Sequence record: OM632671.1
Direction: 5' to 3' (one strand)
Length of the DNA stretch: 64,000 nucleotides
Origin: Escherichia phage BEU50
Shown: positions 1 to 64,000 of the stretch, piece after piece
Position numbering within the stretch: the first letter of the stretch is position 1
How the letters are laid out: every line of letters starts with the position of its first letter
The notes under the pieces: model-generated
Database searches by the model: none
What the model was told of the DNA's origin: nothing
The model's input: only the letters and a program-made list of their open reading frames with translations
Program-made: the position numbers and the translations under genes

Positions 1-161
1 TTAATCCTGATTTAGTTGTTGTACAGAAAAACTGGACCGAATTTTTATGCTACACTGAAGTGGTTTACGTTTACGAAAAACTCGGCGATGAAATGCCTAT
101 CTATGGTATCTTCCGTGAAATCACTGAAAACGGTACAACTTATTGGAAGGAAACTTACTAA
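1..161 (+). CDS. 3' end of unidentified upstream gene (partial; start lies outside window)
   Basis: Open frame from window edge to TAA at 159-161; stop overlaps next ATG (TAATG). Confidence 0.45.
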
Positions 162-574
162 TGGCTAATAAATTCCGCGTTAACTCATGGTACCAATTTA
201 AAGATAAACGTGCCCAAGAAGAGTTTATTAAAGACCACACTGATAATGGGATTTATGCACGACGTCTTGGCATGGAACCATTTAAAGTATTAGATGTTGA
301 CCATCTTGGTCGTCCTACTAAAATTGTGACATCTACTGGCATGGTTGGATACGCAACAGGCGGTGATATCCTTGATGAAAACTTTATCTGGCTCTCCACG
401 AATGAAGCAGAGTTCTTTGACGAAGTTGGAAATCCATATCAAGAGTCTAAAGAGCAAGATTCTGGTGAACTTGACGAATTGTCTGAATTTCCGGTGATGA
501 CGATTACTATCGAAAATAACGACCAGGCATGGTCTTTGTATCAAATGTTGAAAGCTCACTTTAAGGAACAATAA
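161..574 (+). CDS. hypothetical protein (137 aa)
   Basis: Same frame as ORF-track 143..574 (TTG start); ATG at 161 overlapping upstream stop preferred; no recognisable domain. Confidence 0.55.
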
Positions 575-753
575 TGCCGTTATACGACTATAAATGTCAA
601 TCTGAAGATTGTGGTCATGAATATGAAAAAATTAAAAGAATTTCTGAACGAGAAAACGATGTTTGCCCTGAATGTCATCGTCTGTCTACTCGTCGGGTTT
701 CTGCTCCTAAACATGTGAACGGTGGTTTTTACGACTTACTTAAGAAGGGTTAA
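574..753 (+). CDS. small zinc-ribbon protein, FmdB-like (59 aa)
   Basis: Not in ORF track (<60 aa); [18 protein letters not shown]...VCPECH with two Cys pairs; ATG overlaps preceding stop (TAATG). Confidence 0.5.
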   Translation: MPLYDYKCQSEDCGHEYEKIKRISERENDVCPECHRLSTRRVSAPKHVNGGFYDLLKKG

Positions 754-755
754 TT

Positions 756-1181
756 ATGGCTTTTAAAGGTTTTGAAGTTGGTAAGAAATATCGTATTATC
801 AAAGGACAAGAAGATAATTTCTTGAGAATTCTTAATACGACTGGTAAACGTCTTAATACTAATCTGCATACTACTTTATTGTCCAAAGATTTTATTGTGG
901 AAGAGATGATTGGTTACGGTGTTTCGATGATTGCTGTAGAAGCCGTAGGCGATTATGGCCGAACTATTCATAGTATGCAAGGTGATATTCTGCTTTATGG
1001 TGCAGAATTTAAATTCTTTGAAGAAGTTCCGGAACCAGATACAGCTGTCGATTTCAAAAAAGGCTCTATAGAATTTGTTGATGGTTCGGTGATCGTATCA
1101 GGCGATGTGGTCATTACAGTTAAAAGTGAACAAGGGCGTTTAGCTGCAATTGATGCACTTCAGAAAATTAAATTTAAATAA
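756..1181 (+). CDS. hypothetical protein (141 aa)
   Basis: ORF track; tightly packed upstream of gene 39; no recognisable domain. Confidence 0.55.
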   Translation: MAFKGFEVGKKYRIIKGQEDNFLRILNTTGKRLNTNLHTTLLSKDFIVEEMIGYGVSMIAVEAVGDYGRTIHSMQGDILLYGAEFKFFEEVPEPDTAVDFKKGSIEFVDGSVIVSGDVVITVKSEQGRLAAIDALQKIKFK

Positions 1182-1199
1182 GGGCTTAGGCCCTTTTTG
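1181..1199 (+). terminator. rho-independent terminator candidate
   Basis: AGGGC-TTAG-GCCCT hairpin followed by TTTTT immediately after stop at 1181. Confidence 0.5.
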
Positions 1200-1222
1200 C
1201 TTTAGATTTTGGATGATAGAAT
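1196..1222 (+). promoter_or_regulatory. MotA-type middle promoter candidate for gene 39
   Basis: TTTGCTTTA MotA-box-like element, 12-nt spacer, TAGAAT -10, about 22 nt before ATG 1245. Confidence 0.4.
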
Positions 1223-1244
1223 ACCTTCATAACGAGGAGACAAC

Positions 1245-3065
1245 ATGATTAAAAATGAAATTAAGGTATTGTCAGATGTAGAACATATTAAGAAACGTAG
1301 TGGTATGTATATTGGTTCTTCTGCTAAAGAAGCACATGAGCGTTTTTTGTTTGGTAAATATCAACAAGTTGAATATGTTCCTGGTCTGGTTAAATTAATC
1401 GATGAGATTATTGACAACTCGGTTGATGAAGCTATTCGTACATCATTTAAGTTTGCAAATAAAATTGATGTGCAAATTAAAAATAATCAAGTTTCGGTGG
1501 AAGATAACGGACGTGGTATTCCTCAAGGTTTAGTTACCGACCAAACGGGTGAACAAATTCCTGGGCCTGTAGCAGCCTGGACTATTCCAAAGGCTGGTGG
1601 TAACTTTGGTGATGACTCTGAACGCAAGACTGGTGGTATGAACGGTGTAGGGAGTAGTTTAACTAATATCTTCTCTACGTTGTTTACAGGCATCACGTCA
1701 GATGGCGAAAATGAAATCACTGTTAACTGTTCAAACGGAATGGAAAACAAATCATGGTCTTCTAAGAAATCTAAAGGTAAAGGCACTAAAGTAATCTTCA
1801 CTCCTGATTTCTCTTCATTTGAAGAGCATAATTTATCTCAAATTTATTTAGATATTACTTTAGACAGACTTCAAACATTGGCAGTCGTTTATCCTGATAT
1901 CAAGTTCACATTTAATGGTAAAAAGGTTGATGGTAATTTTAAACGATTTGCTAAACAATTTGGTGAAGATAACATCATTCAAGAAAATGATAAAGTCTCT
2001 ATAGCATTCACAACATCACCAGATGGCTTCCGTCATTTAACTTATGTGAATAACATCCATACTAAAAATGGTGGCCATCATGTTGAATGTGTAATGGATG
2101 ATATCTGTGAACATCTTTTGCCGGGTATTAAAAAGAAATATAAGGGTATTGAAGTCACTAAAGCTCGTGTTAAAGAATGCCTCACAATGTTGATGTTTAT
2201 TAGAGACATGAGCAACATGCGTTTTGATTCTCAGACTAAAGAACGTTTAACGTCAACGTATGGTGATATTCGTAATCATATCCAATTAGATGCTAAGAAA
2301 ATTGCTCAGGCACTTCTTAAAAACGAAGCCTTGATTATGCCTATTGTTGAAGCAGCATTAGCTCGTAAATTGGCAGCAGAAAAGGCTGCAGAAACTAAAG
2401 CAGCTAAAAAGGCGACTAAAGCTAAGGTTCATAAGCATATTAAAGCTAACCAATGTGGTAAAGATGCAGATACGACATTGTTTTTAACAGAAGGTGATTC
2501 GGCAATTGGTTATCTCATTGATGTTCGTGACCGTGAACTACACGGCGGATTCCCATTACGTGGTAAGGTGATGAATAGCTGGGGTATGTCATATGCTGAT
2601 ATGATGAAGAACAAAGAGCTCTTTGATATCTGTGCTATCACAGGTCTTATTCTTGGTGAAAAGGCAGAGAATACGAACTATCGTAATATTGCAATTATGA
2701 CCGATGCCGATCATGACGGTCTTGGAAGTATCTATCCAGCTTTGCTTGCTTTCTTTAGTAATTGGCCTGAATTGTTTGAACAAGGACGTATTCGCTTTGT
2801 TAAAACGCCTGTAATTATTGCACAAATTGGCAAAACTCAAAAATGGTTTTATACTGTAGCTGAGTATGAAGAAGCTAAAGATACACTGCCTAAGCATAGT
2901 ATTCGATACATCAAGGGATTGGGCTCACTTCAGCGAGATGAATATAAAGAAATGATTCAAAACCCTGTGTACGACGTAGTTAAACTTCCTGAAAATTGGA
3001 AAGAACTATTTGAAATGCTCATGGGTAACGACCCTGAACTCCGTAAAGATTGGATGCTAGGATAA
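1245..3065 (+). CDS. 39: DNA topoisomerase II large subunit, ATPase (uninterrupted 606-aa form)
   Basis: GHKL ATPase motifs DEIIDNSVDEA and EDNGRGIP; T-even gp39 family; 606 aa, i.e. not split into 39 and 60. Confidence 0.9.
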   Translation: MIKNEIKVLSDVEHIKKRSGMYIGSSAKEAHERFLFGKYQQVEYVPGLVKLIDEIIDNSVDEAIRTSFKFANKIDVQIKNNQVSVEDNGRGIPQGLVTDQTGEQIPGPVAAWTIPKAGGNFGDDSERKTGGMNGVGSSLTNIFSTLFTGITSDGENEITVNCSNGMENKSWSSKKSKGKGTKVIFTPDFSSFEEHNLSQIYLDITLDRLQTLAVVYPDIKFTFNGKKVDGNFKRFAKQFGEDNIIQENDKVSIAFTTSPDGFRHLTYVNNIHTKNGGHHVECVMDDICEHLLPGIKKKYKGIEVTKARVKECLTMLMFIRDMSNMRFDSQTKERLTSTYGDIRNHIQLDAKKIAQALLKNEALIMPIVEAALARKLAAEKAAETKAAKKATKAKVHKHIKANQCGKDADTTLFLTEGDSAIGYLIDVRDRELHGGFPLRGKVMNSWGMSYADMMKNKELFDICAITGLILGEKAENTNYRNIAIMTDADHDGLGSIYPALLAFFSNWPELFEQGRIRFVKTPVIIAQIGKTQKWFYTVAEYEEAKDTLPKHSIRYIKGLGSLQRDEYKEMIQNPVYDVVKLPENWKELFEMLMGNDPELRKDWMLG

Positions 3066-3862
3066 TGAATTATCGTAAAATTTATGATAAACTTATCGCT
3101 GCGGCTAAAAACCGCAGCATTATTCCTAATTATACTGAGACACATCATATATTGCCAAAATCTATGGGTGGGAGTAATGATAAATCAAATCTAGTTAAAA
3201 TGACCCCTAGAGAGCATTTTATCGCCCATTTATTGCTTTATAAAATTCATAAGAACCGTTCTATGCTTATGGCTATTAGAGCTTTTTACATGGGAGCTAG
3301 AAATTCTAGAGATTATGATTGGCTTAAACAAGAATTCTCTAAAGAGCACTCTAGATTTATGAAAGAATGGATTGCTAAAAACGGCAACCCATTTAAAGGT
3401 AAAAAACATACTAAAGCAACAAGAGAATTAATGTCACATATTGCTTCACAACGTATAGGCGAATTAAATCCATTTTATGGTAAAACTCATACGCAAGAAG
3501 CAATAGATAAAATAATACAGGCCAACAAGTTATCTTGGGAGAATGGGCGAAAAGCACCTGTAAAAACAAAAGAACACCAGGATAAAATAACTAAATCAAG
3601 AATGGAAACATTTAAAACAAAAGGATTTAAACCATACACTCCTAGGTCGGAAGAAACTAAAGCTAAGACTAGAGAGTTGTATAAATCTAAATATGAAAGA
3701 AGGCCTATAAGAATCACAAGTGTAAAAACAGGTGAAACTATTGATTTTAACTATCTTTATGAATTAAGAGAGTATTTAGATATAGGGTCTTCTAATATAT
3801 TGAAAGCATTAAATAATCCTAACAGAACCTGCAAAGGTTATAAAATGTGTTGGATGTCCTAA
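3065..3862 (+). CDS. HNH homing endonuclease (mob-type, free-standing)
   Basis: HNH motif HHILPKSMGGSNDKSNLV; repeated GK-HT helix motifs; ATG at 3065 overlaps gp39 stop; ORF-track start 3050 is TTG. Confidence 0.8.
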   Translation: MNYRKIYDKLIAAAKNRSIIPNYTETHHILPKSMGGSNDKSNLVKMTPREHFIAHLLLYKIHKNRSMLMAIRAFYMGARNSRDYDWLKQEFSKEHSRFMKEWIAKNGNPFKGKKHTKATRELMSHIASQRIGELNPFYGKTHTQEAIDKIIQANKLSWENGRKAPVKTKEHQDKITKSRMETFKTKGFKPYTPRSEETKAKTRELYKSKYERRPIRITSVKTGETIDFNYLYELREYLDIGSSNILKALNNPNRTCKGYKMCWMS

Positions 3863-3890
3863 GCTCCTTCGGGAGCTTCATTTTAATTTT
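3862..3890 (+). terminator. rho-independent terminator candidate
   Basis: AGCTCC-TTCG-GGAGCT hairpin followed by T-rich tract. Confidence 0.55.
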
Positions 3891-3904
3891 AATAAGGCTT
3901 AATT

Positions 3905-5005
3905 ATGAAAGTTATGTTTATCCCATCTCGTGCAGTCCCATTTAATCCTGACCGTGTACAAGGTGGTCTTGAAGCGGTTCATTTGAACGTGTTGAAATAT
4001 TTAGTTTCTATCGGTGCCGATATTGATTATATCGGCTTTGATAATGACACGTTTGGTGACTGGAAAGTTACACACCATCCTGTTGGTCATCTGACTAAAT
4101 TCAGTCTAGGTATGAGTTATACTATGGCTCGTAAGATTGTTGAACTAGCCGGCATCCATGAATACGATTTTGTTGTTACTATGGAACCGACTAAACTAAC
4201 CGTTCAGGCAATTAAAGACGCAGGTCTCTCTAAAGTTCATAAGAATTTTATGGCAACACCATTTGAACCAGTATCTCGTGGCATTGTTCAAATTTGGGAC
4301 CAGACTATTCAAATTCATAAGAATGGCGGTAAGAGTTATGCTCCTACTAAAGCCTTCCGTGAATTTGAACGCAAATATTGTTATATGACTTCAGGTCTGA
4401 CTGACAAAATCGATTATGATTATTGGCGAGCAAATCCGTTGTTTGAAGCCGAAGATTATCCGGTTATTTGTTTGACTGAAAAGCCAGAAGTTCTCCCGGC
4501 AACTGATTTGATTATTAGTGCTCAACGTTATGACACTAAGATGCGTCGCACTGATGTTGCTCTTGAAGCAATTAAAGCACTAGGCGAAAATGGTGTAGGA
4601 TACTGTCCTAGTAAATGGGCACCACCAGCTAAATATCCTGTTATTATTGATGCTCCACACAGTGAAATCATGGAACGTCTTAAAACAGCTAAAGCACTTA
4701 TTAATACGTGTCCTGACACAGGTACGGTAGAGAATAGTTCTATTGAAGCCATCTCTAAAGGTGTCCCTGTAATCCAGTTAGTTTTTAAGGATTATCCTCA
4801 TGCGACATTTGAATACGACCCAGATACTGTGCGTGTAGAAATTGATTCCTCTACTCCTAAGAAAGAAGTAGTTGCGCTTTACACAAAAGCTGTATTAGAA
4901 TTCACTGACACATACGAAGCTCGAGTTAAACGTGCTGAAGCAGTATGGAAGAAGTATAATCGAGATGCAGTTGTTGCGATGTGGGATAAAATCTTCACAG
5001 CGTAA
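3905..5005 (+). CDS. hypothetical protein, possible GT-B-fold glycosyltransferase (366 aa)
   Basis: ORF is solid; function weak: N-terminal MKVMFIPSR...GGLE and C-terminal ENSSIEAISKGVPVI resemble GT4-type motifs. Confidence 0.6.
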   Translation: MKVMFIPSRAVPFNPDRVQGGLEAVHLNVLKYLVSIGADIDYIGFDNDTFGDWKVTHHPVGHLTKFSLGMSYTMARKIVELAGIHEYDFVVTMEPTKLTVQAIKDAGLSKVHKNFMATPFEPVSRGIVQIWDQTIQIHKNGGKSYAPTKAFREFERKYCYMTSGLTDKIDYDYWRANPLFEAEDYPVICLTEKPEVLPATDLIISAQRYDTKMRRTDVALEAIKALGENGVGYCPSKWAPPAKYPVIIDAPHSEIMERLKTAKALINTCPDTGTVENSSIEAISKGVPVIQLVFKDYPHATFEYDPDTVRVEIDSSTPKKEVVALYTKAVLEFTDTYEARVKRAEAVWKKYNRDAVVAMWDKIFTA

Positions 5006-5097
5006 ATCCTGAATAGCCTGAGGCACTATTACACATAAGATGATAGATTATATGGTCTTTAGTAATAGTGCCCTAGGAATCTACTGAAGAGAATATT

Positions 5098-5298
5098 ATG
5101 AGAACATATAACGTGGACTTGGAACTTTTTGATAAAGCAGTGCTCCGGGAATTCCGGCTTATCCAAAGATTTTTTGATATCGAATCAGCAGAGTCCTTTA
5201 AAGAACGCTTTAAAGAAATTCGATATAAAATACAAACCGATACAGCTACTAAAGAAGAACTTCTTGAAGTAGCAGAAATTTTTAAACGTAACTTGTGA
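5098..5298 (+). CDS. hypothetical protein (66 aa)
   Basis: ORF track; immediately upstream of rIIA. Confidence 0.45.
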   Translation: MRTYNVDLELFDKAVLREFRLIQRFFDIESAESFKERFKEIRYKIQTDTATKEELLEVAEIFKRNL

Positions 5299-5310
5299 TG
5301 AGAGAAAAAC

Positions 5311-7368
5311 ATGATTATCGAAACGGCTAAAGAAACGATTATTGGTTCTGGTGGTAAGAGCACAGCATTCACTATTCAAGGCAATAGCAAAGTTTATAAG
5401 ATTTTGTCTAATGACCTTTATACAAACAAAGAATTGGCTTGTGTACGTGAATTAATCACAAACTGTATCGATGGACAAATTCTTAATGGTTGCACTGATA
5501 AGTTTATTGTTCAGGCTCCAGGTCGTTTAGACCCACGTTTTGTAGTTCGAGACTTTGGTCCTGGTATGAGTGATTTCACCATTCGAGGTAATGACGAAGA
5601 GCCAGGAATCTATAACTCATATTTTGCTTCAACTAAAACATCGAGTAATGATTTCATTGGTGGATTCGGACTCGGCTCTAAAGCTCCATTAGCATATACT
5701 GATACGTTTAACATTACTTCTTATCATAATGGTGAAGTTCGTGGTTATGTAATTTATCAAGATGACAGTGGTCCACAAATTAAGCCAACCTTTGTAGATA
5801 AGATGGGCCCTGATGACCGTACGGGTGTAGAAGTAGTTGTGCCTGTTAACCCGGAAGATTTTGAAAAGTTCGCATCTGAAATTGCGTATGTTATGCGTCC
5901 TCTCGGCGATATTGCAGAAGTTCGTGGTGTTAAAGATATCAAATACTTCCCGGAATTCGATGATGTTTATTTAGCCAAGGAAGCTCCATGGGGTGAACGT
6001 GGTAATATCATGGCTGTTTATGGTGGTATTGTATATCCAATCGGAAGTGTTATTAAAGAACAAACATGGATGATGACGCGATGCACTACAGCTTATATCA
6101 AATTCCCTATGGGTGAACTAGATGTAGCCCCGTCTCGTGAAGCATTGTCATTTGATAAACGTACAGTAGCAAATATTCATAAACGTGTTGCAGAAATTGA
6201 TGCAAAATTATTTGCTGAAGATTCTAAGAAATGGATTGATTGTGAATATCCACGTCATGTATTCCGTGAAATCGATTCTCTTGGTTACTCTGCTCGTAAA
6301 TACATGGAAAAAGCCGGTTCTAATATTGAATCACTGAAATATTCTAAAGAACAACTAACTTATTCTGAGTTGTACAAACGTTTTAAAATGGGACCTGAAT
6401 GGTGCAACCTTGGCGTTGTATATGATATCGTTTCAGATCCACGACTTCGTCGTATTCGTGAAAGCGGAAGCTCGTCTGCAACTATTTCAATTAATAGCCT
6501 GCTAGGTATTAGTCGTAAGCATATTGATATTGTTATTGACGATGTGAAAGGCCGCGTACCAATGATGCGTGCTCTGAACGATGCTTTGACTTCCACCGAT
6601 GCATCAACACTCGTTGATAAGGTTCCTTCCGGACGGGGTAGTAGCGTATTATTCATTAACCCGGAAGATGAAGTTGCAATGAAACTTCTGGAACGATTAA
6701 AGGTTATTTTCGCTGGTGATAGCCTTAAATTTTATAAGACCTCTGAAATTCTTGCATTAGTTAAACCATGGATTGAAGTTAAAGAACGTTCATCGCAGCC
6801 TCGTCCTAAATCCCCAAGTGCTCATCGGTTCTTTAAGAATGAAAACGATGTTTGGGTATCAGAAGATCTCTTTATTCCGGCCGGTAAAGCTGATGAGATT
6901 CAAGGTTATGTTGTAATTCGTAATCGTTCTAACGCTGAATGTCTTGACGCAGATAAAGGTTGGTTGAACTATGATTCTAATTTCTTGACTCGTATTGCTG
7001 ATTTGTCAGGTATTAAAGAGTTCACTGTAGTCCGTCCACAGATTGCTAAGAAAGTTCGTAAACTTGGTGAAGTAGAATGCTTGTTCGAAAAATCAATTAA
7101 TGACTATATTACGCTAATTGATAAAGTGGATTATGATGAGTATGTATCACCAAGTCGTAGAGCACAGCCTTATTTGAATCATATTACTCGTAACGAAGAG
7201 CTTAACTTCCTTAGTAAGTATTTTAGCTCTAAGAACAAAGAAATCAGTAAAGACTTTGCAAAACTCTCAACAGTAAATAATCGCTGGGGATGGAATCGAT
7301 TCGCAGGTGCTGATAACAGAGACCTGAACAGGAAGTTAGAATTGTGCTTAAAGAGGACTCTTTTGTAG
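5311..7368 (+). CDS. rIIA: rIIA membrane-associated protein with GHKL ATPase domain
   Basis: ELITNCIDG and RDFGPGM GHKL boxes; N-terminus typical of T-even rIIA; 685 aa (T4 rIIA recalled as about 725 aa). Confidence 0.85.
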
Positions 7369-7619
7369 ACCCAGAAATTTTCTACGGTTTGCGTGCCCGT
7401 GAAATTGAAATTGAGCCACAACCTACAGTTAAAATTGAAGGTGGTCAACACCTGAACGTTAACGTTCTGCGTCGTGAAACTCTGGAAGATGCAGTTAAGC
7501 ATCCGGAAAAATATCCGCAATTGACTATCCGTGTATCCGGTTATGCAGTTCGCTTTAACTCTCTGACTCCGGAACAGCAGCGCGACGTTATCGCTCGTAC
7601 CTTTACCGAGAGTTTGTAA
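7344..7619 (+). CDS. autonomous glycyl radical cofactor-like protein (GrcA/YfiD family)
   Basis: C-terminal glycyl radical motif [29 protein letters not shown]; no in-frame ATG (GTG at 7344); 3' half is GC-rich with host-like codons. Confidence 0.8.
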
Positions 7620-7840
7620 TGGCAAAGATAATTATTGAAGGTTCTGAAGATGTGCTAAATGCTTTCGCCGAGTGGTTTAGTAATTCAGGTGAACAACAAT
7701 TTAATGAAGCGTGGAATATGGGTGATATTGATGGAATTTATCCTACGACAGAAATTTCTGTTCAGGGATATGGCATTCATGAACCTATTCGTTTAGTTGA
7801 ATACGATTTATGTACTGGCGAGGAAGTCAAATATGATTGA
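7619..7840 (+). CDS. hypothetical protein (73 aa)
   Basis: ORF track; ATG overlaps preceding stop. Confidence 0.5.
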   Translation: MAKIIIEGSEDVLNAFAEWFSNSGEQQFNEAWNMGDIDGIYPTTEISVQGYGIHEPIRLVEYDLCTGEEVKYD

Positions 7841-8099
7841 AGATATTAAGGGTTATAAACCACATACCGACGAAAAAATCGGTAAAGTAAATGCTATTAA
7901 AGACGCTGAAGTTCGTTTAGGACTTATCTTTGATGCTTTATACGATGAATTTTGGGAAGCATTTGATAGCTGTGAAGATGATGAACTCGCGAAGAATTAC
8001 GCCGAAAGCCTCGATCAGTTAACTATTGCTAAAACGAAACTCAAAGAAGCAAGTATGTGGGCTTGCCGTGCTGTGTTCCAACCAGAGGAAAAATACTAA
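7833..8099 (+). CDS. hypothetical protein (88 aa)
   Basis: ORF-track frame 7797..8099 trimmed to ATG 7833, which overlaps upstream stop. Confidence 0.45.
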
Positions 8100-8377
8100 T
8101 GGCTCAATTAAGCGCAGGGTTTGGTTATGAGTATTATACTGCCCCTCGTCGTGTATCTGTTGCTCCTAAGAAAATTCAAAGTCTTGATGATTTCCAGGAA
8201 GTAGTCCGTAACGCTTTCCAGGACTATGCACGCTATCTTAAAGAAGATTCACAGGACTGTCTCGAAGAAGATGAAATTGCTTACTATACGCAGCGTCTTG
8301 AACAGCTCAAAAATCTACATGAGGTTCGTGCCGAAGTTTCAAAGTCTATGAATAAATTGATTAGATTTAAAGAATAA
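8099..8377 (+). CDS. hypothetical protein (92 aa)
   Basis: ORF-track frame 8057..8377 trimmed to ATG 8099 (TAATG overlap). Confidence 0.45.
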
Positions 8378-8379
8378 CT

Positions 8380-8409
8380 GTTTACTTTTCCTCTTGACTG
8401 TGGTATAAT
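8380..8409 (+). promoter_or_regulatory. T4-type early promoter candidate (regB)
   Basis: GTTTAC at 8380-8385, TATAAT at 8404-8409, 18-nt spacer, then AAGAGGAG Shine-Dalgarno. Confidence 0.5.
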
Positions 8410-8436
8410 TTTTCTATCAGTTAAGAGGAGAATAAC

Positions 8437-8898
8437 ATGACTATCAACACAGAAGTTTTTATCCGTCGAAATAAGCTTCGTCGTCACTTTGAGTCGGAGT
8501 TTCGTCAAATTAACAATGAGATTCGTGAGGCATCAAAAGCAGCAGGGGTCTCATCGTTTCATCTAAAATATTCTCAGCATCTTCTTGATCGTGCAATTCA
8601 ACGGGAGATTGATGAGACATATGTTTTTGAATTATTCCACAAAATAAAAGACCATGTTTTAGAAGTTAATGAATTCCTGAGTATGCCTCCGCGTCCTGAC
8701 ATTGATGAGGATTTTATTGATGGGGTTGAATACCGTCCTGGACGTTTAGAAATCACAGATGGAAATCTTTGGCTTGGATTTACAGTTTGTAAACCTAATG
8801 CGAAGTTCAAAGACCCGTCGCTTCAATGCAGGATGGCAATTATCAATAGTCGTCGTTTACCAGGAAAGGCTTCTAAAGCAGTAATTAAAACTCAATGA
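8437..8898 (+). CDS. regB: RegB site-specific endoribonuclease
   Basis: 153 aa, N-terminus MTINTEVFIRRNKLRRHFESEF matches T4 RegB family. Confidence 0.85.
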   Translation: MTINTEVFIRRNKLRRHFESEFRQINNEIREASKAAGVSSFHLKYSQHLLDRAIQREIDETYVFELFHKIKDHVLEVNEFLSMPPRPDIDEDFIDGVEYRPGRLEITDGNLWLGFTVCKPNAKFKDPSLQCRMAIINSRRLPGKASKAVIKTQ

Positions 8899-8905
8899 GG
8901 TAAGC

Positions 8906-9451
8906 ATGAGAAAAGCACTACTCGCTGGTCTATTGGCCATTTCAATGATGGCACATAGCTCCGAGCATACTTTCAGTAATGTCCAACTCGATAACATGCG
9001 TTACGCGTATCAATTCGGGGAACAATTTTCTAAGGATGGAAAATATAAAACACACAAAAACATCCACAAGAGCGGATTGGGTCATATAATGGCTGCTATT
9101 TTGTGGCAAGAAAGCTCTGCCGGAGTTAATTTAAAATCTAAACCAAAGCATCACGCCTACGGAATGTTCCAAAATTATTTGCCTACTATGCGAGCGAGAG
9201 TTAAGGAACTTGGTTATAATATGACCGATGCTGAAATAAAAAGAATGTTGAATAAACGATCCAATTCAGCTTCCTGGGCGTACATTGAACTTTCTTATTG
9301 GTTAAATATACATAAGGGCGATATAAGAAAAGCAATATCCTCTTATAATTCGGGATGGAATGTTAAAGCAGGTTCTAAATATGCTTCTGAAGTCCTAGAA
9401 AAGGCTAATTACCTTAAAAATAATAAACTTTTGGAAATAGTAAATGACTAA
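8906..9451 (+). CDS. secreted/periplasmic protein with signal peptide (vs.1-like position)
   Basis: N-terminal signal peptide MRKALLAGLLAISMMAHS; WQESS motif; positional analogue of T4 vs.1. Confidence 0.6.
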   Translation: MRKALLAGLLAISMMAHSSEHTFSNVQLDNMRYAYQFGEQFSKDGKYKTHKNIHKSGLGHIMAAILWQESSAGVNLKSKPKHHAYGMFQNYLPTMRARVKELGYNMTDAEIKRMLNKRSNSASWAYIELSYWLNIHKGDIRKAISSYNSGWNVKAGSKYASEVLEKANYLKNNKLLEIVND

Positions 9452-9785
9452 AATTTTGGTTTTATGTATAGGATTAATTTCATTTTCTGCGTTAGCAGAT
9501 ACATCATATACTGAAATTAGAGAGTATGTAAACCGTACTGCAGCGGATTATTGCGGGAAAAATAAAGCATGCCAAGCTGAATTTGCGCAGAAATTAATAT
9601 ATGCATATAAAGACGGAGAAAGAGATAAATCAAGCAGATACAAAAATGATACATTGTTAAAACGATATGCTAAAAAGTGGAATACCTTAGAATGTTCAGT
9701 TGCGGAGGAGAAAGATAAAGCCGCTTGTCATTCAATGGTTGACCGTTTAGTAGATTCTTATAATCGAGGATTGAGTACTAGATGA
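9444..9785 (+). CDS. small secreted protein with signal peptide
   Basis: Signal peptide MTKILVLCIGLISFSALA; Cys-containing mature part. Confidence 0.5.
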   Translation: MTKILVLCIGLISFSALADTSYTEIREYVNRTAADYCGKNKACQAEFAQKLIYAYKDGERDKSSRYKNDTLLKRYAKKWNTLECSVAEEKDKAACHSMVDRLVDSYNRGLSTR

Positions 9786-10261
9786 TTGTAAAATATATCA
9801 AGGGCGATATTGTCGCCCTATTTCTTCAAGGTAATATTATTGCGCACGGGTGCAATTGCTTCCACACAATGGGCTCTGGCGTAGCAGGTCAATTAGCAAG
9901 AGCCTATCCCAAAATTTTAGAAATAGATAAAACCACTACCGAGTACGGTTCTCGTGATAAATTAGGCGATATGTCTATTGTTTTTAAACATAGTCCTACG
10001 GGATTTGGTATATGCTATAACCTGTATACACAATACGAACCGGGTCCTAATCTTGATTATGGTGCTTTAGTAAACTGCATGATAGAATTAAATCTACAGG
10101 CAGAAACCCTTTTGTTTAAACCAGTAATTTACATTCCACGCATAGGTTGCGGTATTGCTGGTGGTGATTGGGATAAGGTTTCTAAATTAATCGACATGTT
10201 TACTCCTGATATTGATTTAATAGTGGTGGATTATGAAAGTACATTACCCGCATCCGTTTGA
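9782..10261 (+). CDS. macro-domain protein (ADP-ribose binding/processing)
   Basis: AHGCNCFHTMGSGVAGQLA and IPRIGCGIAGGDW resemble macro-domain Gly-rich phosphate-binding loops. Confidence 0.6.
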   Translation: MIVKYIKGDIVALFLQGNIIAHGCNCFHTMGSGVAGQLARAYPKILEIDKTTTEYGSRDKLGDMSIVFKHSPTGFGICYNLYTQYEPGPNLDYGALVNCMIELNLQAETLLFKPVIYIPRIGCGIAGGDWDKVSKLIDMFTPDIDLIVVDYESTLPASV

Positions 10262-10445
10262 TCCTAAAAACAAAGTGGAAATTATTCGTCAATGGGAACG
10301 CATTTGCCGTACTAAATGCCCAATTAATAGTCCACATGATGTAGATAAAGACTATATTGGAACATTCGTTGAATATACCTTTATTGATAGGAAAGGTCGT
10401 AAACAACATGTAGAAGAATATTGTTTAAAGGTTACATGGTTATGA
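10233..10445 (+). CDS. hypothetical protein (70 aa)
   Basis: ORF track only. Confidence 0.4.
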   Translation: MKVHYPHPFDPKNKVEIIRQWERICRTKCPINSPHDVDKDYIGTFVEYTFIDRKGRKQHVEEYCLKVTWL

Positions 10446-10648
10446 GCCAAACTAGTATTCTTAAAAATGCCCATTGTGAAAAGTGTAAGTGGCCGATTGT
10501 TTTTGCTTTATGTAATGATGAAATGGCTTGTGATTTCGATTATTGGTGCTATTGTTCTAATAAAGGATGCATCAATCATAAAGGTGAAGGATTTTATTCA
10601 GGATTTTATCCTTATCCTGATTTCGTTAAAGAAGGTAAACCGAAATGA
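10421..10648 (+). CDS. Cys-rich hypothetical protein
   Basis: ORF track; multiple CxxC pairs; start uncertain. Confidence 0.4.
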   Translation: MFKGYMVMSQTSILKNAHCEKCKWPIVFALCNDEMACDFDYWCYCSNKGCINHKGEGFYSGFYPYPDFVKEGKPK

Positions 10649-11009
10649 ATAGTTTTGAGTTACAATATGAAGTGTTACGTGAGCTTGATAATTTAATTGA
10701 ACTCGCTGTCAATAAAGGTTTTGCCATTGGAATCGGTCAAAAAGATACTGGTCATTTAACTATGGAAATATTTAAGCAAAAGCGAATTATTTTAAAACTC
10801 CTGGAAATTAATATATGAGTCTGAGTAAAGAATAAAAAGATAAATTGTTTGAGCTTATCCATGAACTTCTAGATGAGCATGCAGAAGCAAACACCTTTTA
10901 TGATGAATACGGCCCGCTATCTCCCGAACAGCAAGAAGAATTTGCTGATCGGTTTGATAAGAAAGAAAACGAATTAATAGCTTATGTGAATATGCTTTAA
11001 GAAGGTGAT

Positions 11010-11591
11010 ATGGCGAGTTTAATTTTTACTTACGCAGCAATGAATGCTGGAAAATCTGCTTCTCTTTTGACTGCTGCACATAATTATAAAGAACGCGGAA
11101 TGAGTGTATTAGTTCTTAAGCCTGCTATTGATACTCGCGATTCTGTCTGTGAAGTCGTTTCTCGCATTGGAATTAAGCAGGAAGCGAATATTATTACAGA
11201 TGATATGGATATTTTCGAGTTCTATAAATGGGCTGAAGCACAAAAAGATATTCATTGCGTATTTGTAGATGAAGCTCAGTTTTTAAAAACTGAACAGGTG
11301 CATCAATTAAGTCGAATTGTTGATACATATAATGTTCCTGTTATGGCTTATGGATTAAGGACTGATTTCGCTGGAAAATTGTTTGAAGGTTCTAAAGAAC
11401 TTTTAGCGATTGCAGATAAACTTATTGAACTAAAGGCAGTTTGTCATTGCGGCAAAAAAGCGATTATGACAGCTCGATTAATGGAAGATGGAACACCAGT
11501 TAAAGAAGGTAATCAAATCTGTATTGGTGATGAAATTTATGTTTCTTTGTGTAGAAAACATTGGAACGAATTAACTAAAAAGCTCGGTTAG
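11010..11591 (+). CDS. tk: thymidine kinase
   Basis: 193 aa; P-loop AAMNAGKS; matches recalled T4 Tk essentially end to end. Confidence 0.92.
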   Translation: MASLIFTYAAMNAGKSASLLTAAHNYKERGMSVLVLKPAIDTRDSVCEVVSRIGIKQEANIITDDMDIFEFYKWAEAQKDIHCVFVDEAQFLKTEQVHQLSRIVDTYNVPVMAYGLRTDFAGKLFEGSKELLAIADKLIELKAVCHCGKKAIMTARLMEDGTPVKEGNQICIGDEIYVSLCRKHWNELTKKLG

Positions 11592-11633
11592 TGCAAAAGT
11601 TATAAATAGGTTTATCTAACTAAAGGGGTATAT

Positions 11634-11846
11634 ATGCTACAATTAACTGAAAAGCAACTTCGCAATCTTACTGTTCTTCAATTAGATGAAATTCGTAGGG
11701 AAGTTGGAAATATCATTTCAGCTTTGCGTCGAGAAGTATCACTCAACCAATCTCCGGCAGACTATACTAGATTGCGAAATTTTGAAAAATACCTTGATAA
11801 AGTTAAGGCCGTGCATCGGCATAAAGTAAATACAGGACAAAAATGA
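11634..11846 (+). CDS. hypothetical protein (70 aa)
   Basis: ORF track; SD AAAGGGG upstream. Confidence 0.5.
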
Positions 11847-11858
11847 TAGGAGGCCTTT

Positions 11859-12152
11859 ATGGCCTTAAAAGCAACGGCACTATTTGCCATGCTAGGATTA
11901 GCGTTTGCTTTATCTCCATCGATTGAAGCGAATGTCGATCCTCATTTTGATAAATTTATGGAATCTGGTATTAGACACGTTTATATGCTTTTTGAAAATA
12001 AAAGCGTAGAATCATCTGAACAGTTCTATAGTTTTATGCGAACGACTTATAAAAATGACCCGTGCTCTTCTGATTTTGAATGTATAGAGCGAGGCGCGGA
12101 GATGGCACAATCATACGCTAGAATTATGAACATTAAATTGGAGACTGAATGA
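11859..12152 (+). CDS. rI: RI lysis-inhibition regulator (antiholin), signal-anchor protein
   Basis: 97 aa with N-terminal signal-anchor MALKATALFAMLGLAFALS; size and position next to tk match T4 rI. Confidence 0.7.
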   Translation: MALKATALFAMLGLAFALSPSIEANVDPHFDKFMESGIRHVYMLFENKSVESSEQFYSFMRTTYKNDPCSSDFECIERGAEMAQSYARIMNIKLETE

Positions 12153-12535
12153 AATTCAGCGACTTTTCACAAAGTGGAAAACCTTCAAAGGCAGATGAAT
12201 ACTTAGGTTTATTAATGGCTGCACAAGCTTATTTTCATTCTGCGCATTTTGAAACTAAAAGTTATGCTAGACACAAAGCATACGATTTTATTTTCTCCGA
12301 GTTGCCAGATTTGATTGATAAATTTGGTGAGCAATATTTGGGGTATTCTGGTAGAAAATACACACCTTCAATTCCAGATGCTAGTAAACTTCCTACCGAC
12401 ACAATTAAAATGATTGATCGCATACTAGACCAATCTAACAGCATTTATAAAGAAATGCCTCCAGCCATTCAAAGCACGATAGATGATATCACTGGGATGT
12501 TTTATCAGAGTAAATATCTTCTTTCCCTCGAATAA
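12149..12535 (+). CDS. hypothetical protein (128 aa)
   Basis: ORF track; overlaps rI stop. Confidence 0.55.
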
Positions 12536-12539
12536 CGTT

Positions 12540-12563
12540 AGTCTCCTTCGGGAGACTTTTTTC
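12540..12563 (+). terminator. rho-independent terminator candidate
   Basis: AGTCTCC-TTCG-GGAGACT hairpin followed by TTTTTT. Confidence 0.6.
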
Positions 12564-12630
12564 ATTTTACCGGTTTACTTTCCATTTGAGCTGTGATACT
12601 ATACAACCATCGGATAAAGAGGAGAACATC

Positions 12631-12819
12631 ATGAAAATTGAAGCACTTAATCAAGAAGGAAATATCTACGTCATCATTAATGGTGATTTTTTCGTCGACA
12701 TGGATGAAGTTACCAGTGAAGAACTTGTAGAACTTCTTAAGAAACGTTATAATATGTGTGATGAAGTTGCAACTCACATGGCGTGTGCAATATTCTCTCT
12801 TTCATATGTGGTGGAATAA
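12631..12819 (+). CDS. hypothetical protein (62 aa)
   Basis: ORF-track frame trimmed to ATG 12631 preceded by AGAGGAG. Confidence 0.5.
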
Positions 12820-13022
12820 TGAAAACTGAAAAGCAAGCGGATAAAATTAAGGAATTAGTGGCTTCAATTCGTAAAGCAGATGAAGAGCTGATTGACTTTG
12901 CTTGGTATTCATCGGGTATTTCGAATAAAGGCATTAAAGACTTTGAAACTAAAGTTGATAATGCTTTAGAAGCGTTAGATATGTTTCTTGATGAAATTAT
13001 CGATCATAATACGAGAGTTTAA
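12819..13022 (+). CDS. hypothetical protein (67 aa)
   Basis: ATG overlaps preceding stop; begins MKTEKQ. Confidence 0.5.
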   Translation: MKTEKQADKIKELVASIRKADEELIDFAWYSSGISNKGIKDFETKVDNALEALDMFLDEIIDHNTRV

Positions 13023-13024
13023 GT

Positions 13025-13219
13025 ATGCTAACACGTGAACAGTTTGAAAAAATCATTAAATTAGCACGTGATGTTGAAATAGATTCATATCAATTAGCAG
13101 TTGAGCATTGTGAAGGATATTCATACGATGGTATAGAATCAGCTAAAAGGGATTTGGATAAATCTAAAGCTAAGTTAGTCCAATATCTTGAAATGATTAG
13201 GTGGAATAATGAAAACTGA
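13025..13219 (+). CDS. hypothetical protein (64 aa)
   Basis: ORF track. Confidence 0.5.
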   Translation: MLTREQFEKIIKLARDVEIDSYQLAVEHCEGYSYDGIESAKRDLDKSKAKLVQYLEMIRWNNEN

Positions 13220-13381
13220 AAAGCAGATGTTTTTAATGAAACTAATTGAAGAATATGCTAATGCAGTTTCTGACTATGAGCGTTCTTCTCGGGAAAGAGG
13301 TACAGCTTTCGCCAAAGAAGAAATGAAAATCATGGTTGATGCTCACACAAAGCTTCAGAATTTTATTGAAAACAACATTTA
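13208..13381 (+). CDS. hypothetical protein (57 aa), paralogous start module
   Basis: Not in ORF track; begins MKTEKQ with the same 25-nt start region as the 12819 gene. Confidence 0.4.
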
Positions 13382-13384
13382 ACG

Positions 13385-13414
13385 GTTTACAAGTTGGCAA
13401 GGTTATGGTATAGT
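13385..13414 (+). promoter_or_regulatory. T4-type early promoter candidate
   Basis: GTTTAC then about 18 nt then TATAGT. Confidence 0.4.
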
Positions 13415-13549
13415 AATCTTGTCAACTGTCAAGGAGAAGAGAATGAAAGTTTTGTTTGTTGTGTATGTAATGATTCAATATAATTACCCAATGTTTACTT
13501 ATAATCTGGTGAACAACATTATTGATATTATTCAAAGGAGTATGTAATT

Positions 13550-13780
13550 GTGAGTGAGTCGAAGAGAATCAATATGAAACGATTAGTATTAGAAGTTAGT
13601 CCGCTTTTTGGTGAATTGGCTATAGAAAAAGTAAATAACATGTATCGTTTGACGCAAGAAGACGATATGCTATATTTTACGCCTAGTGAAATCATTCATT
13701 TAACCCAAATTGAATATCCTTATACTGATAAAATAGTAAGTATCAATGATGAGCACAAAATTCATTGCTCGTTTGATTGA
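13550..13780 (+). CDS. hypothetical protein (76 aa, GTG start)
   Basis: ORF track; AAGGAG upstream. Confidence 0.45.
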   Translation: MSESKRINMKRLVLEVSPLFGELAIEKVNNMYRLTQEDDMLYFTPSEIIHLTQIEYPYTDKIVSINDEHKIHCSFD

Positions 13781-13870
13781 AGTTGAAGCCCAAATTGCAG
13801 AACACACCAAATTGTTAAAAGCTCTTAATGCAAAAGCAAATGGTTTACGTAATGCTATTGAGGTATTGAA

Positions 13871-14185
13871 ATGAAAAAGCGTCTATTAGAAGACATTGCA
13901 GCTTCAAGTAATTCCAGTTTAATTAAAATTATTATGGCCGGTGAAGAAGACGATCTGGAAATGCGTGGAAAGATTTATGGTTGTGATGATTATAGCAGCC
14001 CTATTAATTGGGATTCTGTAATGGTCATGGTTGAACGTCGCGAAAGGGCTTCTAAAAACGTTCCTAATTGCCCTGAATGTGGAACTGAACAGGTGCAATT
14101 AGTCCATTGGCAGACTAATAATCTTCGTTATAAATGTCGCCATTGTAAACACCGATTTGACCGAGAAGAAAATGACAAAGCGTAA
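13871..14185 (+). CDS. zinc-ribbon hypothetical protein (104 aa)
   Basis: CPECGTEQ ... CRHCKHRF four-Cys pattern. Confidence 0.55.
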
Positions 14186-14414
14186 AGAATATATGGAGAC
14201 CGCCGAAAAGGCAGTCCGTGAATTAGCAATAGCTTATTATAATGAACACGGTAAATTTCCTGATAGATACAGCGTGCTTAAATCTGCTTTAACTCGTTCA
14301 TATAAAAATATGCTATCAGAAGTAAGTGATATTATATACAAACATAAAGAACAAACGGGCCAAAGTCTTGATTACGACGAGACTTTTAAACAAGTACTAG
14401 GAATTAAGGAATAA
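14172..14414 (+). CDS. hypothetical protein
   Basis: ORF-track frame 14157..14414 (TTG) trimmed to first ATG. Confidence 0.4.
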
Positions 14415-14415
14415 T

Positions 14416-14679
14416 ATGTTTAAAGTATATGGTTATGATAGCAACATCCATAAATGTGTGTATTGCGATAATGCAAAACGTCTTTTGACCGTGAAGAAAC
14501 AGCCGTTTGAATTTATCAACATTATGCCGGAAAAAGGTGTTTTTGATGATGAGAAAATCGCTGAGCTTCTGACTAAACTAGGTCGTGATACTCAAATCGG
14601 CTTAACAATGCCTCAGGTATTTGCTCCTGATGGAAGTCATATTGGTGGATTTGACCAATTGCGGGAATACTTTAAATGA
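14416..14679 (+). CDS. nrdC: glutaredoxin/thioredoxin (T4 NrdC type)
   Basis: 87 aa, CVYC redox motif; matches recalled T4 NrdC. Confidence 0.9.
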   Translation: MFKVYGYDSNIHKCVYCDNAKRLLTVKKQPFEFINIMPEKGVFDDEKIAELLTKLGRDTQIGLTMPQVFAPDGSHIGGFDQLREYFK

Positions 14680-14891
14680 TTCTCGAAGGAACTGATTATA
14701 TCCATGATTACCGCGGAAGCGCGGTATATGTAGGTGATGAAGTTGCAGTTTACTACGGGTATGGAACTTTGATGACAGCCAAGGTTATTCAAATTAAAAA
14801 TAATCGTGCTAAACTCGAAGTTTATTATTCTAACGGCGAAAAGTCTATTTCTAAGTGGAAATACGGCGATTGTATGGTCAAACTGGGGTAA
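14676..14891 (+). CDS. hypothetical protein (71 aa)
   Basis: ORF track; overlaps nrdC stop. Confidence 0.5.
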   Translation: MILEGTDYIHDYRGSAVYVGDEVAVYYGYGTLMTAKVIQIKNNRAKLEVYYSNGEKSISKWKYGDCMVKLG

Positions 14892-14893
14892 AT

Positions 14894-15064
14894 ATGATTT
14901 ACGATATTAGTGCAGCAAGAGCTCCATCAATGGTTGCTATTCCAGCTGAAGAATTAGATCGTCTTCATAAAATTGAAGAACTTCTGTGGGAAATTGAATC
15001 TGATTTGCCATCAGGATTAGAATCCTGGATTGATTATGAAGAACTTAATAAGCTTCGGGGTTAA
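14894..15064 (+). CDS. hypothetical protein (56 aa)
   Basis: ORF-track frame trimmed to ATG 14894 following upstream stop. Confidence 0.4.
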   Translation: MIYDISAARAPSMVAIPAEELDRLHKIEELLWEIESDLPSGLESWIDYEELNKLRG

Positions 15065-15186
15065 ACCCTGGTGGGCGGCTAGATGGGAAACTGTAGAGCC
15101 AGAGCCGGAAGAACCGGTTTACACTGATGAAGAAACAGTATATAATGAACCAACGATAAATGACTTAATTGATATGGAGATGGGAC

Positions 15187-15672
15187 ATGATTACAGTAGA
15201 TAAGTGGTTTAGAATTAATCGTGTTGATACAGGGCTATGTAATTACTGGCCGGAACTTAGTGCAGGTACTGTCTTTAAAGTTCGTGAACTTGCAAAAGAA
15301 TGTGAAGATGATATAGAACCTGATACTGGAATTATTGAAATTGAACTTTCTGATGGAAAGATTATTAACATCTATGATAAGCCAATTACGTATTGGTGCT
15401 TGTGGAATACTGAATCCGTTGAAAATGGCGAAATTGAAGAAGTTGTAGAGAGAACTAGCCAAGATGCTCAGAAGCCTAAAGCCGCTTTTCAAGGTGAACG
15501 TATTTCATACGCATTAGCTAAATTAGCTGCACAAGAAAATAACGATGGTTATGAAGGAAATTTAATGCAAGCTGCCGCAGAGTACATTGAATGGCTTGAA
15601 ACTCAAATTTCTTTTTCTGACCAAATGATTCGGCAATATAAGCGATTGCATCAAATGTTTTACAATACTTGA
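15187..15672 (+). CDS. pin: hypothetical protein, possibly protease inhibitor Pin (161 aa)
   Basis: ORF-track frame trimmed to first ATG gives 161 aa, the T4 Pin length; position between nrdC and gene 49. Confidence 0.45.
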   Translation: MITVDKWFRINRVDTGLCNYWPELSAGTVFKVRELAKECEDDIEPDTGIIEIELSDGKIINIYDKPITYWCLWNTESVENGEIEEVVERTSQDAQKPKAAFQGERISYALAKLAAQENNDGYEGNLMQAAAEYIEWLETQISFSDQMIRQYKRLHQMFYNT

Positions 15673-15708
15673 AAAAACTCAAAATTCTTTTTCTGACAAG
15701 GCATTTTA

Positions 15709-15885
15709 ATGAAAACCGAATTGGTTTATACTGAAAAGTTAAATGGCGGTAAGGTTTGGAAACTTTTTATTAAAGGACATTCTACGGACCCTCATATGAC
15801 CACTTGCGTAGGAACCTATTCTCGTCCTACTAAAAAGATGATTCGACAGTATAAACGATTGCATCGAATGTTTTACAATACTTAA
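15709..15885 (+). CDS. small hypothetical protein (58 aa) sharing its C-terminus with upstream gene
   Basis: Not in ORF track; ends ...MIRQYKRLHRMFYNT, near-duplicate of the last 15 aa of the 15187..15672 product. Confidence 0.35.
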   Translation: MKTELVYTEKLNGGKVWKLFIKGHSTDPHMTTCVGTYSRPTKKMIRQYKRLHRMFYNT

Positions 15886-15925
15886 ATAATAAATACCCTT
15901 ATCTATTTAAGGTAAGGGTTTTATT

Positions 15926-16399
15926 ATGTTATTGACTGGCAAATTATACAAAGAAGAAAAACAAAAATTTTATAATGTACAAAACGGTAAATGCTTAATT
16001 TGCCAACGAGAACTAAATCCTGATGTTCAAGCTAATCACCTTGACCATGACCATGAATTAAATGGACCAAAAGCAGGAAAGGTACGTGGATTGCTTTGTA
16101 ATCTCTGCAATGCTGCAGAAGGTCAAATGAAGCACAAATTTAATCGTTCTGGCTTAAAGGGTCAAGGTGTTGATTATCTTGAATGGTTAGAAAATTTACT
16201 TACTTATTTAAAATCCGATTACACCCAAAATAATATTCACCCTAACTTTGTTGGAGATAAATCAAAGGAATTTTCTCGTTTAGGAAAAGAGGAAATGATG
16301 GCCGAGATGCTTCAAAGTGGATTTGAATATAATGAATCTGACACCAAAACACAATTAATAGCTTCATTTAAGAAGCAGCTTAGAAAGAGTTTAAAATGA
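15926..16399 (+). CDS. 49: endonuclease VII (Holliday junction resolvase)
   Basis: 157 aa; zinc-binding CLIC...C..C; matches T4 gp49 family. Confidence 0.88.
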   Translation: MLLTGKLYKEEKQKFYNVQNGKCLICQRELNPDVQANHLDHDHELNGPKAGKVRGLLCNLCNAAEGQMKHKFNRSGLKGQGVDYLEWLENLLTYLKSDYTQNNIHPNFVGDKSKEFSRLGKEEMMAEMLQSGFEYNESDTKTQLIASFKKQLRKSLK

Positions 16400-17217
16400 A
16401 TGTAGTATATAAACTATCATTTATTAATAGAATTAATGCTAAAACCCCACCATATTATTACATTGGAAGTAAAACCAATTGCACTTTTGATGGAACGAAT
16501 ATTATTGATAAAAATGGTAAATTTTATTATTCGTCTTCGTCATCTTCTGAATTTCAAAAAGCCTTATTGAAAGAAACGCCGAAAGTTGAAATATTATATT
16601 TTCAATTAGTCGGAGATGAACAAATAACTAGCATTGAAGCTGAATTTCAAAAGAATATAGAAAAAGATGTATGGAATAAAGAGTATTTTAATTTAGCATA
16701 TGCTGATGGCAAATTTACGACATATGGTATTTCTCCTTCTAAAGAAACTAGAGAAAAGCAATCAATAACCATGATTAAAAGAAATCGTAATAAAGGCAAA
16801 AATCATGGATTTTATGGAAAGCATCATACTAATTTAGCTAGAAAGAAAATATCAGAAGCTTCTAAAAAATACTGGAAAGAAAATCCACATCGTGGATTTT
16901 CGCATACAAAGGAAGCTAAAATTAAAATTGGAATTTCATCTTCTATCAGGCATAAAGGAAGTGGAAATCCGATGTATGGTGTAAAACCTTGGAAAACTCC
17001 GAGCGCAATTAAATCTGGTACTTGTATATTATGGTTAAAATACGCAGAAATTTTATATGATTATTTAAGTCCAGATTTTAAAAGTAAATCATCTATTTTT
17101 GCGGATTTAAACTTACCGAAATTTAGAATTGATAATTTCATCAAAAGGTTTAAAATGGGTTGGAACCCATATTTAGACGAAGAATTTCAAAAGGATAAAT
17201 TAGAATTATGTCTTTAG
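16396..17217 (+). CDS. GIY-YIG homing endonuclease (seg-like, free-standing)
   Basis: N-terminal VYKL...PYYYIGS GIY-YIG module; downstream basic helix repeats; start and stop overlap neighbouring genes. Confidence 0.75.
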   Translation: MNVVYKLSFINRINAKTPPYYYIGSKTNCTFDGTNIIDKNGKFYYSSSSSSEFQKALLKETPKVEILYFQLVGDEQITSIEAEFQKNIEKDVWNKEYFNLAYADGKFTTYGISPSKETREKQSITMIKRNRNKGKNHGFYGKHHTNLARKKISEASKKYWKENPHRGFSHTKEAKIKIGISSSIRHKGSGNPMYGVKPWKTPSAIKSGTCILWLKYAEILYDYLSPDFKSKSSIFADLNLPKFRIDNFIKRFKMGWNPYLDEEFQKDKLELCL

Positions 17218-18205
17218 AAAAAGATGTTTTAAATTTTATTTCAAATAAAGATAAAGAATTAAATACAGAAAACGCCAACAAAGATTCTCGCGTCTTTCCA
17301 ACAAAAAGAGATTTAATGGCCGGTATTGTTTCTAAACATATCGCTTGTCGTATTCTTCCAAGTCATATTGTAAATGCCCATAATGTTGGATTAATTCATT
17401 TTCATGATTTAGATTACAGTATATCATTGCCTTTTACTAATTGCTGTTTAGTAGATTTAAAAGGAATGCTTGAGAACGGGTTTAAGCTCGGTAATGCACA
17501 GATTGAAACTCCTAAATCAATCGGTGTTGCTACTGCAATTATGGCACAAATTACTGCACAGGTTGCTTCTCACCAATATGGCGGAACTACATTTGCTAAT
17601 GTCGATAAAGTACTTTCTCCTTATGTTAAACGCACCTATGCAAAACATATCGAAGACGCAGAAAAATGGCAAATCGCCGATGCGTTAAATTATGCTCAAT
17701 CTAAAACAGAAAAAGACGTATACGATGCATTCCAAGCTTATGAATATGAAGTAAATACTCTCTTTAGTTCAAACGGACAGACTCCTTTTGTAACAATTAC
17801 ATTTGGTACAGGAACTGACTGGACTGAACGAATGATTCAGAAAGCAATTCTGAAAAATCGTATTAAAGGTCTTGGTCGTGATGGGATAACTCCTATTTTC
17901 CCTAAGCTTGTTATGTTTGTTGAAGAAGGTGTTAATCTTTATAAAGACGATCCGAACTATGATATTAAGCAGCTTGCTCTAGAGTGTGCAAGCAAAAGAA
18001 TGTATCCTGATATTATTTCAGCTAAGAACAATAAAGCTATCACTGGTTCATCTGTTCCTGTTTCTCCAATGGGTTGCCGTAGTTTCTTGGGCGTATGGAA
18101 AGATTCGACTGGTAATGAAATTCTTGATGGACGTAATAATCTTGGCGTTGTAACACTGAATCTTCCTCGCATCGCGTTAGATTCTTATATTGGAACACAG
18201 TTCAA
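17208..18205 (+). pseudogene. nrdD: anaerobic ribonucleotide reductase NrdD, 5' portion only (truncated near codon 333)
   Basis: N-terminal two-thirds of class III RNR; frame then runs into reverse complement of gp37 start; no glycyl radical C-terminus. Confidence 0.8.
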
Positions 18206-18340
18206 TCCTGAGTCATCTTTTGTGAAAATTGTTTTATCTTTTAAGTTTATAGCCAATTCACCTTCGGCTAATACTGAAGCAGCAGGACGTTGACCTGCAG
18301 TTTTGCTTCTTTTAAATTGTATTTGTTTTAAAGTAGCCAT
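18206..18340 (-). pseudogene. 37: distal long tail fibre gp37, N-terminal 44-codon fragment
   Basis: Minus-strand [45 protein letters not shown] matches T4 gp37 N-terminus, then diverges and stops within 6 codons. Confidence 0.7.
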
Positions 18341-18348
18341 AAGTCCTC

Positions 18349-18999
18349 TTAATAATAGCCGAAATCTTGAACAGAATCCTTAATTACGATTTGGTCAAAT
18401 CGTGGAACGTGTGAAGGTTGAGATGCAGGATTCTGTGAAAAAAGGTTTGGCGCAGTTAAATTTCCTGTCATAGTGTCTCCAGAGCGTAATACCCTAGAGT
18501 TTGCATTTGCTGTAACAGTATTTATTGCTCCATCAACATAATCTTTACGAGTAGCATCTGATGCTGCGGAAGGAGTAGATGTAACAGTTACAGATGGAGC
18601 CGTTACAGCTTTGGTAAATGTTGTCAAACCTTCTGGCGTAATAGTAATTTGTCCAGTAGTGATTTCACTACCTGCTGGTCTAAAACTAATACCGCCAGAA
18701 GAGCCACCAACTACAAGAGTATTACCAGTGCCGCCACCAGAACGAATTCGGATGGGGGTTTCATTATTACTTAATTGAAGATAACTATTTACACCATAAT
18801 TAATAGTAACTGGGCCTGTGTAAGTACCACCAGTAGATTTAGAAACGAAATCATTATCAGCTGCCTGTGGTTTATTATATTCTGAATATATTTTAAATGA
18901 TTTGTAGAGTACATCGTCACCGGCTGAATTCAACGGAAAATTTCCTTGATGCCAAATGACAGATCCACCTACAGTTGAACCTCCTTTTAAATCAGCCAT
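18349..18999 (-). CDS. 36: long tail fibre distal connector gp36
   Basis: 216 aa; position between gp35 and gp37 fragment; T-even gp36 family. Confidence 0.85.
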
Positions 19000-19022
19000 A
19001 GTATGCCCATTTATTTTAATAT

Positions 19023-19030
19023 TATTTATA
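19023..19030 (-). promoter_or_regulatory. late promoter TATAAATA (gene 36)
   Basis: TATTTATA on plus strand, 24 nt upstream of gp36 ATG on minus strand. Confidence 0.5.
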
Positions 19031-19055
19031 AAGAAAAAAGGAGCCCGGCGGCTCC
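19031..19055 (-). terminator. rho-independent terminator candidate after gene 35
   Basis: GGAGCC-CGGC-GGCTCC hairpin followed on minus strand by TTTTTTCTT. Confidence 0.55.
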
Positions 19056-19061
19056 CTCAGT

Positions 19062-20177
19062 TTAAACTTCTCTAAATTCCTGTCCAAACACTTTACCAGT
19101 TTTAGACGATGCCTGTGTAGGAAGTACCATTATATCTGGAGGTGAAGCCGATTCACAGACATAATTAACGCGAATACCATTGACGCCAAATTCGGCAGGT
19201 TTTGAAATGCCGCCATTTCTTGATACTTCAGAAAAGCTTAAATTTCTCATACCGCCTTGACCCGCTTGGGCGGTTCTCTGTGTGTATATCGTAAATCCTA
19301 CTGCATTTTCAGGAACAACTACATAATCTTCTTTTAATTCCCAAGACCCAGCTTGCCCAGTAAACTCAGCTTGGGTCGAGGAAATATATCCATTTGATGC
19401 ATCATAAAAACGAATAGATATATTTGCAGTTCCAAGATCAAGTAAATCAGCATCAGCATATAGTTGTGCTTTAAGATAAAGAACATCACCAGGAATTAAA
19501 TTGTAGTCAGAAAGTTTACTTATAGCAGCTGAAGTTGGTAAACGCGCAATTTCATTATTAGTTCCACCAACCGCAGACATAAATTGCTCAACGCTTTCGT
19601 ATGTTCTTTTAGGAAATCCTGTAGCTCCGACGTCTTCTAAACTATCAAATACAACATCTAAAATAGTTTGATAATCATCTGTGCTTTTTCTATTACTTAG
19701 TTTAACATGCTCTAATGCAATAGCTCTTTTAGAAGAAGTATAAAAAGCAGCATATGACACGTCAAATCTTGACAATACTGAATCTGATGGAAAAACTGAA
19801 GTTCCTGCTCCCCTTAACCAAGATACCACTTCAGGAGGAAAATTAACCTTTCCGCTAGTTAATATAGCAACAAGTCTATTGTTTGACAAAGAATTCATGA
19901 AACTGACAAAAGTGGTAGATGTTGTATTGTTTGAAGCAGAAAAAGCATATGACTTACTATCAACTAATGCTCCCGTAGAAGGGTCAAAAACTCTTAAATG
20001 AAGACCTGCACTAAATGTTTGATTTCCAACGGGATTATCCTGAAATTTAACATATGGTCCCGCAGTAGAAAGCGGGCAAGAACCCGCTATGCTTATTTTA
20101 TATCTTACTGAATTGCTTTCCGATAAAAATGGCGTTTGGACATATCCTTGTCCAAACTCTGCCATAAATTTTTCCAT
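19062..20177 (-). CDS. 35: long tail fibre hinge connector gp35
   Basis: 371 aa; synteny between gp34 and gp36. Confidence 0.85.
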   Translation of the reverse strand: MEKFMAEFGQGYVQTPFLSESNSVRYKISIAGSCPLSTAGPYVKFQDNPVGNQTFSAGLHLRVFDPSTGALVDSKSYAFSASNNTTSTTFVSFMNSLSNNRLVAILTSGKVNFPPEVVSWLRGAGTSVFPSDSVLSRFDVSYAAFYTSSKRAIALEHVKLSNRKSTDDYQTILDVVFDSLEDVGATGFPKRTYESVEQFMSAVGGTNNEIARLPTSAAISKLSDYNLIPGDVLYLKAQLYADADLLDLGTANISIRFYDASNGYISSTQAEFTGQAGSWELKEDYVVVPENAVGFTIYTQRTAQAGQGGMRNLSFSEVSRNGGISKPAEFGVNGIRVNYVCESASPPDIMVLPTQASSKTGKVFGQEFREV

Positions 20178-20185
20178 AATACCTC

Positions 20186-23100
20186 TTATTCAACCCATTC
20201 AAATTTAACAGTTTTATTCACTGGGTCAGGAATAATGCGAACATTACCAATTCGTAAGAAATCACGAATAGTAAGATTACCTATTATTCCATTATCAGAT
20301 GGGATTGCTCCTATATCCGAAGGTTGAGGAGGATTACCTCCATCGAATACCTGAACAAAACTTGACCAAGAGTTTTTGGTTTTCTGCCATGTACGTGTCC
20401 AGCGAGTGGTACGTGCTTCTGGGGTCGTTGGATAAGTAATCCAATCTTGGTAAAGTGAATCAAGTGTGTTACCAAACTGAGTCAATGTACCAGGAGATTT
20501 AACTTCTTCACCGCGTTCTAAATATGGAAGTCCAGTCACTTCATTAGTTTTTTCAACCATTTTAAAATAACCCGGGAACTGGTTATAAGTGGCTGAATCA
20601 TTAATATCGATTGACCAGAATCCTACAGTATCAGATGTTGGCGCACGGGTATATAAATCAGATGTTTTAACACCTTGAGAACGAATTCTCGAGTTAACAG
20701 TTAAACCGCCTGAACTTATAGTAGCACCTTTTGCAATGATTAAGCTTTCACCAATCGTTACTTGGCCAGATGCATTATTAATAGATAAAGGACGTAATCC
20801 ATTAAATCCGCCAGTTTGATCACCCGATGCAGTAAGCATAAAATTCGTTACTGACCCATCATTGCGAACAATGAAACCATAATTTCCGTTAATAGCACGG
20901 AAAGCATTTGCGCTTCGAGAAATAATTTCACCAGTTGCAGTGACTGAATTACCAAATGTTGCTACACCATTTGCATTCAATGTTCCTGAAGCATTAACAT
21001 TTATCGGTGTTACTGTACCGTTGATATTAAATGTTATATTTCCAGCTTTATTACGCTGAGAATAAAAATGACTAGACGTTTCATCACTAACTTCAAATAC
21101 GGTAGAACGTGTTGTGTCTGATTCCCCACTAAATTGATTTCCCCACACTCTGACTGTCATCGTTTGAGCCGGGTTTGTTCCAGTTTGAGGTCCTTTCTCA
21201 AAAATCAATCGAGTTGCCGTTCCAGTATTAGAAATAGTTAATGTACTATTTGCTGAAACTGATCCACCGAATGTAGCAGTACTAGATGATACAAGAGGGG
21301 CACTCAGATTCGTTTGTTGGGTTAAGGTTAGTGAACCATTAACTGTTTGTGCAATGTCCCTACGAATGAACTGGAGCGAATCTAGACCATCTAATAAATT
21401 ACTATCTACAGCTTTTGCTTTTAATGGCAAATAATTTGCTAATACGCGATTTAATTCATATGGTGATACTGCATAACCATTTTTCTCATATGATTCTAAT
21501 GGTTGTGTTGAACCTACCGTATCATTACCAACGAATGTAATTGAACCAGATGAAGTTTTAACAAACCCTCTTATCAGAGTAGTTGCTGCCCAAGTTGGTT
21601 CACTCTGCACAATCCATTTTAAATTTTTTGGAGATACAGCAGTATTTGCTGATGTTCCAGTCACAGTTTCAGACTGAGTTGCAACTTTAATAACACCTTC
21701 CTGTGCTTCAGTAGATTTAGTACCTAAAAGCTTTTTAGGAGTTATTAAAACATTATCTAATGTTCCTGCAGCAGCTTCAACTTGTGTAGCTACACGAAGT
21801 GTACCACGCTGTGTCTCATTTGCTTCAAGAATATTAAGTGTATAATGGTCCCAGAGAGTTCCTGATTCAACTAATCCAGATAGAGCAACAACAGAAGTAC
21901 GATCAGTACTATTAAATCTAGTTTTAATTTTTAATGGTGTAGAGATGCGAGTATCGTCGACGCCTGCGTCGAATTCAACTTGCGTAGCAATTTCAGCTAT
22001 ACCACTTAAACTTTCAGTTGCTCTACGGTCATTTAAAGTTTTAGGAGTGACTGCACGAGTATAGTCAGTTCCTGTGTTAACTTCACTTTGCGTAGCAATT
22101 TCAATTAAACCAATTCTTCCATCAGTTGATGTCTTTTTATGTAACGTTTCTGGCGTTACAACCGCATTTGCCCATCCTTCTTGGCTTTGTCCAGCAATTA
22201 CTTCACTTTCAACTGCTAAAATTACTGCGCCTTGTTGCGTTGGAGTAGCTTTATACTGATCCAAAGCTTTAGGTGAAACAACTAAATTATTAGTGTTTTT
22301 ATTATAAACATTCGTACCATTTAATTCACGGCTAGAAGCTGGAGTAGCTCCTGCAGTAGATACATAAGTTACAATACCAGATAATGATTCAGAACCTTGG
22401 CGAGCTTGAAGCTTTTTAGGAGTGATGATTGTAGTATCATCAGTACCTGTATTAGTTTCCTGCTGCGTAGCAATTTCAGCGACACCTCTACGAGTTTCTG
22501 TAGCAGTTCTTTCATTCAGCTTTTTAGGAGTGATGATAAGGTCATCTGCAAAAGAGAATGTGGTGTTCTGATTCACTTGAGCAGTAGTTGCTATTCTTGC
22601 AATACCTCTGCGAGTTTCTGTAGCAGTACGATTAGCTAACGTTTCTGGAGTAATTGCTAATTCTTTTTGTGGAGAATTTTCTAAATCAGCATTTGCTTGA
22701 GCTTGCGTAGCTAAAGCAATTACGCCTAATCTTGCTCTAGTAGAAGCATTTAAAGAGTCTACTCTTTCTACAGTTGGAACGTTTTGCTGTACAACCCAGC
22801 ATTTTCCATCAGAATCTTCTATATAAGCAAGTTGTAAAACTGGAACATAATTAGTTTCACCGTTAAAAACTAATTCTTGAACTGTTACCCATTCAGCTTC
22901 AGGCGGATATTCTGAACGTTTTGGGAATTGCAGCAATTGAACTGAGGAAGCAATTTTATCTTCACCTGCAGCTTTGATTTTAACTGTTTGTCCTTTTCTC
23001 ATGTAATTCATGGAAATTTTAACAGTATCACCAACAGAAATATCAGTCGGAAGCTGAAGTTCAATTGTTTGGGTTGTTCCATTATTCGCGCCAAATACCA

Positions 23101-24055
23101 TGACTTCTTCATTTGGACGAATATTAGAATTAGTTGTTATAATGCGTAAACGTGCTTTACTATCCCCGTCAAACAATCTCCACAATTTCTCATTATCATC
23201 AAACATCAAGAAACCGTCAATCGATGTACGGCCTTCAATGGAATGAGTTCCAACTTCTTGCACTGACGTTGTTTCATCATATGTCGTAACAATTGTATGA
23301 TAAAGTGGATTTAATTTATCTAAATCAACGAAATTAATGATATCTCCATGATTGGCAAATCTTGGAAGCTTAACATTAATCGGCGCGGCAGAAGTAAATC
23401 TACGTACGATAAAATCATTAGATTGTGCTTGATATGCAGTCGATGGAGTAACAATCGCAGCTTCTCTGCTATAATCAGCAATATACATTTGCCACAAACG
23501 ATTATTAAAAATGAATACCATCTGTGACTTTGGATGAGTCATTAAAACTGAACGTACCTGTTCACCTCTAAAATTGACAATACTCTGATTTGAAGAATTT
23601 ATTTTAACCTGATTTATGCCAGGTTTTCCACCGATATCTTGAATTATTACGGTTTCTCCATCAAGCGGAGAAGGTGGTAAAGTAAACTCAATGTCATTGC
23701 CAACTGATGTATCTACTGAAATTGCTTCTCCGGATTTTAATTGATATGGTCCAGATGATACGGTTGTATATACAGCATCAGTACGTAATGCTTTCCAACG
23801 AATTCTATTAAAATTTCCAGCAGGTTTTGGAATATTATCCGTTGCTGCCCAAAAACGATTATTATAAATGATTACAAAATCTTTTAAATATCCACGAGTT
23901 GGATCATATTGCTGAACTGTGTTTTCTTGAATTAAGTAATCAACGTTAACACCGTCAGTTCCTACGGTACGATCAGCTAAAGCTACGTTGATTATTTTAT
24001 CGCCACCTGCGTCCAGACCATCTTCTGCTCTGAACTTTCTTTTAATCTCGGCCAT
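20186..24055 (-). CDS. 34: long tail fibre proximal subunit gp34
   Basis: 1289 aa; N-terminus MAEIKRKFRAEDGLDAGGDKIINVALADRTVGTDGVNVDYLIQ and C-terminus KTVKFEWVE match T4 gp34. Confidence 0.92.
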   Translation of the reverse strand: MAEIKRKFRAEDGLDAGGDKIINVALADRTVGTDGVNVDYLIQENTVQQYDPTRGYLKDFVIIYNNRFWAATDNIPKPAGNFNRIRWKALRTDAVYTTVSSGPYQLKSGEAISVDTSVGNDIEFTLPPSPLDGETVIIQDIGGKPGINQVKINSSNQSIVNFRGEQVRSVLMTHPKSQMVFIFNNRLWQMYIADYSREAAIVTPSTAYQAQSNDFIVRRFTSAAPINVKLPRFANHGDIINFVDLDKLNPLYHTIVTTYDETTSVQEVGTHSIEGRTSIDGFLMFDDNEKLWRLFDGDSKARLRIITTNSNIRPNEEVMVFGANNGTTQTIELQLPTDISVGDTVKISMNYMRKGQTVKIKAAGEDKIASSVQLLQFPKRSEYPPEAEWVTVQELVFNGETNYVPVLQLAYIEDSDGKCWVVQQNVPTVERVDSLNASTRARLGVIALATQAQANADLENSPQKELAITPETLANRTATETRRGIARIATTAQVNQNTTFSFADDLIITPKKLNERTATETRRGVAEIATQQETNTGTDDTTIITPKKLQARQGSESLSGIVTYVSTAGATPASSRELNGTNVYNKNTNNLVVSPKALDQYKATPTQQGAVILAVESEVIAGQSQEGWANAVVTPETLHKKTSTDGRIGLIEIATQSEVNTGTDYTRAVTPKTLNDRRATESLSGIAEIATQVEFDAGVDDTRISTPLKIKTRFNSTDRTSVVALSGLVESGTLWDHYTLNILEANETQRGTLRVATQVEAAAGTLDNVLITPKKLLGTKSTEAQEGVIKVATQSETVTGTSANTAVSPKNLKWIVQSEPTWAATTLIRGFVKTSSGSITFVGNDTVGSTQPLESYEKNGYAVSPYELNRVLANYLPLKAKAVDSNLLDGLDSLQFIRRDIAQTVNGSLTLTQQTNLSAPLVSSSTATFGGSVSANSTLTISNTGTATRLIFEKGPQTGTNPAQTMTVRVWGNQFSGESDTTRSTVFEVSDETSSHFYSQRNKAGNITFNINGTVTPINVNASGTLNANGVATFGNSVTATGEIISRSANAFRAINGNYGFIVRNDGSVTNFMLTASGDQTGGFNGLRPLSINNASGQVTIGESLIIAKGATISSGGLTVNSRIRSQGVKTSDLYTRAPTSDTVGFWSIDINDSATYNQFPGYFKMVEKTNEVTGLPYLERGEEVKSPGTLTQFGNTLDSLYQDWITYPTTPEARTTRWTRTWQKTKNSWSSFVQVFDGGNPPQPSDIGAIPSDNGIIGNLTIRDFLRIGNVRIIPDPVNKTVKFEWVE

Positions 24056-24089
24056 TCTCCCGGGCTCCTATTGTGTTTTCAATAATAAG

Positions 24090-24097
24090 TATTTATA
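24090..24097 (-). promoter_or_regulatory. late promoter TATAAATA (gene 34)
   Basis: TATTTATA on plus strand, about 35 nt upstream of gp34 ATG. Confidence 0.55.
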
Positions 24098-24100
24098 CTT

Positions 24101-24130
24101 GTTTACTTTAAGATTTAGATAGTATATAAT
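24101..24130 (+). promoter_or_regulatory. T4-type early promoter candidate (rnh)
   Basis: GTTTAC 24101-24106, TATAAT 24125-24130. Confidence 0.5.
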
Positions 24131-24159
24131 AGAAATCTCACTAATTGAACGAGGTTCAT

Positions 24160-25077
24160 ATGGATTTAGAAATGATGTTGGATGAAGATTACAAAGAAGG
24201 AATTTGCTTAATTGACTTTAGTCAGATTGCGCTTTCAACTGCTCTGGTAAACTTCCCAGATAAAGAAAAAATTAATTTATCAATGGTTCGTCATTTGATA
24301 TTGAACTCAATTAAGTTTAATGTCAAAAAAGCAAAAACGCTTGGATACACTAAAATTGTGCTGTGTATTGATAACGCGAAATCTGGATACTGGCGTCGTG
24401 ATTTTGCTTATTATTATAAGAAAAACCGTGGAAAAGCACGAGAAGAATCTACTTGGGACTGGGAAGGTTATTTTGAATCCAGCCATAAAGTTATAGATGA
24501 ATTGAAAGCTTATATGCCATACATTGTTATGGATATTGATAAGTATGAAGCAGATGACCACATTGCTGTTCTTGTTAAAAAGTTCTCTTTAGAAGGACAT
24601 AAGATTTTAATCATTTCATCGGATGGTGACTTTACACAGCTTCACAAATATCCAAATGTTAAGCAATGGTCACCGATGCATAAGAAATGGGTTAAAATTA
24701 AAAGCGGTTCTGCTGAAATTGACTGTATGACTAAAATCCTTAAAGGCGACAAAAAGGATAACGTTGCTTCAGTTAAAGTACGATCTGACTTTTGGTTTAC
24801 CAAAGTTGAAGGTGAACGGACTCCTTCAATGAAAACTTCAATCGTTGAAGCTATTGCTAATGATCGTGAGCAAGCTAAGGTGCTTCTCACAGAATCTGAA
24901 TATAATCGTTATAAAGAAAATTTAGTTCTAATTGATTTTGATTATATTCCTGATAATATTGCTTCAAACATTGTGAATTACTATAATTCATATAAATTAC
25001 CACCGCGTGGCAAAATTTATTCATATTTTGTAAAAGCGGGTCTTTCTAAATTAACTAATAGCATTAATGAATTTTGA
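24160..25077 (+). CDS. rnh: RNase H (5'-3' exonuclease, FEN family)
   Basis: 305 aa from ATG 24160 (ORF-track 24145 is TTG); MDLEMMLDEDYKEGICLIDFSQIAL matches T4 RNase H. Confidence 0.9.
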   Translation: MDLEMMLDEDYKEGICLIDFSQIALSTALVNFPDKEKINLSMVRHLILNSIKFNVKKAKTLGYTKIVLCIDNAKSGYWRRDFAYYYKKNRGKAREESTWDWEGYFESSHKVIDELKAYMPYIVMDIDKYEADDHIAVLVKKFSLEGHKILIISSDGDFTQLHKYPNVKQWSPMHKKWVKIKSGSAEIDCMTKILKGDKKDNVASVKVRSDFWFTKVEGERTPSMKTSIVEAIANDREQAKVLLTESEYNRYKENLVLIDFDYIPDNIASNIVNYYNSYKLPPRGKIYSYFVKAGLSKLTNSINEF

Positions 25078-25085
25078 GGTGAATA

Positions 25086-25355
25086 ATGGCTAAAAAAGAA
25101 ATGGTTGAATTTGATGAAGCTATCCATGGCGAAGACTTGGCTAAATTTATTAAAGAAGCATCTGATCATAAACTGAAAATTTCCGGTTATAATGAACTGA
25201 TTAAAGATATTCGAATTCGTGCTAAAGATGAACTTGGCGTTGATGGTAAGATGTTTAATCGTCTATTAGCTTTGTATCATAAAGATAACCGTGATGTGTT
25301 TGAAGCTGAAACTGAAGAGGTAGTTGAACTTTATGACACAGTTTTCTCTAAATGA
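25086..25355 (+). CDS. dsbA: double-stranded DNA binding protein DsbA
   Basis: 89 aa; size and position between rnh and gene 33. Confidence 0.7.
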   Translation: MAKKEMVEFDEAIHGEDLAKFIKEASDHKLKISGYNELIKDIRIRAKDELGVDGKMFNRLLALYHKDNRDVFEAETEEVVELYDTVFSK

Positions 25356-25671
25356 CATTCGTCCGGTCGATGAGACCGGTCTTTCAGAAAAAGAACTTTC
25401 AATTAAGAAAGAAAAGGATGAAATAGCAAAGCTTCTTGATCGTCAAGAAAATGGATTTATTATTGAAAAAATGGTAGAAGAGTTTGGAATGAGTTATCTT
25501 GAAGCTACAACAGCATTCTTAGAAGAAAATTCTATTCCTGAAACTCAATTTGCTAAATTTATTCCTTCGGGTATAATTGAAAAAATTCAGTCAGAAGCTA
25601 TTGACGAAAATCTTTTACGTCCTTCTGTTGTTCGTTGTGAAAAAACTAATACATTAGATTTTCTACTATGA
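25333..25671 (+). CDS. 33: late transcription co-activator gp33
   Basis: 112 aa from ATG 25333 (MTQFSLNDIRP...); C-terminus ...TLDFLL. Confidence 0.75.
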   Translation: MTQFSLNDIRPVDETGLSEKELSIKKEKDEIAKLLDRQENGFIIEKMVEEFGMSYLEATTAFLEENSIPETQFAKFIPSGIIEKIQSEAIDENLLRPSVVRCEKTNTLDFLL

Positions 25672-25727
25672 TTAAACTCCGCATGCCTGCTGGTGGTGAA
25701 AGATACATTGATGGTAAATCAGTTTAG
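25668..25727 (+). pseudogene. 59: helicase loader gp59, first 19 codons only
   Basis: [19 protein letters not shown] matches gp59 N-terminus, then TAG; ATG overlaps gp33 stop. Confidence 0.6.
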
Positions 25728-25810
25728 TGAGTATTTTGATAATAAAATTTCTACAGTTAAAACTTCTTCTGATTGTTACTATGATATTACTGTTTTGACG
25801 GAAAAACAAT

Positions 25811-26137
25811 ATGTTGAATTATCACCGCGCGGGCCGTCTATGCCGGGTAGTGAATAAATATAAATCCGACTTTGATGTTAATATTCACCGTGGTACATTT
25901 TGGGGAAATTACGTCGGTAAAGATGCTGGCAGCCGGGAGGCTGCCATTGAATTATTCAAAAAAGATTTTATACGTCGAATTAAATCCGGAGAAATAACTA
26001 AAGCACATTTAGAGCCTTTACGTGGAATGAGGCTAGGATGCACATGTAAACCAAAGCCGTGTCATGGTGATATAATAGCTCATATAGTTAACCGACTGTT
26101 TAAAGACGATTTTCAAGTTGAGGACTTATGCAATTAA
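25811..26137 (+). CDS. conserved hypothetical protein (DUF4326-like Cys/His motif)
   Basis: [12 protein letters not shown] motif; overlaps nrdA start. Confidence 0.55.
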
Positions 26138-28392
26138 TTAATGTTATCAAAAGTAGTGGTGTTTCTCAGAGCTTTGACCCGCAAAAAATTATTAAAGTTT
26201 TATCTTGGGCAGCTGAAGGAACATCAGTAGATCCTTATGAATTATATGAAAATATTAAATCTTATCTCCGTGATGGAATGACAACTGATGATATTCAGAC
26301 TATTGTCATTAAGGCCGCTGCGAATTCTATTTCGGTTGAAGAGCCTGATTATCAATATGTAGCTGCACGCTGTTTAATGTTCGCTCTTCGTAAGCATGTT
26401 TATGGGCAGTATGAACCACGTTCATTTATTGACCATATTTCTTACTGCGTAAATGAAGGTAAATATGACCCTGAATTATTGTCAAAATATTCAGCAGAAG
26501 AAATTACATTTTTAGAATCAAAAATTAAGCACGAGCGGGATATGGAATTTACTTATTCCGGGGCGATGCAATTAAAAGAAAAATATCTAGTCAAAGATAA
26601 AACCACCGGTCAAATTTATGAAACTCCGCAGTTTGCATTTATGACTATTGGAATGGCATTGCATCAAGATGAACCTGTTGATAGACTAAAACACGTTATC
26701 CGTTTTTATGAAGCAGTATCCACTCGACAGATTTCATTGCCAACTCCTATTATGGCTGGTTGCCGTACTCCGACTCGACAGTTTAGTTCATGTGTTGTTA
26801 TTGAGGCAGGAGATTCATTGAAGTCTATCAATAAGGCTTCTGCTTCAATTGTTGAATATATCTCTAAACGCGCTGGAATTGGTATTAACGTTGGTATGAT
26901 TCGTGCCGAAGGTTCTAAGATTGGCATGGGTGAAGTACGCCATACTGGTGTTATTCCTTTTTGGAAACATTTTCAGACTGCAGTTAAATCATGTTCACAG
27001 GGTGGAATTCGTGGCGGCGCTGCTACTGCTTATTATCCTATTTGGCATTTGGAAGTTGAAAATCTTCTCGTTTTGAAAAATAACAAAGGCGTAGAAGAAA
27101 ACCGCATTCGTCATATGGATTATGGTGTTCAACTGAATGATTTGATGATGGAACGTTTTGGAAAGAACGATTACATTACTTTGTTCAGTCCCCATGAAAT
27201 GGGTGGAGAGCTTTATTATTCTTATTTTAAAGACCAAGACCGTTTCCGTGAATTATACGAAGCAGCAGAAAAAGACCCTAATATTCGTAAAAAGCGTATT
27301 AAAGCCCGTGAACTATTTGAATTGCTCATGACTGAACGTTCAGGAACAGCAAGGATTTATGTACAGTTCATTGATAATACGAATAACTATACTCCGTTTA
27401 TTCGTGAAAAGGCACCTATTCGTCAGAGTAACTTGTGCTGTGAAATTGCTATTCCAACAAATGATGTGAATAGTCCTGATGCTGAAATTGGATTGTGTAC
27501 TCTCTCTGCATTCGTACTAGATAATTTTGACTGGCAAGACCAAGATAAAATTAATGAATTGGCAGAAGTTCAAGTTCGTGCTCTTGATAATCTTTTGGAT
27601 TACCAAGGATATCCAGTTCCTGAAGCAGAAAAAGCTAAAAAGCGTCGTAACCTTGGCGTAGGTGTTACCAACTATGCAGCTTGGCTGGCAAGTAACTTTG
27701 CTTCTTATGAAGATGCTAACGATTTAACACATGAACTATTTGAGAGATTACAGTATGGACTCATTAAAGCATCCATTAAGCTCGCCAAAGAAAAAGGACC
27801 TTGCGAATATTATTCAGACACTCGTTGGTCTCGAGGCGAATTACCTATCGACTGGTACAATAAAAAGATTGACCAAATCGCAGCTCCAAAATACGTTTGT
27901 GACTGGTCGTCGCTGCGGGAAGACCTCAAGCTCTTTGGCATCCGTAATAGCACATTATCAGCACTTATGCCATGTGAGTCATCTTCCCAAGTTTCTAACA
28001 GTACAAACGGTATCGAGCCTCCACGTGGACCGGTAAGTGTTAAAGAATCAAAAGAGGGTTCCTTTAATCAAGTCGTGCCCAATATTGAGCATAACATAGA
28101 CCTCTATGATTATACGTGGAAATTAGCTAAGAAAGGTAATAAACCTTATCTTACGCAGGTAGCTATTATGCTGAAATGGGTATGTCAATCAGCTTCAGCG
28201 AATACATACTATGACCCGCAAATTTTTCCAAAAGGAAAGGTTCCAATGTCAATAATGATTGATGACATGCTATATGGATGGTATTATGGCATTAAAAATT
28301 TCTATTATCATAATACCCGTGATGGTTCTGGTACTGATGATTATGAAATAGAAACTCCAAAAGCTGAAGATTGTTCATCCTGTAAATTATGA
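26128..28392 (+). CDS. nrdA: aerobic ribonucleotide reductase large subunit
   Basis: 754 aa; ATP-cone N-terminus; active-site Cys motifs; C-terminal Cys pair CSSCKL. Confidence 0.92.
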   Translation: MQLINVIKSSGVSQSFDPQKIIKVLSWAAEGTSVDPYELYENIKSYLRDGMTTDDIQTIVIKAAANSISVEEPDYQYVAARCLMFALRKHVYGQYEPRSFIDHISYCVNEGKYDPELLSKYSAEEITFLESKIKHERDMEFTYSGAMQLKEKYLVKDKTTGQIYETPQFAFMTIGMALHQDEPVDRLKHVIRFYEAVSTRQISLPTPIMAGCRTPTRQFSSCVVIEAGDSLKSINKASASIVEYISKRAGIGINVGMIRAEGSKIGMGEVRHTGVIPFWKHFQTAVKSCSQGGIRGGAATAYYPIWHLEVENLLVLKNNKGVEENRIRHMDYGVQLNDLMMERFGKNDYITLFSPHEMGGELYYSYFKDQDRFRELYEAAEKDPNIRKKRIKARELFELLMTERSGTARIYVQFIDNTNNYTPFIREKAPIRQSNLCCEIAIPTNDVNSPDAEIGLCTLSAFVLDNFDWQDQDKINELAEVQVRALDNLLDYQGYPVPEAEKAKKRRNLGVGVTNYAAWLASNFASYEDANDLTHELFERLQYGLIKASIKLAKEKGPCEYYSDTRWSRGELPIDWYNKKIDQIAAPKYVCDWSSLREDLKLFGIRNSTLSALMPCESSSQVSNSTNGIEPPRGPVSVKESKEGSFNQVVPNIEHNIDLYDYTWKLAKKGNKPYLTQVAIMLKWVCQSASANTYYDPQIFPKGKVPMSIMIDDMLYGWYYGIKNFYYHNTRDGSGTDDYEIETPKAEDCSSCKL

Positions 28393-28443
28393 TATAATTT
28401 GACTCATGGACGAGTCACTATCTATTAACTAAGTGGAAAATTT

Positions 28444-29118
28444 ATGAGCACAGTTTTTAATACAAACCCAGTTGATGTTTTAAAAGAACCTATGTTTTTT
28501 GGTTCAGGTCTTGGTATTGCGCGTTATGATATTCAACGCCATAAAGTTTTTGAAGATTTGACCGAAAAGCAATTGTCATTTTTCTGGCGTCCTGAAGAAG
28601 TAAACTTAATGATGGATGCTGCACAGTTTAATAAGCTTCCTCAGTATCAGCAAAATATTTTTACTAATAACCTGAAGTATCAATCACTTTTGGATAGCAT
28701 TCAGGGTCGTGCGCCATCTGCTGTACTTATGTCATTAATTTCAGACCCGAGTCTTGATACATGGGTTGCTACATGGACTTTTAGTGAAACTATTCACAGC
28801 CGTTCATATACACATATCATGCGAAATCTTTATACTGATCCATCGAAGGTATTTGATGAGATTGTATTAGATGAAGCTATTATGAAACGTGCTGAATCTA
28901 TCGGTCGCTATTATGATGATGTTCTGATTAAAACCCGTGAATGGGAAAATGCTAAAGAATTTGTAGAACTAGCTAAAGAATCTCCTGATGCTGTCTTTCG
29001 TTTAAACCGAGCTATTAAACAAGAAGCCGAAGCTAAACGTGCTTTAATGAAATCTCTTTACCTCTGTTTGCACGTTATTAATGCCTTAGAAGCATTCGTT
29101 TTTATGTATCTTTTGCGT
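28444..29118 (+). CDS. nrdB: ribonucleotide reductase small subunit, exon 1 (apparent -1 frameshift near 29094)
   Basis: R2 di-iron family; frame gives ...NALEA then off-frame, while the conserved IRFYVSFA continues in the -1 frame up to the 5' splice site. Confidence 0.8.
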
Positions 29119-29228
29119 AAAATGCGCCTTTAAACGGTAACGTTTATCGAAAACTCCTTTAATTGCTGGAAAGTCCTTTATAGGAAAACTAGCAGCCAAG
29201 GTTTTGCTTGCACCTTTAATTAGTATAA

Positions 29229-29236
29229 TATAAATA
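29229..29236 (+). promoter_or_regulatory. late promoter-like TATAAATA upstream of intron ORF
   Basis: TATAAATA about 28 nt before the intron ORF start. Confidence 0.4.
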
Positions 29237-29263
29237 TGGTTATACTTTTAAGAGGATGCACAA

Positions 29264-30073
29264 TTGAACTATAGAAAAATTTGGATAGATGCTAACGGAC
29301 CTATACCTAAAGATTCTGATGGAAGAACATACGAAATCCATCATAAAGACGGTAACCGTGAAAATAATGATTTAGATAATTTGATGTGCCTTTCTATACA
29401 GGAACATTATGATATACATTTAGCTCAAAAAGATTACCAGGCTTGTCATGCTATAAAGCTTAGAATGAAATATTCTCCTGAAGAAATTTCTGAATTAGCT
29501 TCTAAAGCCGCAAAATCTAGAGAAATCCAGATTTTTAATATCCCTGAAGTACGAGCTAAAAATATTGCCTCTATTAAATCTAAGATAGAAAATGGTACAT
29601 TTCATCTTTTAGATGGTGAAATACAGCGTAAATCTAATTTAAATAGAGTTGCATTAGGTATACATAATTTTCAACAAGCTGAGCATATTGCAAAAGTTAA
29701 AGAACGCAATATTGCAGCTATAAAAGAAGGTACTCATGTATTTTGCGGTGGTAAAATGCAGTCAGAAACTCAATCAAAACGGGTAAATGACGGTTCACAT
29801 CATTTCTTATCAGAAGACCATAAGAAAAGAACATCAGCAAAAACATTAGAAATGGTTAAGAACGGGACCCATCCTGCACAAAAAGAAATCACATGTGATT
29901 TTTGTGGTCACATTGGTAAAGGTCCTGGATTTTATCTAAAACATAATGACAGATGTAAATTAAATCCAAATAGAATTCAATTGAATTGTCCATATTGTGA
30001 TAAGAAAGATTTATCACCATCAACATATAAACGATGGCACGGCGACAATTGCAAAACAAGGTTCAACGACTAG
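29264..30073 (+). CDS. I-TevIII: HNH homing endonuclease, intron-encoded (I-TevIII-like, full length 269 aa)
   Basis: HNH motif HHKDGNRENNDLDNL plus C-terminal Cys4 zinc finger; TTG start codon in ORF track. Confidence 0.8.
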   Translation: MNYRKIWIDANGPIPKDSDGRTYEIHHKDGNRENNDLDNLMCLSIQEHYDIHLAQKDYQACHAIKLRMKYSPEEISELASKAAKSREIQIFNIPEVRAKNIASIKSKIENGTFHLLDGEIQRKSNLNRVALGIHNFQQAEHIAKVKERNIAAIKEGTHVFCGGKMQSETQSKRVNDGSHHFLSEDHKKRTSAKTLEMVKNGTHPAQKEITCDFCGHIGKGPGFYLKHNDRCKLNPNRIQLNCPYCDKKDLSPSTYKRWHGDNCKTRFND

Positions 30074-30208
30074 TCTTCGGACGTAGGGTCAAGCGACTCG
30101 AAATGGGGAGAATCCCTCCGGGATTGTGATATAGTCTGGACTGCATGGTAACATGCAGCAGTTCATAAGAGAACGGGTTGAGAATTAGCGAGCTCAATCG
30201 AACATACG

Positions 30209-30711
30209 GTACCTTTAACTTCCATAAAAATATGGAAATTATGGAAGGTAATGCAAAGATTATGAAGTTCATTGCTCGTGACGAACAACTCCACCTCAAG
30301 GGTACTCAGTACATTATCCGTCAACTTCAATCTGGTACTGATGGTGATGAGTGGGTTCAAATTGCTAAAGAATGTGAACAAGAAGCAGTTGACATTTTTA
30401 TGGAAGTAAATAGTCAAGAGAAGGAATGGGCTGCACACCTCTTTAAAGACGGTACATGTCCAGGTATCAATACGCAGAGTATGTGTGCTTTTGTTGATTA
30501 CTTGACTGTGTCTCGTATGAAACAGTGTGGTTTGCCATGCCCAATCACTGATGCTCCGACCAAGCATCCGTATCCTTGGATTCGTGAATATCTGAACTCT
30601 GATTTAGTTCAAGCCGCTCCTCAGGAAGTTGAAATCAGTTCTTATCTTGTCGCACAAATTGATAATGATGTAGACCAAAATGTAATCAATTCATACAAAA
30701 AATATTTCTAA
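30209..30711 (+). CDS. nrdB: ribonucleotide reductase small subunit, exon 2
   Basis: Begins GT-ACC-TTT (..CTFNFHKNMEIMEGNAKI); ORF-track 30178..30711 includes intron-derived leader. Confidence 0.8.
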
Positions 30712-30715
30712 GGAC

Positions 30716-30737
30716 GGGACTTCGGTCCCACTTTATT
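30716..30737 (+). terminator. stem-loop / weak terminator candidate
   Basis: GGGAC-TTCG-GTCCC hairpin then CTTTATT. Confidence 0.4.
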
Positions 30738-31148
30738 ATGAAAGATATTGCCGCCGAATATTCCTTTATTAAATATACAGAATTGGAGCTATTAGAAGAT
30801 GCAACAATTAAAACAGTTGATGTCCCTAATAAGAAAAATGTCATATACGCTATTGCTATAGATGACGAACTTGTGTATATTGGTAAAACCAAGAATTTAA
30901 AGAAACGCATTAACTATTATCGAACAGCCATAAATCGAAAAGACCAGACTTCAGATTCAAGAAAATCACTTATGATTTTGGATGCCTTAATGCAAGGCAA
31001 AAAGGTTGAATTCTGGGCCCGCCAATGTTTTGACCTTTCAGTCACCAACGAACTTGGTTCAATGACCATCGCAACAATGGACCTTGAAGAACCACTTTTT
31101 ATCAAAAAGTTCAACCCGCCTTGGAATATCCAACATAAGAAAAAGTAG
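30738..31148 (+). CDS. denA: endonuclease II (GIY-YIG family nicking endonuclease)
   Basis: 136 aa; VYIGKTKNLKKRINYY GIY-YIG core; matches T4 DenA. Confidence 0.85.
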   Translation: MKDIAAEYSFIKYTELELLEDATIKTVDVPNKKNVIYAIAIDDELVYIGKTKNLKKRINYYRTAINRKDQTSDSRKSLMILDALMQGKKVEFWARQCFDLSVTNELGSMTIATMDLEEPLFIKKFNPPWNIQHKKK

Positions 31149-31195
31149 TTTACATACCACAAGGATTGTGGTACAATTTAAAAAAAACTAACTGA

Positions 31196-32329
<1,134 letters not shown>

Positions 32330-32391
32330 TGGTTTACAAACACCAAGGAAGGTGTTACTATGGCTTTTATCAACAACACGAGGAGAAAATT

Positions 32392-32892
32392 ATGAATATG
32401 CAATTGATTACTAACGATATGGTCGTAACCGCTTTTGGAGACACAACTGACGGAATCCGGGTCTTTAAGAAAGGACGTCCAGTTGGTTATCTTACTGACC
32501 TACGTGTTACACTGGCCAAAAATCTTAAAAAGAAAGTAAAACAAAAAGAGTATTCAACCCGATACGCTGAAGAGAAACGCGAAGCGATGCCAGAAGCAGT
32601 TAATGCTATGGTAGAATTTCTTCAAAACAATTTGACTAAATATGACGCTAATGTGTTCATTAATATTAGTCAACCAAACGTACATATCGCAGGTATCAAA
32701 TTCTATATTATTTGCGACCCTCTTACCGACAAATTCAACCGTCTCGGAATCTCAAGCCCATATCATACAGCAGAAGAGTTGTGTGTATTGTTTGAATCAT
32801 ACAAAATCCAAACTGACGGGCCTAAAACAGTTCTTATCAATGGATTATCCCGAGACGAAATCATTGAGATTATTCAAACATGCTTAAAGTAA
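32392..32892 (+). CDS. alc: hypothetical protein, possibly Alc (host transcription inhibitor)
   Basis: 166 aa from ATG 32392 behind GAGGAGAAAA SD; assignment by position and size only. Confidence 0.45.
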   Translation: MNMQLITNDMVVTAFGDTTDGIRVFKKGRPVGYLTDLRVTLAKNLKKKVKQKEYSTRYAEEKREAMPEAVNAMVEFLQNNLTKYDANVFINISQPNVHIAGIKFYIICDPLTDKFNRLGISSPYHTAEELCVLFESYKIQTDGPKTVLINGLSRDEIIEIIQTCLK

Positions 32893-33236
32893 ATGCATCA
32901 TATATTGTAGTGGCAGCTTTTGCAGTTGTTGCTACTGTAACAATAGCATTTCTGAACCATAAAGTCGATTCGCTGAATACTGAATTGGCTTCTGTTAAAG
33001 AGACTGCTAAAAACAATGCTAAAGTATTAGACGACTTCAAGATTCAATATCAGTCAATCGAAGAAATGACTTATAAGAACCGTGTTTTAGTTGACCAACT
33101 TAAGGCTGAAAATGAAAAGCTCCGTAAGGATTCGAAGAAGAAGAACGTGGTGGCAAGTAAGCCAGGATTGGTCGAAAAACAAATCAACAGGTCCTTCGAT
33201 TCCTTTGCAGAAGACCTCAGGAAGCTCTCAGAATGA
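32880..33236 (+). CDS. hypothetical membrane-anchored coiled-coil protein (118 aa)
   Basis: Hydrophobic N-terminus then charged helical region. Confidence 0.5.
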   Translation: MLKVNASYIVVAAFAVVATVTIAFLNHKVDSLNTELASVKETAKNNAKVLDDFKIQYQSIEEMTYKNRVLVDQLKAENEKLRKDSKKKNVVASKPGLVEKQINRSFDSFAEDLRKLSE

Positions 33237-33523
33237 TTAAATTAACCGCAGTTGTATTATCTATTGGTCTCCTAGTTGGATGTACTCAGGATGTGCCAGT
33301 AAGCCCTAAAGAAACTTTACATCCTTCATGGCCTACGCCTATTTCCGAATACAACCAGAAATGGCAAGTAAAGGTTATTGATGGTAATCCGTGGGTTGGA
33401 ATGCCATTTGAAGACTCTCAAGAATTTCGTATCTGGTTAAACGACGTAAAAAGATATATACATGACCAGAAGACTATGTTATGTTATTATCGTAGTGGTT
33501 TAAAAGAGGAAAAATGCCAATGA
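33233..33523 (+). CDS. putative lipoprotein (96 aa)
   Basis: Lipobox-like LLVGC after hydrophobic signal. Confidence 0.55.
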   Translation: MIKLTAVVLSIGLLVGCTQDVPVSPKETLHPSWPTPISEYNQKWQVKVIDGNPWVGMPFEDSQEFRIWLNDVKRYIHDQKTMLCYYRSGLKEEKCQ

Positions 33524-33738
33524 CTAAAGAACAGCATGAATACATTAAAGGGCTTATCTATGAATCTGAAATGGCGGCTATGATTTATGGACGCCAGATT
33601 CAACGATTAGAATCTTTGCCTCCGACTAATGACCGCTTGTTAGTTCAGTCTCGTGCTAATCTGAAAAATGAATATCAGAATAAGTGGGCAGTAGCGACTA
33701 AAGCTCTTCATGAGTATATTGAATCTTTAGTAAAATAG
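33514..33738 (+). CDS. hypothetical protein (74 aa)
   Basis: ORF track. Confidence 0.5.
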   Translation: MPMTKEQHEYIKGLIYESEMAAMIYGRQIQRLESLPPTNDRLLVQSRANLKNEYQNKWAVATKALHEYIESLVK

Positions 33739-33768
33739 TTTACAAACTCTCGGGAGCAGAGTATAATG
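33738..33768 (+). promoter_or_regulatory. T4-type early promoter candidate
   Basis: GTTTAC then TATAAT at 33763-33768. Confidence 0.4.
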
Positions 33769-33795
33769 CTCCTATGGATAATTGAGGAAATCTAA

Positions 33796-34094
33796 ATGAA
33801 AACATTACTAGAGAATTACATCAAACGGTCTGATGAGTATATTGATATCTGCCGTGGAATGACACTTGTAGATTATGACAAAGATGCTGCAAAGGCACTA
33901 GATGAAGCAGGTAAAGCTCTTCGTAAAGCGGCTAAAGAAAAAGGGTTGGATTTGCAACAACTCAAAAGTCATATGATTAAATTTATTTCTTCAAACGTTA
34001 GAAGTACATCAATTAATAAAAACGTTGCTGAAATTAATAAAGACCGGCGCGAGCATAACATTCGTATTCTTGAAACTTTCTTAGGAATAAAATA

Positions 34095-34095
<1 letters not shown>
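33796..34095 (+). CDS. hypothetical protein (99 aa)
   Basis: ORF track. Confidence 0.5.
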
Positions 34096-35181
<1,086 letters not shown>

Positions 35182-35182
<1 letters not shown>

Positions 35183-35373
35183 TGAAACGATTATATGAAG
35201 TGATTGAGGCCATCGAACAACGTAAAGAATATTTGTTTGTAGCCTGGTCTTTAGTAAATGGACAGTTCGGTATTGATGTGCTGGACTATGAGCATGAAGA
35301 ACGTTTGGACGGCGGTATATTTGATAGCGTCGACCAGGCAATTGAATGGTTAAATGAAAACTATGTACGATAA
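35182..35373 (+). CDS. hypothetical protein (63 aa)
   Basis: ORF track. Confidence 0.45.
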
Positions 35374-35578
35374 ACATCATGAAATCGAAGATGAAGCATA
35401 CAAAATGCTTCGTAAACTAGTGGGTCTTAATATGAGTCCTACATTAATCAACAAACTCGCAGGAATTCGTAATGATCTGAATACTCGTTACAAAGGTGAA
35501 TATCATGTAGAGTTTGTTCCTGTAGGTGAACCAACCGAGCGATTTGTTGTTCGAGTTAAAGTAAATACTGTGCACTGA
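35354..35578 (+). CDS. hypothetical protein (74 aa)
   Basis: ORF track. Confidence 0.45.
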   Translation: MKTMYDKHHEIEDEAYKMLRKLVGLNMSPTLINKLAGIRNDLNTRYKGEYHVEFVPVGEPTERFVVRVKVNTVH

Positions 35579-35585
35579 GGTAATT

Positions 35586-35861
35586 ATGTTCCCAACTTAT
35601 TCTGAAATTGTAAAGGTAGTCTTCAGTCAGATTATTGCTAATAATATGTTTGAAGTGCTTGATAATGCAGCCGAACTCAGAGTTCATGCTCAAGTAACTC
35701 ATGTACTCAATGCTTTGCTCCCAGACCAAGTAGATTCTATTGCTATTACTCTTCTCCCTGGGTCTGCACACGTCATCGTGGTATTTGATCTTGACGGCGA
35801 TTTAGTTATCCAATGTGATATCAATTTCGGTACACAAAAAATTGAATGCAAAGCAATTTAA
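35586..35861 (+). CDS. hypothetical protein (91 aa)
   Basis: ORF track. Confidence 0.45.
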   Translation: MFPTYSEIVKVVFSQIIANNMFEVLDNAAELRVHAQVTHVLNALLPDQVDSIAITLLPGSAHVIVVFDLDGDLVIQCDINFGTQKIECKAI

Positions 35862-35863
35862 TG

Positions 35864-35893
35864 GTTTACAACATGGTAGAGTTGTGATACTAT
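35864..35893 (+). promoter_or_regulatory. T4-type early promoter candidate
   Basis: GTTTAC, 18-nt spacer, TACTAT; conserved leader ending GAGGAAAACAGAATG. Confidence 0.4.
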
Positions 35894-35922
35894 AACTCTA
35901 CCAACACAATGAGGAAAACAGA

Positions 35923-36159
35923 ATGCTAAGTGAAAACCCAATTACAGTACACGAATTTCAGATTAAAGTAAAAGAATTTGCTCAAGCACTCATCAATAAA
36001 GTGTCTGAACGTTTCCAGGATGCAACATTACGAGTTATTCAAGAATCTCCACGTTCTTTTCTCATAATCGTTAATCCTAAAGATGGTGACCAGATTACTA
36101 GCCTTAAATTAGGCAGTGATGGTCTTGTTGAAGCAACTCGAGTATATGGAACACTATAA
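35923..36159 (+). CDS. hypothetical protein (78 aa)
   Basis: ORF track. Confidence 0.45.
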   Translation: MLSENPITVHEFQIKVKEFAQALINKVSERFQDATLRVIQESPRSFLIIVNPKDGDQITSLKLGSDGLVEATRVYGTL

Positions 36160-36279
36160 TGAGAGCTATCTCATTACTATCGAGAATGGTCATAAATCTG
36201 AGCACTACCAACTTAGCCTGTCTAATCCGGTTAAAGGTATTGTTGAATCAGAATCTGTTTATATCTCCTAAGGATTGTT

Positions 36280-37272
36280 ATGTTACCTGTCGTCGGAAAA
36301 CTTATTTCTCCAAAAGAACTGGCTGAGATTATTCCTTTGTCGGAAGCTTACGCATCACAAGTGGCTTCTCATCGCGAACAAGTTAATTCGATTATGAACG
36401 GTGAAGACCCACGCAAACTTATTGTTGTAGGTCCTTGTTCAATTCATGACCCTATTGCTGCTGTTGAATACGGCAAACGTTTGGCTGAACTTCAAACTCG
36501 TCTTCCTAATGTTCTGTTAGTGATGCGCGTTTATTTTGAAAAGCCTCGAACTACCGTAGGTTGGAAAGGTCTTGTAAATGATCCATATCTTGACGGAAGT
36601 TTTGATATGAACCACGGTCTTATAGTTGCACGAACATTGTGTCGTAAACTTCTACGTATGGGACTTCCATTAGCAACTGAAGTATTAGACCCATTCACGA
36701 TTAAGTATCTTTCTGGTATTTTCTCATGGGTTGCTATTGGCGCCCGTACGACTGAAAGTCAGACACATCGTGAAATTGCTTCAGGTCTACCGATGTGCGT
36801 AGGCTTCAAGAACGCAACCAATGGTTCTATTAAAGTAGCTACAGACGCGATGTATAGTGCCGCCTGGCCTCATCGGTATATGGGTATGGACGTCGATGGT
36901 ACTGTAGGCATTGTTGAAGCTGAAGGTAATCAGAATACGCATATCGTATTGCGTGGCGGGACCAACGGCCCGAACTATCATTCTTCTGATATTCAAGAAG
37001 CTTCTAACAAAGCAAGTGCAGTAGGTCTGAATCATTATGTAATGGTTGACTGTAGCCATGCAAACGCTGCTGGGCATTATAGCAATCAAATTGGTATTGG
37101 TAAAAATTTAGCAGCTAATGATTTGGTCAAAGGAATTATGATAGAATCATTCCTACATGAAGGAAATCAAAAAATTTCTGATAATATGTCCTATGGCGTT
37201 TCCATTACCGATGCGTGCATCAGTTGGGAACAAACTAAAGAGCTGTTAACTTATATTAATAAGGTTCAATAA
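36280..37272 (+). CDS. 3-deoxy-D-arabino-heptulosonate 7-phosphate (DAHP) synthase, class I (AroG/AroF/AroH-like)
   Basis: Hallmark motifs VVGPCSIHD, EKPRTTVGWKG, GARTTESQ, DCSHAN, ESFLHEGNQ, SITDACI; about half of residues appear shared with E. coli AroG. Confidence 0.85.
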   Translation: MLPVVGKLISPKELAEIIPLSEAYASQVASHREQVNSIMNGEDPRKLIVVGPCSIHDPIAAVEYGKRLAELQTRLPNVLLVMRVYFEKPRTTVGWKGLVNDPYLDGSFDMNHGLIVARTLCRKLLRMGLPLATEVLDPFTIKYLSGIFSWVAIGARTTESQTHREIASGLPMCVGFKNATNGSIKVATDAMYSAAWPHRYMGMDVDGTVGIVEAEGNQNTHIVLRGGTNGPNYHSSDIQEASNKASAVGLNHYVMVDCSHANAAGHYSNQIGIGKNLAANDLVKGIMIESFLHEGNQKISDNMSYGVSITDACISWEQTKELLTYINKVQ

Positions 37273-37853
37273 TGAAAGCTAGCACATATCTTCAGATTGC
37301 TTATCTGATTTCTCAAGAATCAAAATGTTGTTCATGGAAAGTTGGCGCCGTCATTGAAAAAGATGGGCGCATTATTTCTACTGGGTATAACGGTAGCCCG
37401 GCCGGTGGTGTTAACTGTTGTGAACATGCATCCGAAAACGGTTGGTTGAAGAATAAACCAAGCCCGGTCATCGTTGCTGGGCATAAAGAAGGCACTACAG
37501 CATTTGGACGGGTGGATAATTTTGTTTTGGCTAAAGAACATCGGGCCGCTCATAGTGCATGGTCTGCTAATAACGAAATCCATGCGGAATTGAATGCAAT
37601 TTTGTTTGCAGCTCGTAAAGGTAATTCTATTGAAGGTGCTACGTTGTATACGACACTTTCTCCATGTCCTGATTGCACTAAAGCTATTACGCAGTCAGGT
37701 ATTAAAAAGGTTGTATACGCTGAGTTATATGACAGATCTCCTGAAAATTGGGCAGACATTCTAAAACAAGCCGGTATTGAAGTAATTCAGTACTCTCGTA
37801 ATAATCTTCGTTCTCTGAATTGGGAACAAATTCGAAACTTTTGTGGTGAATAA
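37272..37853 (+). CDS. cd: dCMP deaminase
   Basis: 193 aa; zinc-binding HAELNA and SPCPDC motifs; T4 Cd family. Confidence 0.9.
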   Translation: MKASTYLQIAYLISQESKCCSWKVGAVIEKDGRIISTGYNGSPAGGVNCCEHASENGWLKNKPSPVIVAGHKEGTTAFGRVDNFVLAKEHRAAHSAWSANNEIHAELNAILFAARKGNSIEGATLYTTLSPCPDCTKAITQSGIKKVVYAELYDRSPENWADILKQAGIEVIQYSRNNLRSLNWEQIRNFCGE

Positions 37854-37854
37854 T

Positions 37855-38151
37855 ATGATTTTAACTGAACAAGAAACTATGGTTCTTCGTGAACGTATTA
37901 AAACTATTCTGTCTGTAGGCGTTCATTGTGTTGTGTTTGAAAAGGCTAACGGTGATGTTCGTACGATGTTTGCTTCTCGTGATGAACTTGAAGTCAAATA
38001 TGAAAATAGTAACCCATCAACAGAAGTTCGTTCTGAACCTCGTGAATCAGTTCGAGCATTCGATACCGAGTTAGGTCAGTGGCGTTCTTTCCGCCTTGAT
38101 AAAGTAATTTCGGTTGATGGTACTCCGGTAGAACGTTTGCTTCTTATGTAA
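37855..38151 (+). CDS. hypothetical protein (98 aa)
   Basis: ORF-track frame 37843..38151 (GTG) trimmed to ATG overlapping cd stop. Confidence 0.45.
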   Translation: MILTEQETMVLRERIKTILSVGVHCVVFEKANGDVRTMFASRDELEVKYENSNPSTEVRSEPRESVRAFDTELGQWRSFRLDKVISVDGTPVERLLLM

Positions 38152-38152
38152 T

Positions 38153-38178
38153 ATGCTTTACGAATAGTATGGTATTAT
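38153..38178 (+). promoter_or_regulatory. MotA-type middle promoter candidate (gene 31)
   Basis: ATGCTTTA MotA box, 12-nt spacer, TATTAT -10. Confidence 0.45.
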
Positions 38179-38208
38179 TAATCTATCGTTAAACAACAAG
38201 GAAATAAG

Positions 38209-38541
38209 ATGTCTGAAGTACAACTCCCAATTCGTGCCGTTGGTGAATATGTCATTCTGGTTTCTGAACCCGCTCAAGCAGGTGATGAAGAAGTTACCGA
38301 ATCAGGACTTGTGATTGGTAAACGTGTTCAAGGTGAAGTTCCTGAACTATGTGTAGTTCATTCTGTAGGTCCTGATGTTCCTAAAGGTTTTGTTGAAGTC
38401 GGTGATTTGACTCCACTACCAGTTGGACAAATTCGAAATGTTCCACATCCATTTGTGGCTTTGGGACTTAAACAACCTAAAGAAATTAAACAGAAATTCG
38501 TAACATGCCACTATAAAGCTATTCCGTGTCTTTATAAGTGA
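38209..38541 (+). CDS. 31: co-chaperonin for GroEL (GroES-like) gp31
   Basis: 110 aa; matches T4 gp31 size and context. Confidence 0.85.
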
Positions 38542-38665
38542 TATAAATAACTATATGAAGAGAACACTCTTCTAAGCGGTAGCCTACAACTGAGAGACTT
38601 GTCGAAAGAAGGTGAAATTCAGACGAACGTGGCTACTAAATATTATCTCGAATTGAGAATTTAAA

Positions 38666-38914
38666 ATGATTAAACAATTACAACACGCTCTTGAACTGCA
38701 ACGAAACGCATGGAATAACGGTCACGAAAACTACGGCGCGTCGATTGATGTTGAAGCCGAAGCACTGGAAATCCTGCGTTATTTCAAACATCTGAACCCG
38801 GTACAGGCAGCTTTGGCCTCTGAACTGGAAGCAAAAGATGAACTGAAATATGCTAAGCCTTTGGCTTCTGCGGCTCGTAAAGCAGTACGTCATTTTGTTA
38901 TTACCCTTAAATAA
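38666..38914 (+). CDS. rIII: hypothetical protein, possibly RIII lysis-inhibition accessory protein (82 aa)
   Basis: 82 aa, position next to gene 31 as in T4. Confidence 0.5.
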   Translation: MIKQLQHALELQRNAWNNGHENYGASIDVEAEALEILRYFKHLNPVQAALASELEAKDELKYAKPLASAARKAVRHFVITLK

Positions 38915-39208
38915 GTTTTAGGTGATTCGCTACCTTAGTGCGGCTAGAAAATCGAGGAGCCGTCGAACTGTCTGATTAATGATTTGCGAATCATTATAGT
39001 TTTAAGACCCCGGCAGTTTTACGGTGTACCTCTTGAATGTATTTTGTACTATCACGCGTCAGAAAAAGGTTATCTGTCTAAGTCGTGGTTGGTATGATGA
39101 CGGGTTTATGGTTATCCTGTCGTTAAATATCCAAAACCTATGTTCCCTTCGAGGGCTTGCGCAGGCAATGTCAATAAGTCCTGCATTTTCATTTAAAGAG
39201 AATTTATA

Positions 39209-39388
39209 ATGGCAAAACAAGCTAAAGCAAAGAAAGCAGTTGAAAAGAAAGTTGATGGTACCTCTAAACGCGCTGGATACAAGCGTGGGTCGAACTCTCG
39301 TATTAATCAAACAGTTGAGAAGATCATGCGCAGAGCACGTGCAGTTCTTCGAGATGATGCTTCTCGTTTTGGAAAGGTTATTGCATAA
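39209..39388 (+). CDS. small basic protein (59 aa)
   Basis: Not in ORF track; MAKQAKAKKAVEKK... Lys/Arg-rich; followed by terminator. Confidence 0.35.
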   Translation: MAKQAKAKKAVEKKVDGTSKRAGYKRGSNSRINQTVEKIMRRARAVLRDDASRFGKVIA

Positions 39389-39393
39389 TTTTA

Positions 39394-39418
39394 GGGAGAC
39401 TTCGGTCTCCCTTTTGTG
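39394..39418 (+). terminator. rho-independent terminator candidate
   Basis: GGGAGAC-TTCG-GTCTCCC hairpin then TTTTGTG. Confidence 0.6.
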
Positions 39419-39447
39419 CGTTTAGGGCAGAAAAAGTTTAAAAAGAT

Positions 39448-39476
39448 GTTTACTCTCCTGTAGGATGTGTTACTAT
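39448..39476 (+). promoter_or_regulatory. T4-type early promoter candidate
   Basis: GTTTAC, 17-nt spacer, TACTAT. Confidence 0.45.
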
Positions 39477-39518
39477 AGACTTGTACCATCTAATCAATAA
39501 AACAACCTGGAGAACAAA

Positions 39519-39887
39519 ATGAAAATCAATCTGAACTCATACATCAAATGTAAAGACCACGATGGTTATAAAGCTATCGAAATTAAAGAATTCCAGTGGA
39601 TGTTATACAAAGAGCAATTTGAGTTCGTAGGTTGTATGACCCCTGAAGGTCCTTCTGATGATTTCTCTTGGAAAATTGTGTTAGCAAACTTTTTCACAGG
39701 TGACACATACGAATTAAAAACTATTATTACCGGTAAAATTCGTTCAGAAACATATGTTGACGAAGAAACTGGTTACTCTGAAGATGTTACATGGTATCAA
39801 AATGGACGCATTACAGCAGATAACCTGATAGAAAAAATGAAAGCCAAAGGTGTTTTAAATTTAGACAATTGGATTAAAGTTGCATAA
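39519..39887 (+). CDS. hypothetical protein (122 aa)
   Basis: ORF track; SD GGAGAA. Confidence 0.5.
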   Translation: MKINLNSYIKCKDHDGYKAIEIKEFQWMLYKEQFEFVGCMTPEGPSDDFSWKIVLANFFTGDTYELKTIITGKIRSETYVDEETGYSEDVTWYQNGRITADNLIEKMKAKGVLNLDNWIKVA

Positions 39888-39892
39888 AACAG

Positions 39893-39920
39893 TTTACTTT
39901 GGTACAGGTTATGTTATTAT
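39893..39920 (+). promoter_or_regulatory. T4-type early promoter candidate
   Basis: GTTTAC, 16-nt spacer, TATTAT; leader near-identical to the 39448 cassette. Confidence 0.45.
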
Positions 39921-39961
39921 AGACCTGTACCAACAAACAACTTAAACATCTGGAGAATAAA

Positions 39962-40327
39962 ATGAACTACATCAACTTCGAACGTAAATATGTTTCTAAC
40001 GGTATCGCTGGTTCTTCTGAAGTTATTTGCTTATGGAAACACGAAAACGGTACAGTTTGTGAAATCGAACAGTGCATGACTCCTAATTACGTTTATATGC
40101 GATTTGAAAACGGTATCACGGTTTCAATCACGATGGAAGGTTCAAATTTTAAAATTGCATTAGATGATGATTTCCGTCAGCGTGATTTAGGTACTCATCC
40201 TTGCTGGAATGGTGTTAATCGTAAACTTCTGGTTAAAACTTGGATTCGTCATATCCTGAGTAACCGAGCTAAACCTGAACATCTCGAAGCAATCTTTGAT
40301 GTAGTTCTTAACGAATTTGATATCTAA
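39962..40327 (+). CDS. hypothetical protein (121 aa)
   Basis: ORF track. Confidence 0.5.
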   Translation: MNYINFERKYVSNGIAGSSEVICLWKHENGTVCEIEQCMTPNYVYMRFENGITVSITMEGSNFKIALDDDFRQRDLGTHPCWNGVNRKLLVKTWIRHILSNRAKPEHLEAIFDVVLNEFDI

Positions 40328-40362
40328 ATTAATTGGGAGCTTCGGCTCCCACTGAGGAAATT

Positions 40363-40977
40363 ATGTTTAAAGTTAATACTTTTTATAAAATGAATTTTAA
40401 AAATGGGGATATTACTCCACGCCTTAAAAACATGTTCTCATATGACCTTATCGAGCCTTTTGAAGTTTTAGAAGTTACTGATGCCGGCTCGGTTTGTGAA
40501 ATTAGAACTTCTGAAGGTAAAATTTATCAGGCAGGTGTTGGTAAATTCAGTAATTGTTTTTCTTTAATATTCTCGACCGATTTAGATGAGCATTTTATTG
40601 AATGTCCTAACCCTAAGGTCTATGAAGTTCCACATCAAGAAACTAAGAAAAATGGACCGCACGAATATACGAAGGTTGAAACTCCTCACGGCGTGATGTG
40701 GCGACATAACTCTCCTTTTGGAAGTAAAGGAACATTTGCTCAACTGGCTAAGCCCTACGACGATGAAAAATATGTAGTAGTCCTTTTATCTGAACAGGGT
40801 ACTCAAGACCGTGGATGCCAGCGTTCCGGTTTATTGAGTGAACTCGAAGCTCATAACCTAGCACGTGAATTCGTTGAGAAAAATCCTGGTTCTGAAGCTC
40901 TAGTCATGAAAGCAATTACTCAATATATCACTGCTCAACCTGTTGTTCATCCGGTAGAAATTAATTTCATTAAGTAG
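40363..40977 (+). CDS. hypothetical protein (about 204 aa)
   Basis: ORF-track frame 40333..40977 trimmed to ATG behind GAGGAAA. Confidence 0.5.
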   Translation: MFKVNTFYKMNFKNGDITPRLKNMFSYDLIEPFEVLEVTDAGSVCEIRTSEGKIYQAGVGKFSNCFSLIFSTDLDEHFIECPNPKVYEVPHQETKKNGPHEYTKVETPHGVMWRHNSPFGSKGTFAQLAKPYDDEKYVVVLLSEQGTQDRGCQRSGLLSELEAHNLAREFVEKNPGSEALVMKAITQYITAQPVVHPVEINFIK

Positions 40978-41031
40978 TGTACATCCAAGGACGGATTAGA
41001 GTATAATGATTTCTTTAGTAAGTGGAAAAAT

Positions 41032-41229
41032 ATGAAATTTTTAATAGCACAAACAGTCCAATTAAAAGGTGTTGGAATCCCTGGGATGATTTTTAAAGTT
41101 CTCAACGAATTTAAAACTGCCGCTGGAATTATCAATGAAGCGTATGCTGTTCAATGGGTTGATGGGACTTCTGACATACGTATGGGTAAAGAGTTATCTC
41201 CTATTAAAGGGTTGAAACATGTTGAATAA
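41032..41229 (+). CDS. hypothetical protein (65 aa)
   Basis: ORF track. Confidence 0.45.
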   Translation: MKFLIAQTVQLKGVGIPGMIFKVLNEFKTAAGIINEAYAVQWVDGTSDIRMGKELSPIKGLKHVE

Positions 41230-41437
41230 ATTAATCCAGAAATTGTTTGGTACGGAAATGATTGAAGTTACTTATCGTGTAACCGACGTTTTTCCATATT
41301 ACGCGGAAAACCGTTTAGAACCATACGTTACGTCAATTAAAATGCCTAAAAATGACAGAAATTTATCTATCGAAGACCGTATACCTGGATACGGACATTG
41401 GGCTGATGTTGAAATTATAAGTGTTAAAGATGTCTGA
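41219..41437 (+). CDS. hypothetical protein (72 aa)
   Basis: ORF track. Confidence 0.45.
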   Translation: MLNKLIQKLFGTEMIEVTYRVTDVFPYYAENRLEPYVTSIKMPKNDRNLSIEDRIPGYGHWADVEIISVKDV

Positions 41438-41888
41438 ATTAGAAATAAGAAGTAATTTCAAATGGCCGTCATGTGCATTAAGTAACTTTGCTCAATGGCC
41501 TTTTGTTATGGATGGTATTCAATTCGGAGGTCTTGAAGGATTTCTCCAAGGATGTAAGGTGAAAAATGTTGAACAACAAAGACGTATATTTGGGTTGTCT
41601 GGATTGGCTGCACAGCAAGCTGGAAGGTCTTACGCAAGAGCTCAGGACCGTGGGACTCTCTTCTGGTTCGGAGTTCCATTTTCAAGATACTCCGAAGCGT
41701 GGAAAGAATTATACACAAATGCATATTTTGAAGCCGCGATCCAAAACAAGGGGTTTCGTGATGCCTTACAAGCCTCTAAAGGAAAAATTTTGAAGCACAG
41801 CATGGCCAGCCACCTAACAAAAGATGATACAATACTAACTGAAGATGAATTTATTGACGTGTTAAACCTATTAAGAGACTCTTTATGA
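41421..41888 (+). CDS. NADAR-domain protein (YbiA-like, ADP-ribose-processing family)
   Basis: LSNFAQWPFVMDGIQFGGLEGFLQGCK parallels YbiA FSNFAAWPIKVDG...E.YFQAQK signature. Confidence 0.6.
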   Translation: MLKMSELEIRSNFKWPSCALSNFAQWPFVMDGIQFGGLEGFLQGCKVKNVEQQRRIFGLSGLAAQQAGRSYARAQDRGTLFWFGVPFSRYSEAWKELYTNAYFEAAIQNKGFRDALQASKGKILKHSMASHLTKDDTILTEDEFIDVLNLLRDSL

Positions 41889-42700
41889 AGCCTACTATTT
41901 TGACTGATATTGATGGTGTATGTTTAAGCTGGCAATCTGGACTTCCTTATTTTGCCCAAAAATATAACCTTCCATTAGAACATATTTTAAAAATGATTCA
42001 GGACGAAAAATTTATTTCTCCTGGTAAACTGTTCAATACCGACGATAACCTTGGTAAACAATTAATAGAAAAATATAATAGCTCTGATTTTATTCGTTAC
42101 TTAGCGCCTTATTCTGATGCTCTTCGAGTTATCAATAAACTAAAAGAAGACTATAATTTTGTAGCCGTGACGGCGCTAGGTGATTCAATTGATGCTCGAT
42201 TGAATAGACAATTTAATTTGAATGCTTTGTTCCCAGGCGCTTTCTCTGAAGTAATGATGTGTGGTCATGATTCTTCAAAGGAACAATTATTCGAACTAGC
42301 TAAAACAAAATATAACGTAATTTGTTACGTTGACGATTTAGCTCATCATTGTGACCATGCGGCAGAAATTCTTAATGTACCGATTTATTGGTTGGCTCGT
42401 GGTGAACGTGATGCCATTCCTCGTACTGCACAACGTGTACACACGTGGGATGATATTGAATCTCGTTTGGTTCTGCCTAAGAATAATTCAGATTCAGATC
42501 GTGAAGACCTTTTAAAACGATTGGCGGATTTGCTTAAAGAATCTGGTGCAACAAGTCCAGGTGCATGGCCTAATCAAATTGGCGCTCCGTCGAATCCGTA
42601 TACCTGGCGAACCCTAGGACCAACCGATATGCAGCCATGGTGGACGATTCAAAACTTTCCTTTAGATTCGTCTAAATGGACTTGGTCTATAAATTGTTAA
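41885..42700 (+). CDS. HAD-superfamily hydrolase (putative nucleotidase/phosphatase)
   Basis: N-terminal HAD motif I LTDIDGV; 271 aa. Confidence 0.55.
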   Translation: MKPTILTDIDGVCLSWQSGLPYFAQKYNLPLEHILKMIQDEKFISPGKLFNTDDNLGKQLIEKYNSSDFIRYLAPYSDALRVINKLKEDYNFVAVTALGDSIDARLNRQFNLNALFPGAFSEVMMCGHDSSKEQLFELAKTKYNVICYVDDLAHHCDHAAEILNVPIYWLARGERDAIPRTAQRVHTWDDIESRLVLPKNNSDSDREDLLKRLADLLKESGATSPGAWPNQIGAPSNPYTWRTLGPTDMQPWWTIQNFPLDSSKWTWSINC

Positions 42701-42709
42701 GGGATAATT

Positions 42710-42979
42710 ATGTTTGTAGTTCATGATATTACAGATGGCAAAAACACCACACGTGACTACGGTCATGTTAACATGTTCTTTCGAGACTGGCCATTGTTTC
42801 GTTCAGTAAAAGACGCAGAAATATTTAAAGAGTGTGTTGAACAAGGGTTCATCTACATTTCAGAATATTATGTTGAAGGTCTCGGTAAATGGATTACAAC
42901 TTATCAGAAAACGCTGAAATCGCTTCTAGATGAAGTGGCTTATAATAGAACCGTAACCAAAATCGAGGACATCAAATGA
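42710..42979 (+). CDS. hypothetical protein (89 aa)
   Basis: ORF track. Confidence 0.5.
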   Translation: MFVVHDITDGKNTTRDYGHVNMFFRDWPLFRSVKDAEIFKECVEQGFIYISEYYVEGLGKWITTYQKTLKSLLDEVAYNRTVTKIEDIK

Positions 42980-44469
42980 TTTTAGATATTTTAAACCAAA
43001 TAGCTGCGATCGGTTCTACTAAAACAAAACAAGAAATCCTTAAGAAAAATAAGGACAACAAATTACTTGAACGTGTGTATCGTTTAACATATGCACGTGG
43101 TATCCAGTATTATATTAAGAAATGGCCAGGACCAGGTGAAAGGTCCCAAGCATATGGTCTTCTTGAATTAGATGACATGTTGGATTTTATTGAGTTCACA
43201 TTAGCCACTCGTAAACTCACCGGTAATGCCGCAATTAAAGAGCTCATGGGTTATATCGCTGACGGTAAACCTGATGATGTAGAAGTCCTTCGTCGTGTAA
43301 TGATGCGCGACCTTGAAGTAGGTGCTTCAGTGTCTATCGCGAATAAGGTGTGGCCTGGACTTATTCAATTGCAACCACAGATGTTAGCATCTGCATATGA
43401 TGAGAAATTGATTACTAAAAATATTAAATGGCCTGCATTTGCTCAATTAAAAGCCGATGGTGCTCGTTGTTTCGCTGAAGTTCGCGATGATGGTGTTCAA
43501 TTCTTTTCTCGTGCTGGTAATGAATACCATGGTCTTACCCTATTAGCAGATGAATTAATGGAAATGACTAAAGAAGCTCGTGAAAGACATCCTAATGGGG
43601 TTTTAATCGACGGTGAATTAGTTTACCATTCATTTGATATTAAAAAGGCTGTGAGCTCAGGAAATGACCTGTCGTTCTTATTTGGTGATAATGAAGAATC
43701 CGAAGAAGTACAAGTTGCGGACCGTAGCACTTCAAACGGTTTAGCAAATAAATCTCTTCAAGGGACTATTTCTCCTAAAGAAGCTGAAGGTATGGTTCTT
43801 CAAGCCTGGGACTATGTTCCTTTAGATGAAGTCTATTCTGATGGCAAAATTAAAGGTCAGAAATACGATGTTCGTTTTGCTGCTCTTGAAAATATGGCTG
43901 AAGGCTTTAAACGAATTGAGCCAATTGAAAATCAGTTAGTTCGTAATCTTGACGAAGCTAAAGTGGTTTATAAAAAATATGTTGACCAAGGTCTTGAAGG
44001 TATTATCCTTAAAAACCGTGATTCATATTGGGAAAACAAACGTTCTAAGAACCTAATTAAATTTAAAGAAGTTATTGATATCGCTTTAGAAGTTGTAGGA
44101 TACTATGAACACTCTAAAGACCCTAACAAATTAGGTGGTGTCGAACTCGTATCACGTTGTCGTCGTATTACAACCGATTGTGGTTCAGGGTTTAAAGATA
44201 CAACTCATAAAACAGTTGATGGTGTAAAGGTTCTTATTCCTTTAGATGAGCGACATGATTTGGACCGTGAACGATTAATGACCGAAGCTCGTGAAGGTAA
44301 ATTGATTGGACGTATTGCTGATTGTGAATGCAATGGTTGGGTTCATTCTAAAGGACGTGAAGGCACTGTAGGTATTTTCCTCCCAATTATTAAAGGGTTC
44401 CGTTTTGATAAAACAGAAGCGGATTCGTTTGAAGACGTATTTGGACCACGGTCCCAGACAGGTTTATAA
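42976..44469 (+). CDS. 30: ATP-dependent DNA ligase
   Basis: 497 aa; ligase adenylation motif region KADGARC; T4 DNA ligase family. Confidence 0.92.
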   Translation: MILDILNQIAAIGSTKTKQEILKKNKDNKLLERVYRLTYARGIQYYIKKWPGPGERSQAYGLLELDDMLDFIEFTLATRKLTGNAAIKELMGYIADGKPDDVEVLRRVMMRDLEVGASVSIANKVWPGLIQLQPQMLASAYDEKLITKNIKWPAFAQLKADGARCFAEVRDDGVQFFSRAGNEYHGLTLLADELMEMTKEARERHPNGVLIDGELVYHSFDIKKAVSSGNDLSFLFGDNEESEEVQVADRSTSNGLANKSLQGTISPKEAEGMVLQAWDYVPLDEVYSDGKIKGQKYDVRFAALENMAEGFKRIEPIENQLVRNLDEAKVVYKKYVDQGLEGIILKNRDSYWENKRSKNLIKFKEVIDIALEVVGYYEHSKDPNKLGGVELVSRCRRITTDCGSGFKDTTHKTVDGVKVLIPLDERHDLDRERLMTEAREGKLIGRIADCECNGWVHSKGREGTVGIFLPIIKGFRFDKTEADSFEDVFGPRSQTGL

Positions 44470-44657
44470 TGAAAGCTTATTTAGAAACAGTTATTGTAGC
44501 TAAGAAGGATGGTGGAGATGTTTCCACCTCTTGCTCTCAGATTATATTAGATTTTCCTAATAACGATTCCTATCATATTTTTATGGACAATTTCGATAAG
44601 TACGAAAAAGGCTCTAATTTTGAAGTTTATCGTACTTTGCTTCCGATTGTGGATTAA
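44469..44657 (+). CDS. hypothetical protein (62 aa)
   Basis: ORF track. Confidence 0.45.
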   Translation: MKAYLETVIVAKKDGGDVSTSCSQIILDFPNNDSYHIFMDNFDKYEKGSNFEVYRTLLPIVD

Positions 44658-44677
44658 GAGCCTTCGGGCTCTTTTTG
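44657..44677 (+). terminator. rho-independent terminator candidate
   Basis: AGAGCC-TTCG-GGCTCT hairpin then TTTTTGG. Confidence 0.6.
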
Positions 44678-44712
44678 GCATAAATATAAATTATTACTAA
44701 AAGGAAAACACT

Positions 44713-46800
44713 ATGTCTGAACAATTAAATGAAGTGTTTGAATCTGAAGGCAGTCTTCCTGTCGTCAATTTGAACCCTAAAGCTAAAGTTCCACAAGTCT
44801 GGAAAATTGGTGATATCGATACAAATATTGTAGTTCGTTTATTCTCTTACCTTTCCGAAGGCGACGCTGTAAAACAAGTTAAACTTGGCGACAAATACGC
44901 TCATGTTGTTATTATGAGTCTGTCTGAAAAGGGTAATCTCGCTGAATTGAAAAATGGCCTTGGTCCTGCTCCTATTGATGCAATCAACACCATTTTCAAT
45001 ACAGTATATGAACAAGTTAAAGCTCTTCGTATGGATGCAGTTCTGTTCCGATTCCCTACCAAGAAATTGAAAGGACGTGGACAACAGCTTCAAACTCTTC
45101 TTGCTCGTTTAGTTTCTACTAAAACCGGTGGTCGTTTTAAAGTATTGTCGGCAATGTATCAATTCACAGGTAAACACACCTATGTGATGATGGTTCGTAA
45201 AAATGCCAACATTGAAGATATTAAAGGCATCCCTAACATTAACACAGAGTTGTACACGAAAGTAGATTCTGATGTTGGCGAAGTTTATGTGAGTAAAAAG
45301 ACCGGCGAAAAAGTCACCAAAGAAACGGCTATCGCTGGTTCTATTGCTGCTGTAGAAGAAAAACGTAAAGATAAGCCTGTTATTGCTCGTACTAAAATTT
45401 CTCGTCGTGCTATTGCCGCAAGCCAATCTTTAGAAGCTGACCGCCAAGAAGGTGAGTTATTCCAGAAATACGAAAATTCTGCTAAAGAAGTTAGTGGCCC
45501 GGCTACAGCCGAATTACTTCCTGAAGCATATGAAATCGTACTAGCCCAAGCATCATCCACAGCAAAAGGCACTTTAGTTGCTGATATCGAAAATAAGATT
45601 TATAATCGTATTGATGAATCCTTTAGATTTGCTGATGAAGTTTCTTATGGTAGTGTTATTAAGCCAACTTTAGAAAAGTTTGCTAAGAAAATTAAAACTG
45701 AAAAAACAACATCTGTTAAAGCATTAGCTGCTTTTGTTGAAGCTGCAAACGAAATTGCGGACTCTATTAAAGACGAATGGTTTGAAGATTTTAGACGTGA
45801 TAATTTCCAACTGGCCGACGATGTTTTAGCTGAAGTATCTGAAAAAACTTGGAAACAACGTAAATCAGCGTTCTTGTCTAATGTGATGTATACTTATGCA
45901 CGAGAATCGGCTAGAGGCACCTTTAATATAACAATGAATCGGGACCCTAAACAATACTCTGTTGCTGAAAAACGAGCTATTCGCGAATATGCCTCTTCTG
46001 CGTATACCGATATCAATAATATGTTGTTAGGTCGTTATAAACCAGATTTTTACGATGTTGCAGATGAAGATGAAGTTAAACGCGCTATTGATGGTCTTGA
46101 TTCGGCGTTTTTAAATGGAGACCGTTTACCTGAAGGACTAACGTTATATAGAGCTCAGTCTATCAGAATGCCTATTTACGAAGCAATGGTTAAAAATAAG
46201 GTATTCTACTTCAGAAACTATGTTTCCACTTCACTAGCTCCTATTATTTTCGGTGGGTTTAAAGAGAACGTTGCCCTTGGACTTGCTCCTGAAGAAGTTC
46301 GCAAAGAGCTTAACATTGACAATAATGACGAAGGTGTTACCATTTCTCCTAGTCAAGTAAGAACAGCTATGCATGCGCCAGAACAAATCCGTGTTAACGT
46401 TGGATGGGCTATTGATGGCGCCCATAAAGTTAACGTGATTTATCCAGGACAGTTGAGTAATCACCCTAATGAGCAAGAAATTATTTTGCCTAGAGGCATT
46501 CTCTTGCAGATAAATAAAATTACAGATGCGTCATCTGACACCGGTGCAGGTTTAGAATCCAACCTTAAATTTATTCAAGCTGAAGTCATGTCCTCGGACC
46601 AGTTGGACGAAGCTGTCATTTACGATGGTGATGTTCTCATGGAAACAGGCGAGGTAGTTGCTATGACGGGTGAAATCGAATCAGATGAGCCGGTATCTTT
46701 TGCCTCATTTGTAGAAAAAACTAGTGCACCTAAAGGTTTGAAATTGTTAGCATCTTTAATGGATTTAGAATCAGTTCCGTTTAAATTTATCCAAGGATAG
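44713..46800 (+). CDS. alt: ADP-ribosyltransferase Alt (virion-packaged)
   Basis: 695 aa; N-terminus MSEQLNEVFESEG and overall T4 Alt architecture. Confidence 0.8.
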   Translation: MSEQLNEVFESEGSLPVVNLNPKAKVPQVWKIGDIDTNIVVRLFSYLSEGDAVKQVKLGDKYAHVVIMSLSEKGNLAELKNGLGPAPIDAINTIFNTVYEQVKALRMDAVLFRFPTKKLKGRGQQLQTLLARLVSTKTGGRFKVLSAMYQFTGKHTYVMMVRKNANIEDIKGIPNINTELYTKVDSDVGEVYVSKKTGEKVTKETAIAGSIAAVEEKRKDKPVIARTKISRRAIAASQSLEADRQEGELFQKYENSAKEVSGPATAELLPEAYEIVLAQASSTAKGTLVADIENKIYNRIDESFRFADEVSYGSVIKPTLEKFAKKIKTEKTTSVKALAAFVEAANEIADSIKDEWFEDFRRDNFQLADDVLAEVSEKTWKQRKSAFLSNVMYTYARESARGTFNITMNRDPKQYSVAEKRAIREYASSAYTDINNMLLGRYKPDFYDVADEDEVKRAIDGLDSAFLNGDRLPEGLTLYRAQSIRMPIYEAMVKNKVFYFRNYVSTSLAPIIFGGFKENVALGLAPEEVRKELNIDNNDEGVTISPSQVRTAMHAPEQIRVNVGWAIDGAHKVNVIYPGQLSNHPNEQEIILPRGILLQINKITDASSDTGAGLESNLKFIQAEVMSSDQLDEAVIYDGDVLMETGEVVAMTGEIESDEPVSFASFVEKTSAPKGLKLLASLMDLESVPFKFIQG

Positions 46801-46829
46801 TTTACAAACACATGGATGTGTGATACTAT
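46800..46829 (+). promoter_or_regulatory. T4-type early promoter candidate
   Basis: GTTTAC, 18-nt spacer, TACTAT; conserved leader ...CATGAGGAAAACGTTATG. Confidence 0.4.
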
Positions 46830-46858
46830 CATCCCATAAACAACATGAGGAAAACGTT

Positions 46859-47152
46859 ATGAAATCTATGCTTCGCTTTAATGGTCAAGAACTAGTAGTT
46901 GAAGATGCTATCCCAGCGGATGATGTTTTTAACGAAGCTGTGATTGACGAATTGAATCGAGTATTCCCAGGTGCATTCCATATTGCTATGGAACCTCTTA
47001 AAAACTTTCGTGACCCTGAGCACACTGATCAAATTTTTATCGGTGTAGTGACAGGTCATTTAGAAACAGAGGTACCAATGGTCGTATTAGTTAAATACTC
47101 TAAAGATGATACTCCATTCCGAGCACCAGCATTCCTTTCATTCCGTAAATAA
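46859..47152 (+). CDS. hypothetical protein (97 aa)
   Basis: ORF-track frame 46820..47152 trimmed to ATG behind GAGGAAAAC. Confidence 0.45.
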   Translation: MKSMLRFNGQELVVEDAIPADDVFNEAVIDELNRVFPGAFHIAMEPLKNFRDPEHTDQIFIGVVTGHLETEVPMVVLVKYSKDDTPFRAPAFLSFRK

Positions 47153-47161
47153 ACCCCTAAA

Positions 47162-47185
47162 GGGAGACGTTGTCTCCCTTTTTCT
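47162..47185 (+). terminator. rho-independent terminator candidate (between convergent genes)
   Basis: GGGAGAC-GTT-GTCTCCC hairpin then TTTTTCTT. Confidence 0.6.
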
Positions 47186-48147
47186 TATAGTCCTAAAACT
47201 CTTGACGCAGAATTCACCACACCTGTCAATGTGTTTATATTAGACACGCCACCAGCAGTCCCACCTAATCTAGAAAGTCTTGATACTGCACTTCCTAGAC
47301 CAGAATCATTCTGATTATTTCCAAACATTCCTGAAACACTACTAATAAGTCCTGATTCCAACCATTCTAAAGCAGCCTGTCTATTTACAGCACCTGATTG
47401 CATAACGCGATAAGCAAATGTTACATCAAAAACTGTTATCTGATTATCACCATCATATGTTAACTCAGGAGAAGAGACACTAACAGGAATACATCCGGTG
47501 AACATGACAGCGGTATGTGGTAAACCATTTCGTGCATGTAAATTAACCTGAATATCTGCTTCGACGTCTTGTGGTAAAGCACGAAGACCTGTTACAGGGT
47601 CTTGGACTGAGTTTACCCAGTCTTGCATTGCTCTAAAGTTAGATGCTTCGGAATCCATTCTAAAGCTTATTACTAACGGGTCCATTTCACGACCGGTAAT
47701 TCGGATGTTCGGGGAGTTATAGTTGAAATCTGTTTCATACGATAATCGGTTCTCAGGCATTTTTACAGAATAAATCATTAAACCTGTATTATTATATGCC
47801 ATATTGAAGAAGTCTATCAGATAAGCTCCTACCGTGAACTCACCTAACAAGCTTTGTACCGTACGTTGGCTCATTGCTCCAATCAGATATTTACTTATAC
47901 CCGATTTTCGAATTAATTTCTGTGTTCCTGCTGTAATCAGGGTTGTTACGCCCTGATTGATATCACCTTGAGACAATCCTAGCCAATCGGAATCCAACCC
48001 TAAGTTATTATAAGCAAAACTACCAATTGACGAAATTAGTGAAGACGATTTGGTTGATGGTGTAGTAGCAAATACACAACTAAACATATTGTTTCGTTGG
48101 AAATCTGCATTTATAGCTTGGTTATTAAATTCTTCTAAAGAGTACAT
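47185..48147 (-). CDS. 54: baseplate tail-tube initiator gp54
   Basis: 320 aa; T4 gp54 size and synteny. Confidence 0.85.
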   Translation of the reverse strand: MYSLEEFNNQAINADFQRNNMFSCVFATTPSTKSSSLISSIGSFAYNNLGLDSDWLGLSQGDINQGVTTLITAGTQKLIRKSGISKYLIGAMSQRTVQSLLGEFTVGAYLIDFFNMAYNNTGLMIYSVKMPENRLSYETDFNYNSPNIRITGREMDPLVISFRMDSEASNFRAMQDWVNSVQDPVTGLRALPQDVEADIQVNLHARNGLPHTAVMFTGCIPVSVSSPELTYDGDNQITVFDVTFAYRVMQSGAVNRQAALEWLESGLISSVSGMFGNNQNDSGLGSAVSRLSRLGGTAGGVSNINTLTGVVNSASRVLGL

Positions 48148-49256
48148 TAGAAAGTCCCCGCATAAAGTGAAGAACGGTTTAATGTAATAATTTCTCGCAT
48201 TGTTATCTCTAACGTAAATGTCGATGGTAAGTTAGGAGCAACAGCGAGACCATTAAATTGTCCATTTGGAGTTTTATCAAAACGTACGCTTTGAATTTGA
48301 CATGGGCCAAATACATCAGTTAACCCGTCAAATTTAGACGTGTGTCCAAAGTTTTTAACCATCCAAATTGTAGGGTTGCTTACAACTAATACATTTGTTA
48401 ATGACGCAGTAATCTTTTCAAACAATGTCTTATTTTTTACTGCATCGTCTGGTGTCATAGGCTCAATAAACGTTGAACGGTACCATTCGTCTAAATAACT
48501 TTTAATCTCTTGGGCGTATTGTGATTTACCTGTCTCACCATATGAGAAATAGTTAAAATATTGGTAAATGTTTATAATAGCCATAAGGTCTTCAGTTGAA
48601 CGTGGAGTTAAATCCCATGTAAAGACTTTAGTACGGTTCTCAGCACCGCCATACATACTACGAGAAGTCGTATAAATCTGTTCGTTATTATCAGCCATAA
48701 GCCCTTGAGTAATAGAATCTAATGCACCAAAAACTGCAGTAGAAGCAATGTTACTTAAAACACCTGTAGCAGTACCTCCACCTTTAGTAATAAGGCTATC
48801 ACCTATATCATTAAAACGATGTGAAGTTGTATCAACGTCAGATTTGGAACGTGGCAAAAGTATATTAGCAACAGGAGTTTTATTTATAGTAGACTTATTA
48901 GCTCCGGCAGGAAGCAATCCATTTGAGAATTTAGTCACCGCATCTTTCACATTATCAGTTAAATCTGATATGATACCGTTAGATGAAGTCCCGGCGTATG
49001 CCGGACGTAAATTCCTGAGGGATCCTGAATCGCGTGCAGACATATTGTACGCGGTAAATAATAATCCATTCTTATAAAGGTCTGTTACCTGGAAGTCTCC
49101 TGTGGAGTCATTTCCGGCTGCTCTTCCTGTAGGAAATTGAGCAACATAAGTTTTAGTAGTTGTTTCGGTTTTAGTGCTTTGCCCAGCACTTTCTGATACT
49201 GGGATTGCTTTATTTAAATCCTTTGCATCTACTACTATTTCTTTTACACTAATCAT
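48147..49256 (-). CDS. 48: baseplate tail-tube cap gp48
   Basis: 369 aa; synteny between gp29 and gp54. Confidence 0.85.
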   Translation of the reverse strand: MISVKEIVVDAKDLNKAIPVSESAGQSTKTETTTKTYVAQFPTGRAAGNDSTGDFQVTDLYKNGLLFTAYNMSARDSGSLRNLRPAYAGTSSNGIISDLTDNVKDAVTKFSNGLLPAGANKSTINKTPVANILLPRSKSDVDTTSHRFNDIGDSLITKGGGTATGVLSNIASTAVFGALDSITQGLMADNNEQIYTTSRSMYGGAENRTKVFTWDLTPRSTEDLMAIINIYQYFNYFSYGETGKSQYAQEIKSYLDEWYRSTFIEPMTPDDAVKNKTLFEKITASLTNVLVVSNPTIWMVKNFGHTSKFDGLTDVFGPCQIQSVRFDKTPNGQFNGLAVAPNLPSTFTLEITMREIITLNRSSLYAGTF

Positions 49257-49264
49257 AATAATCC

Positions 49265-51037
49265 TTAATTAACACCGGTGGCATGGAAAATTCCAGGAGC
49301 CGTTGTACTTGTTACAGGGGTCATATTCTGGACTACGGTATTCTTTTTGACGACATTATTTGTGTTACTAATCGCCGCTACCGGTTGCTGTTGTTTAGAT
49401 TCAGAAGCACGTCCTTTCTCTATTGACTGAACTTGTTTTGCTTCTGGAGATTTAGATGAAGATTCAGGCTTAACTGTTGTCTGAGCCTTTTTGGCTTCAG
49501 CCATTTTATTATTTAGCTTTTCAAATCTAGCATCTAATTCCTTTTTAACAACAGGAGTTTTATTAAGTTCAGGGTCTTTAATAAGTTTACTTAAATCGGC
49601 ATAAGACTTCTCGACGTTTTTAGCATTTTCCGGATTAGTCATATCGATTTTATCGATATAATCCTCAAATCTAACCAGTGCCGCACGAGTTTCATTAGCT
49701 TTTATATACGCCTCTTTACGCTCCTCTTCAGGTAAATCTTTTAATTTTGCTGATTCCGCAGCACGCTCATCACTTGTACTAAACTCTTCTTTATTGTCAT
49801 TACCACGAACCCAGTTAGTAACGAATGTTTTACCGCGTTGTAACATATCAAGACCTTTAGAAACGGTTCCTAATTCCCCATCGTCACGCTTCATTTGATA
49901 TTTAGCGACTTTCTCTTGGTCTTCTTTCTTTAATTTGTTCCCAGTAGTTTCTTGGAATCCTTCCAAAGCACGTCCTTCTATTTCGTCCGCGGTATCACCA
50001 AAACCTATAGCACGCAATATAGACGCGGAGAGTTTAGCCATTCCTAATTGAATTAGTTCACCTAAGTTCATTAATGCTGTTCCTACACCTTTGACAATAG
50101 CAACGGTTAAACCACCCCAGTCTCCAGCTTCCCACAATTGTTTTATCGAGTCAATAGAAGTGAATATATCACTTAAGAATTTACCCCACTCTTTAGCTTC
50201 ATCGGAGAATTTAGTAAAGTTTTCATCAAATAAATCCCAGGCAGAAGTGAACTTGTCTGTCCAATATTTGAAATGGACTATCAATAAATCAATACCGATA
50301 ACAATACCAAGAATAAGTGCGGCCATTTTTGCTGCTTCAATAGCAGCCGTTATAGTGTATTTGAAAAGCATTCCAGCAATTCTGTCTGAAATTGATATTG
50401 ATTTATTAAACCCGGTTTGAACTGTTTTGGTGAGCATTGCAATTTTATCGCTCAATTTAAAGCTAATTCCGCCTTTAGAATCGGAAGTAGAATTAGCACT
50501 TTCTTGAACCGGGGCCGGGAAGAAATCTTCGTCTGGCTTATTATCAATCTTTTCAGGTGTAGGGAATGCTTTAAACAACTCATCAGAAGTTTCATTCTCA
50601 ACCACTTTAACAGGTATTGCGTTCTCAATTACTTCAAGAGAGGTGCCTCCTGTATTTTGAATAGCGGTAGATGTTTGTAATTTTTGCTCTAATAATGTAG
50701 CTAATCGGTCTAACTTAGAGCTTATTGCACTAGAAACTTCGTTTATACTTTTAGTGACTTCAGTTTGTTTTTCAATAACTTCTGCGATAAGCTCTGTGCC
50801 TTCAGCAGTATTATCTGTCGAATTCTTTAAGTCTCCAATTGATTCAATAATTCCATTGCCTTTATCTTCTACACTTTGTGATGTGAGTTCAGACGCGGCT
50901 TGGACATCGTCTAGTTTTGATGAAATGTCATTCAATGCTTCTAATGAATCGGTAGCTGCTGTTGCAGCTACTTTTTGTGGTTTATTATCGGCAATGACCT
51001 TATTTCTACGCATGGATTTCATTTCTTCAGGTTTCAT
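49265..51037 (-). CDS. 29: baseplate hub / tail length determinator gp29
   Basis: 590 aa; Ser/Thr/Ala-rich extended protein; T4 gp29 size. Confidence 0.85.
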   Translation of the reverse strand: MKPEEMKSMRRNKVIADNKPQKVAATAATDSLEALNDISSKLDDVQAASELTSQSVEDKGNGIIESIGDLKNSTDNTAEGTELIAEVIEKQTEVTKSINEVSSAISSKLDRLATLLEQKLQTSTAIQNTGGTSLEVIENAIPVKVVENETSDELFKAFPTPEKIDNKPDEDFFPAPVQESANSTSDSKGGISFKLSDKIAMLTKTVQTGFNKSISISDRIAGMLFKYTITAAIEAAKMAALILGIVIGIDLLIVHFKYWTDKFTSAWDLFDENFTKFSDEAKEWGKFLSDIFTSIDSIKQLWEAGDWGGLTVAIVKGVGTALMNLGELIQLGMAKLSASILRAIGFGDTADEIEGRALEGFQETTGNKLKKEDQEKVAKYQMKRDDGELGTVSKGLDMLQRGKTFVTNWVRGNDNKEEFSTSDERAAESAKLKDLPEEERKEAYIKANETRAALVRFEDYIDKIDMTNPENAKNVEKSYADLSKLIKDPELNKTPVVKKELDARFEKLNNKMAEAKKAQTTVKPESSSKSPEAKQVQSIEKGRASESKQQQPVAAISNTNNVVKKNTVVQNMTPVTSTTAPGIFHATGVN

Positions 51038-51567
51038 TCAAGCAATCCAATAATTTCTGCTATACCCTTAATAGGGCCATTAGGGCCTGGAATAGCAATA
51101 GTTGTCGAAAGGTCTTCTGCCCATTTGATTACAAAAGCAGGCATCTCAAGGAAAGAAATTTCTTTCTCTTCGTCATTAACTTTTATTAAGCAATTTGATA
51201 GCATTTCACTGATTGTAGCGAATTGTTCAAATTTGCCTGGGGGTCTAAAATAAAAAGTATTACCTTGAAATTGGAATTCTGTTCGTTGGCATACATAGAC
51301 GTCATCTAGTTTATAAGTGAATCCATCTTTTTCAACTTCAGACTTAAGTTTGTTATTAAATTCCAATATGTGTAGACATGCAAAATCAAAATCGGCGGGA
51401 CTCATATTTTTACAAATAGAATCAGCTAAGATTTTCATGTTTTCGTCAGGACCTTTAACGTCCTTTAAAAGATTATAATGTTTGAGCCCTAATTTGGGAA
51501 TCATTACCTTTTTATTAGACTGTGGTAGAATTATTTTCTTTAGAGGTAGAATCAGATTTAAGTTCAT
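51034..51567 (-). CDS. 28: baseplate hub distal subunit gp28
   Basis: 177 aa; synteny. Confidence 0.8.
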
Positions 51568-52687
51568 TTTTAACCTTAACTGGGTTAACAGGTTCTAACA
51601 CCATTGAGTTGGTAAACATGTACAGATGAGTTTGTGAGTTGTTATTTGATAACTCATGAATAACTTCATCGACGTAAAATTCGGATTTGAATTGGTTCTT
51701 TTGGTCAACAAATATAATTTTAGTAGCAGGCGTTATGTTAAAATTACCTGTAGTAGTGCATTTAGCATATCCGTCATATTGAGCCATTGTCTGAAGACGA
51801 CTTGCTTCTTCAAATCCATTACGATAGGTCATTTCGGAATATCCACCGGATCTTGACACAAGAATAGCATTATCACCATCGCCTGTAACAATAACCGGAA
51901 TAGATGTATCTAAAAATGAATGGGCGAATATTGTGGCGTTTTTAATAGGGTCTCTTGTAAATTGGTTGGCTTTAGTCATCCAGGTAAAATCCCATACTAA
52001 TGGATACTCAAGCTCTTGAATATACTGACCTACGGTATTTGGCTCGCCTACAACCATCTTAATGCCTTCCTGACCAATAAGAGTATCGTAGTCAATCATG
52101 TTTACGCCTAAAATATCTTGCCATACGAATACGAACTTATCACTCGCTGTAGCAAGTCCTAATTCTCTGACATATGCCAAATAATCATCAAATGTGCTTG
52201 TCCAAGGGATATCAGGAACATAAGCATTAATAGTGTTTATTGGCGGAGTAATTAACGCACGATCTTTGTATATGACACCTAACATTTCACGTATAGATTC
52301 GCCTGCGTCCGGGAAGAATGGTCGCCCAAATTTAAGGTTCTCTATAGAATGTATTGTTCCAAGCTCAATTGCAATAATATTGTCACCTTTTGAGTCCACA
52401 GACACAGAATAATGTCTACATCCATAAATTCGAGTTCTAACTTGGAGAGGTGTGTTTGAATTTGAAACAGAGATTTGAACTATCTGTCTACCATCCATTT
52501 TAGTGTGGATGTTTTTAGTGTCATAAAATTGAAGAATCCCTTCATTTCTTCCATATAGCGAATCTCGCATGGTTAAAGTTGTTATTGTTGCTGCGAGTTC
52601 AACGTATCTATTTTCTTGCCAAGCCGAATAATCTTGGTATAATTTAACGCTTAAGTTAGGATATCCTGGACGTTGGAATACTGTCAT
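51515..52687 (-). CDS. 27: baseplate hub subunit gp27
   Basis: 390 aa; synteny. Confidence 0.85.
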
Positions 52688-53436
52688 TTTTTATGGTCCT
52701 TTTCTACTAATGTTAAAGCAATACCACGTTCAACAGGAATCATTTGCATAATAGAATCCAATGTGTATTGACTCTTTACTAGTGAATGGTTTATCTGATA
52801 GAATGTAAAAATCTCATCAGGGTTAACTAACAATTTAAAAACCTCTAAGATATCAGTATATGTTTTAACATGACGTTCACAACAACCTAATCTAAGGGTC
52901 AAATTAATAGGGTTCATAGAAGCAATAACCTTCTCGAGCGAGTCAATGTCTATTGCTTCTATTACTTGGATTTGGTTCTCTTCAGTCAAATCATTCCATG
53001 GGTACCATTCATCATTATAATATATTTCTTTTATGTTTTCACTTATCATTAATGCCTTGTTGTCATAAAACTTTTCAGGGAAAGAAAAACGTATTTTTAT
53101 ACCAGCAACATCAAGTTCAGGTTCGACTAGTTCTTTTTGATATATCTCAAATGGTGCAGTTTTTTCTTTAGAGCATTTAGGGCAAGTGAAAATAACGGGA
53201 ACTTTTGTTTTGCCTATAGAGCCTGCAAAAACTTGCAGGAATATAAATGGTTGCCATGTTTTAGGGTATTCGTTAAAATAATCATCAATCAGATCGGCAA
53301 TTATTTCTTTTTGTTCTTGCGGCGAACGATGTTCGATATCATTTCTAACTAGTAAAAAGTCTCTATAATCCGCTACGGTGAACGGCTTAAAACGATGAAC
53401 ACCATCCGGTAATTTACAACGAATTATATTAGCCAT
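52684..53436 (-). CDS. 51: baseplate hub assembly catalyst gp51
   Basis: 250 aa; synteny; divergent from gene 26. Confidence 0.8.
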
Positions 53437-53453
53437 AATTACTCCTTTTCTAT

Positions 53454-53465
53454 TATTTATAAATA
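53454..53465. promoter_or_regulatory. bidirectional late promoter pair (TATTTATAAATA) for genes 51 and 26
   Basis: Overlapping TATAAATA on both strands between divergent late genes. Confidence 0.6.
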
Positions 53466-53483
53466 CACAATAAAGGAGTTAAC

Positions 53484-54110
53484 ATGTACAAATATACGTT
53501 TACCGTACGTTTAGGCGATAAAGAAGTGAATTGTAGAGCCTTTACTTTAAAAGAATATTTAGGACTCATAGGTGCGCGGGCTACCGGTACTATTGAATCA
53601 GCAGTGAACAATATTATCACTAATTGCTCTAACGCTAAAAACTTGACTAAACAAGAAGCCGAGCTATTGTTGGTAAATCTGTGGGCACATTCGTTAGGTG
53701 AAGTGAATCAAGAACACACCTGGAATTGTTCCTGTGGGCATTCATTTCAAGTCTATATGAATTTATTGCACACTCAATTGGATGAACAGGCCGATCCCTG
53801 GTATTCGTTCAGTGGCATTAAAATTAAGTTCCGTCAACCTAAATTATTTGATGATAAAAATATCGCATTAATGATTGCTTCATGTATTGAGGCCGTTTTT
53901 GTCAATGGAGAGTCCATCCCTGTTGAAGATTTAACTGAAGCAGAAATAAACGACCTTTACGGCCTTATAACAGAAGATGACATGATCAATATTAAAAATC
54001 TTTTGGTATCGCCATCAATTTATCTGGCAACCCCTATTAAATGTCCCAAATGCGGGGCGTCACACGTTCACACAATACGAGGCCTCAAAGAATTCTTTGA
54101 GTTACTATAA
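53484..54110 (+). CDS. 26: baseplate hub subunit gp26
   Basis: 208 aa; synteny. Confidence 0.8.
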   Translation: MYKYTFTVRLGDKEVNCRAFTLKEYLGLIGARATGTIESAVNNIITNCSNAKNLTKQEAELLLVNLWAHSLGEVNQEHTWNCSCGHSFQVYMNLLHTQLDEQADPWYSFSGIKIKFRQPKLFDDKNIALMIASCIEAVFVNGESIPVEDLTEAEINDLYGLITEDDMINIKNLLVSPSIYLATPIKCPKCGASHVHTIRGLKEFFELL

Positions 54111-54508
54111 TGTCTAATATCAATAAACTTTATTCAGATATCGACCCAGAAATGCGCATGGATTGGAACAAGGACGTTGCTCGTTCTGTAGGACTTCGTT
54201 CTATTAAAAATAGTCTTCTTGGTATAGTGACAACTAGAAAAGGCTCACGCCCCTTCGACCCTGAATTTGGATGCGATTTGGTCGACGAACTTTTCGAGAA
54301 CATGACACCGCTTACAGCCGATACGATTGAGCGTAATATCCAGGCAGCCGTCCGCAACTATGAGCCGCGCATCGACAAACTTTCTGTAAGTGTAACGCCA
54401 GTATATGATGACTATACGGTTATAGTAGAGATTAGATTTTCGGTCGTAGATAACCCTGATGATATCGAACAAATCAAACTTCAGTTAGCATCAAGCAATA
54501 GAGTGTAA
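54110..54508 (+). CDS. 25: baseplate wedge subunit gp25
   Basis: 132 aa; synteny. Confidence 0.85.
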   Translation: MSNINKLYSDIDPEMRMDWNKDVARSVGLRSIKNSLLGIVTTRKGSRPFDPEFGCDLVDELFENMTPLTADTIERNIQAAVRNYEPRIDKLSVSVTPVYDDYTVIVEIRFSVVDNPDDIEQIKLQLASSNRV

Positions 54509-54588
54509 TGCTTCAAGGCAACCTATGTATAATGGTTTTAGGTCCTTCCGATACAGCCGGGAGATTATTAGTTAAAAGAGAGAATATT

Positions 54589-55002
54589 ATGAAGCTGGAA
54601 GATTTACAGGAAGAGTTAGACGCAGACTTAGCTATTGATACGACAAAGTTGCAATATGAGACAGCGAATAATGTTAAGTTATACAGCAAATGGCTACGTA
54701 AGCACTCATTTATTCGTAAAGAAATGTTGCGTATAGAGACTCAGAAGAAAACTGCTCTAAAAGCGAGATTAGACTACTACTCGGGACGAGGTGACGGTGA
54801 TGAATTCAGTATGGACCGATACGAGAAATCTGAAATGAAAACTGTCCTGGCTGCAGATAAAGATGTGCTTAAAATAGAGACTACTTTACAATACTGGGGA
54901 ATTTTACTTGAGTTCTGTAGTGGTGCACTTGACGCAGTTAAGTCTCGTAGTTTTGCACTTAAACATATCCAGGATATGCGAGAATTTGAAGCGGGGCAAT
55001 AA
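54589..55002 (+). CDS. uvsY: recombination mediator UvsY
   Basis: 137 aa from ATG 54589 (MKLEDLQEEL...); ORF-track 54508 start is an upstream extension. Confidence 0.85.
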   Translation: MKLEDLQEELDADLAIDTTKLQYETANNVKLYSKWLRKHSFIRKEMLRIETQKKTALKARLDYYSGRGDGDEFSMDRYEKSEMKTVLAADKDVLKIETTLQYWGILLEFCSGALDAVKSRSFALKHIQDMREFEAGQ

Positions 55003-55226
55003 TGCGTTATTCAATTGAAGATGCCTTTAATAACGATGAAGAATTTGAAACTGAAATTAAATTCTTAATGGAAAAGTATCGTCTACGTCGTCAGGATATT
55101 CGTATCCTGGCAGACCACCCTTGTGGCGAAGACGTCCTTTATATTAAAGGGAAGTTTGCTGGGTACATCGACGAGTATTTTTATACAAAAGATATGGGTA
55201 TCGATATGTGCATGCGAATGGTATAA
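55002..55226 (+). CDS. hypothetical protein (74 aa)
   Basis: ORF track. Confidence 0.5.
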   Translation: MRYSIEDAFNNDEEFETEIKFLMEKYRLRRQDIRILADHPCGEDVLYIKGKFAGYIDEYFYTKDMGIDMCMRMV

Positions 55227-55258
55227 ATAGATATGTAATTTCAACTTAGGAGGCAATC

Positions 55259-55426
55259 ATGTCAGATAAGATTTGTGTTGTCTGTAAAACTCCAATCGAT
55301 TCTGCATTGGTTGTTGAAACAGACAAAGGTCCAGCACATCCTGGTCCTTGTTATAATTATGTCCAACAATTGCCGGTTTCAGAAAGTTCAGAAGAGCAAT
55401 TGAACGAAACCCAACTTTTACTATAG
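55259..55426 (+). CDS. small Cys-containing protein (55 aa)
   Basis: Not in ORF track; strong SD TAGGAGG 7 nt before ATG; CVVC...C. Confidence 0.45.
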   Translation: MSDKICVVCKTPIDSALVVETDKGPAHPGPCYNYVQQLPVSESSEEQLNETQLLL

Positions 55427-55484
55427 TGTTACCTTTTTTGCCTATGGTTTTTGGCCCTTCCAAAAAGGTCGGGCCTTTTTTTAA

Positions 55485-55715
55485 TTAGAAGTCTTCTTCC
55501 GCATCCTCATCGTCGCCTTCAAGTTCGGCACGCTTACCTGCTAAGGCATCCCTGACAGAAATATCATCTGTATCTTTTAATTCCGTTTCTTTTATACGTT
55601 TCTTATAATAAGCTTCCAATTCTTCAAGCCCTTCTAAGGTATGACAACTAGCAATTTTACCCATGAATTCGTCAATAGATGCTTCGTATAAAAATTGTTT
55701 AAATTCAAGTACCAT
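55485..55715 (-). CDS. uvsW.1: UvsW.1 small acidic protein
   Basis: 76 aa immediately downstream of uvsW. Confidence 0.65.
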   Translation of the reverse strand: MVLEFKQFLYEASIDEFMGKIASCHTLEGLEELEAYYKKRIKETELKDTDDISVRDALAGKRAELEGDDEDAEEDF

Positions 55716-55740
55716 TTTTATCTCCTAAGGGCCGAAGCCC

Positions 55741-57255
55741 TTATAAATTAATTGTTTTCATTACATAGTTAAATTTCTCATCAGCGTAACGTTGGATACG
55801 ATCAATACCGTGTTTTAACAAGTAATTAAGATGAGTATACTTCTTTTTAGTATTTAATGATTTAGGTTTTACACCTGCGTCATCTATGAGATCCCAAACT
55901 GTAGCAACAGCTTTAGAACCGTGCTTACGAAGCACACGACCTACGGTTTGAAGTACGATAATTTTTGATTTAACACCATGGGCAAAAATAACATGATGAA
56001 GATTCTTGACTGAAATACCAGTAGAGAATACTCCATATGATGCAACAATAATAATGCCTTTACCATTTTCTGCCATGACTTTAAGCGCGTTACGTGTTTC
56101 AGTATCAACTTCACCTGATACGTAATAAACTTTTTCGTATCCAAGCTCTTTAATAGCTTCAAATATTTCTTTACCGTGTGTAACGTGTTTAAACATTACA
56201 AAGGCGTTCTCGTCTTTCTTAGCCAATTTGACTGAAAGTTGAGCAATCCACTTTGTACGTCGTTTTAGTCCGGTAATAATTTTAACTTCTTCTTGGTATG
56301 TTTTACCTTTTAATTTAACAGTGAATTCGTCCGGATAACGAAGGAAAATACTATTAATCTTAAGCTCAGTTACCTGTCCATCTTCCATTAATTTAGACGT
56401 GCTAACAGGACGGAAGATTTCGCCGAACATGCCTACATACTGCATTACATTGGCTTTTCCGTCTCTTAATGAGCCGGATAAACCGAATTTAAACATGCAA
56501 TTATTTAATCCTGAGATGATTGAAGAAATACTTTTGCCTGTTGCTAAGTGGCATTCATCGTTCATCATCATACCGAACTGAGAGAACCATTCTTTAGGCT
56601 GCTTAACTACCGTTTGCCATGTGCCAACAATAATTGGAGCGTCGTTTTTAGATTTGTCCGCTTTATCAGCACCACCGCCAATTTTCTTAATCATCGAATG
56701 ACTAAACAAGCGATAATCAACAAAATCATTAGCCATCTGGGTTGTCAATGCTGTTGTAGGGACGATAATGAGAATTTTACCTTCATAGTTCTCTAGATAA
56801 TACCGAGCTAAAAGTGCTTGGATTAGTGATTTACCTGCTGATGTCGGAAGGTTTAAAATTCGACGACGATTAACTAGTCCTTCATATACTGCATCTTTTT
56901 GATACCAATGTGGTTCGATTTTGGCATTGCCGGAATAAATTTCTTGTTTAGAAAGCCATGCGTCAAAATCTTCCCTGGTAAGGTCTTCGGTCTCAAAGAT
57001 TTTAGGGTCAATCCATACAGAATAACTCATATTGTTACAGAACTTTTTTATTTGTCCTACAAGTCCATATGGTAACAAACGATTGTAATCTAAAAGTCGA
57101 ATTCTACCATCCCAGTTCCCATATTTGTAACGCGGGTTGAATTTGTACCCATCGGCTTCAAAGCTAAAAAAGTCACGAAGTTCGTAAAACGTACTTTCGT
57201 CGCATTCAATGCGCACGTGACTAAAATCATAAAAATGTACTTTAATATCTGTCAT
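55741..57255 (-). CDS. uvsW: UvsW DNA/RNA helicase (SF2)
   Basis: 504 aa; Walker A LPTSAGKS, DExH-type box. Confidence 0.88.
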   Translation of the reverse strand: MTDIKVHFYDFSHVRIECDESTFYELRDFFSFEADGYKFNPRYKYGNWDGRIRLLDYNRLLPYGLVGQIKKFCNNMSYSVWIDPKIFETEDLTREDFDAWLSKQEIYSGNAKIEPHWYQKDAVYEGLVNRRRILNLPTSAGKSLIQALLARYYLENYEGKILIIVPTTALTTQMANDFVDYRLFSHSMIKKIGGGADKADKSKNDAPIIVGTWQTVVKQPKEWFSQFGMMMNDECHLATGKSISSIISGLNNCMFKFGLSGSLRDGKANVMQYVGMFGEIFRPVSTSKLMEDGQVTELKINSIFLRYPDEFTVKLKGKTYQEEVKIITGLKRRTKWIAQLSVKLAKKDENAFVMFKHVTHGKEIFEAIKELGYEKVYYVSGEVDTETRNALKVMAENGKGIIIVASYGVFSTGISVKNLHHVIFAHGVKSKIIVLQTVGRVLRKHGSKAVATVWDLIDDAGVKPKSLNTKKKYTHLNYLLKHGIDRIQRYADEKFNYVMKTINL

Positions 57256-57260
57256 AATAA

Positions 57261-58004
57261 TTACCTTAAACGGCCTTTAACATATCCATCTGGGATGGAT
57301 AACGGATTTACTAATTTATTTATAGCCCCGTTATTTACCCATATTCTGCCGGTGGTCGTAGGTTTTACTTCACAGCCCTTTCTAGATTTTCTATTAAGTT
57401 GGACCATTCCTTTTACAAATCCTTCAGGCATCGGGTCCTCGGCTGATATAAATCTGTTTTCTTTACCGTTGTTAACACAAATTTTATTTAGAGTTGTAGG
57501 ATTTTTAGGACCTTTAATTTTATCAATCTTTGGCTTTCCTGTACCATACCGCCCGTGGCATGTTGGGTCTTCAGAGTATCGACGTTTATTTGTTTCAGAT
57601 AGTTTTCTTTTTGTTTCTTCCGATCTGTGTTTTCCTAAAAGATTATGACCAAGCCTCTTTATTCGTTCTTTAGCACTATTAGACATTTTAGTCTTATCAG
57701 CTTCGGTGTACTTATACCTTCCACCTTCACCGCCTTGGCGCATATTATAATACTCGTTAGATTTGACCAAATCCTCTGTTACTAACTGAGCTTCGTATTC
57801 TAAAGCTTCAGCGGAAGTTTCAAATTGTTTAATTATTGAACGTTTAAATGATTCTTCTCCGTATTTTTTGATAGCGCGATTTAAGGCAACACCTGACCCT
57901 AGATACGAATCATTTAAATTTTCTGTAGAATGTTTGCCAATGTACTTTTTACCATTGATTAAATTTACGGTCTCATAAACAAAGTGATACATACTCTTTT
58001 CCAT
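57261..58004 (-). CDS. segE: GIY-YIG homing endonuclease (segE-like)
   Basis: MYHFVYETVNLINGKKYIGKHS GIY-YIG module; start trimmed to Met 14 of ORF-track frame. Confidence 0.7.
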   Translation of the reverse strand: MEKSMYHFVYETVNLINGKKYIGKHSTENLNDSYLGSGVALNRAIKKYGEESFKRSIIKQFETSAEALEYEAQLVTEDLVKSNEYYNMRQGGEGGRYKYTEADKTKMSNSAKERIKRLGHNLLGKHRSEETKRKLSETNKRRYSEDPTCHGRYGTGKPKIDKIKGPKNPTTLNKICVNNGKENRFISAEDPMPEGFVKGMVQLNRKSRKGCEVKPTTTGRIWVNNGAINKLVNPLSIPDGYVKGRLR

Positions 58005-58041
58005 GTAATAAATATAGTTATATTTATAATGAGGAAATATC

Positions 58042-58710
58042 ATGATCGATAAAGACTATATTGAAGAGTTACGTGCTCTTTCTGATAAAAAGGAAGCCAA
58101 AGCTAAACTGTTTGAATATGCGGAACAATTTGGCATTAGTGTTAAGAAAACAAAATCATTCGATAATATTGTTATTGATATCGAAGAAGCTCTTAACGCA
58201 CTGGCTGATGAACCATTACCTGAAACTGATGGATTATCTATCACTGATTTAATTACTGCCGCAGATGATGTGGACGGTGTTAATTTCACCAACGAAGAAG
58301 TTAAAGAAGAAGCTATTCTGTTGTTTGATTCTCCAACAGAACAAGTTGAAGTATTAGAAGTTGTCGAACAAGAAAAAGAATTCGACCATGATAAATTCAA
58401 AGAAGCAATTACTCAGGTTGTTGAATCTGAAAAAGAGCCTGAGACAGAGGTAAATAAAGAAGTAAAATTTGTTCTGCCTGAAAATTTTAGTCCTACACTC
58501 ATTAAATTAGGCAAAGGCCTAGGATATGTTACTGTTCCTTGGTGGATTTATCAATGGATCGCTGAAACCCCAGATTGGAAATCTCGCCCAACTAGTTTTG
58601 TGCATGCTTCTGCTCACCAAACATTATTTAGCTTAATTTATTATATTAATCGCGATGGATCAGTTCTAATTCGTGAAACTCGTAATTCTTCTTTCGTAAC
58701 ATTAAAATAA
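58042..58710 (+). CDS. inh: hypothetical acidic protein, possibly Inh (prohead protease inhibitor)
   Basis: 222 aa, acidic; position between segE and hoc as in T4. Confidence 0.5.
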   Translation: MIDKDYIEELRALSDKKEAKAKLFEYAEQFGISVKKTKSFDNIVIDIEEALNALADEPLPETDGLSITDLITAADDVDGVNFTNEEVKEEAILLFDSPTEQVEVLEVVEQEKEFDHDKFKEAITQVVESEKEPETEVNKEVKFVLPENFSPTLIKLGKGLGYVTVPWWIYQWIAETPDWKSRPTSFVHASAHQTLFSLIYYINRDGSVLIRETRNSSFVTLK

Positions 58711-58719
58711 GGATAACTT

Positions 58720-59850
58720 ATGGCTTTTACAGTTAATATAACTCCTAAAACACCTACTGGAGTTATAGGACAGACTCAGCAGTTTACTGTCACACCCAGT
58801 GGTCAGGCTGAAGGTGGAACTATTACATATGCTTGGACTGTGGATGATGCTCCTCAAGTAGGATCGGCAGAAACTTTTGATTACGTGTTAAAAGGACCTG
58901 CTGGAACAAAAACAATTAAAGTTGTTGCAACAAATACTATTCCTGATACTGACGCTGAAACAGCAGAAATTACTACGACTATCACGGTTAAAAATAAAAC
59001 TCAGACAACTACGTTGGCAGTAACTCCCAATAGTCCTCCAGCAGGAGTAATTGGAACAGCTGTTAAATTTACCGCTGCTTTGGCTTCGAAGCCATCAGGT
59101 GCATCTGCTACGTACCAATGGTATGTTGACGGTTCTCAAGTTAGTGGAGAAACTAACTCTACATTTAGCTATACTCCAACTACAAGTGGAGTTAAAAAAA
59201 TTAAATGCGTAGCCCAAGTAACCGCGGCAGATTATGATGCAAAGGAAGTTACTTCTAATGAAGTATCATTAACGGTTAATAAGAAGACAATGAATCCACA
59301 GGTTACATTGACTCCTCCTTCTATTAACGTTCAGCAAGATGCTTCGGCTACATTTACCGCTAATGTCACTGATGCACCACCAGAAGCACAAATTACTTAT
59401 TCATGGAAGAAAGATTCTTCTCCTGTAGAAGGGTCAACTAATGTATATACCGTTGATACCTCGTCTATTGGAAGTCAAACTATTGAAGTTACTGCAACTA
59501 TTACTGCAACTGATTACGATAGCAAAACTATTACAGCAGAAGGTCAAGTTCAGGTAACTGATAAAGTTGCTCCAGAACCAGAAGGTGAACTACCTTATGT
59601 TCATCCTCTTCCACATCGTACTTCAGCTTACATCTGGTGCGGATGGTGGGTTATGGATGAAATCCAAAAAATGACTGAAGAAGGTAAAGATTGGAAAACT
59701 GAAGATCCAGATAGTAAATACTACCTGCATCGTTACACTCTTCAGAAGATGATGAAAGACTATCCGGAAGTTGATGTTCAAGAATCACGTAATGGATACA
59801 TCATCCATAAAACTGCTTTGGAAACTGGTATCATCTATACATATCCATAA
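58720..59850 (+). CDS. hoc: highly immunogenic outer capsid protein Hoc (Ig-like repeats)
   Basis: 376 aa; three Thr/Val-rich Ig-like repeats plus C-terminal capsid-binding domain. Confidence 0.85.
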   Translation: MAFTVNITPKTPTGVIGQTQQFTVTPSGQAEGGTITYAWTVDDAPQVGSAETFDYVLKGPAGTKTIKVVATNTIPDTDAETAEITTTITVKNKTQTTTLAVTPNSPPAGVIGTAVKFTAALASKPSGASATYQWYVDGSQVSGETNSTFSYTPTTSGVKKIKCVAQVTAADYDAKEVTSNEVSLTVNKKTMNPQVTLTPPSINVQQDASATFTANVTDAPPEAQITYSWKKDSSPVEGSTNVYTVDTSSIGSQTIEVTATITATDYDSKTITAEGQVQVTDKVAPEPEGELPYVHPLPHRTSAYIWCGWWVMDEIQKMTEEGKDWKTEDPDSKYYLHRYTLQKMMKDYPEVDVQESRNGYIIHKTALETGIIYTYP

Positions 59851-59856
59851 TCGTAA

Positions 59857-59883
59857 GGGGCTTCGGCCCCTTTCTTCGTTTTT
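59857..59883 (+). terminator. rho-independent terminator candidate
   Basis: GGGGC-TTCG-GCCCC hairpin then TTTCTTCGTTTTT. Confidence 0.6.
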
Positions 59884-59945
59884 AAAGCATACAAAACACA
59901 ACTTGAGATTGATGTATATAATGGCACAAACCAAATAATACGGGA

Positions 59946-60146
59946 TTGATTATGAGAGCTGAAGTTGAAGTTTATACATTACATGAGGCGGGATTTTCAT
60001 TCGTAGAAATTGCTCAAAAAATTGGTTTACAACCTAAAGAAGTTGGATTACTATGGACTAAAGCCGAGACAGCTCGGTCAAAGTTTAAAGCAAAAGAAAA
60101 AGTTGTATACCGTAAACGTTTGATTAACAAAAAGGTGAAGAAATGA
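59946..60146 (+). CDS. hypothetical protein (66 aa)
   Basis: ORF track. Confidence 0.45.
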   Translation: MIMRAEVEVYTLHEAGFSFVEIAQKIGLQPKEVGLLWTKAETARSKFKAKEKVVYRKRLINKKVKK

Positions 60147-60394
60147 GTTTTGCACAGGAATTAAGAGAAAGGGCACTGGCCACTAAAGCTAATTTGTTGA
60201 GTGATTTTATTACTAACTTCTCTGTGATGGCAGAGAAAGCCGCTGATAAAGGCCAGACACAATTCACGTACTACCCGTCAAAGAACGATTTAACTATAAC
60301 TGAACAAGTCGGTCAATGGCTTCGTGATAACGGCTTTCAGTACAAAATTAATCACGACCAGCGTGATGGGCACTGGATAGAAATCAAGTTCTAG
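60143..60394 (+). CDS. hypothetical protein (83 aa)
   Basis: ORF track. Confidence 0.5.
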   Translation: MSFAQELRERALATKANLLSDFITNFSVMAEKAADKGQTQFTYYPSKNDLTITEQVGQWLRDNGFQYKINHDQRDGHWIEIKF

Positions 60395-60395
60395 T

Positions 60396-60422
60396 ATGCT
60401 TTACATTTTTTGATGGTATAAT
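60396..60422 (+). promoter_or_regulatory. MotA-type middle promoter candidate (rnlB)
   Basis: ATGCTTTA MotA box, 13-nt spacer, TATAAT. Confidence 0.45.
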
Positions 60423-60513
60423 GAATCTAGGTTCTATCCATTCAAATTAAACATCCGGTCAGAGATAGAGTCTCTGCTAATTATTTTGATATTATTATTT
60501 ATAATGGTGATTT

Positions 60514-61512
60514 ATGTTTAAGAAATACAGCAGTCTTGAAAACCACTACAACTCTAAGTTTATTGAAAAACTCTACACTAATGGTTTGACTACTGGTGTT
60601 TGGGTAGCACGTGAGAAAATCCATGGGACTAACTTCTCGTTAATAATTGAACGTGACAACGTCACATGCGCCAAGCGCACAGGCCCTATTCTTCCAGCAG
60701 AAGATTTTTATGGTTATGAAATCGTACTCAAGAAGTATGATAAAGCTATTAAAGCCGTTCAGGAATTCATGTACACAGCTCGAGCCGTATCATATCAAGT
60801 ATTTGGTGAATTCGCTGGTGGTGGAATCCAGAAAGGTGTTGACTACGGTGAAAAAGATTTTTATGTGTTCGATATCCTTATCAATACAGAAAGTGGTGAT
60901 AATACGTATTTGACCGATTACGAAATGCAAGATTTCTGTAATGAATTCGGTTTTAAAATGGCACCAATGCTTGGACGTGGCACATTTGATGCTCTTATCA
61001 TGATTCCAAACGACCTTGATTCTGTCTTAGCCGCTTATAATGCTACTGCGTCAGAAGACCTTGTCGAAGCAAATAATTGTGTATTTGATGCTAATGTTAT
61101 TGGCGATAATACGGCAGAAGGTTATGTTCTGAAGCCTTGTTTCCCTAAATGGCTGCCAAACGGTACTCGTGTAGCTATTAAGTGCAAGAACTCTAAATTC
61201 AGTGAAAAGAAAAAGTCTGATAAGCCTATTAAAACTCAGGTTCCATTAACCGAAATTGACAAAAACTTGCTTGATGTTCTAGCTTGTTATGTTACATTAA
61301 ACCGTGTTAATAATGTGATTTCTAAGATTGGGACTGTAACGCCAAAAGATTTTGGCAAAGTGATGGGATTGACTGTTCAAGATATTCTGGAAGAAACTTC
61401 TCGTGAAGGTATTGTATTAACATCATCTGATAATCCGAATCTTGTTAAGAAAGAATTAGTCCGAATGGTGCAAGATGTTCTGCGTCCTGCATGGATTGAA
61501 TTAGTATCATAA
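60514..61512 (+). CDS. rnlB: RNA ligase 2
   Basis: 332 aa; nucleotidyltransferase KIHGTN motif; T4 Rnl2 family. Confidence 0.88.
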
Positions 61513-61514
61513 CG

Positions 61515-61547
61515 AAAAAGGGACCGTAAGGTCCCCTTTTTTTTTGT
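61515..61547. terminator. bidirectional rho-independent terminator between convergent rnlB and gene 24
   Basis: AAAAA-GGGACC-GTAA-GGTCCC-TTTTTTTTTT. Confidence 0.65.
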
Positions 61548-62831
61548 TTATTCATCTATAATAATTTTAGGCAATTTAACACCGAGTAAAACAGACAAGT
61601 CTGAACGTCCTGCCATTTTATCCATGTCCCCACCATCAATTATTCTCGCTTCTTTTTCGTCTTTTGCTACTGTGTAAGGATTTGCTGATAAAGCATATCT
61701 AACCAATAATCCGATAGACGGTTGCAAGCTTTCTGGATCAACTACAACTTTAAATGCACCAACATGTTCCGGGTCATCTAAATCTACTCCTTCAGTGTAT
61801 GGAGCATAAAAGATGGACCCTACAATTTCTTTTTCGCCGATATTTTCTACAACACCCACAACAACATAATCTAACGGACTGTTGGTATCGCAGTAAAGAG
61901 GTAATCCATTTGCCAAGAATCCATAAGCATTTTGTGAAAGATACTTGTCATCTTCTGGCTTATGTTTTAACCAACCAGAAGCAGCAAGAATAGCAGCTGC
62001 ACGAGCTGAGGCTACACAAAACGTTGCAGTATAAGTTGTCTCTTTTTGAATGTGTGATACCATTTCACACACCATTCGATATAATGAACGACCTGCTTCT
62101 GGAGCGGATGCGTAGCTCAAGTCAATAAATCCGGTGTCAGTAATTCCAGTAACTTTATAACGTTTCGATACAGTAATTAAAGACTGAAGAATATCTTTAT
62201 TAATTTCATCAGCCATTTCAGTAGCAAGCAAATCTTCTAAGAAGTTAGGGGCATCAAATCCATTCGCTTCCAAATCTTGCGCTAATTCAACCGTGAGGCC
62301 AGTTTTAAGTTTACGAGATTTGACTGAAGTTTGCCATTTATTAATCTGGAATCTTGCATCAGAAATTTCGCTACCAGAGCTTTCAAATTTGCTTGTTATC
62401 GCTGCATCTGAAAATAACCGTACCTTCAAATGAACGACCGCAATCTGAAGAGCTAATTCTAGATCACTTTCTTGAATATCTGCAAATGGTGTATCTTCTA
62501 ACACTTTATAGACGATATTATTATATTTGAAAAAATCGCCTTTATTTAGTGTGACTTTTGATTCTTCTGTGAGCTCAGTAATTTTTTCTCGGTCTACATA
62601 TCCAACTTCGCCAGCATAAGTAGCACCGGTTTTAAATGTGAATTCGTTATCTGGGTTAAGATATTTGATACCATAAAAAGCAGCAACAGGTTGATTAGTT
62701 CTTTGTGTTGCTACAATGTCAGAATATATTAATTTAGTCGTAGCGCGAGTCAAAGCAACGAGATTTGGGCGACCAATTGAGTTGCTAGTAGACGTTGTAG
62801 ATTCACGCAATAATTTTTGGATTTTACTCAT
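61548..62831 (-). CDS. 24: head vertex protein gp24
   Basis: 427 aa; major-capsid-like fold family; synteny. Confidence 0.85.
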   Translation of the reverse strand: MSKIQKLLRESTTSTSNSIGRPNLVALTRATTKLIYSDIVATQRTNQPVAAFYGIKYLNPDNEFTFKTGATYAGEVGYVDREKITELTEESKVTLNKGDFFKYNNIVYKVLEDTPFADIQESDLELALQIAVVHLKVRLFSDAAITSKFESSGSEISDARFQINKWQTSVKSRKLKTGLTVELAQDLEANGFDAPNFLEDLLATEMADEINKDILQSLITVSKRYKVTGITDTGFIDLSYASAPEAGRSLYRMVCEMVSHIQKETTYTATFCVASARAAAILAASGWLKHKPEDDKYLSQNAYGFLANGLPLYCDTNSPLDYVVVGVVENIGEKEIVGSIFYAPYTEGVDLDDPEHVGAFKVVVDPESLQPSIGLLVRYALSANPYTVAKDEKEARIIDGGDMDKMAGRSDLSVLLGVKLPKIIIDE

Positions 62832-62861
62832 TGCATTTTTTCCTTATTGAGAATATAATTT

Positions 62862-62869
62862 TATTTATA
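62862..62869 (-). promoter_or_regulatory. late promoter TATAAATA (gene 24)
   Basis: TATTTATA on plus strand about 30 nt upstream of gp24 ATG. Confidence 0.5.
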
Positions 62870-62875
62870 AAAGTG

Positions 62876-62905
62876 GTTTACACACAAAAAGCGTCGTGTT
62901 ACTAT
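62876..62905 (+). promoter_or_regulatory. T4-type early promoter candidate
   Basis: GTTTAC, 18-nt spacer, TACTAT. Confidence 0.45.
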
Positions 62906-62919
62906 AGACCTATCAAAAC

Positions 62920-63201
62920 ATGAGGAGATTAAAAATGAACAAATTAAACTTTATCCGTACCACACTTTCTAACCTTGACAAAGACATCAAAGCTCTGGTA
63001 GAAAAATTTGGTACCAATCCTAACGGTAATGCAGTTAATGCATTGGTTAAGAAATACGAAGCCCTGGCTTATGAAACTGACTTCTGGTGGAACGGTGAAT
63101 ATTCTACCCATACCAAAGACAAATCTGGTAACTGGCTGAAAATCCAAGAAAATCGTATTGACTTCCGTGATATCATCAACCGTCGTGTCAAAGCAGCGTA
63201 A
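62920..63201 (+). CDS. hypothetical protein (93 aa)
   Basis: ORF track; SD GAGGAG. Confidence 0.5.
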   Translation: MRRLKMNKLNFIRTTLSNLDKDIKALVEKFGTNPNGNAVNALVKKYEALAYETDFWWNGEYSTHTKDKSGNWLKIQENRIDFRDIINRRVKAA

Positions 63202-63204
63202 AAT

Positions 63205-63864
63205 ATGAATTATTTAATTTACAAAATAACCAATCTCATTAATAACAAGATTTATGTTGGAGCCCATGCCACTACAGATGTTAACGATTCTTATATGGGT
63301 TCCGGGGTTAACATAGTAAAATCCATAAAGAAATACGGCTTAGAGAATTTTAAAAAGGAAATCCTTTTCAATTTCGAAACATCTGAAGAGATGTATGCTA
63401 AGGAAGCCGAACTAGTTGACGAGGCTTTTGTCATGAGAACAGATACTTATAATGCAGCCTTAGGCGGCAAGGGTAATCCTGTTATAGTAGCTTTACAGGA
63501 ACCTGGGTATCGTGAGATGTTATCCAAAAAGACAAAAGCTGGTATGACTGAAGAAGTTCGGGCCAAAATATCTAAAAAGAAATTAGGTTCTAAAGAATCT
63601 AAAGAACATCGAGAAAACAAATCTATAGCAAATAAAAAGTTTTATAAAAATAGAGATTCTCATCTTAAAGGTAGAAAACTATCAGAAGAGCATAAAGCAA
63701 AAATTAGAAAGAATTCTAATAAAGGTAAGAAATTTGTATTTGTGGATATTTCTATTAAAGGTCATGAATTTAACCACTACGATTACGCTGCCGAATTCTT
63801 TAACGTATCCGCAAAAACTATAAGAAATTGGATTAATGAACGCGATGATTGTTTTAAGCTATAG
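63205..63864 (+). CDS. segD: GIY-YIG homing endonuclease (segD-like)
   Basis: MNYLIYKITNLINNKIYVGAH GIY-YIG module; basic C-terminal DNA-binding region. Confidence 0.75.
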   Translation: MNYLIYKITNLINNKIYVGAHATTDVNDSYMGSGVNIVKSIKKYGLENFKKEILFNFETSEEMYAKEAELVDEAFVMRTDTYNAALGGKGNPVIVALQEPGYREMLSKKTKAGMTEEVRAKISKKKLGSKESKEHRENKSIANKKFYKNRDSHLKGRKLSEEHKAKIRKNSNKGKKFVFVDISIKGHEFNHYDYAAEFFNVSAKTIRNWINERDDCFKL

Positions 63865-63921
63865 AAACAAGAATGGGAGACCGGAGTCTCCCATAAGGTT
63901 ATGTATTTTAACGTTAAAGCA

Positions 63922-64000
63922 TTAAATTCCTTTAACGTAGACGCGTCTAAAGTAAGCGTTCTTACCAAGGCTGTTCAGGATAGACGGCATACCGGACTGG
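63922..64000 (-). CDS. 23: 3' end of a minus-strand gene, probably major capsid protein gp23 (partial)
   Basis: Minus-strand frame ...QSGMPSILNSLGKNAYFRRVYVKGI* open to window edge; synteny with segD/gp24. Confidence 0.4.
   Translation of the reverse strand, partial: QSGMPSILNSLGKNAYFRRVYVKGI

Follow-up and report, generated by a model that had tools for sequence, protein, structure and literature searches.

The question raised by this locus is what acceptor and which sugar are handled by a probable glycosyltransferase encoded between gene 39 and rIIA of Escherichia phage BEU50. T-even phages protect their DNA from restriction enzymes, CRISPR-Cas and DNA glycosylases mainly by coating its cytosines with sugars, and the number and type of the sugars decide which of these defences still work. 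The gene lies in a stretch of 64,000 nucleotides (sequence record OM632671.1), the whole of which is referred to here as the window, and the original prediction had offered it as a possible DNA-modifying enzyme while calling the assignment weak. That caution no longer applies, for the gene has carried a published name, RB69 ORF003c, since 2018 (PMC6024577) and encodes an already known enzyme of RB69-type phages, with a solved crystal structure. Our reading, to which we give a probability of about 0.8, is that it encodes the accessory, or ‘second’, DNA arabinosyltransferase of the RB69-like phages (Mosigvirus).

The open reading frame is complete, starts with ATG and runs from 3905 to 5005 on the forward strand, giving 366 amino acids plus a stop codon as read from the window sequence; its orthologs include RB69 ORF003c/gp3 and the glycosyltransferase of phage HY126. 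The protein starts with MKVMFIPSRAVPFNPDRVQGGLE, and residues 272–290 contain TGTVENSSIEAISKGVPVI; the coordinates, the length and these two motifs had all been quoted beforehand and were all found in the sequence. A Shine-Dalgarno-like AAGG (3894–3897, forward strand), read directly from the sequence, is located 7 nt before the ATG. Further upstream, a GC-rich hairpin, AAGCTCC-TTCG-GGAGCTT, followed by a T-rich tail (3861–3878, forward strand), was returned as a terminator-like site in a consensus scan. This hairpin is found just 3′ of a homing-endonuclease ORF and 27 nt 5′ of the start codon, and phage SF has this stretch too, immediately behind its gene 39, with the SF alignment resuming at window position 3851; it may represent a terminator or an RNA-stability element. 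A promoter scan gave 9 sites against 8.7 expected from shuffled sequence, which is no excess.

When the codons were compared with those of four other copies, the synonymous to nonsynonymous differences were 27:1, 45:5, 46:7 and 23:0, in a comparison where nonsynonymous sites are about 3.5 times as numerous as synonymous ones, and dN/dS is roughly 0.01–0.04. The 366-aa frame is under strong purifying selection and, with a PHROG match, more than 150 Mosigvirus records that hold it intact, these codon ratios and its conserved motifs, it is far beyond chance.

The placement between gene 39 and rIIA was correctly recognised at the outset; gene 39 is upstream, and rIIA.1 and rIIA are downstream. Gene 39, for the topoisomerase II large subunit (1245–3065, forward strand), matches Pfam DNA_gyraseB, HATPase_c and TOPRIM_C, encodes a 606-aa product of the fused 39+60 form and shares 97% DNA identity with the SF gene annotated ‘DNA topoisomerase II large subunit’. 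A 794-bp insertion, not mentioned in the original prediction, separates gene 39 from the target and carries the homing-endonuclease ORF with its HNH motif and NUMOD3 (3065–3862, forward strand; Pfam NUMOD3, E = 4.7e-9); in the alignment, window positions 3057–3850 have no counterpart in the reference phage SF. The target gene has 97% DNA identity to, and the same position as, SF gp190. It is followed by rIIA.1 (5098–5298, forward strand; Pfam T4_RIIA1) and rIIA (5311–7368, forward strand), the latter encoding a product of 685 aa, compared with 737 aa in SF. This RB69-like (Mosigvirus) T-even segment is collinear with SF up to 7346, and a mosaic junction at about 7347 shortens rIIA; further apparent junctions of the window are at about 18206–18237 and about 30208. 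As a whole the window is a mosaic of Mosigvirus and Tequatrovirus sequence, probably a chimeric assembly; it is far less likely to be a real recombinant bringing the arabinosyltransferase gene into a genome with T4-type segments. RB69 is reported to be isolated in recombination, and a natural hybrid of this kind would be striking.

Nor does the window encode the enzymes with which the protein would work. With tblastn, none of the genes for the 5hodCMP synthase, the UDP-arabinose pathway and arabinosyltransferase 1 was found within the 64-kb window, and in the 97%-identical phage SF they occupy 91850–98403, about 20 kb upstream of the target gene. In reference genomes of Mosigvirus, too, the gene is about 20 kb away from the other modification genes in their operon, which bears out the suggestion of a non-canonical locus.

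The HY126 glycosyltransferase (PDB 9IQZ for the apo form and 9IR0 with UDP), RB69 ORF003c/gp3 (NP_861693) and SF gp190 are practically the same protein as that encoded in the window, with the same length, 99% amino acid identity over the full length and the same position between gene 39 and rIIA.1. The HY126 chain differs at 4 of the 366 residues, all of them conservative substitutions (Y158H, G163A, T190N and S316F), and in the window the homing-endonuclease ORF is inserted just upstream. The protein matches PHROG 8302, annotated as ‘unknown function’, over residues 1–366 of 366 (E = 4e-222). The search against glycosyltransferase HMMs that had been proposed for this protein gave no model above threshold: no Pfam family was returned, even at E ≤ 10, and no match was found in NCBIfam, while 12 family members searched against Pfam gave only the sub-threshold matches GT4-conflict (0.0028), Glyco_trans_1_4 (0.013) and Glycos_transf_1 (0.048). 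No curated threshold is reached for CAZy GT4 or Pfam Glycos_transf_1 (PF00534), and the protein does not belong to either by HMM. A profile search of PDB sequences matched 9IQZ only, a word-indexed search of 5.8 billion proteins returned 5 clusters, and an exhaustive HMMER profile search of 1.84 billion representatives returned 11 proteins. The family is thus isolated in sequence space.

The fold is clearer than the sequence relationships. An earlier AlphaFold run on a 6-sequence alignment had a pLDDT of 60, with residues 108–188 disordered and a TM of only 0.5 to the true structure; addition of six more distant members, to give a 12-member family alignment, raised the pLDDT to 92.5, with a pTM of 0.88. 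The resulting model superimposes on 9ir0 and 9iqz with a TM of 0.95–0.97, and the other top fold matches are all GT4-type GT-B enzymes, with BGluT, BshA, PimA and MshA next in order. Structure prediction and fold search therefore uphold the GT-B-like layout originally proposed; on the model, the protein has a GT-B fold with GT4 enzymes as its nearest cellular structural neighbours. That it binds a UDP-sugar is suggested indirectly by its 99% identity to 9IR0, which is titled ‘with UDP’.

Both motifs picked out originally are conserved across the family, at G20, G21, E276, S279, E281, A282, G286, P288 and V289. The first, G20-G21-L22-E23 (codons 3962–3973, forward strand), forms a glycine-rich loop of the N-terminal Rossmann-like domain, between strand 2–6 and helix 21–35 of the model; all four residues are invariant in close homologs and G20 is at least 90% conserved in the 12-member alignment. 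From its topology, the loop would be equivalent to the GT4 ‘GG’ loop. GT4 enzymes also carry an R/K-x5-K motif, to which we liken R208 to R214 (R-x5-R; codons 4526–4546, forward strand), which follow the first strand of the C-terminal domain in a loop between strand 203–206 and helix 216–229 of the model. R208 and R214 are invariant in all 12–13 family members, and the loop is predicted to bind the diphosphate of UDP. Finally, G273 to V289, GTVENSSIEAISKGVPV (codons 4721–4771, forward strand), correspond to the putative donor-binding helix (277–284), followed in the model by strand 289–294. Here, in the 12-member alignment, T274, E281, A282 and G286 are invariant, and conservation reaches 90% or more at G273, E276, S279, V287, P288 and V289. 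The likeness of this segment to the GT4 donor-binding helix is borne out by family conservation and by the model, with E281 as the second Glu of EX7E, the motif found in the C-terminal domain of GT4 enzymes. The canonical EX7E is nevertheless absent, as the residue eight positions before E281 is not Glu but G273 (at least 90% conserved), and E276-x4-E281 is found instead.

The cellular GT4 enzymes PimA, BshA, MshA, WaaG, sucrose-phosphate synthase and tetrahydrobiopterin glucosyltransferase share only 10–14% identity with the protein, which also differs from them in the replaced first Glu of EX7E, in its proposed acceptor, a sugar on duplex DNA, and in its proposed beta-linked product. The acceptor might instead be something other than DNA, such as a small molecule, a lipid or sugar of the host envelope, or a protein of the phage or its host, with the link to DNA arabinosylation being coincidental. 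Indeed PimA, BshA, tetrahydrobiopterin glucosyltransferase, sucrose-phosphate synthase and WaaG, the nearest structures, use lipids, small molecules and sugars, the Mosigvirus gene is unlinked from the modification operon, and the protein is mildly acidic (net charge −3, pI 6.3) and not an obvious DNA binder. Yet the family is limited to genomes that carry the arabinose pathway, and its Acinetobacter homologs sit within the arabinosylation operon and, as a pair, lengthen the arabinose chain on DNA in vitro (PMC13326640), making a non-DNA acceptor very improbable.

The chemistry of the DNA in this lineage points towards arabinose. The modified base in the Mosigvirus lineage is 5-hydroxycytosine and not hydroxymethylcytosine, and the sugar is D-arabinofuranose and not glucose (PMC13326640, PMC13390438). 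The DNA of RB69 and of Mosigvirus NP contains mono- and di-arabinosylated 5-hydroxy-dC, in a mono:di ratio of 1:4 in NP, and the second Araf is beta-1,3-linked by NMR. Like 5hodCMP synthases, the thymidylate-synthase homolog of the reference Mosigvirus has the D169N signature (MRSQN against QRSVD). The idea of a DNA-modifying, anti-restriction enzyme of this fold has thus stood, but not its hydroxymethylcytosine substrate, since the DNA of the lineage contains arabinosylated 5-hydroxycytosine.

Implicit in the original prediction was a lineage-specific glucosyltransferase acting on hydroxymethylcytosine as a functional analogue of the T4 alpha- or beta-glucosyltransferase. The T4 enzymes (1Y6F and 1C3J, respectively) are likewise phage GT-B enzymes that decorate modified cytosines after replication, and a UDP-sugar donor and the evasion of host nucleases are common to both systems. 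Their acceptor and donor, 5-hydroxymethylcytosine and UDP-glucose, do not fit Mosigvirus DNA, which has arabinose on 5-hydroxycytosine without the hydroxymethyl group, nor does the thymidylate-synthase homolog, with its N at the ThyA D169 position. The protein has no Pfam match to the T4 alpha- or beta-glucosyltransferase families or to any other, it is structurally nearer to the cellular GT4 enzymes than to those of T4, and its family co-occurs strictly with the UDP-arabinose pathway. A glucosyltransferase is consequently the least credible of the readings considered here.

If the enzyme is an arabinosyltransferase, the issue becomes which arabinose it adds. RB69 ORF003c was proposed as an arabinosyltransferase in 2018 (PMC6024577), as the first, base-proximal enzyme that places arabinose directly onto the modified cytosine. 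A second transferase, predicted to be of the GT-B type (RB69 gp46:47, PMC13326640; SF gp151) and termed arabinosyltransferase 1 or GT1, adjoins the 5hodCMP synthase in every arabinosylation operon. It belongs to the same pathway and presumably uses the same donor, but is shorter (299 aa), has no detectable sequence relationship to the target family (hhalign probability 0.1%) and has been put forward as the enzyme that forms the alpha linkage to the base. It is also more widely spread than the target (arabinosyltransferase 2) family, being found in 348 phage records against 211. The pathway enzyme is in 373 records, and about 140 records hold the UDP-arabinose pathway and the operon transferase without any member of the target family. 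Thanatos, which is mono-arabinosylated with a single arabinosyltransferase, has the operon-type enzyme only, and members of the target family have been shown to act on DNA that is already arabinosylated (PMC13326640). Against this evidence a base-proximal role for the window protein is improbable.

The distribution of the family favours the accessory enzyme. It is confined to genomes with the UDP-arabinose pathway, and its 211 records comprise 155 of Escherichia/Shigella phages with near-identical copies (at least 95%, taken as Mosigvirus-type), 55 of Acinetobacter phages and one labelled Tegunavirus. With gp39 found at 95% identity or more in 143 records and the target gene at that level in 144, essentially every Mosigvirus record has it, whilst the pathway and GT1 occur without the family in Klebsiella, Serratia, Yersinia, Erwinia, Proteus and JS98-like phages. 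In five Acinetobacter-phage loci a tandem pair of family genes is joined to the arabinosylation operon, which consists of A5P isomerase, NTP-transferase-kinase, HAD, TS homolog, GT1 and kinase genes. There is one family copy in the di-arabinosylated Mosigvirus and two in the tri-arabinosylated DLP3, with none in the mono-arabinosylated Thanatos (no Shewanella record appears among the homolog matches). This phyletic and copy-number pattern therefore points to a chain-extending role, the addition of a second arabinose, and the window protein would most likely catalyse the mono-to-di step.

The accessory arabinosyltransferase would be a soluble, two-domain GT-B enzyme, with the UDP-sugar in the cleft between the Rossmann-like domains, held by the R208-x5-R214 loop and the helix with E281. 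Once the DNA had been replicated and a different transferase, unrelated in sequence and encoded outside the window in the arabinosylation operon that lies between the genes for DNA polymerase and uvsX, had added the first sugar, it would transfer D-arabinofuranose from phage-made UDP-arabinofuranose to O3 of the alpha-arabinofuranose already on O5 of 5-hydroxycytosine, giving beta-D-Araf-(1→3)-alpha-D-Araf-5-hydroxy-dC. The thicker sugar coat would alter which host nucleases and other defences act on the DNA. We infer both the roles of the individual residues and the stereochemical course. GT4-like folds are usually retaining, and a beta product alongside an alpha first sugar from the same donor counts against the second-transferase reading, as do the missing EX7E, the lack of a glycosyltransferase HMM at threshold, the absence of the other pathway genes from the window and the mosaic nature of the window itself; with a beta-linked product, a retaining GT4 mechanism cannot be assumed for the family.

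The closest biochemical precedents are gp76 and gp77 of DLP3, arabinosyltransferases 2 and 3 (Maestro 077/078; Acj61 p070/p076), which belong to the same family with 41–43% identity from end to end and have R208, R214, T274, E281, G286 and other invariant residues in common with the window protein. They use UDP-Araf on arabinosylated 5-hydroxycytosine DNA, and together, but not singly, they add one arabinose to arabinosylated RB69 DNA in vitro, whereas the role of RB69 gp3 (RB69p003, ‘beta-arabinosyltransferase 2’) is a proposed one, absent from the entries marked ‘confirmed experimentally’ (PMC13326640). The DLP3 genes are a tandem pair inside the operon, unlike the single, unlinked Mosigvirus gene, and the reaction demonstrated for the pair is the addition of the third (beta-1,5) sugar. 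With each DLP3 enzyme inactive alone, a lone Mosigvirus enzyme working by itself would be an extrapolation. Furthermore, the two Acinetobacter paralogs stand at the same distance from the Mosigvirus protein (41–43%), so that orthology to the ‘second-sugar’ enzyme specifically is not readable from sequence, and the 56% identity between the paralogs places the Acinetobacter duplication after the split from the Mosigvirus lineage.

For the window the value of the analysis lies in a correct annotation, that of an accessory DNA arabinosyltransferase, for a gene that most of the approximately 150 Mosigvirus records still list as ‘hypothetical protein’ and whose homolog is wrongly labelled ‘DNA alpha-glucosyltransferase’ in some Acinetobacter phages. 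This raises no new question beyond those under study in the 2025–2026 literature, but is relevant to the choice and engineering of therapeutic phages, to phage sequencing and to the enzymology of DNA glycosylation. Because the Mosigvirus enzyme is co-orthologous to gp76 and gp77, which are active in vitro only as a pair, we also put forward, as a tentative and rather unlikely proposal, that it is a homo-oligomer, and that the two proteins which arose by the later duplication function only as a hetero-oligomer, its regiospecificity having changed from beta-1,3 to beta-1,5. If true, the family would provide a compact natural example of how the chain length and linkage of a DNA glycan evolve through a duplicated ‘extension’ transferase, and the di- to mono-arabinosylated ratio of about 4:1 would be explained by a non-processive, possibly sequence-context-dependent enzyme.

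The glycosyltransferase gene, which occupies the position of ORF003c in RB69, lies on the plus strand at 3905..5005, running from an ATG at 3905 to a stop codon ending at 5005 and encoding 366 aa, as had been predicted. The protein starts with MKVMFIPSRAVPFNPDRVQGGLE and has TGTVENSSIEAISKGVPVI at residues 272–290, the two motifs from which a glycosyltransferase had been proposed. An AAGG Shine-Dalgarno-like element is found 7 nt 5' of the ATG, and a GC-rich hairpin with a T-rich tail (3861–3878) lies 27 nt 5' of the gene. The neighbours are also those expected, with gene 39 upstream (1245..3065; a fused 39+60-type topoisomerase subunit of 606 aa with GyrB, HATPase and TOPRIM_C domains) and rIIA.1 (5098..5298) and then rIIA (5311 onward) downstream. 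A NUMOD3/HNH homing endonuclease ORF (3065..3862, plus strand), whose ATG overlaps the stop codon of gene 39, separates that gene from the glycosyltransferase gene; it is encoded by 794 bp of extra DNA (3057–3850) with no counterpart in the reference Mosigvirus phage SF. The corresponding region of T4 is occupied by the mobA/gene 60 cassette. Read from the sequence, the intergenic region before rIIA.1 holds a perfect 11-bp inverted repeat, GGCACTATTAC at 5022–5032 and GTAATAGTGCC at 5062–5072, with a 29-nt spacer.

That the ORF is a genuine gene is clear: PHROG 8302 matches the full protein (E = 4e-222), and over 150 phage records hold an intact copy. Against four other copies, synonymous and nonsynonymous codon differences number 27/1, 45/5, 46/7 and 23/0, over some 243 synonymous and 855 nonsynonymous sites, a dN/dS of roughly 0.01–0.04. 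At an identity of at least 95%, gene 39 occurs in 143 records and the glycosyltransferase gene in 144, and the latter appears to be universal in Mosigvirus, the RB69-like T-even genus. In Mosigvirus, 'hypothetical protein' is the annotation of most copies and 'ATP-binding protein' that of one; several homologs from Acinetobacter phages are labelled 'putative DNA alpha-glucosyltransferase', a name at odds with the reported arabinose chemistry of these phages. In Shigella phage JK45 (MK962757, 1501–3104) the gene is intact, and a partial copy repeating its last 395 nt follows in tandem, with an annotation of its own as a hypothetical protein; the record is classed as Tequatrovirus, yet the gene is of Mosigvirus type and lies between gene 39 and rIIA.1.

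Positions 1–7346 of the window are collinear with Escherichia phage SF (RB69 group) at 97% DNA identity. The window as a whole is not contiguous Mosigvirus DNA, being a Mosigvirus/Tequatrovirus mosaic with junctions at 7347, ~18206–18237 and ~30208. The outer parts (1–7346 and 30209–64000) are 94–98% identical to SF, whereas 7348–30208 matches SF patchily, at only ~75–92%, and Tequatrovirus (T4-like) phages at 96–98%. Two blocks make up this middle stretch, drawn from genome regions that are not adjacent: vs.6–tk–partial nrdD in the first, and genes 36–34, rnh, nrdA and nrdB in the second. The first junction, which is spanned by none of 50,697 phage genomes, cuts rIIA short (685 aa versus 737 aa) and fuses it to a T4 vs.6 (GrcA-like) gene. 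Tequatrovirus matches to the rnh/nrdA block cover ~18–19 kb against ~12 kb of query. In SF the rnh–nrdA interval contains genes 59, 32, frd and td; that of the window holds no size-matched ORF for them. Gene 32 is essential in T4. The most likely explanation of the mosaic is that phages of a mixed sample were assembled into a chimera. A real Mosigvirus/Tequatrovirus hybrid, if true, would be remarkable given the reported recombinational isolation of RB69.

The gene is already described and its structure is solved. Arabinose replaces glucose in RB69 DNA, and ORF003c was proposed as a GT-B-fold arabinosyltransferase via custom HMMs, HHpred and Phyre2, with homologs in JS09 and Shfl125875 and two copies in the Acinetobacter phages Acj61 and Acj9 (Thomas et al. 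2018, PMC6024577). The modified base is 5-hydroxycytosine, not hydroxymethylcytosine, with 5hodCMP produced by a flavin-dependent thymidylate-synthase homolog; RB69 DNA contains alpha-D-Araf-5hodC and beta-D-Araf-(1->3)-alpha-D-Araf-5hodC, and Acinetobacter phage DLP3 a third, beta-1,5-linked arabinose (Lee et al. 2026, PMC13326640). RB69p003 is there named 'beta-arabinosyltransferase 2' and the operon-encoded gp46:47 (transferase 1) is the proposed first transferase, both roles standing outside the entries marked as experimentally confirmed (PMC13326640). DLP3 gp76 and gp77, which are homologs of the window protein, jointly put the third arabinose from UDP-Araf on RB69 DNA in vitro, each being inactive alone (PMC13326640). 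The Durham-collection paper gives a mono- to di-arabinosylation ratio of 1:4 for Mosigvirus NP (PMC13390438). As Mahler et al. (2025) are relayed in PMC13216743, Bas46 without 'the arabinosyltransferase Aat', which may be either transferase, is sensitised to a plasmid-borne defence.

A PDB chain is 99% identical to the window protein, with four substitutions; the entries are 9IQZ, 'phage HY126 glycosyltransferase', and 9IR0, 'phage HY126 glycosyltransferase with UDP', both released on 2025-07-16. For structure prediction the family alignment was enlarged from six to twelve sequences with distant members from an exhaustive profile search. The six-sequence model was poor (pLDDT 60), and that from twelve (pLDDT 92.5, pTM 0.88) has the GT-B fold of the original prediction. 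By sequence the family is very isolated. Pfam, searched up to E <= 10, and NCBIfam give no match to the protein, and the family profile finds nothing besides 9IQZ among PDB sequences; a word-indexed search of 5.8 billion proteins returned 5 clusters, and 11 proteins came from the exhaustive profile search, which covered 1.84 billion representatives. The twelve members match GT4-conflict, Glyco_trans_1_4 and Glycos_transf_1 in Pfam, all sub-threshold (E = 0.003–0.05). Invariant residues are G142, V196, R208, R214, N267, T268, T274, E281, A282, G286, Q291, E303, P306 and R340. In the predicted model the loop that follows the first C-terminal-domain strand holds R208 and R214, and helix 277–284 holds E281. 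By topology rather than coordinates, we take the arginines to correspond to the GT4 R/K-x5-K diphosphate-binding pair and E281 to the second Glu of EX7E; the canonical motif is not kept, since G273 stands eight residues before E281.

Operon context, phyletic pattern and copy number make it likely, at a probability of about 80%, that the enzyme is a chain-extension transferase, most likely adding the second sugar and not the first. At five Acinetobacter-phage loci, between DNA polymerase and gp41, the family forms a tandem pair directly after the arabinosylation operon (A5P isomerase (SIS), NTP-transferase-kinase, HAD, TS homolog, transferase 1 and kinase). Among phage records the NTP-transferase/kinase occurs in 373, transferase 1 in 348 and the family in only 211, comprising 155 near-identical (at least 95%) Escherichia/Shigella copies, counted as Mosigvirus-type, 55 from Acinetobacter phages and one labelled Tegunavirus. 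The pathway and transferase 1 occur without the family in Klebsiella, Serratia (LC53, 92A1), Yersinia TG1, Erwinia, Edwardsiella, Proteus, Kosakonia and JS98-like coliphages. Family copies parallel the reported sugar number, with none in mono-arabinosylated Thanatos, one in di-arabinosylated Mosigvirus and two in tri-arabinosylated DLP3; Thanatos has a single ara-GT (PMC13326640), and no Shewanella record is among the family matches. Between transferase 1 and the family, hhalign detects no relationship in sequence (probability 0.1%).

The Mosigvirus protein stands about equally far from the two Acinetobacter paralogs (43% and 41% identity), whose mutual identity is 56%; the duplication is therefore later than the split, and sequence cannot show orthology to the second-sugar enzyme. 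Since the linkage is alpha for the first sugar and beta for the second, presumably from the same donor, one of the two GT-B enzymes must be inverting and the other retaining; the fold does not tell which is which. No other arabinosylation-pathway genes are found within the 64-kb window; those of SF lie ~20 kb upstream of the gene, at 91850–98403. A DAHP_synth_1-family gene (36280..37272, plus strand; Pfam E = 6e-75) adjoins dCMP deaminase, its SF counterpart being labelled 'phospho-2-dehydro-3-deoxyheptonate aldolase'. This Pfam family includes KDO8P synthases, users of arabinose-5-phosphate, which is also the metabolite that the phage diverts into UDP-arabinose.

In the Acj9-type locus IMGVR_UViG_650627005 the first paralog (8846–9963) is split by a frameshift into frames 8846–9412 and 9406–9963, which may mean that one extension enzyme was lost naturally or that there is an error in the sequencing, and the operon is rearranged, with TS, GT1 (transferase 1) and kinase ahead of isomerase, NTP-transferase and HAD. 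The split of the first Acj9 copy was noted by Thomas et al. (PMC6024577). The record named for Tegunavirus, a Yersinia-phage genus, has a homolog placed by elimination in the <60% identity class, and would take the family outside the phages of Mosigvirus and of Acinetobacter.

The TS homologs of the reference Mosigvirus and of Maestro have Asn at the ThyA D169 position, within MRSQN, versus QRSVD in the genuine thymidylate synthase of the same phage. This Asn is the 5hodCMP-synthase signature (Lee et al., PMC13326640), which makes 5hoC rather than hmC the acceptor lineage. The original interpretation of the gene as a DNA-modifying glycosyltransferase is essentially right. The useful correction concerns chemistry and step: the sugar is arabinofuranose, not glucose, the base is 5-hydroxycytosine, not hmC, and the residue added is most likely the second, not the first.

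Follow-up and report, generated by a model that had tools for sequence, protein, structure and literature searches.

A junction of rIIA with vs.6 in Escherichia phage BEU50 probably reflects a chimeric sequence of Mosigvirus and Tequatrovirus parts

The 64,000-nt stretch of Escherichia phage BEU50 DNA analysed here (hereafter, the window) is best explained as a chimeric or concatenated sequence drawn from a Mosigvirus and a Tequatrovirus, rather than as the genome order of a replicating phage, a reading to which we give a probability of about 0.78. The point at which rIIA meets a GrcA-like gene (J1) would then be an end-to-end, non-homologous join between unrelated places in two T-even genomes of different genera. 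Such a join could have originated by mis-assembly, from pasted contigs, as an in-silico composite, or in a chimeric long-read consensus, in which case members of both genera would have been present in the source sample or data set. That we are dealing with an artefact, as opposed to a join present in a physical DNA molecule, is what we infer from the sequence pattern. The contact between rIIA and its neighbor is no new biological feature. The genes on both sides, namely rIIA, vs.6 (Y06I), regB, and tk, are all known. Nothing works at the junction itself, and a scan for promoters and terminators around it returned nothing above the shuffled expectation.

The preliminary description of this DNA had placed a breakpoint between non-adjacent blocks at this site, and alignment puts the switch precisely at 7346/7348. 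Compared base by base, the window follows the left parent as far as 7346 and the right parent from 7348 on, with the intervening base (7347, a C) matching neither reference and the microhomology amounting to 0-1 nt. The features at the join are as follows:

5311..7346, plus strand: rIIA of the Mosigvirus (RB69/a20) type, codons 1-678 plus 2 nt
7346..7348: J1, blunt join of Mosigvirus rIIA' to Tequatrovirus 'vs.6
7347..7368, plus strand: read-through of the rIIA frame into vs.6 DNA, out of frame, giving a 7-residue tail (LKRTLL) and a stop
7347..7619, plus strand: vs.6 (T4 Y06I, a GrcA homologue), codons 31-120 plus the stop

To the left, positions 1..7346 form a single 7,347-nt alignment to Mosigvirus a20 at 98.5% identity; to the right, 7348..13766 is 96-98% identical to Tequatroviruses as against 71-88% to the corresponding region of a20 and RB69. 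The whole vs.6-nrdD block shows the same two ranges of identity. The latter values also led us to reject the idea that a20, the closest relative of block 1, carries a T4-like vs.6-nrdD segment, which would have allowed a single parent. When the segment 6300..8400 was compared by megablast with 50,697 phage records, 743 were matched, none of them over 80% or more of the query, and none (0/743) spanned J1, every aligned record or contig either ending at 7346 or beginning at 7348. The part from 7348 to 8400 is 97-98% identical to Tequatrovirus records, in which it is annotated as an ‘autonomous glycyl radical cofactor’ followed by three hypothetical proteins. Thus, at 7346/7348 the lineage changes at a join that has no independent support, which is what characterizes a chimera.

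On the rIIA side, the ORF at 5311..7368 (plus strand) encodes 685 aa and overlaps by 25 nt a GrcA-like ORF devoid of an ATG (7344..7619, 91 aa, GTG start), in line with the earlier description. The gene is 98-99% identical to those of a20 and RB69 (99.0% and 98.8%, respectively, over 6300..7346 by megablast), and residues 1-678 of the protein are 99% identical to both, the alignment ending at ...NRKLELC. The RB69 match ends at position 179 of that record, in which rIIA occupies 1..2214 (2214 nt), and the missing 3' 178 nt correspond to 59 C-terminal residues, a segment conserved even in T4. The shortfall of about 40 aa estimated earlier was therefore too small: relative to the 737-aa RB69-type RIIA, 59 residues are lost and 7 out-of-frame ones are added. 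Full-length RIIA lysis inhibitors measure 725-737 aa and retain the conserved C-terminal segment, which that of the window lacks, and in eight contigs coding for a protein identical to that of ORF003c, which lies upstream, rIIA encodes 737 aa in 8/8. We conclude that the apparent shortness of rIIA comes from truncation of the gene, to which a nonsense tail of 7 residues has been added.

The window retains the usual upstream genes of the RB69 and T4 rIIA-rIIB locus (39, a NUMOD3 homing endonuclease, ORF003c, and rIIA.1) but differs from that locus in lacking both the conserved C-terminal 59 residues and an adjacent rIIB. In a20, RB69, T4, and all natural contigs that continue past rIIA, rIIB comes next, whereas in the window it does not follow rIIA on the same strand and, as had been stated, is absent from the entire 64 kb. 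A further comparison is offered by the classical T4 rII deletions, such as r1589, in which the end of rIIA is fused to the downstream cistron. As in those mutants, the 3' end of rIIA is gone and its frame enters the next DNA. However, the classical deletions do not reach beyond the rII locus of a single genome and yield a viable phage, whereas the partner DNA in the window belongs to another genus and to a place about 60 kb distant, and three more joins remove essential genes. Related phages in which an equally short rIIA precedes this gene, which would have spoken against a breakpoint, were looked for among the 50,697 phage records, in natural contigs, and by exact look-up of the 685-aa fusion protein, and none is on record there.

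The gene on the other side of the join is also incomplete. The Tequatrovirus match begins at 7348, corresponding to nt 92 of vs.6 (363 nt in SHFML-26), and the first 91 nt are missing; correspondingly, tblastn places Vs.6 residues 31-120 at 7347..7616 with 96.7% identity (97% to both T4 and SHFML-26). The fragment has thereby lost its own ATG, its ribosome-binding site, and its first 30 codons, and the GTG with which the 91-aa ORF begins is borrowed from rIIA-side DNA. The C-terminal glycyl-radical domain is kept, with a Pfam Gly_radical match (PF01228) of 67.7 bits against a cut-off of 22.2 and a RVSGYAV motif conforming to RVxG[FWY]. A complete GrcA gene, with its own start and N-terminal region, encodes about 120-127 aa; this ORF has neither. 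As a refinement of the earlier observation that the N-terminal half of bacterial GrcA is lacking, what is lost is the first 30 codons of the 120-aa Vs.6, whose N-terminal part in any case resembles bacterial GrcA only weakly. Eight contigs with a protein identical to Vs.1 provide the natural counterpart: in 8/8 the Gly_radical gene encodes 120 aa and is preceded by vs.7 and vs.8, while its downstream neighbors are regB and, before it, the 73-, 88-, and 92-aa genes seen in the window. In short, the GrcA-like ORF without an ATG represents the 3' three-quarters of vs.6 (Y06I), opened by a GTG that happens to be in frame.

Downstream of the fragment lie the following genes:

7619..7840, plus strand: vs.5 homologue, 73 aa; in every natural context the Gly_radical gene is followed by this 73-aa gene
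7833..8099, plus strand: vs.4 homologue, 88 aa, with the Pfam Acb2/Tad1 hairpin domain (PF24729, 71 bits)
8099..8377, plus strand: vs.3 homologue, 92 aa
8437..8898, plus strand: regB endoribonuclease, 153 aa
8906..10261, plus strand: vs.1, vs (valyl-tRNA synthetase modifier), and tk.4 (macro domain)
11010..12535, plus strand: tk (11010..11591), rI.1, rI (11859..12152), and rI.-1
About 14416..14679, same strand as rIIA: nrdC

The preliminary description had correctly listed regB, tk, rI, and nrdC downstream and had noted that in T4 this block normally lies about 60 kb away. The same holds in RB69 and a20: in all three phages vs.6 immediately precedes the series vs.5-vs.4-vs.3-regB-vs.1-vs-tk.4...tk-rI and lies some 60 kb away from rIIA. 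Since vs.6 adjoins the same block in these genomes, the regB/tk genes are its normal T4 neighborhood, and the only abnormal contact is that between rIIA and vs.6. Relative to T4 vs.6, the window thus shares the downstream neighbors vs.5-vs.4-vs.3-regB but differs in that the fragment has no vs.7 upstream and adjoins the rIIA of another genus. That RB69 and a20 keep a vs.6-regB-tk block of their own at the T4-like distance from rIIA is counted in favor of an artefact. As a separate observation, the vs.4 homologue, which in every natural context seen is the second gene after vs.6, matches the hairpin domain of Acb2/Tad1, a family of phage sponges for cyclic-nucleotide immune signals.

The anomaly extends well beyond J1. 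Mapping the window by local BLAST onto T4, RB69, a20, KAW3E185, SHFML-26, and SHFML-11 resolved it into five blocks from two genera, in which only the order of the blocks is abnormal (T4 coordinates are on the T4 minus strand):

1..7346: Mosigvirus, T4 6365->179, gene 39 ... rIIA'
7348..13766: Tequatrovirus, T4 63828->57624, 'vs.6 ... mobD.1'
13767..18206: Tequatrovirus, T4 49045->44354, 'nrdC.3 ... 49, NUMOD3 ORF, nrdD'
18207..25726: Tequatrovirus, T4 156676->149138, 37', 36, 35, 34 (minus strand); rnh, dsbA, 33, 59'
25727..about 30100: Tequatrovirus, T4 143081->138.8k, 'nrdA.2, nrdA.1, nrdA, nrdB exon 1, HNH-ORF intron
About 30.6 kb..64000: Mosigvirus, KAW3E185-like (96-99%), colinear, T4 down to about 109k

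The inference of a non-canonical order of T-even blocks is borne out by this map, with the amendment that there are five blocks instead of the four originally counted, owing to an additional join at about 13766. Each block is genuine natural phage sequence: mismatches to the nearest relatives fall mostly at the third codon position (4/3/34 at positions 1/2/3 in rIIA, 2/1/35 in nrdA, and 2/0/20 in the ligase gene), and the internal ORFs are intact. The same dominance of third-position mismatches rules out synthetic noise. A 100%-identical parent was sought for every block and found for none, the best matches being 98-99.4% identical.

At the right-hand end of the Tequatrovirus DNA, the switch back to Mosigvirus at about 29.0-30.6 kb is of a different kind. 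It is in register, and the stretch from about 29.0 to 30.1 kb is nearly identical in both genera. This looks like a natural homologous boundary, of the sort expected of a homologous crossover or of the co-conversion tract of intron homing. The region comprises the nrdB intron and its HNH endonuclease ORF (29264..30073), and nrdB exon 2 (about 30.2-30.6 kb) matches both references poorly. The nrdA|nrdB boundary (28.39-28.44 kb) was considered as a fifth join and rejected, since 493 records span it; it serves as a control for the search for spanning sequences given below. Elsewhere in the window, there are two ORFs with NUMOD3 motifs, at 16396..17217 (273 aa) and 3050..3862 (270 aa), both of which are probably free-standing homing endonucleases; the former sits between gene 49 and an intron-less nrdD, where T4 has no gene, and the latter just after gene 39, as in a20.

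Besides J1, three further joins interrupt the window:

13765..13767: J1b, mobD.1' (residues about 1-68 of 181) to 'nrdC.3 (residues 274-308 of 308)
18206..18207: J2, nrdD' (residues 1 to about 333 of 605, plus strand) to gene 37' (residues 1-45 of 1026, minus strand)
25726..25727: J3, gene 59' (residues 1-19 of 217) to 'nrdA.2 (residues 46-87 of 87)

All four lie inside genes and within 18 kb, cutting rIIA, vs.6, mobD.1, nrdC.3, nrdD, 37, 59, and nrdA.2. As at J1, the microhomology is 0-1 nt at J2 and J3, and it is at most 3 nt at J1b; inspection by eye revealed no restriction-site or ligation motif common to the four. About 8.6 kb of T4-type DNA is missing at J1b (T4 57623..49046, with nrdC.4-nrdC.11 and mobD), and segG, 32, frd.3-frd.1, frd, and td are missing at J3, td lying inside the T4 interval that is absent there. 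Across the whole window, no match was found to rIIB, denB, ndd, 52, motA, asiA, t, 38, 32, or frd; genes 32, 52, 37, motA, asiA, and t are regarded as essential in T4 genetics.

Sequences spanning these joins were searched for widely. Among the 50,697 phage records, none spans any of the four, while hundreds match each flank: the counts are 0/608 matching records at J1b, 0/873 at J2, and 0/518 at J3, as against the 493 that cross the natural nrdA|nrdB boundary. Megablast of PLSDB plasmids and of 5,426 E. coli genomes likewise yielded no join-spanning sequence. Exact scans for 30-32-mers across the joins found none in IMG/VR, JGI metagenomes, or GTDB genomes; these are weak negatives of limited power for T4-like DNA, as a within-block 34-mer was also absent from IMG/VR and a conserved 30-mer occurred in only 4 contigs. 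A natural mosaic boundary would be expected to lie between genes or in homologous sequence and to recur in other genomes, and none of the four joins has these properties. With four unique, blunt, gene-internal joins, a change of genus, and the loss of indispensable genes, the window would therefore not represent a replicating T-even genome.

Chimeric or concatenated contigs from mixed phage samples resemble the window in their abrupt switch of lineage, in their unsupported joins with genes truncated on both sides, and in the occurrence of several joins close to one another. They differ in that the window has neither a shared k-mer at its joins nor the N spacers that many scaffolders insert. 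Chimeras of De Bruijn graphs normally form via shared k-mers, and blunt joins without them argue against a classic graph mis-join from short reads; a chimeric long read, contigs that were pasted together, or a composite made in silico fit better. Some observations count against an artefact: the blocks are genuine, the first, third, and fourth of them retain the order and orientation that they have in T4, and the switch in the nrdB intron stays in register, which is what a real homologous crossover would produce. Should the chimeric reading hold, the case would become one of quality control, in which the source sequence is unfit as evidence on the gene order of T-even phages, on rII biology, or on a ‘short GrcA’, with the other non-canonical joins of the window falling under the same verdict.

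Those observations are also what sustains the best of the alternatives, a real but defective molecule produced by illegitimate recombination, of the end-joining or topoisomerase type, during a mixed infection or laboratory cross of a Mosigvirus with a Tequatrovirus, and then propagated by a helper or merely present in the sequenced DNA pool. The authentic blocks with their intact internal ORFs, the canonical order and orientation of blocks 1, 3, and 4, and the in-register nrdB switch would all suit it, as would the general habit of T-even phages, which recombine intensely and do yield deletions and duplications. Even so, we regard it as unlikely, because it needs four independent blunt gene-internal joins in 18 kb, because the essential 32, 52, 37, motA, and asiA are lost from their loci, and because no second example turned up in any collection searched. 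Marginally less probable is its fuller form, a physical, helper-dependent inter-genus hybrid that went through several illegitimate end-joinings and in which rIIA transcripts could give rise, by way of the fortuitous GTG, to a GrcA-like protein with a shortened N-terminus. A real join would be a record of illegitimate recombination at several sites between two T-even genera and of a defective hybrid genome, a matter of moderate interest to phage geneticists. A C-terminally truncated RIIA without RIIB would then be predicted from T4 genetics to give an rII phenotype, and the Vs.6 fragment, having no translation start of its own, could be made only from the GTG at 7344.

A viable rearranged T-even genome, with vs.6-nrdD moved beside rIIA and with rIIB, 52, 37, 38, t, 32, and others located outside the window, appears to us very improbable. 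Our view is limited to 64 kb, so that missing genes may sit elsewhere, and the window contains no internal duplication that would prove a mixture of two genomes. Against this, gene order is conserved in every relative examined, the inserted block and its left neighbor belong to different genera, and eight genes are destroyed, including nrdD and the tail-fibre gene 37, of which 45 of 1026 residues are left. Finally, the notion that the 91-aa ORF at 7344..7619 represents a genuine short form of GrcA whose translation is coupled to that of an rIIA that is shorter by nature is hardly tenable in spite of its in-frame GTG at 7344, an AGGA about 11 nt upstream, and a whole glycyl-radical motif, as its DNA is nt 92-363 of vs.6 at 97% identity, this identity ends abruptly at 7347/7348 where identity to rIIA begins, the natural copies are all 120 aa (8/8), and the arrangement occurs in no relative.

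Restoration of pyruvate formate-lyase (PFL) after its cleavage by oxygen has been validated by experiment for two ‘spare part’ proteins, Y06I and YfiD (PMC8683613, citing Wagner et al. 2001). Full-length Y06I is known to be activated by the PFL-activating enzyme and to rescue PFL cleaved by oxygen (PMC8683613). Over the last 189 nt of vs.6 (7435..7623 in the window), the gene shows 95-96% DNA identity to chromosomal grcA in 5,426/5,426 complete E. coli genomes. The C-terminal 60 residues of the 91-aa ORF are identical to E. coli GrcA, whereas the N-terminal part of phage Vs.6 is only weakly similar to the bacterial protein, a juxtaposition that suggests that the host gene was captured, or converted the phage gene, fairly recently.

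Follow-up and report, generated by a model that had tools for sequence, protein, structure and literature searches.

The stretch of DNA analysed here, referred to below as the window, encompasses 64,000 nt of Escherichia phage BEU50 (OM632671.1) and harbors a short open reading frame, opened by GTG, that encodes a glycyl radical domain (Table 1). By its sequence and by the order of the genes that follow it, this ORF is the orthologue of vs.6 of phage T4, which is found in the T4 RefSeq record at 63557-63919 as a 120-aa protein (NP_049730) with the product name 'autonomous glycyl radical cofactor GrcA'. Megablast places positions 7348-8200 of the window on hundreds of Tequatrovirus genomes at 97-98% identity, where the gene is annotated either with this same product name or as vs.6. 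Over positions 7348-7619 the window is identical to T4 at 264 of 272 nt and to phage e11/2 at 267 of 272. The native gene order on the 3' side is also kept, running through vs.5, vs.4, vs.3, regB, vs.1, vs and tk.4 onwards to tk. The locus carries little weight as a discovery: nothing about the gene, the family it belongs to or its biochemical role is novel, all three being established and annotated already. Only two points are mildly new: the T-even alleles have in common a sharply bounded patch of apparent host origin, and the window does not form a collinear genome.

Table 1. Features of the ORF and its surroundings, followed by the blocks of the window as mapped on Mosigvirus KAW3E185 and T4
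Feature	Position in window	Strand	Remarks
Truncated rIIA	5311..7368	+	685 aa vs 737 aa in phage a20; cut 178 nt before the stop
ORF (91 aa, GTG start)	7344..7619	+	Chimeric frame: 4 nt derived from rIIA, then vs.6 codons 31-120
Junction J1	7344..7352	.	rIIA homology to 7346 (7352 in some relatives); vs.6 homology from 7348
Native vs.6 sequence (T4 Y06I, phage GrcA)	7348..7619	+	Codons 31-120 and stop; 97-98.5% identity to Tequatrovirus vs.6
Patch attributed to E. coli grcA	7435..7619	+	Encodes GrcA residues 68-127, most of the docking domain (61-127)
Three clustered synonymous differences from E. coli	7520..7526	+	CAA TTG ACT vs E. coli CAG CTG ACC
Radical-glycine codon GGT	7539..7541	+	In motif RVSGYAV
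Last four codons	7605..7616	+	ACC GAG AGT TTG vs E. coli ACT GAA AGC CTG
vs.5, native downstream neighbour	7619..7840	+	Start overlaps the vs.6 stop (TAATG)
Block	1..7346		T4 ~7 to 0.2 kb; gene 39 to rIIA'
Block	7348..~13764		T4 63.8 to 57.6 kb; vs.6' to mobD.1
Block	~13764..18206		T4 49.0 kb downwards; nrdC to nrdD'
Block	18206..25726		T4 156.7 to 149.1 kb; gene 37 (5' 135 nt), 36, 35, 34, rnh, dsbA, 33, gene 59 (58 nt)
Block	25727..64000		T4 143.1 kb downwards; 28444-64000 collinear with KAW3E185 at 97.7%

The original prediction had called a GrcA/YfiD-type glycyl radical domain, and the profile searches bear this out. The ORF matches the Pfam family Gly_radical (PF01228) with an E value of 1.5e-18 and a score of 67.7 bits (cut-off 22.2), and it contains the radical glycine. 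In the alignment with PDB entry 6OWR this glycine is G66 of the ORF, G95 of the 120-aa Y06I of T4 and G102 of E. coli GrcA. The top PDB match is E. coli YfiD itself (6OWR, E 5.9e-40), and the next in rank is the C-terminus of E. coli PflB (1H16, E 2.1e-26). The PflB domain (residues 698-759) has the fold-defining sequence and the RVSGYAV motif in common with the ORF, but forms the tail of a 759-aa enzyme, whereas the vs.6 product is an autonomous protein. Among the NCBIfam profiles GrcA (TIGR04365) is the best match at 146.8 bits, which does not reach the curated equivalog cut-off of 170 bits; the full-length vs.6 of e11/2 likewise has this profile as its top match and likewise stays below the cut-off, at 153.3 bits. 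Both proteins fall short because their N-terminal half is divergent. With the equivalog cut-off missed and an N-terminal half of phage type, the accurate label for the ORF is 'phage GrcA-like spare part (vs.6 family)'.

E. coli GrcA, also named YfiD, is a protein of 127 aa, against 120 aa for its phage counterpart, and is built in two parts. Residues 61-127 form a structured docking domain, and residues 1-60 are disordered and help in binding and activation. The full-length phage protein is 30-35% identical to GrcA over its N-terminal half, and half of this N-terminal half is absent from the window copy. The same two-part architecture is found in the other phage GrcA homologues (PHROG 1209), which occur in T4-like phages of Klebsiella, Enterobacter and Aeromonas, in T5-like phages and in jumbo phages. 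A sensitive search recovered vs.6 homologues from 1,539 phage records of the T4-like, T5-like and jumbo kinds. The homologues outside the T-even group share with vs.6 a phage-type N-terminus (MKAYQIL...GTIY...), but their 3' halves are only 63-84% identical to E. coli grcA at the nucleotide level and bear no recent host patch. Within the T4-like group, vs.6 was listed by Nolan et al. 2006 among the ORFs that are conserved in all of the genomes compared and that have a Gly_radical match.

The closest point of comparison is T4 vs.6, which has the downstream neighbours, the radical-glycine motif, the E. coli-like 3' patch and the 5' boundary of this patch in common with the window. The window copy differs from it by three clustered synonymous changes and by two residues, having R where T4 has H (GLRARE for GLHARE and LRRETL for LRHETL). 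It also lacks codons 1-30 and, upstream, both vs.7 and vs.8, with rIIA joined on in their place. The best match to the 272 nt comes from vB_EcoM_Maryam, a 113-kb record termed 'complete', which has four mismatches and retains the native vs.8-vs.7-vs.6 context, and for these reasons was rejected as the source of the window sequence.

The loss at the 5' end is abrupt. The orthologues are 120 aa in length, and the 91-aa ORF is without the 30 native N-terminal residues, so that it covers only profile positions 31-121 of 121 in PHROG 1209 (E 6e-48). The upstream vs.8/vs.7 synteny is absent, with a truncated rIIA directly preceding codon 31 of vs.6 instead. Over positions 1-7346 the window follows the cef-39-rIIA region of Mosigvirus a20 at 98.5% identity. 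The truncated rIIA, whose PHROG 612 match ends at profile position 672 of 725, enters vs.6 out of frame and acquires 7 foreign codons before it stops. At junction J1 the two sources overlap by at most 5 nt, TTAAA at 7348-7352. Along with its first 30 codons and vs.7, the window copy is without the native ribosome-binding site, and a promoter and terminator scan of positions 6800-8500 gave counts close to those expected from shuffled sequence, with no evident native-type signal for the ORF. Both the GTG at 7344 and the AGGAAG that precedes it by 8 nt lie within rIIA coding sequence. On these positions the GTG would be a chance start, and the beginning of the ORF an artefact of the junction.

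J1 could nevertheless be real, in which case illegitimate recombination would have fused rIIA' to 'vs.6 and a 91-aa GrcA would be made from GTG 7344, working less efficiently. The TTAAA microhomology is compatible with such an event, the AGGAAG resembles a Shine-Dalgarno sequence and could drive translation, and the product need not be inert. In YfiD deprived of residues 1-60, activation falls about 4-fold but is not abolished, and the protein, whose binding is too weak to measure, is able to catalyse when it does bind. By this analogy the 91-aa product, if made from the chance start, is probably impaired and not dead. The surroundings of the junction speak against the event itself. Megablast found no phage records that span J1, the junction 30-mer was not found in IMG/VR or in JGI metagenome contigs, and the exact 685-aa rIIA' fusion product is not on record in public assemblies. 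In the public places that encode an identical vs.5 product, vs.6 is full length, at 120 aa, in 8/8, with vs.7 upstream in 7/8.

The junction at 7346 is, moreover, one of several in the window. Further abrupt breaks are found at 18206 and at 25726/25727, and near 13764 the sequence jumps with respect to T4; the resulting order of blocks is neither collinear with the T4 map nor a rotation of it. As a result of the breaks, nrdD is left with 332 native residues, gene 37 is cut as well, and genes 59, segG, 32, frd and td are deleted, among them gene 32, which T4 cannot do without. Junctions J2 and J3 are blunt, with an overlap of 0-1 nt, as compared with the overlap at J1. Measured against these breaks, genuine recombination at J1 is unlikely. 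A chimeric or concatenated assembly, or some other non-biological construction, is probably by far the better account of the arrangement than a viable rearranged phage. Since the window does not represent a phage genome in collinear order, neither the starts of ORFs nor the neighbours of genes should be taken as given close to 7346, 13764, 18206 and 25726.

The 3' part of the gene is intact and has a composition of its own. Its last 60 residues had been described as almost identical to GrcA and are in fact 100% identical to residues 68-127 of the E. coli protein. The identity extends to the DNA: over these 60 codons the window agrees with E. coli grcA at 173 of 180 nt (96%), all 7 differences being synonymous, and T4 agrees at 177 of 180. 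In phage e11/2, codons -60 to -5 are identical to E. coli throughout (168/168 nt), the differences being confined to the last four codons. BLASTN of window positions 7435-7619 gives 96.2% identity to chromosomal grcA of E. coli, with a match in each of the 5,426 complete genomes (5,426/5,426). The host-like composition that had been predicted is also evident. A 177-nt section of the patch has a GC content of 48.6%, compared with 36.8% for the 64-kb window, a value reached by only 0.2% of the in-frame 177-nt windows taken from the 47 long ORFs of the window. CTG and CCG are strongly over-represented against the phage background, with CTG accounting for 4 of 6 leucine codons (background 6%) and CCG for 3 of 3 proline codons (background 14%).

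A protein as conserved as GrcA might be thought to impose such a match without any transfer, through convergent codon selection or through constraint on protein or RNA, and the 60 C-terminal residues are indeed identical in several phage lineages. Those lineages, however, provide an internal control. The phage alleles L020 and L022 encode the identical 60 residues with only 82.8% nucleotide identity and 31 synonymous differences, a dS of about 2, as compared with 2-9 differences from E. coli in the T-even alleles. Because of this control, the match of 96-100% in the patch can be said to go beyond protein constraint, under which about 83% would be expected. The original prediction had named, as the result that would count against it, a nucleotide identity no higher than the protein requires; the values found are 96-98%, against 82.8% in L020 and L022. 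Together with the skewed leucine codons and the sharpness of the 5' breakpoint (p = 2e-26), this gives constraint without transfer a vanishingly small probability. The availability of alleles with the same protein and saturated synonymous sites makes the case of some use beyond this locus, as a transfer that comes with its own control.

Other signs of chimeric assembly in the window raise the question of whether the E. coli-like patch could be host reads that contaminated the phage assembly. The patch lies in frame in vs.6, ends in phage-specific last codons with an overlapping vs.5 start, and recurs in the reference sequence of T4 as well as in hundreds of phages that were sequenced independently. 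There is next to no chance that contamination is its source. The cluster of three synonymous changes at 7520-7526 is a natural allele that recurs in metagenome contig L180, and Maryam has one of the three changes. Each of the last four codons differs from its E. coli counterpart by one synonymous change; they lie just 5' of the vs.5 start and are variable among the T-even alleles.

The donor of the patch is, on sequence grounds, E. coli or Shigella, or else a bacterium very closely related to them. When the same 168 nt of e11/2 are compared with grcA of other bacteria, a cryptic Escherichia lineage shares 166 nt, Citrobacter 155 and Klebsiella 145. This graded identity of the enterobacterial genes, together with the codon usage of the patch, points to a probable host-to-phage direction. 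The gene pflB, whose product has a related C-terminus, was considered as a donor and rejected. PflB-type C-termini (L077) are only 74% identical to grcA in nucleotides and 82% in amino acids over the last 60 codons, and the low nucleotide value identifies grcA, not pflB, as the donor.

The boundary of the patch on its 5' side is sharp. Identity to E. coli collapses immediately 5' of the residues EGGQHLNV, with 77 of 153 nt identical in the N half and 176 of 180 in the C half (Fisher p = 2e-26). The N half, at about 47-50% nucleotide identity to E. coli, is still distantly homologous to the N-terminus of GrcA, with 35% identity over 40 residues and a pairwise E value of 5e-6. Its nearest relatives are phage sequences: it is 68% identical in amino acids and 74% in nucleotides to the phage allele L015, compared with 30% in amino acids to E. 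coli. In the C half this ranking is reversed, with 98% nucleotide identity to E. coli and 79-82% to L015, L020 and L023, the phage alleles that come nearest. As judged from these comparisons, the 3' ~185 nt alone appear to be host-derived, and the 5' half appears to be an old phage-type GrcA N-terminus. The gene thereby offers a clean quantitative case in which sequence passed from host to phage in only one half of an auxiliary gene, the functional one. No description of a mosaic of phage vs.6 and host grcA was found in the searchable literature.

Nineteen T-even alleles were compared. They come from the window, T4, e11/2, Mosigvirus KAW3E185 and Maryam, and from six IMG/VR contigs and eight public assemblies. 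The 5' breakpoint is identical in 19/19. Within the patch the alleles carry only 0-4 scattered differences from E. coli, and the variation is found mainly in the last four codons. At the 3' end of the patch, identity to E. coli decays differently between alleles. The original prediction had inferred a recent capture from a host, and of this the host origin stands for the 3' ~185 nt (96-98% identity) but the recent date does not. A capture of host grcA, or of a fragment of it, by BEU50 itself in the recent past would explain the very high nucleotide identity and the E. coli-like codons of the window. It would leave unexplained a patch with an equal 5' boundary in the four named relatives and 14 more alleles, the hundreds of records at 90-99% identity, and a 5' half of phage type with 30-35% amino acid identity to the GrcA N-terminus. 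It is also at odds with the allele itself, the last 213 nt of which recur exactly in the ENA metagenome contig L180 (in native context, with a full-length 120-aa gene). Because the 5' breakpoint is common to all 19 T-even alleles, the patch is not a private capture by BEU50, and a recent event in this phage is very unlikely.

The best reading of the aligned alleles is therefore a single host-to-phage replacement, which would have taken place in a common ancestor of the alleles examined from Tequatrovirus and Mosigvirus. Between T4 and KAW3E185 the N half has a dS of 0.39 and the C half one of 0.24, on counts that are too small to date the patch against the split between Tequatrovirus and Mosigvirus. 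Host patches in other phage lineages were also sought, and none of about 45 other alleles was more than 88% identical to any of 81 bacterial grcA genes from 80 species, which is a weak negative.

How the replacement came about can be suggested only tentatively. It is possible, though we consider it doubtful, that the docking half of the gene, some 170-185 nt from EGGQHLNV to the last few codons, was overwritten by gene conversion from the E. coli chromosome, keeping the protein residue-perfect for host pyruvate formate-lyase (PFL) and its activating enzyme (PFL-AE). The patch spans most of the YfiD docking domain, and the divergent N half corresponds to the disordered residues 1-60. The recipient of the proposed conversion is a strictly lytic phage that degrades the DNA of its host. 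Should such replacements turn out to be both recurrent and adaptive, vs.6 would neatly illustrate how a phage can renew an auxiliary gene from the allele of its host.

The biochemical role of the T4 protein goes back to Wagner et al. 2001, and, in the passages of PMC8683613 and PMC13450708 that deal with it, Y06I is stated to reconstitute oxygen-cleaved PFL. As outlined in these passages, PFL-AE puts the radical on the spare part, and the activated protein then joins the oxygen-cleaved PFL, restoring activity (PMC8683613, PMC13450708). Rescue of oxygen-damaged PFL, the function that had been proposed for the window ORF, thus appears to be the right one, and according to the relevant part of PMC8683613 has been known by experiment for T4 Y06I since 2001. 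By extension from the T4 orthologue, the conserved glycine, which is G95 in the full 120 aa, would receive its radical from the host PFL-AE. Thereupon the C-terminal domain would replace the C-terminal piece that the host PFL loses when oxygen cleaves it at Gly734, and the conversion of pyruvate to acetyl-CoA and formate would thereby be restored in infected cells under micro-aerobic conditions. Replacement of the docking domain by that of grcA would leave the docking part residue-for-residue identical to the spare part of the host.

The protein had further been proposed to serve the phage's own NrdD, and it could in principle act as a spare part for this enzyme, either instead of or besides the host PFL. 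Both are glycyl radical proteins, both are encoded by the same phages, and a role in nucleotide metabolism was put forward as speculation by Nolan et al. 2006. A BLASTP comparison with the C-terminus of T-even NrdD, however, returns an E value of 1.7, and the glycine loops do not align, whereas the docking domain shows 100% identity to that of GrcA and an E value of 2e-26 against the PflB C-terminus. NrdD is also activated by an enzyme other than that of PFL, namely NrdG. The NrdD proposal is thus left without support from the sequence, and we regard it as highly improbable. Rescue of the host PFL is the function retained here. It is very probable, taking the evidence as a whole, that positions 7348-7619 are the 3' three-quarters of vs.6, encoding a PFL spare part with an ancestral grcA patch and joined to rIIA at a likely chimeric junction.

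The wider family may be of interest to enzymologists. In the passages of PMC8683613 and PMC13450708 concerned with spare parts, the proteins validated so far are E. coli YfiD and T4 Y06I only. Since validation in this literature is limited to proteins that serve PFL, the diversity of phage GrcA, with its T4-like, T5-like and jumbo representatives, could be worth mining.

The window (1-64000) is composed of T-even genome blocks that have been pieced together, with breaks at 7346/7348, ~13762-13766, 18206, and 25726/25727. The T-even blocks all run in the same orientation, but they are not arranged collinearly with the T4 map. The closest relatives also vary by block: 1-7346 and 28444-64000 are nearest to Mosigvirus, whereas 7348 to ~28388 is nearest to Tequatrovirus. 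As written, the window cannot be a viable genome because gene 32, which is essential in T4, is deleted. Relative to T4, this deletion removes most of gene 59, segG, gene 32, frd.1-3, frd, td, and the start of nrdA.2. The features associated with the breaks are listed in the table, together with vs.4.

Features at the breaks of the window and downstream of vs.6
Feature	Window position	Strand	Description
Truncated rIIA	5311-7368	+	685 aa, vs 737 aa in phage a20
vs.4	7833-8099	+	two places downstream of vs.6
Break	~13762-13766		jump on T4 map, mobD.1 (57.6 kb) to nrdC.3/nrdC.2 (49.0 kb)
Truncated nrdD (anaerobic ribonucleotide reductase)	17208-18293	+	~332 native residues left
Clean deletion vs T4	25669-25811		T4 coordinates 143082-149137 lost

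At the first break, rIIA is cut 178 nt upstream of its own stop codon, and its final 7 codons are provided by vs.6, read out of frame; the exact truncated product has no entry in the public gene index. The breaks at 18206 and 25726/25727 are both intragenic and blunt. At the former (region 18206-18348), nrdD reads on into the first 135 nt of the tail-fibre gene 37 in antisense orientation, and the remainder of gene 37 is missing. Reduced to ~332 native residues, nrdD is thus left without its own glycyl-radical C-terminus. The jump between mobD.1 and nrdC.3/nrdC.2 skips mobD and nrdC.4 to nrdC.11 relative to T4. This part of the genome is variable, and the jump could be natural variation there or one more artificial join. 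A further segment of ~0.8 kb (3057-3850) is missing in Mosigvirus KAW3E185 and found in phage a20, where its counterpart is annotated as a homing endonuclease adjoining the topoisomerase large-subunit gene. Its presence or absence is ordinary mobile-element variation.

At window 7605-7621, each of the last four codons of vs.6, the phage GrcA gene, differs synonymously from E. coli grcA, and these codons are variable among T-even alleles. The vs.5 start overlaps the end of vs.6 (TAATG), and its ribosome-binding site would be expected at these codons. The differences suggest selection for vs.5 translation or, alternatively, the 3' end of the tract that we read as replaced by E. coli grcA. In relatives with an identical context, vs.4 is a member of the Pfam family Acb2_Tad1_hairpin (PF24729). 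Acb2 and Tad1 are both known for an anti-defence role as cyclic-nucleotide sponges.

GrcA-like spare-part genes with the phage-type N-terminus are widespread beyond the T4-like phages, and include loci in T5-like genomes of ~104-122 kb (L050-L076 and L088) and in jumbo contigs of ~350 kb (L033, L035, and L036). Their GenBank labels are often "pyruvate formate-lyase" or even "ribonucleotide reductase subunit". The "complete genome" record of the Tequatrovirus vB_EcoM_Maryam (PQ799574.1, L171) has a length of only 113 kb, compared with ~165-170 kb in its relatives; the assembly is probably incomplete or concatenated. In one T4-like contig, the vs.6 homologue (L019:1501-1851) harbors a 1-nt insertion near its 3' end, which brings the stop three residues early.

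Follow-up and report, generated by a model that had tools for sequence, protein, structure and literature searches.

A divergent allele of the macro-domain gene tk.4 (adfM) in Escherichia phage BEU50 DNA and its predicted role against DarTG2

Introduction

The tk.4 orthologs of T4-like phages were matched to the A1pp/macro domain in 2006, and the term 'phosphatase' in the databases is the name of that domain (PMC1524935). A HIDEN-SEQ transposon screen of T4 on a host expressing DarTG2 returned tk.4 as the single significant gene. A clean T4 tk.4 knockout was sensitised to DarTG2, and tk.4 received the new name adfM (anti-DarT factor Macrodomain). In the same work, T4 Tk.4 was likened to the macrodomain of DarG from M. 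tuberculosis, and the enzymatic removal of ADP-ribose from DNA was inferred by the authors. The published basis for the function of T4 Tk.4 is thus genetics together with structural similarity (bioRxiv 10.1101/2025.11.20.689424). The adfM result closes the gap left by the AdfN study, in which T4 without adfA and adfN stayed resistant to DarTG2. All T-even phages tested by the LeRoux laboratory were described as DarTG2-resistant (PMC11257639).

Gp104 of phage PhiKZ has also been named AdfM. In vitro, it clears the second T of TNTC of ADP-ribose, and its activity is lowered by the N23A substitution (PMC13309987). Thymidine-linked ADP-ribose on ssDNA is a substrate of SCO6735, which hydrolyses it faster than DarG or TARG1 do and also protects cells against DarT. 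Gln85 of SCO6735 lies at the position of K80 of DarG and K84 of TARG1; the Q85A and Q85E variants are inactive and N27S is nearly so. SCO6735 strongly prefers DNA over protein. Macrodomains of the TARG1 class can use some protein ADP-ribose as substrate. Inhibition of DarT persists in catalytically dead versions of SCO6735, DarG and TARG1 and is strongest for SCO6735 (PMC9411070). The hydrolysis of thymidine-ADP-ribose by SCO6735 was confirmed elsewhere with synthetic substrates.

Here, these systems are compared with a locus found in 64,000 nucleotides of DNA from Escherichia phage BEU50 (sequence record OM632671.1), a stretch called the window below. The original prediction, made from the DNA letters, was a macro-domain protein. 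The feature was correctly recognised and is already known as T4 tk.4/AdfM.

Results

The tk.4 locus

The ORF is an intact frame of 159 codons from ATG to TGA (Table 1). Its ATG shares the ATGA of 9782-9785 with the stop codon of vs, and its 3' end has 29 nt in common with tk.3. The gene order in the window (regB, vs.1, vs, tk.4, tk.3, small ORFs, tk, rI.1, rI) is that of T4. The same vs - tk.4 - tk.3 arrangement is present in OE5505 and PBM-1, and the 3.3 kb around tk.4 match hundreds of T4-like (Tequatrovirus) genomes at 98-99.6% identity. Therefore, the ORF, which fills the slot between vs and tk.3 in the T4-type early gene string, is the ortholog of T4 tk.4. Its product aligns with T4 Tk.4 (155 aa) over 155 aa at 58% identity without gaps (E=1e-70). 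Of 50,697 phage records, about 2,790 contain a homolog of tk.4. The exact same protein is called 'macro domain protein', 'phosphatase' or 'RNase III inhibitor' in GenBank.

The records of Shigella phages SHFML-11 and SHFML-26 (protein P0002) start the gene at Met30, which gives a 130-aa annotation. The 159-aa start is supported because the invariant residues H22, G23 and N25 lie upstream of Met30, and the shorter version would delete the catalytic His22 and Asn25.

A sigma-70-like promoter match was found upstream of regB, and the identical promoter-like sequence precedes regB of T4. This site, a consensus match only and of a kind that is not enriched in the region, is likely where the regB-vs.1-vs-tk.4-tk.3 string begins, whose ORFs overlap or abut. 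The hairpin near the start of tk.4 scored terminator-like, but it was rejected as a terminator since the 81 nt around it fold no more stably than shuffled versions do (z = -1.5). It is probably a by-product of the conserved KGDIVAL codons. The allele divergence described below starts directly 3' of it.

Table 1. Features of the window discussed in the text, with their positions and, for T4 counterparts, protein identity to T4.
Feature	Position	Strand	Basis or remark	Protein identity to T4
vs.3				100%
Sigma-70-like promoter match upstream of regB	8381..8409	+	TTTACT-17-TATAAT with TG, 10/12 matches	
regB	8437..8898		window gene-order list	99%
vs.1	8906..9451		window gene-order list	99%
vs	9444..9785		window gene-order list	97%
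tk.4/adfM ortholog, 159-aa single-domain macrodomain protein (stop included)	9782..10261	+	ORF list, Pfam, T4 homology, synteny, AF2	58%
8-bp GC-rich hairpin AGGGCGATATTGTCGCCCT	9801..9819	+	20 nt inside tk.4 coding sequence, identical in T4	
Divergent allele cassette, DNA identity to T4 40-80% (flanks 94-100%)	about 9820..10290	+	pairwise DNA alignment, 50-column sliding identity	
Residues 22-36, HGCNCFHTMGSGVAG: His22, Asn25, then phosphate-binding loop 1 (MGSGVAG)	9845..9889	+	invariant columns, T4 alignment	
Residues 80-84, NLYTQ, end of strand beta 74-84	10019..10033	+	profile and HMMER alignments	
Residues 119-130, PRIGCGIAGGDW: phosphate-binding loop 2	10136..10171	+	family and TARG1 alignments	
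tk.3	10233..10445		window gene-order list	91%
75-aa Cys-rich 'phage zinc binding domain' protein, first of second replaced block	10421..10648		PF23895, 5e-29	
Second replaced block after tk.3 (T4 tk.2 and tk.1 replaced by three small ORFs)	10437..11000	+	comparison with T4	
tk	11010..11591		window gene-order list	99%
rI.1				100%
NUMOD3-containing homing-endonuclease-like ORF	16396..17217	+	overlaps start of NrdD fragment	
361-aa N-terminal fragment of NrdD, anaerobic ribonucleotide reductase	17208..18293	+	cut off at 18206 junction	
gp30.3/AdfN ortholog, NADAR anti-DarTG1 factor	41421..41888	+	Pfam Phage_30_3, 5e-69	
Alt-like ORF, 695 aa, ADP-ribosyltransferase exoenzyme domain at residues 413-610	44713..46800	+	PF03496, 6e-28	

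Macro domain and fold

The Pfam Macro profile (PF01661) matched the product at 32 bits (E=1.3e-7; gathering score 22 bits) over profile positions 2-117, that is 116 of 118, and PHROG 335 matched at 1e-71. The AlphaFold2 (AF2) model, built from an alignment of 51 homologs, has a mean pLDDT of 94.5 and a pTM of 0.89. When the model was compared with the PDB by Foldseek, the best match was human TARG1 (E=9e-10, TM 0.72-0.83), followed by yeast Poa1p, Bacteroides BT1257 and the DarG macrodomains of T. aquaticus and M. tuberculosis (E 1e-9 to 1e-7). The top 50 PDB matches were all macrodomains or macro-derived designs, with TM 0.6-0.83. Model and matches agree on a three-layer alpha/beta/alpha macro fold, and this agreement goes far beyond chance. 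The two Gly-rich phosphate-binding loops, MGSGVAG (30-36) and GCGIAGG (122-128), are conserved in the 51 homologs and align with the corresponding loops of TARG1, SCO6735 and BT1257. The ORF is a genuine macro-domain gene. The original prediction had relied on the Gly-rich stretches HGCNCFHTMGSGVAG and IGCGIAGGDW; both are present, at residues 22-36 and 121-130, and the profile search, the model and the presence of both loops of the ADP-ribose cleft bear out the macro-domain call.

The only NCBIfam match was antitoxin_DarG (NF048014) at 27.7 bits, to the macrodomain part only, against an equivalog cut-off for DarG of 250 bits. The product is not DarG, because this 159-aa single-domain protein has no C-terminal DarT-binding domain and its gene has no darT neighbour, being surrounded by vs, tk.3 and small phage ORFs.

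The labels 'A1pp phosphatase' and 'RNase III inhibitor/YmdB' suggest a different function, in which the tk.4 product would act on small metabolites as an ADP-ribose-1''-phosphate phosphatase or an O-acetyl-ADP-ribose deacetylase. Phosphatase is the label in both GenBank and PHROG, and yeast Poa1p is among the closest solved relatives also by sequence (E=2e-9). His22 and Thr29 align with H23 and S30 of Poa1p, positions that were mutated in deposited structures. However, the annotation was taken from the domain name only (PMC1524935), and in the structural comparison E. coli YmdB follows far behind (Foldseek rank 30). A metabolite enzyme would also leave the DarTG2 phenotype of the T4 ortholog unexplained. 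To our knowledge, there is no source of ADP-ribose-1''-phosphate in T4 infection. Such a function is considered very unlikely.

Active-site residues

The residues H22, G23, N25, C26, G33, A35, D49, G62, N80, Y82, Q84, P119, G122, G124 and W130 are invariant in the 51 homologs. The stretch around loop 1 is identical to that of T4 Tk.4 (16/16 residues). His22 and Asn25 of the family align with H24 and N27 of SCO6735 and with H32 and S35 of TARG1. In SCO6735, N27 locks the active-site Gln. In the family profile alignment, T83-Q84 stands opposite T83-K84 of TARG1, and Gln84 pairs with K84 with high posterior probability. The HMMER alignment of the family member P0094 places its N..TQ against N..GQ of SCO6735 (Q85) and against the lysine of N..PTK in M. 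tuberculosis DarG. Judged from the aligned sequences, the invariant Gln84 occupies the position of the catalytic Lys in DarG (K80) and TARG1 (K84). The register around this Lys/Gln position was unreliable in a MAFFT three-way alignment, and the hhalign alignment to PhiKZ gp104 showed a two-residue shift there, in a low-confidence stretch. The register was settled by the HMMER alignments to TARG1 and, through P0094, to SCO6735 and M. tuberculosis DarG.

Loop 2 of SCO6735, PRIGCGLAGGTW, is nearly identical to PRIGCGIAGGDW of the window protein, and PRIGCG[IL]AGGxW is common to both. In a PDB search with the C-terminal 105 residues, loop 2 alone was aligned for SCO6735. Ala126 of this loop stands opposite the catalytic Asp125 of TARG1. 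Since the His/Asn/Gln set and loop 2 are as in SCO6735, the Tk.4 family is SCO6735-like, of a Gln type and not of the DarG type. His22, Asn25 and Gln84 correspond to the active-site set of SCO6735, a proven thymidine-ADP-ribose DNA hydrolase. In the alignment, the DNA-positioning lysines K34 and K89 of SCO6735 are not conserved in the window protein, which has Ser32 and Gly88 there. These lysines tune the activity of SCO6735 and are not family-defining.

The divergent allele

The DNA identity to T4 is 98-100% up to about 9819 and is back to 94-98% after about 10290. The tk.4 region in between is a sharply bounded, cassette-like replacement. The differences between the two proteins are concentrated in residues 64-79 (4/16 identical) and 131-155 (6/25), while NLYTQ is unchanged. 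Of the phage records, 312 have the window-type allele (>=90% identity), 224 the T4-type allele and 158 a third class with about 83% identity to T4. The window-type tk.4 is the commonest allele among sequenced T4-like (Tequatrovirus) phages. The BASEL phage Bas35 (WilhelmHis) has the window-type allele region at 98.8% identity, and the copy of Dhakavirus VR5 (73% identical) is among the nearest non-identical relatives. Wherever a residue is conserved to at least 80% across the family, the window allele agrees with it; the T4 allele departs at four such positions. Three of these lie in loop 2 (A126G, G127K and D129N), which reads PRIGAGIGKGNW in T4. By this measure, the window allele fits the family consensus better than the T4 allele, which is the less typical one.

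The distribution of the differences bears on another possibility, namely that the tk.4 product neutralises DarT2 or another ADP-ribosyltransferase (ART), for example one that targets RNA, chiefly through binding to the toxin or its product and not through catalysis, or that the window allele is specialised for a different ART than that of T4 AdfM. The divergence lies mostly outside the active-site loops, and discrete, sharply bounded allele classes would fit co-evolution with a protein partner. Inhibition of DarT by dead SCO6735, DarG and TARG1 is independent of catalysis (PMC9411070). On the other hand, recombination between T-even genera equally yields discrete classes, as the VR5 copy illustrates, and the invariance of the catalytic-site residues across the family speaks for purifying selection on an enzyme. 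Binding of the toxin or an allele-specific range is the only rival with some indirect support, and it is judged unlikely.

The tk.4 alleles may also be viewed as a swappable counter-defence cassette. Their classes would then correspond to different toxins of the host (DarT2 lineages or further nucleic-acid ADP-ribosyltransferases) or would evade host factors that recognise the phage macrodomain. This idea is based on the discrete 58%-identical classes, the sharp recombination borders, the invariant catalytic residues and the rewritten surface segments 64-79 and 131-155, and we regard it as rather doubtful. If it is true, the protection spectrum of the window-type allele would differ from that of T4 AdfM.

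Composition of the window

The first part of the window (positions 1-7347, gp39 topoisomerase to rIIA) shows 98% identity to phages of the RB69 type (Mosigvirus). The block at 7348-18206 is of the T4 type (Tequatrovirus); it begins inside vs.6 (T4 residues 31-120 only), ends inside nrdD and is without most of the nrdC.1-nrdC.11 block. The block is followed by minus-strand tail-fibre genes (gp34, 20186..24055) and, further on, by nrdA, ligase, alt, uvsW and hoc. Among the 50,697 phage records, none is collinear with the window and none spans the junctions 7347/7348 or 18206/18207. The window has the appearance of a chimeric assembly or of genome blocks joined into a composite. Since it is not one collinear stretch of a genome, presence in the same window is no evidence of genomic proximity. 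A window collinear with T4, in which ModA/ModB would be expected over Alt, was ruled out by uvsW, hoc, gp34, nrdA, ligase, the Alt-like ART and the non-native junctions.

Besides tk.4, a second block after tk.3 is replaced relative to T4 (Table 1). Its second ORF (57 aa) has no family match, and its third encodes a 51-aa DUF7438 protein that is 52% identical to T4 Tk.2. T4 tk.1 was without a match. The N-terminus MSELEIRSNF of the AdfN ortholog is that of the T4 adfN primer sequence in PMC11257639. The true start of this gene is likely the ATG inside the listed GTG ORF, at Met4.

The Alt-like ORF lies directly downstream of the DNA ligase gene (42976..44469) and fits T4 Alt. The original prediction pointed to Alt in the same window and proposed that the macrodomain could tune the ADP-ribosylation by the phage itself. 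An Alt-like ART is indeed encoded there, but it is 35 kb away from tk.4, across a patchwork of non-adjacent genome blocks. In its broader form, this proposal holds that the tk.4 product erases or tunes the marks of Alt, ModA and ModB on RNA polymerase and other host proteins, or the RNAylation by ModB. All T-even phages have Alt/ModA/ModB, and some protein ADP-ribose is within reach of the TARG1 class (PMC9411070). However, tk.4 is near tk/regB and unlinked to alt in real T-even genomes, and the proximity in the window comes from non-native junctions. The linkage also differs. The T4 enzymes Alt, ModA and ModB attach ADP-ribose to protein arginine, whereas, in the studies considered here, the activities described for the TARG1/DarG/SCO6735 class concern Glu/Asp-linked ADP-ribose on protein and thymidine-linked ADP-ribose on DNA. 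The DNA preference of SCO6735 is a further point against a protein substrate (PMC9411070). The only phenotype found for T4 tk.4 is DarTG2 sensitivity, and a literature search for a link of Tk.4 to Alt/Mod or RNAylation found none. With this mismatch of linkage and no phenotype pointing there, tuning of Alt is highly improbable.

Discussion

The best explanation is that the tk.4 product removes the ADP-ribose added by DarT2 from phage ssDNA through catalysis of the SCO6735 type, and we consider this quite probable. It is supported by the macro fold, by the synteny and full-length homology to T4, by the DarTG2 phenotype of T4 tk.4, by the invariant H22/N25/Q84 and by the activity of SCO6735. Further support comes from Bas35, which carries the window allele region, together with the reported DarTG2 resistance of the T-even phages tested. 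Also in favour are the sole NCBIfam match to antitoxin_DarG, the loop 2 held in common with SCO6735, the in vitro activity of the equally acidic PhiKZ AdfM, and the agreement of the window allele with the family consensus at positions where the experimentally validated T4 allele departs from it. The fold, the orthology, the active-site set and the allele structure were obtained in this analysis. The DarTG2 role of T4 tk.4 and the hydrolysis of thymidine-ADP-ribose by SCO6735 and PhiKZ AdfM are from the literature. We infer that the 58%-identical window allele would act as T4 AdfM does, by an SCO6735-type mechanism.

According to this mechanism, the protein would probably be made early in infection, within the regB-vs-tk.4 string. 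It would bind ADP-ribose on N3 of thymidine in single-stranded phage DNA, a mark written by the host toxin DarT2 at TNTC motifs. Hydrolysis of the glycosidic bond would release ADP-ribose and restore a replicable template. Gln84, held by Asn25, may orient the substrate or the transition state so that an activated water can attack, in a manner other than the lysine type of DarG and TARG1. With its own copy of the antitoxin activity, the phage would escape the abortive defence by DarTG2. The original prediction had also suggested the reversal of a host defence based on ADP-ribosylation, and this part is supported through the T4 ortholog, whose knockout is DarTG2-sensitive (bioRxiv 10.1101/2025.11.20.689424).

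Several points count against the removal of DarT2 marks: the identity to T4 Tk.4 of 58%, Ser32/Gly88 in place of K34/K89 of SCO6735, and the shifted register to PhiKZ AdfM. The acidic pI of the window protein (5.03) was considered as an argument against DNA binding and dropped, because the biochemically active PhiKZ AdfM has practically the same value (5.05). Other linkages may also be possible for the class, such as protein Glu/Asp, RNA/DNA phosphate ends and ADP-ribose-1''-phosphate.

Both antitoxin activities exist as orphan copies in T-even phages, the macrodomain AdfM against DarTG2 and the NADAR protein AdfN against DarTG1, and both are encoded in the window. The modest additions of this analysis are the Gln-type active site and the divergent, cassette-like allele together with the atypical nature of the T4 allele. 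They refine an existing question and do not open a new one. Since the commonest allele differs from that of T4 and the site is of the Gln type, conclusions on specificity and mechanism drawn from T4 or DarG need to be checked on the window allele.

Comparison with known systems

Within the PDB, the best matches by structure and by sequence are human TARG1/OARD1 (4j5r) and Bacteroides BT1257 (2afc/2fg1). BT1257 has the N..Q motif in common with the window protein, and also GCGLAGGKW. TARG1 differs at its catalytic residues K84 and D125, which are Q84 and A126 in the window protein. The DarG macrodomains (T. aquaticus 5m31/5m3e, M. tuberculosis 5m3i) share their fold class with the window protein, for which the same substrate, T-ADP-ribose on ssDNA, is predicted. 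However, DarG has the catalytic Lys80 instead of Gln84, carries a C-terminal DarT-binding domain and adjoins darT.

PhiKZ gp104 is likewise a phage-encoded, stand-alone and acidic macrodomain that counters DarTG2, and it has the conserved Asn (N23, corresponding to N25). It differs in its DarG-type FPTK lysine, its low identity of about 21% (hhalign probability 96.5) and its import into the phage nucleus. The name AdfM therefore covers two different macrodomain subtypes, T4 Tk.4 and PhiKZ gp104.

SCO6735 of Streptomyces coelicolor (PDB 5e3b) corresponds to the window protein in H24/N27/Q85 (H22/N25/Q84), in PRIGCG[LI]AGGxW and in being a stand-alone domain. It is an orphan anti-DarT enzyme of the Gln-type, ALC1/TARG1-like kind. 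In contrast, it is encoded by a bacterial chromosomal, DNA-damage-inducible gene and is distant in sequence (phmmer E=8.5e-8).

T4 Tk.4, that is AdfM, shares the vs - tk.4 - tk.3 locus, the length class, the full-length homology, loop 1 and NLYTQ with the window protein. The window protein differs in having four additional C-terminal residues, in the 29-nt overlap of its gene with tk.3 and in keeping the consensus-like GCGIAGGDW in loop 2, where T4 has the derived GAGIGKGNW.

Follow-up and report, generated by a model that had tools for sequence, protein, structure and literature searches.

The Pin protein of phage T4 (PinA) binds and inhibits the host Lon protease, according to papers cited in PMC8835725. 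Partial paralogous duplications beside conserved genes have been reported in T4-like phages, involving alt, alt.-1 and alt.-2 as well as motB and RB69ORF010c (Nolan et al. 2006, PMC1524935). The locus described here resembles them in that a short ORF adjoins, and is similar to, a conserved gene in a region of high mosaicism. It differs in that pin itself seems to have taken a piece from the small gene, and in that the tandem copy would consist of two alleles that were joined. It also shares with target-site duplications the presence of direct repeats together with a segment found in some genomes and absent from others. Unlike in a target-site duplication, the repeats are the halves of a 74-nt sequence that has its full copy upstream, and the "insert" appears to be older than the "empty site".

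The window, by which we mean the whole 64,000 nt stretch from Escherichia phage BEU50 (record OM632671.1), is DNA of a T4-like phage (Tequatrovirus). Phage RB32 has the same architecture and the same duplication junction. The small ORF is annotated in RB32 as ORF078c, with the GenBank note "similar to RB69ORF087c, JS98orf087c-like, pin", and the mini-ORF of the window is a full-length member of the same family (DUF7279), with no substantive difference. T4 has nothing between pin and the hairpin upstream of gene 49, whereas the window has a pin relic and a DUF7279 gene there. Our literature search found no paper discussing DUF7279 or RB32 ORF078c, and nothing on the C-terminus of PinA or the origin of the pin tail. 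The features of the region are listed in Table 1. We refer to the last 26 nt of pin before its tail as A', to the 48 nt that comprise the tail codons and the stop codon as C, and to the 137 nt holding the end of the split pin and DUF7279 codons 1-43 as segment I.

Table 1. Features of the window from nrdC to the tail-fibre genes
Feature	Coordinates	Strand	Basis or remarks
nrdC	14416-14679	+	Followed by three small ORFs including 49.1, then pin
Sigma-70-type promoter (predicted)	15118-15146	+	Near-consensus TTTACA-17-TATAAT, 11/12; within 49.1, with the pin start some 40 nt downstream
pin (PinA, host Lon protease inhibitor), fused form, 161 aa	15187-15672	+	PF10465, PHROG 2167
A' copy 1	15599-15624	+	pin codons ..TQISFSDQ: 23-nt repeat and junction codon
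C copy 1	15625-15672	+	pin tail MIRQYKRLHQMFYNT and stop codon
Duplication junction	15671-15677	+	CTTGAAAAAACTC, in an A-run; end of the fused pin joined to codon ~E138 of a split-type pin
Split-type pin 3' relic, including A' copy 2 (15675-15697)	15675-15709	+	Alignment to the pin ends of SP1, P922, IME08 and VR7
Segment I, without counterpart in T4-type genomes	15701-15837	+	Final 8 nt of the split pin, then DUF7279 codons 1-43
DUF7279 gene, conserved, 58 aa (= RB32 ORF078c)	15709-15885	+	Pfam and PHROG profiles (DUF7279, PHROG 3272)
C copy 2, native DUF7279 tail	15838-15885	+	MIRQYKRLHRMFYNT and stop codon; repeat match extends to 15889
Hairpin with T-run, terminator-like	15895-15919	+	-18.1 kcal/mol, z -4.6; immediately upstream of the gene 49 start
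Gene 49 (endonuclease VII), 157 aa, downstream anchor	15926-16399	+	Annotation in matching records
Free-standing homing-endonuclease-like ORF, 273 aa	16396-17217	+	PHROG 7504 (E 1.4e-33), NUMOD3 motif, GIY-YIG-like N-terminus
nrdD ORF	17208-18293	+	Stops at 361 aa
Tail-fibre genes	18349-24055	-	5' end of gene 37, then 36, 35 and 34 (1289 aa)

The 74 nt at the end of pin recurred once downstream, in two pieces. The repeat finder placed both pieces in direct orientation, one within A' (15599-15621 versus 15675-15697, 22/23 identical) and the other covering C (15625-15676 versus 15838-15889, 46/52 identical). They are separated by 140 nt as detected, or by 137 nt when the junction codon is assigned to the repeat. 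The earlier note had described a near-identical recurrence of the last ~75 nt, split around a segment of 140 nt, and this much was borne out. Its "twice more" should read once, in two pieces, and what it called an insert is the start region and the 43 N-terminal codons of a conserved gene. The repeats are significant at the nucleotide level, the point on which that reading had been staked: the best ungapped diagonal score in 15400-16000 was 34, about 20 sd above 100 dinucleotide shuffles of the same interval (mean 9.9, sd 1.2, maximum 15). No pair of inverted repeats was returned by the repeat finder at the locus, the 137-nt segment had no terminal inverted repeats, and the ORF list held no mobility gene within 15673-15889.

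The small ORF itself is where the earlier note had placed it, although its C-terminus is not quite "the same 15 amino acids" as that of Pin. Fourteen of the 15 residues are identical, the difference being Q158 in Pin versus R53 in the ORF. The 15 shared sense codons show four differences, three of which are synonymous, and the stop codons (TGA and TAA) also differ. Between the two genes, the 35-nt relic translates as (E)KTQNSFSDKAF followed by a stop, in the +1 frame relative to pin. Within the relic, the AAGG at 15698-15701 resembles a Shine-Dalgarno sequence and is spaced 7 nt from the downstream start codon (ATG) of DUF7279; this ATG is overlapped by the TAA stop of the relic (TAATG). On its sequence, the relic is non-coding but still carries the predicted ribosome-binding site of DUF7279.

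The family assignments were observed directly. The upstream gene, described earlier as pin-like, is pin: residues 4-141 match PF10465 (Inhibitor_I24) with E 1.7e-47 and 161.2 bits, above the cut-off of 27, and residues 1-146 match PHROG 2167 with E 1.3e-65. It is 95% identical to T4 Pin, and the 15-aa tail and the deletion junction are present in both. The known activity is that of T4 PinA, and Lon inhibition by the Pin of the window is predicted from this identity. The small ORF matches PF23945 over residues 7-56 and all profile positions (1-53/53), with 62.7 bits against a cut-off of 24.5 and E 3e-17, and PHROG 3272 over residues 1-58 with E 3.4e-34. At E<=10, DUF7279 was the only Pfam family to match. 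The 43 N-terminal residues unique to the ORF are encoded in 322 phage records from five Tevenvirinae genera, and RB33, like many other phages, encodes them at this position with 100% identity. Between genera, dN/dS in these 43 codons was ~0.15-0.3, which indicates that the small gene is real and under purifying selection.

Across the Tevenvirinae we directly observed three architectures, with counts that are approximate since they depend on BLAST coverage thresholds. The split form (A'-I-C-hairpin-49) was found in 80-100 Tequatrovirus records and about 130 in other genera. The T4-type or fused form (A'-C-hairpin-49) accounted for about 259 records, this being the 364 with the fused pin junction minus the 105 of the window or RB32 type (A'-C-[junction]-A'-I-C-hairpin-49). 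In Tequatrovirus SP1 and P922, pin is 148 aa long, ends ..SFSDR(T/A)F before its stop, and runs into DUF7279 through a TAATG overlap. Mosigvirus SF has a pin of 136 aa without the tail, followed by DUF7279. In Dhakavirus IME08 and MN04 a short pin of 57-72 aa, ending ..FSDEAF or ..FADKAF and a stop, overlaps DUF7279; Gaprivervirus VR7 has a short pin of the same kind and an extra ORF of 90 aa before DUF7279. In Gelderlandvirus S16, a tailed DUF7279 (LIRRYKRINRLFNF) immediately follows 49.1, and the stretch that was examined contained no match to pin. DUF7279 thus occurs in S16 as well as upstream of gene 49 in Tequatro-, Mosig-, Dhaka- and Gaprivervirus. In T4, pin is followed by the hairpin and then by gene 49, while the window, SHFML-26, RB32 and PM107 have both a tailed pin and DUF7279. 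The hairpin was nearly invariant in T4, SP1, P922, VR7, IME08 and MN04, and on the right it is the fixed limit of the variable interval. In T4 this hairpin is implicated in translational control of gene 49 and lies near a late promoter. The predicted promoter within 49.1 is probably an early promoter serving pin and the small gene.

Several lines of evidence indicate to which gene the tail originally belonged. The Pin profiles stop at about residues 141-146, the DUF7279 profile spans the tail, and the DUF7279 of S16 is tailed in the absence of a pin match. The tail therefore appears native to DUF7279 and derived on T4-type Pin. Pin residues 146-161 match positions 43-58 of the DUF7279 profile PHROG 3272 (E 9e-4). 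The tail is retained by DUF7279 in all five genera, S16 included, and seven homologues from four genera have M44, I45, R46, Q47, K49, R50, H52, R53, F55 and Y56 as invariant tail residues. By contrast, all tail-bearing sequences in the Pin alignment were from Tequatrovirus, as were all phages with the fused junction whose taxonomy records we fetched. The form expected of a fusion was found: Pin residues 1-146 correspond to split pin, residues 147-161 correspond to DUF7279 residues 44-58, and a single indel of 137 nt separates the two states. This implies that the T4 PinA that has been studied biochemically is a chimera, its last 15 residues coming from the neighbouring gene.

The allele identities, which were also read directly and which rest on 74-211 nt, set the two copies in the window apart. 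Copy 1 (A' and C, 74 nt) was 72/74 identical to T4 and to P922, and 66/74 to SP1. Taken separately, its A' matched T4 and P922 at 25/26 positions and SP1 at 22/26, and its C matched T4 and the end of the P922 mini-ORF at 47/48 and SP1 at 44/48. Copy 2 (A', I and C) was closer to SP1 (206/211) than to P922 (193/211). Its A' was 25/26 and its C 47/48 identical to SP1, and segment I was 134/137 identical to SP1 and 127/137 to P922. At eight diagnostic positions copy 1 was P922-like and copy 2 SP1-like. T4 and P922 were themselves identical at 26/26 positions in A' and 46/48 in C. Upstream of the repeats, the RB32-type phages have mosaic haplotypes in the pin body, T4-like in the window and SHFML-26 and SP1-like in RB32, and later homologous exchange would therefore have blurred the parental signal there. 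SNPs upstream of the repeats were dropped as evidence of parentage on account of this mosaic signal, and the allele test within the repeats was used instead.

The common junction is a matter of direct observation too. The duplication junction of the window was present at 96-100% identity in 105 phage records, including RB32 and RB33, as counted by megablast with a 51-nt query across the junction, of which neither half could seed a match alone. A 90-nt query in sensitive mode was abandoned because it joined separate pieces, so that split-type genomes also scored as covered. With the same junction in all 105 carriers, a single origin followed by spread is implied. The repeat is head-to-tail with one novel junction common to its carriers, as in a tandem segmental duplication. 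CTTGAAA is present at both parental join sites, but three A residues are additional in the join, which is not a clean microhomology product. Neither a split parent with CTTGAAAAAACTC nor an exact microhomology junction turned up in IMG/VR, where the scans gave only unrelated chance matches.

We think it likely that the T4-type locus arose from a P922-like split allele through the loss of 137 nt, and that the window carries a fused allele joined illegitimately to an SP1-like split allele. In the ancestral split form, a tail-less pin ending ...SFSD(R/K/E)xF would have been followed by a separate 58-aa DUF7279 gene with the C-terminal helix ...MIRQYKRLHRMFYNT, the two often overlapping via TAATG or TGATG. 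A deletion of 137 nt in a P922-like allele would then have removed the pin stop and DUF7279 codons 1-43. A loss of 137 nt shifts the frame by one base, as needed to bring the DUF7279 tail into the pin frame. The frame would thereby have been restored, with pin reading through the last 15 DUF7279 codons to the DUF7279 stop. That the change was a deletion and not an insertion, leading from split to fused, and that the events came in this order, we infer by parsimony from the distribution of the architectures and from family membership. The window or RB32 type would subsequently have arisen when a fused genome and an SP1-like split genome became joined in a single illegitimate (non-homologous) event. 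The join would lie in an A-run just past the stop of the fused pin, with entry 35 nt before the end of the pin of the split genome. In the product, the fused pin would be complete and DUF7279 intact, with a relic of 35 nt left between them from the other pin allele. The "repeats" would accordingly be A' and C, the two halves of the fused pin end, whose counterparts flank the DUF7279 body.

The earlier note had read the locus as a module inserted into a duplicated target. On that reading the tailed pin is ancestral, its end of ~75 nt was tandemly duplicated, and a module of ~140 nt with a stop, a start and 43 codons entered the second copy. T4, in which the repeat halves are contiguous, would then represent the empty site, and the halves of copy 2 do abut the 137-nt segment exactly. 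This "empty" T4 state is, however, phylogenetically restricted, and the split form occurs without the duplication in four genera. The supposed module is a gene body conserved in five genera with dN/dS of 0.15-0.3, the tail belongs to the DUF7279 profile and not to that of Pin, and S16 has a tailed DUF7279 without a pin match in the stretch examined. A mobile-element insertion is contradicted by the lack of inverted repeats and of a mobility gene on the segment, and the split halves are not flanking twins. The copies match two different alleles, which would not be expected of diverged twins. We consider ancestral tailing with later insertion very improbable. The suggestion of a recombination footprint held up, as comparison with other T-even phages accounts for the arrangement. 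The inserted module did not, given a conserved gene, two alleles and the lack of target-site-duplication geometry.

An in-situ route also deserves consideration, in which a split allele duplicated [A'-I-C] in tandem, copy 1 lost I, and the T4 type arose later through homologous deletion between the C copies. It needs two events, as many as the favoured deletion followed by a join of two alleles. Recombination between the C copies (a 213-nt deletion) could in principle give the T4 type, and recombination between the A' copies (76 nt) the split type. One deletion junction and the R53Q change are common to all fused pins, in line with this route. Against it, copies made in situ should start out identical, whereas the eight diagnostic positions divide into P922-like and SP1-like, and the route would have to include a later gene conversion in copy 1 as an extra step. 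A' with the junction codon in T4 is also 26/26 identical to P922, whose middle segment differs from that of the window (127/137). The match of copies 1 and 2 to different alleles thus favours the unequal illegitimate join, and we regard duplication in situ as unlikely. That the similarity arose by chance, or through an error in sequencing or assembling the contig, can practically be dismissed. Although the contig has another junction, at about 18207, that is absent from every reference phage, the repeat score lies far outside the shuffled range, and the identical arrangement and junction recur in 105 independently sequenced phages, RB32 and RB33 among them.

All fused pins have the same deletion junction and the same R53Q change. 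Their tails have drifted at residues invariant in DUF7279 (M44K, R46Q, H52N and R53Q), and among the fused Pins sampled the tail codons showed four non-synonymous changes to one synonymous, which suggests relaxed constraint. An argument for selection on the tail within Pin, from the mostly synonymous differences between the C copies, was rejected because these differences already exist between the P922-like and SP1-like DUF7279 alleles. The tail of T4 PinA may thus be a passenger and not part of the Lon-inhibitory unit. Most natural Pins lack the 15-residue C-terminal helix; it is missing from both the split-type and the short Pins. Given the drift at invariant residues, structure-function work on Lon inhibition should not assume that the tail belongs to the inhibitor. 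A PDB search found no solved relative of Pin, and a single-sequence AlphaFold2 model of Pin was unusable (mean pLDDT 47).

For DUF7279, the best AlphaFold2 model, built on an alignment of ten sequences, had a mean pLDDT of 81.8, against 53.6-67.0 for the other four. The predicted fold is beta-beta-beta-alpha, with strands at residues 2-9, 15-22 and 31-37 and a helix at 42-56. The 15-aa tail is thus the only helix of the predicted fold. An exhaustive profile search for DUF7279 returned just nine representatives, and a PDB sequence search returned none. The only solid structural match in BFVD was the 54-aa homologue of Salmonella phage S16. Foldseek against the PDB gave no match at E<=0.001 (best E 0.27). 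The four best matches were all Dicer helicase-dsRNA complexes, and lower-ranked ones included dsRNA-binding domains (DCL4 dsRBD2, the DHX9 dsRBD and TARBP2); all were weak (E 0.27-2.3, TM about 0.3-0.4). The protein is also very basic, and its helix bears a TKK motif at the N-terminal end. For nucleic-acid binding by DUF7279 this is a lead, not evidence.

It is conceivable, though we think it quite unlikely, that DUF7279 is a partner of Pin or a parallel effector, a small basic beta3-alpha protein acting on Lon or on nucleic acid. In that event, the captured helix would bring part of the DUF7279 function into T4 PinA, so that T4-type phages would have compacted a two-protein system into one while RB32-type phages run both. 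Biochemical results on T4 PinA would then apply to a chimera, and in most genera the tail-less Pin would depend on DUF7279 to work. The gene is shortened or frameshifted in some genomes and metagenomes, with proteins of 41 aa and 29 aa, as well as in phage MLP2. Such copies indicate that some lineages can dispense with DUF7279, in line with the loss of the gene from T4-type phages.

The feature as a whole is an ordinary scar of recombination between alleles. About 100 public genomes already have it, in part with annotation, and it represents no new kind of element or mechanism. What is modestly new is that the canonical C-terminus of T4 PinA would have been captured from the neighbouring DUF7279 gene. 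For annotation, the ORF of 58 aa that separates pin from gene 49 is best treated as a genuine conserved gene and not as a duplication artefact, and the 35 nt before it as a pin relic. Phages of the RB32 type encode a tailed Pin as well as DUF7279, and the locus offers a textbook example of T-even mosaicism creating and resolving gene fusions.

Further downstream, the homing-endonuclease-like ORF lies between gene 49 and nrdD and overlaps both by a few nt. It was absent from this site in SHFML-26, RB32, SP1 and P922. A link between this ORF and the duplication was considered and rejected, as RB32, SHFML-26 and PM107 have the duplication without the ORF. The nrdD ORF ends early and meets the reverse-strand tail-fibre genes (Table 1). 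None of the 866 phage records matching 17950-18650 spans the junction at ~18207, and the tail-fibre part matches at 99.8% from nt 258 of the query onward. In T4 the nrdD and tail-fibre loci are about 57 kb apart. On these grounds the contig appears to be either chimeric or wrongly assembled at ~18207, or else to have undergone a very large deletion. At the Rfam gathering thresholds the whole window, truncated nrdD included, had no matches, and no group I intron, tRNA or small-RNA family was detected.

The extra 90-aa ORF of VR7 (positions 1233-1505 of the retrieved stretch), between the short pin and DUF7279, belongs to PHROG 17711. In view of this ORF, genes appear to have been gained and lost repeatedly at the boundary of pin and DUF7279. 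In IME08, a segment of ~110 nt is additional between DUF7279 and the gene 49 hairpin, and is occupied by an unannotated ORF of 34 aa (1687-1791 of the retrieved stretch) with a strongly hydrophobic core, MGSDMDALITVFWVGVVLFGLLLVLSCTAKLLGY. Its product may be a small membrane protein.
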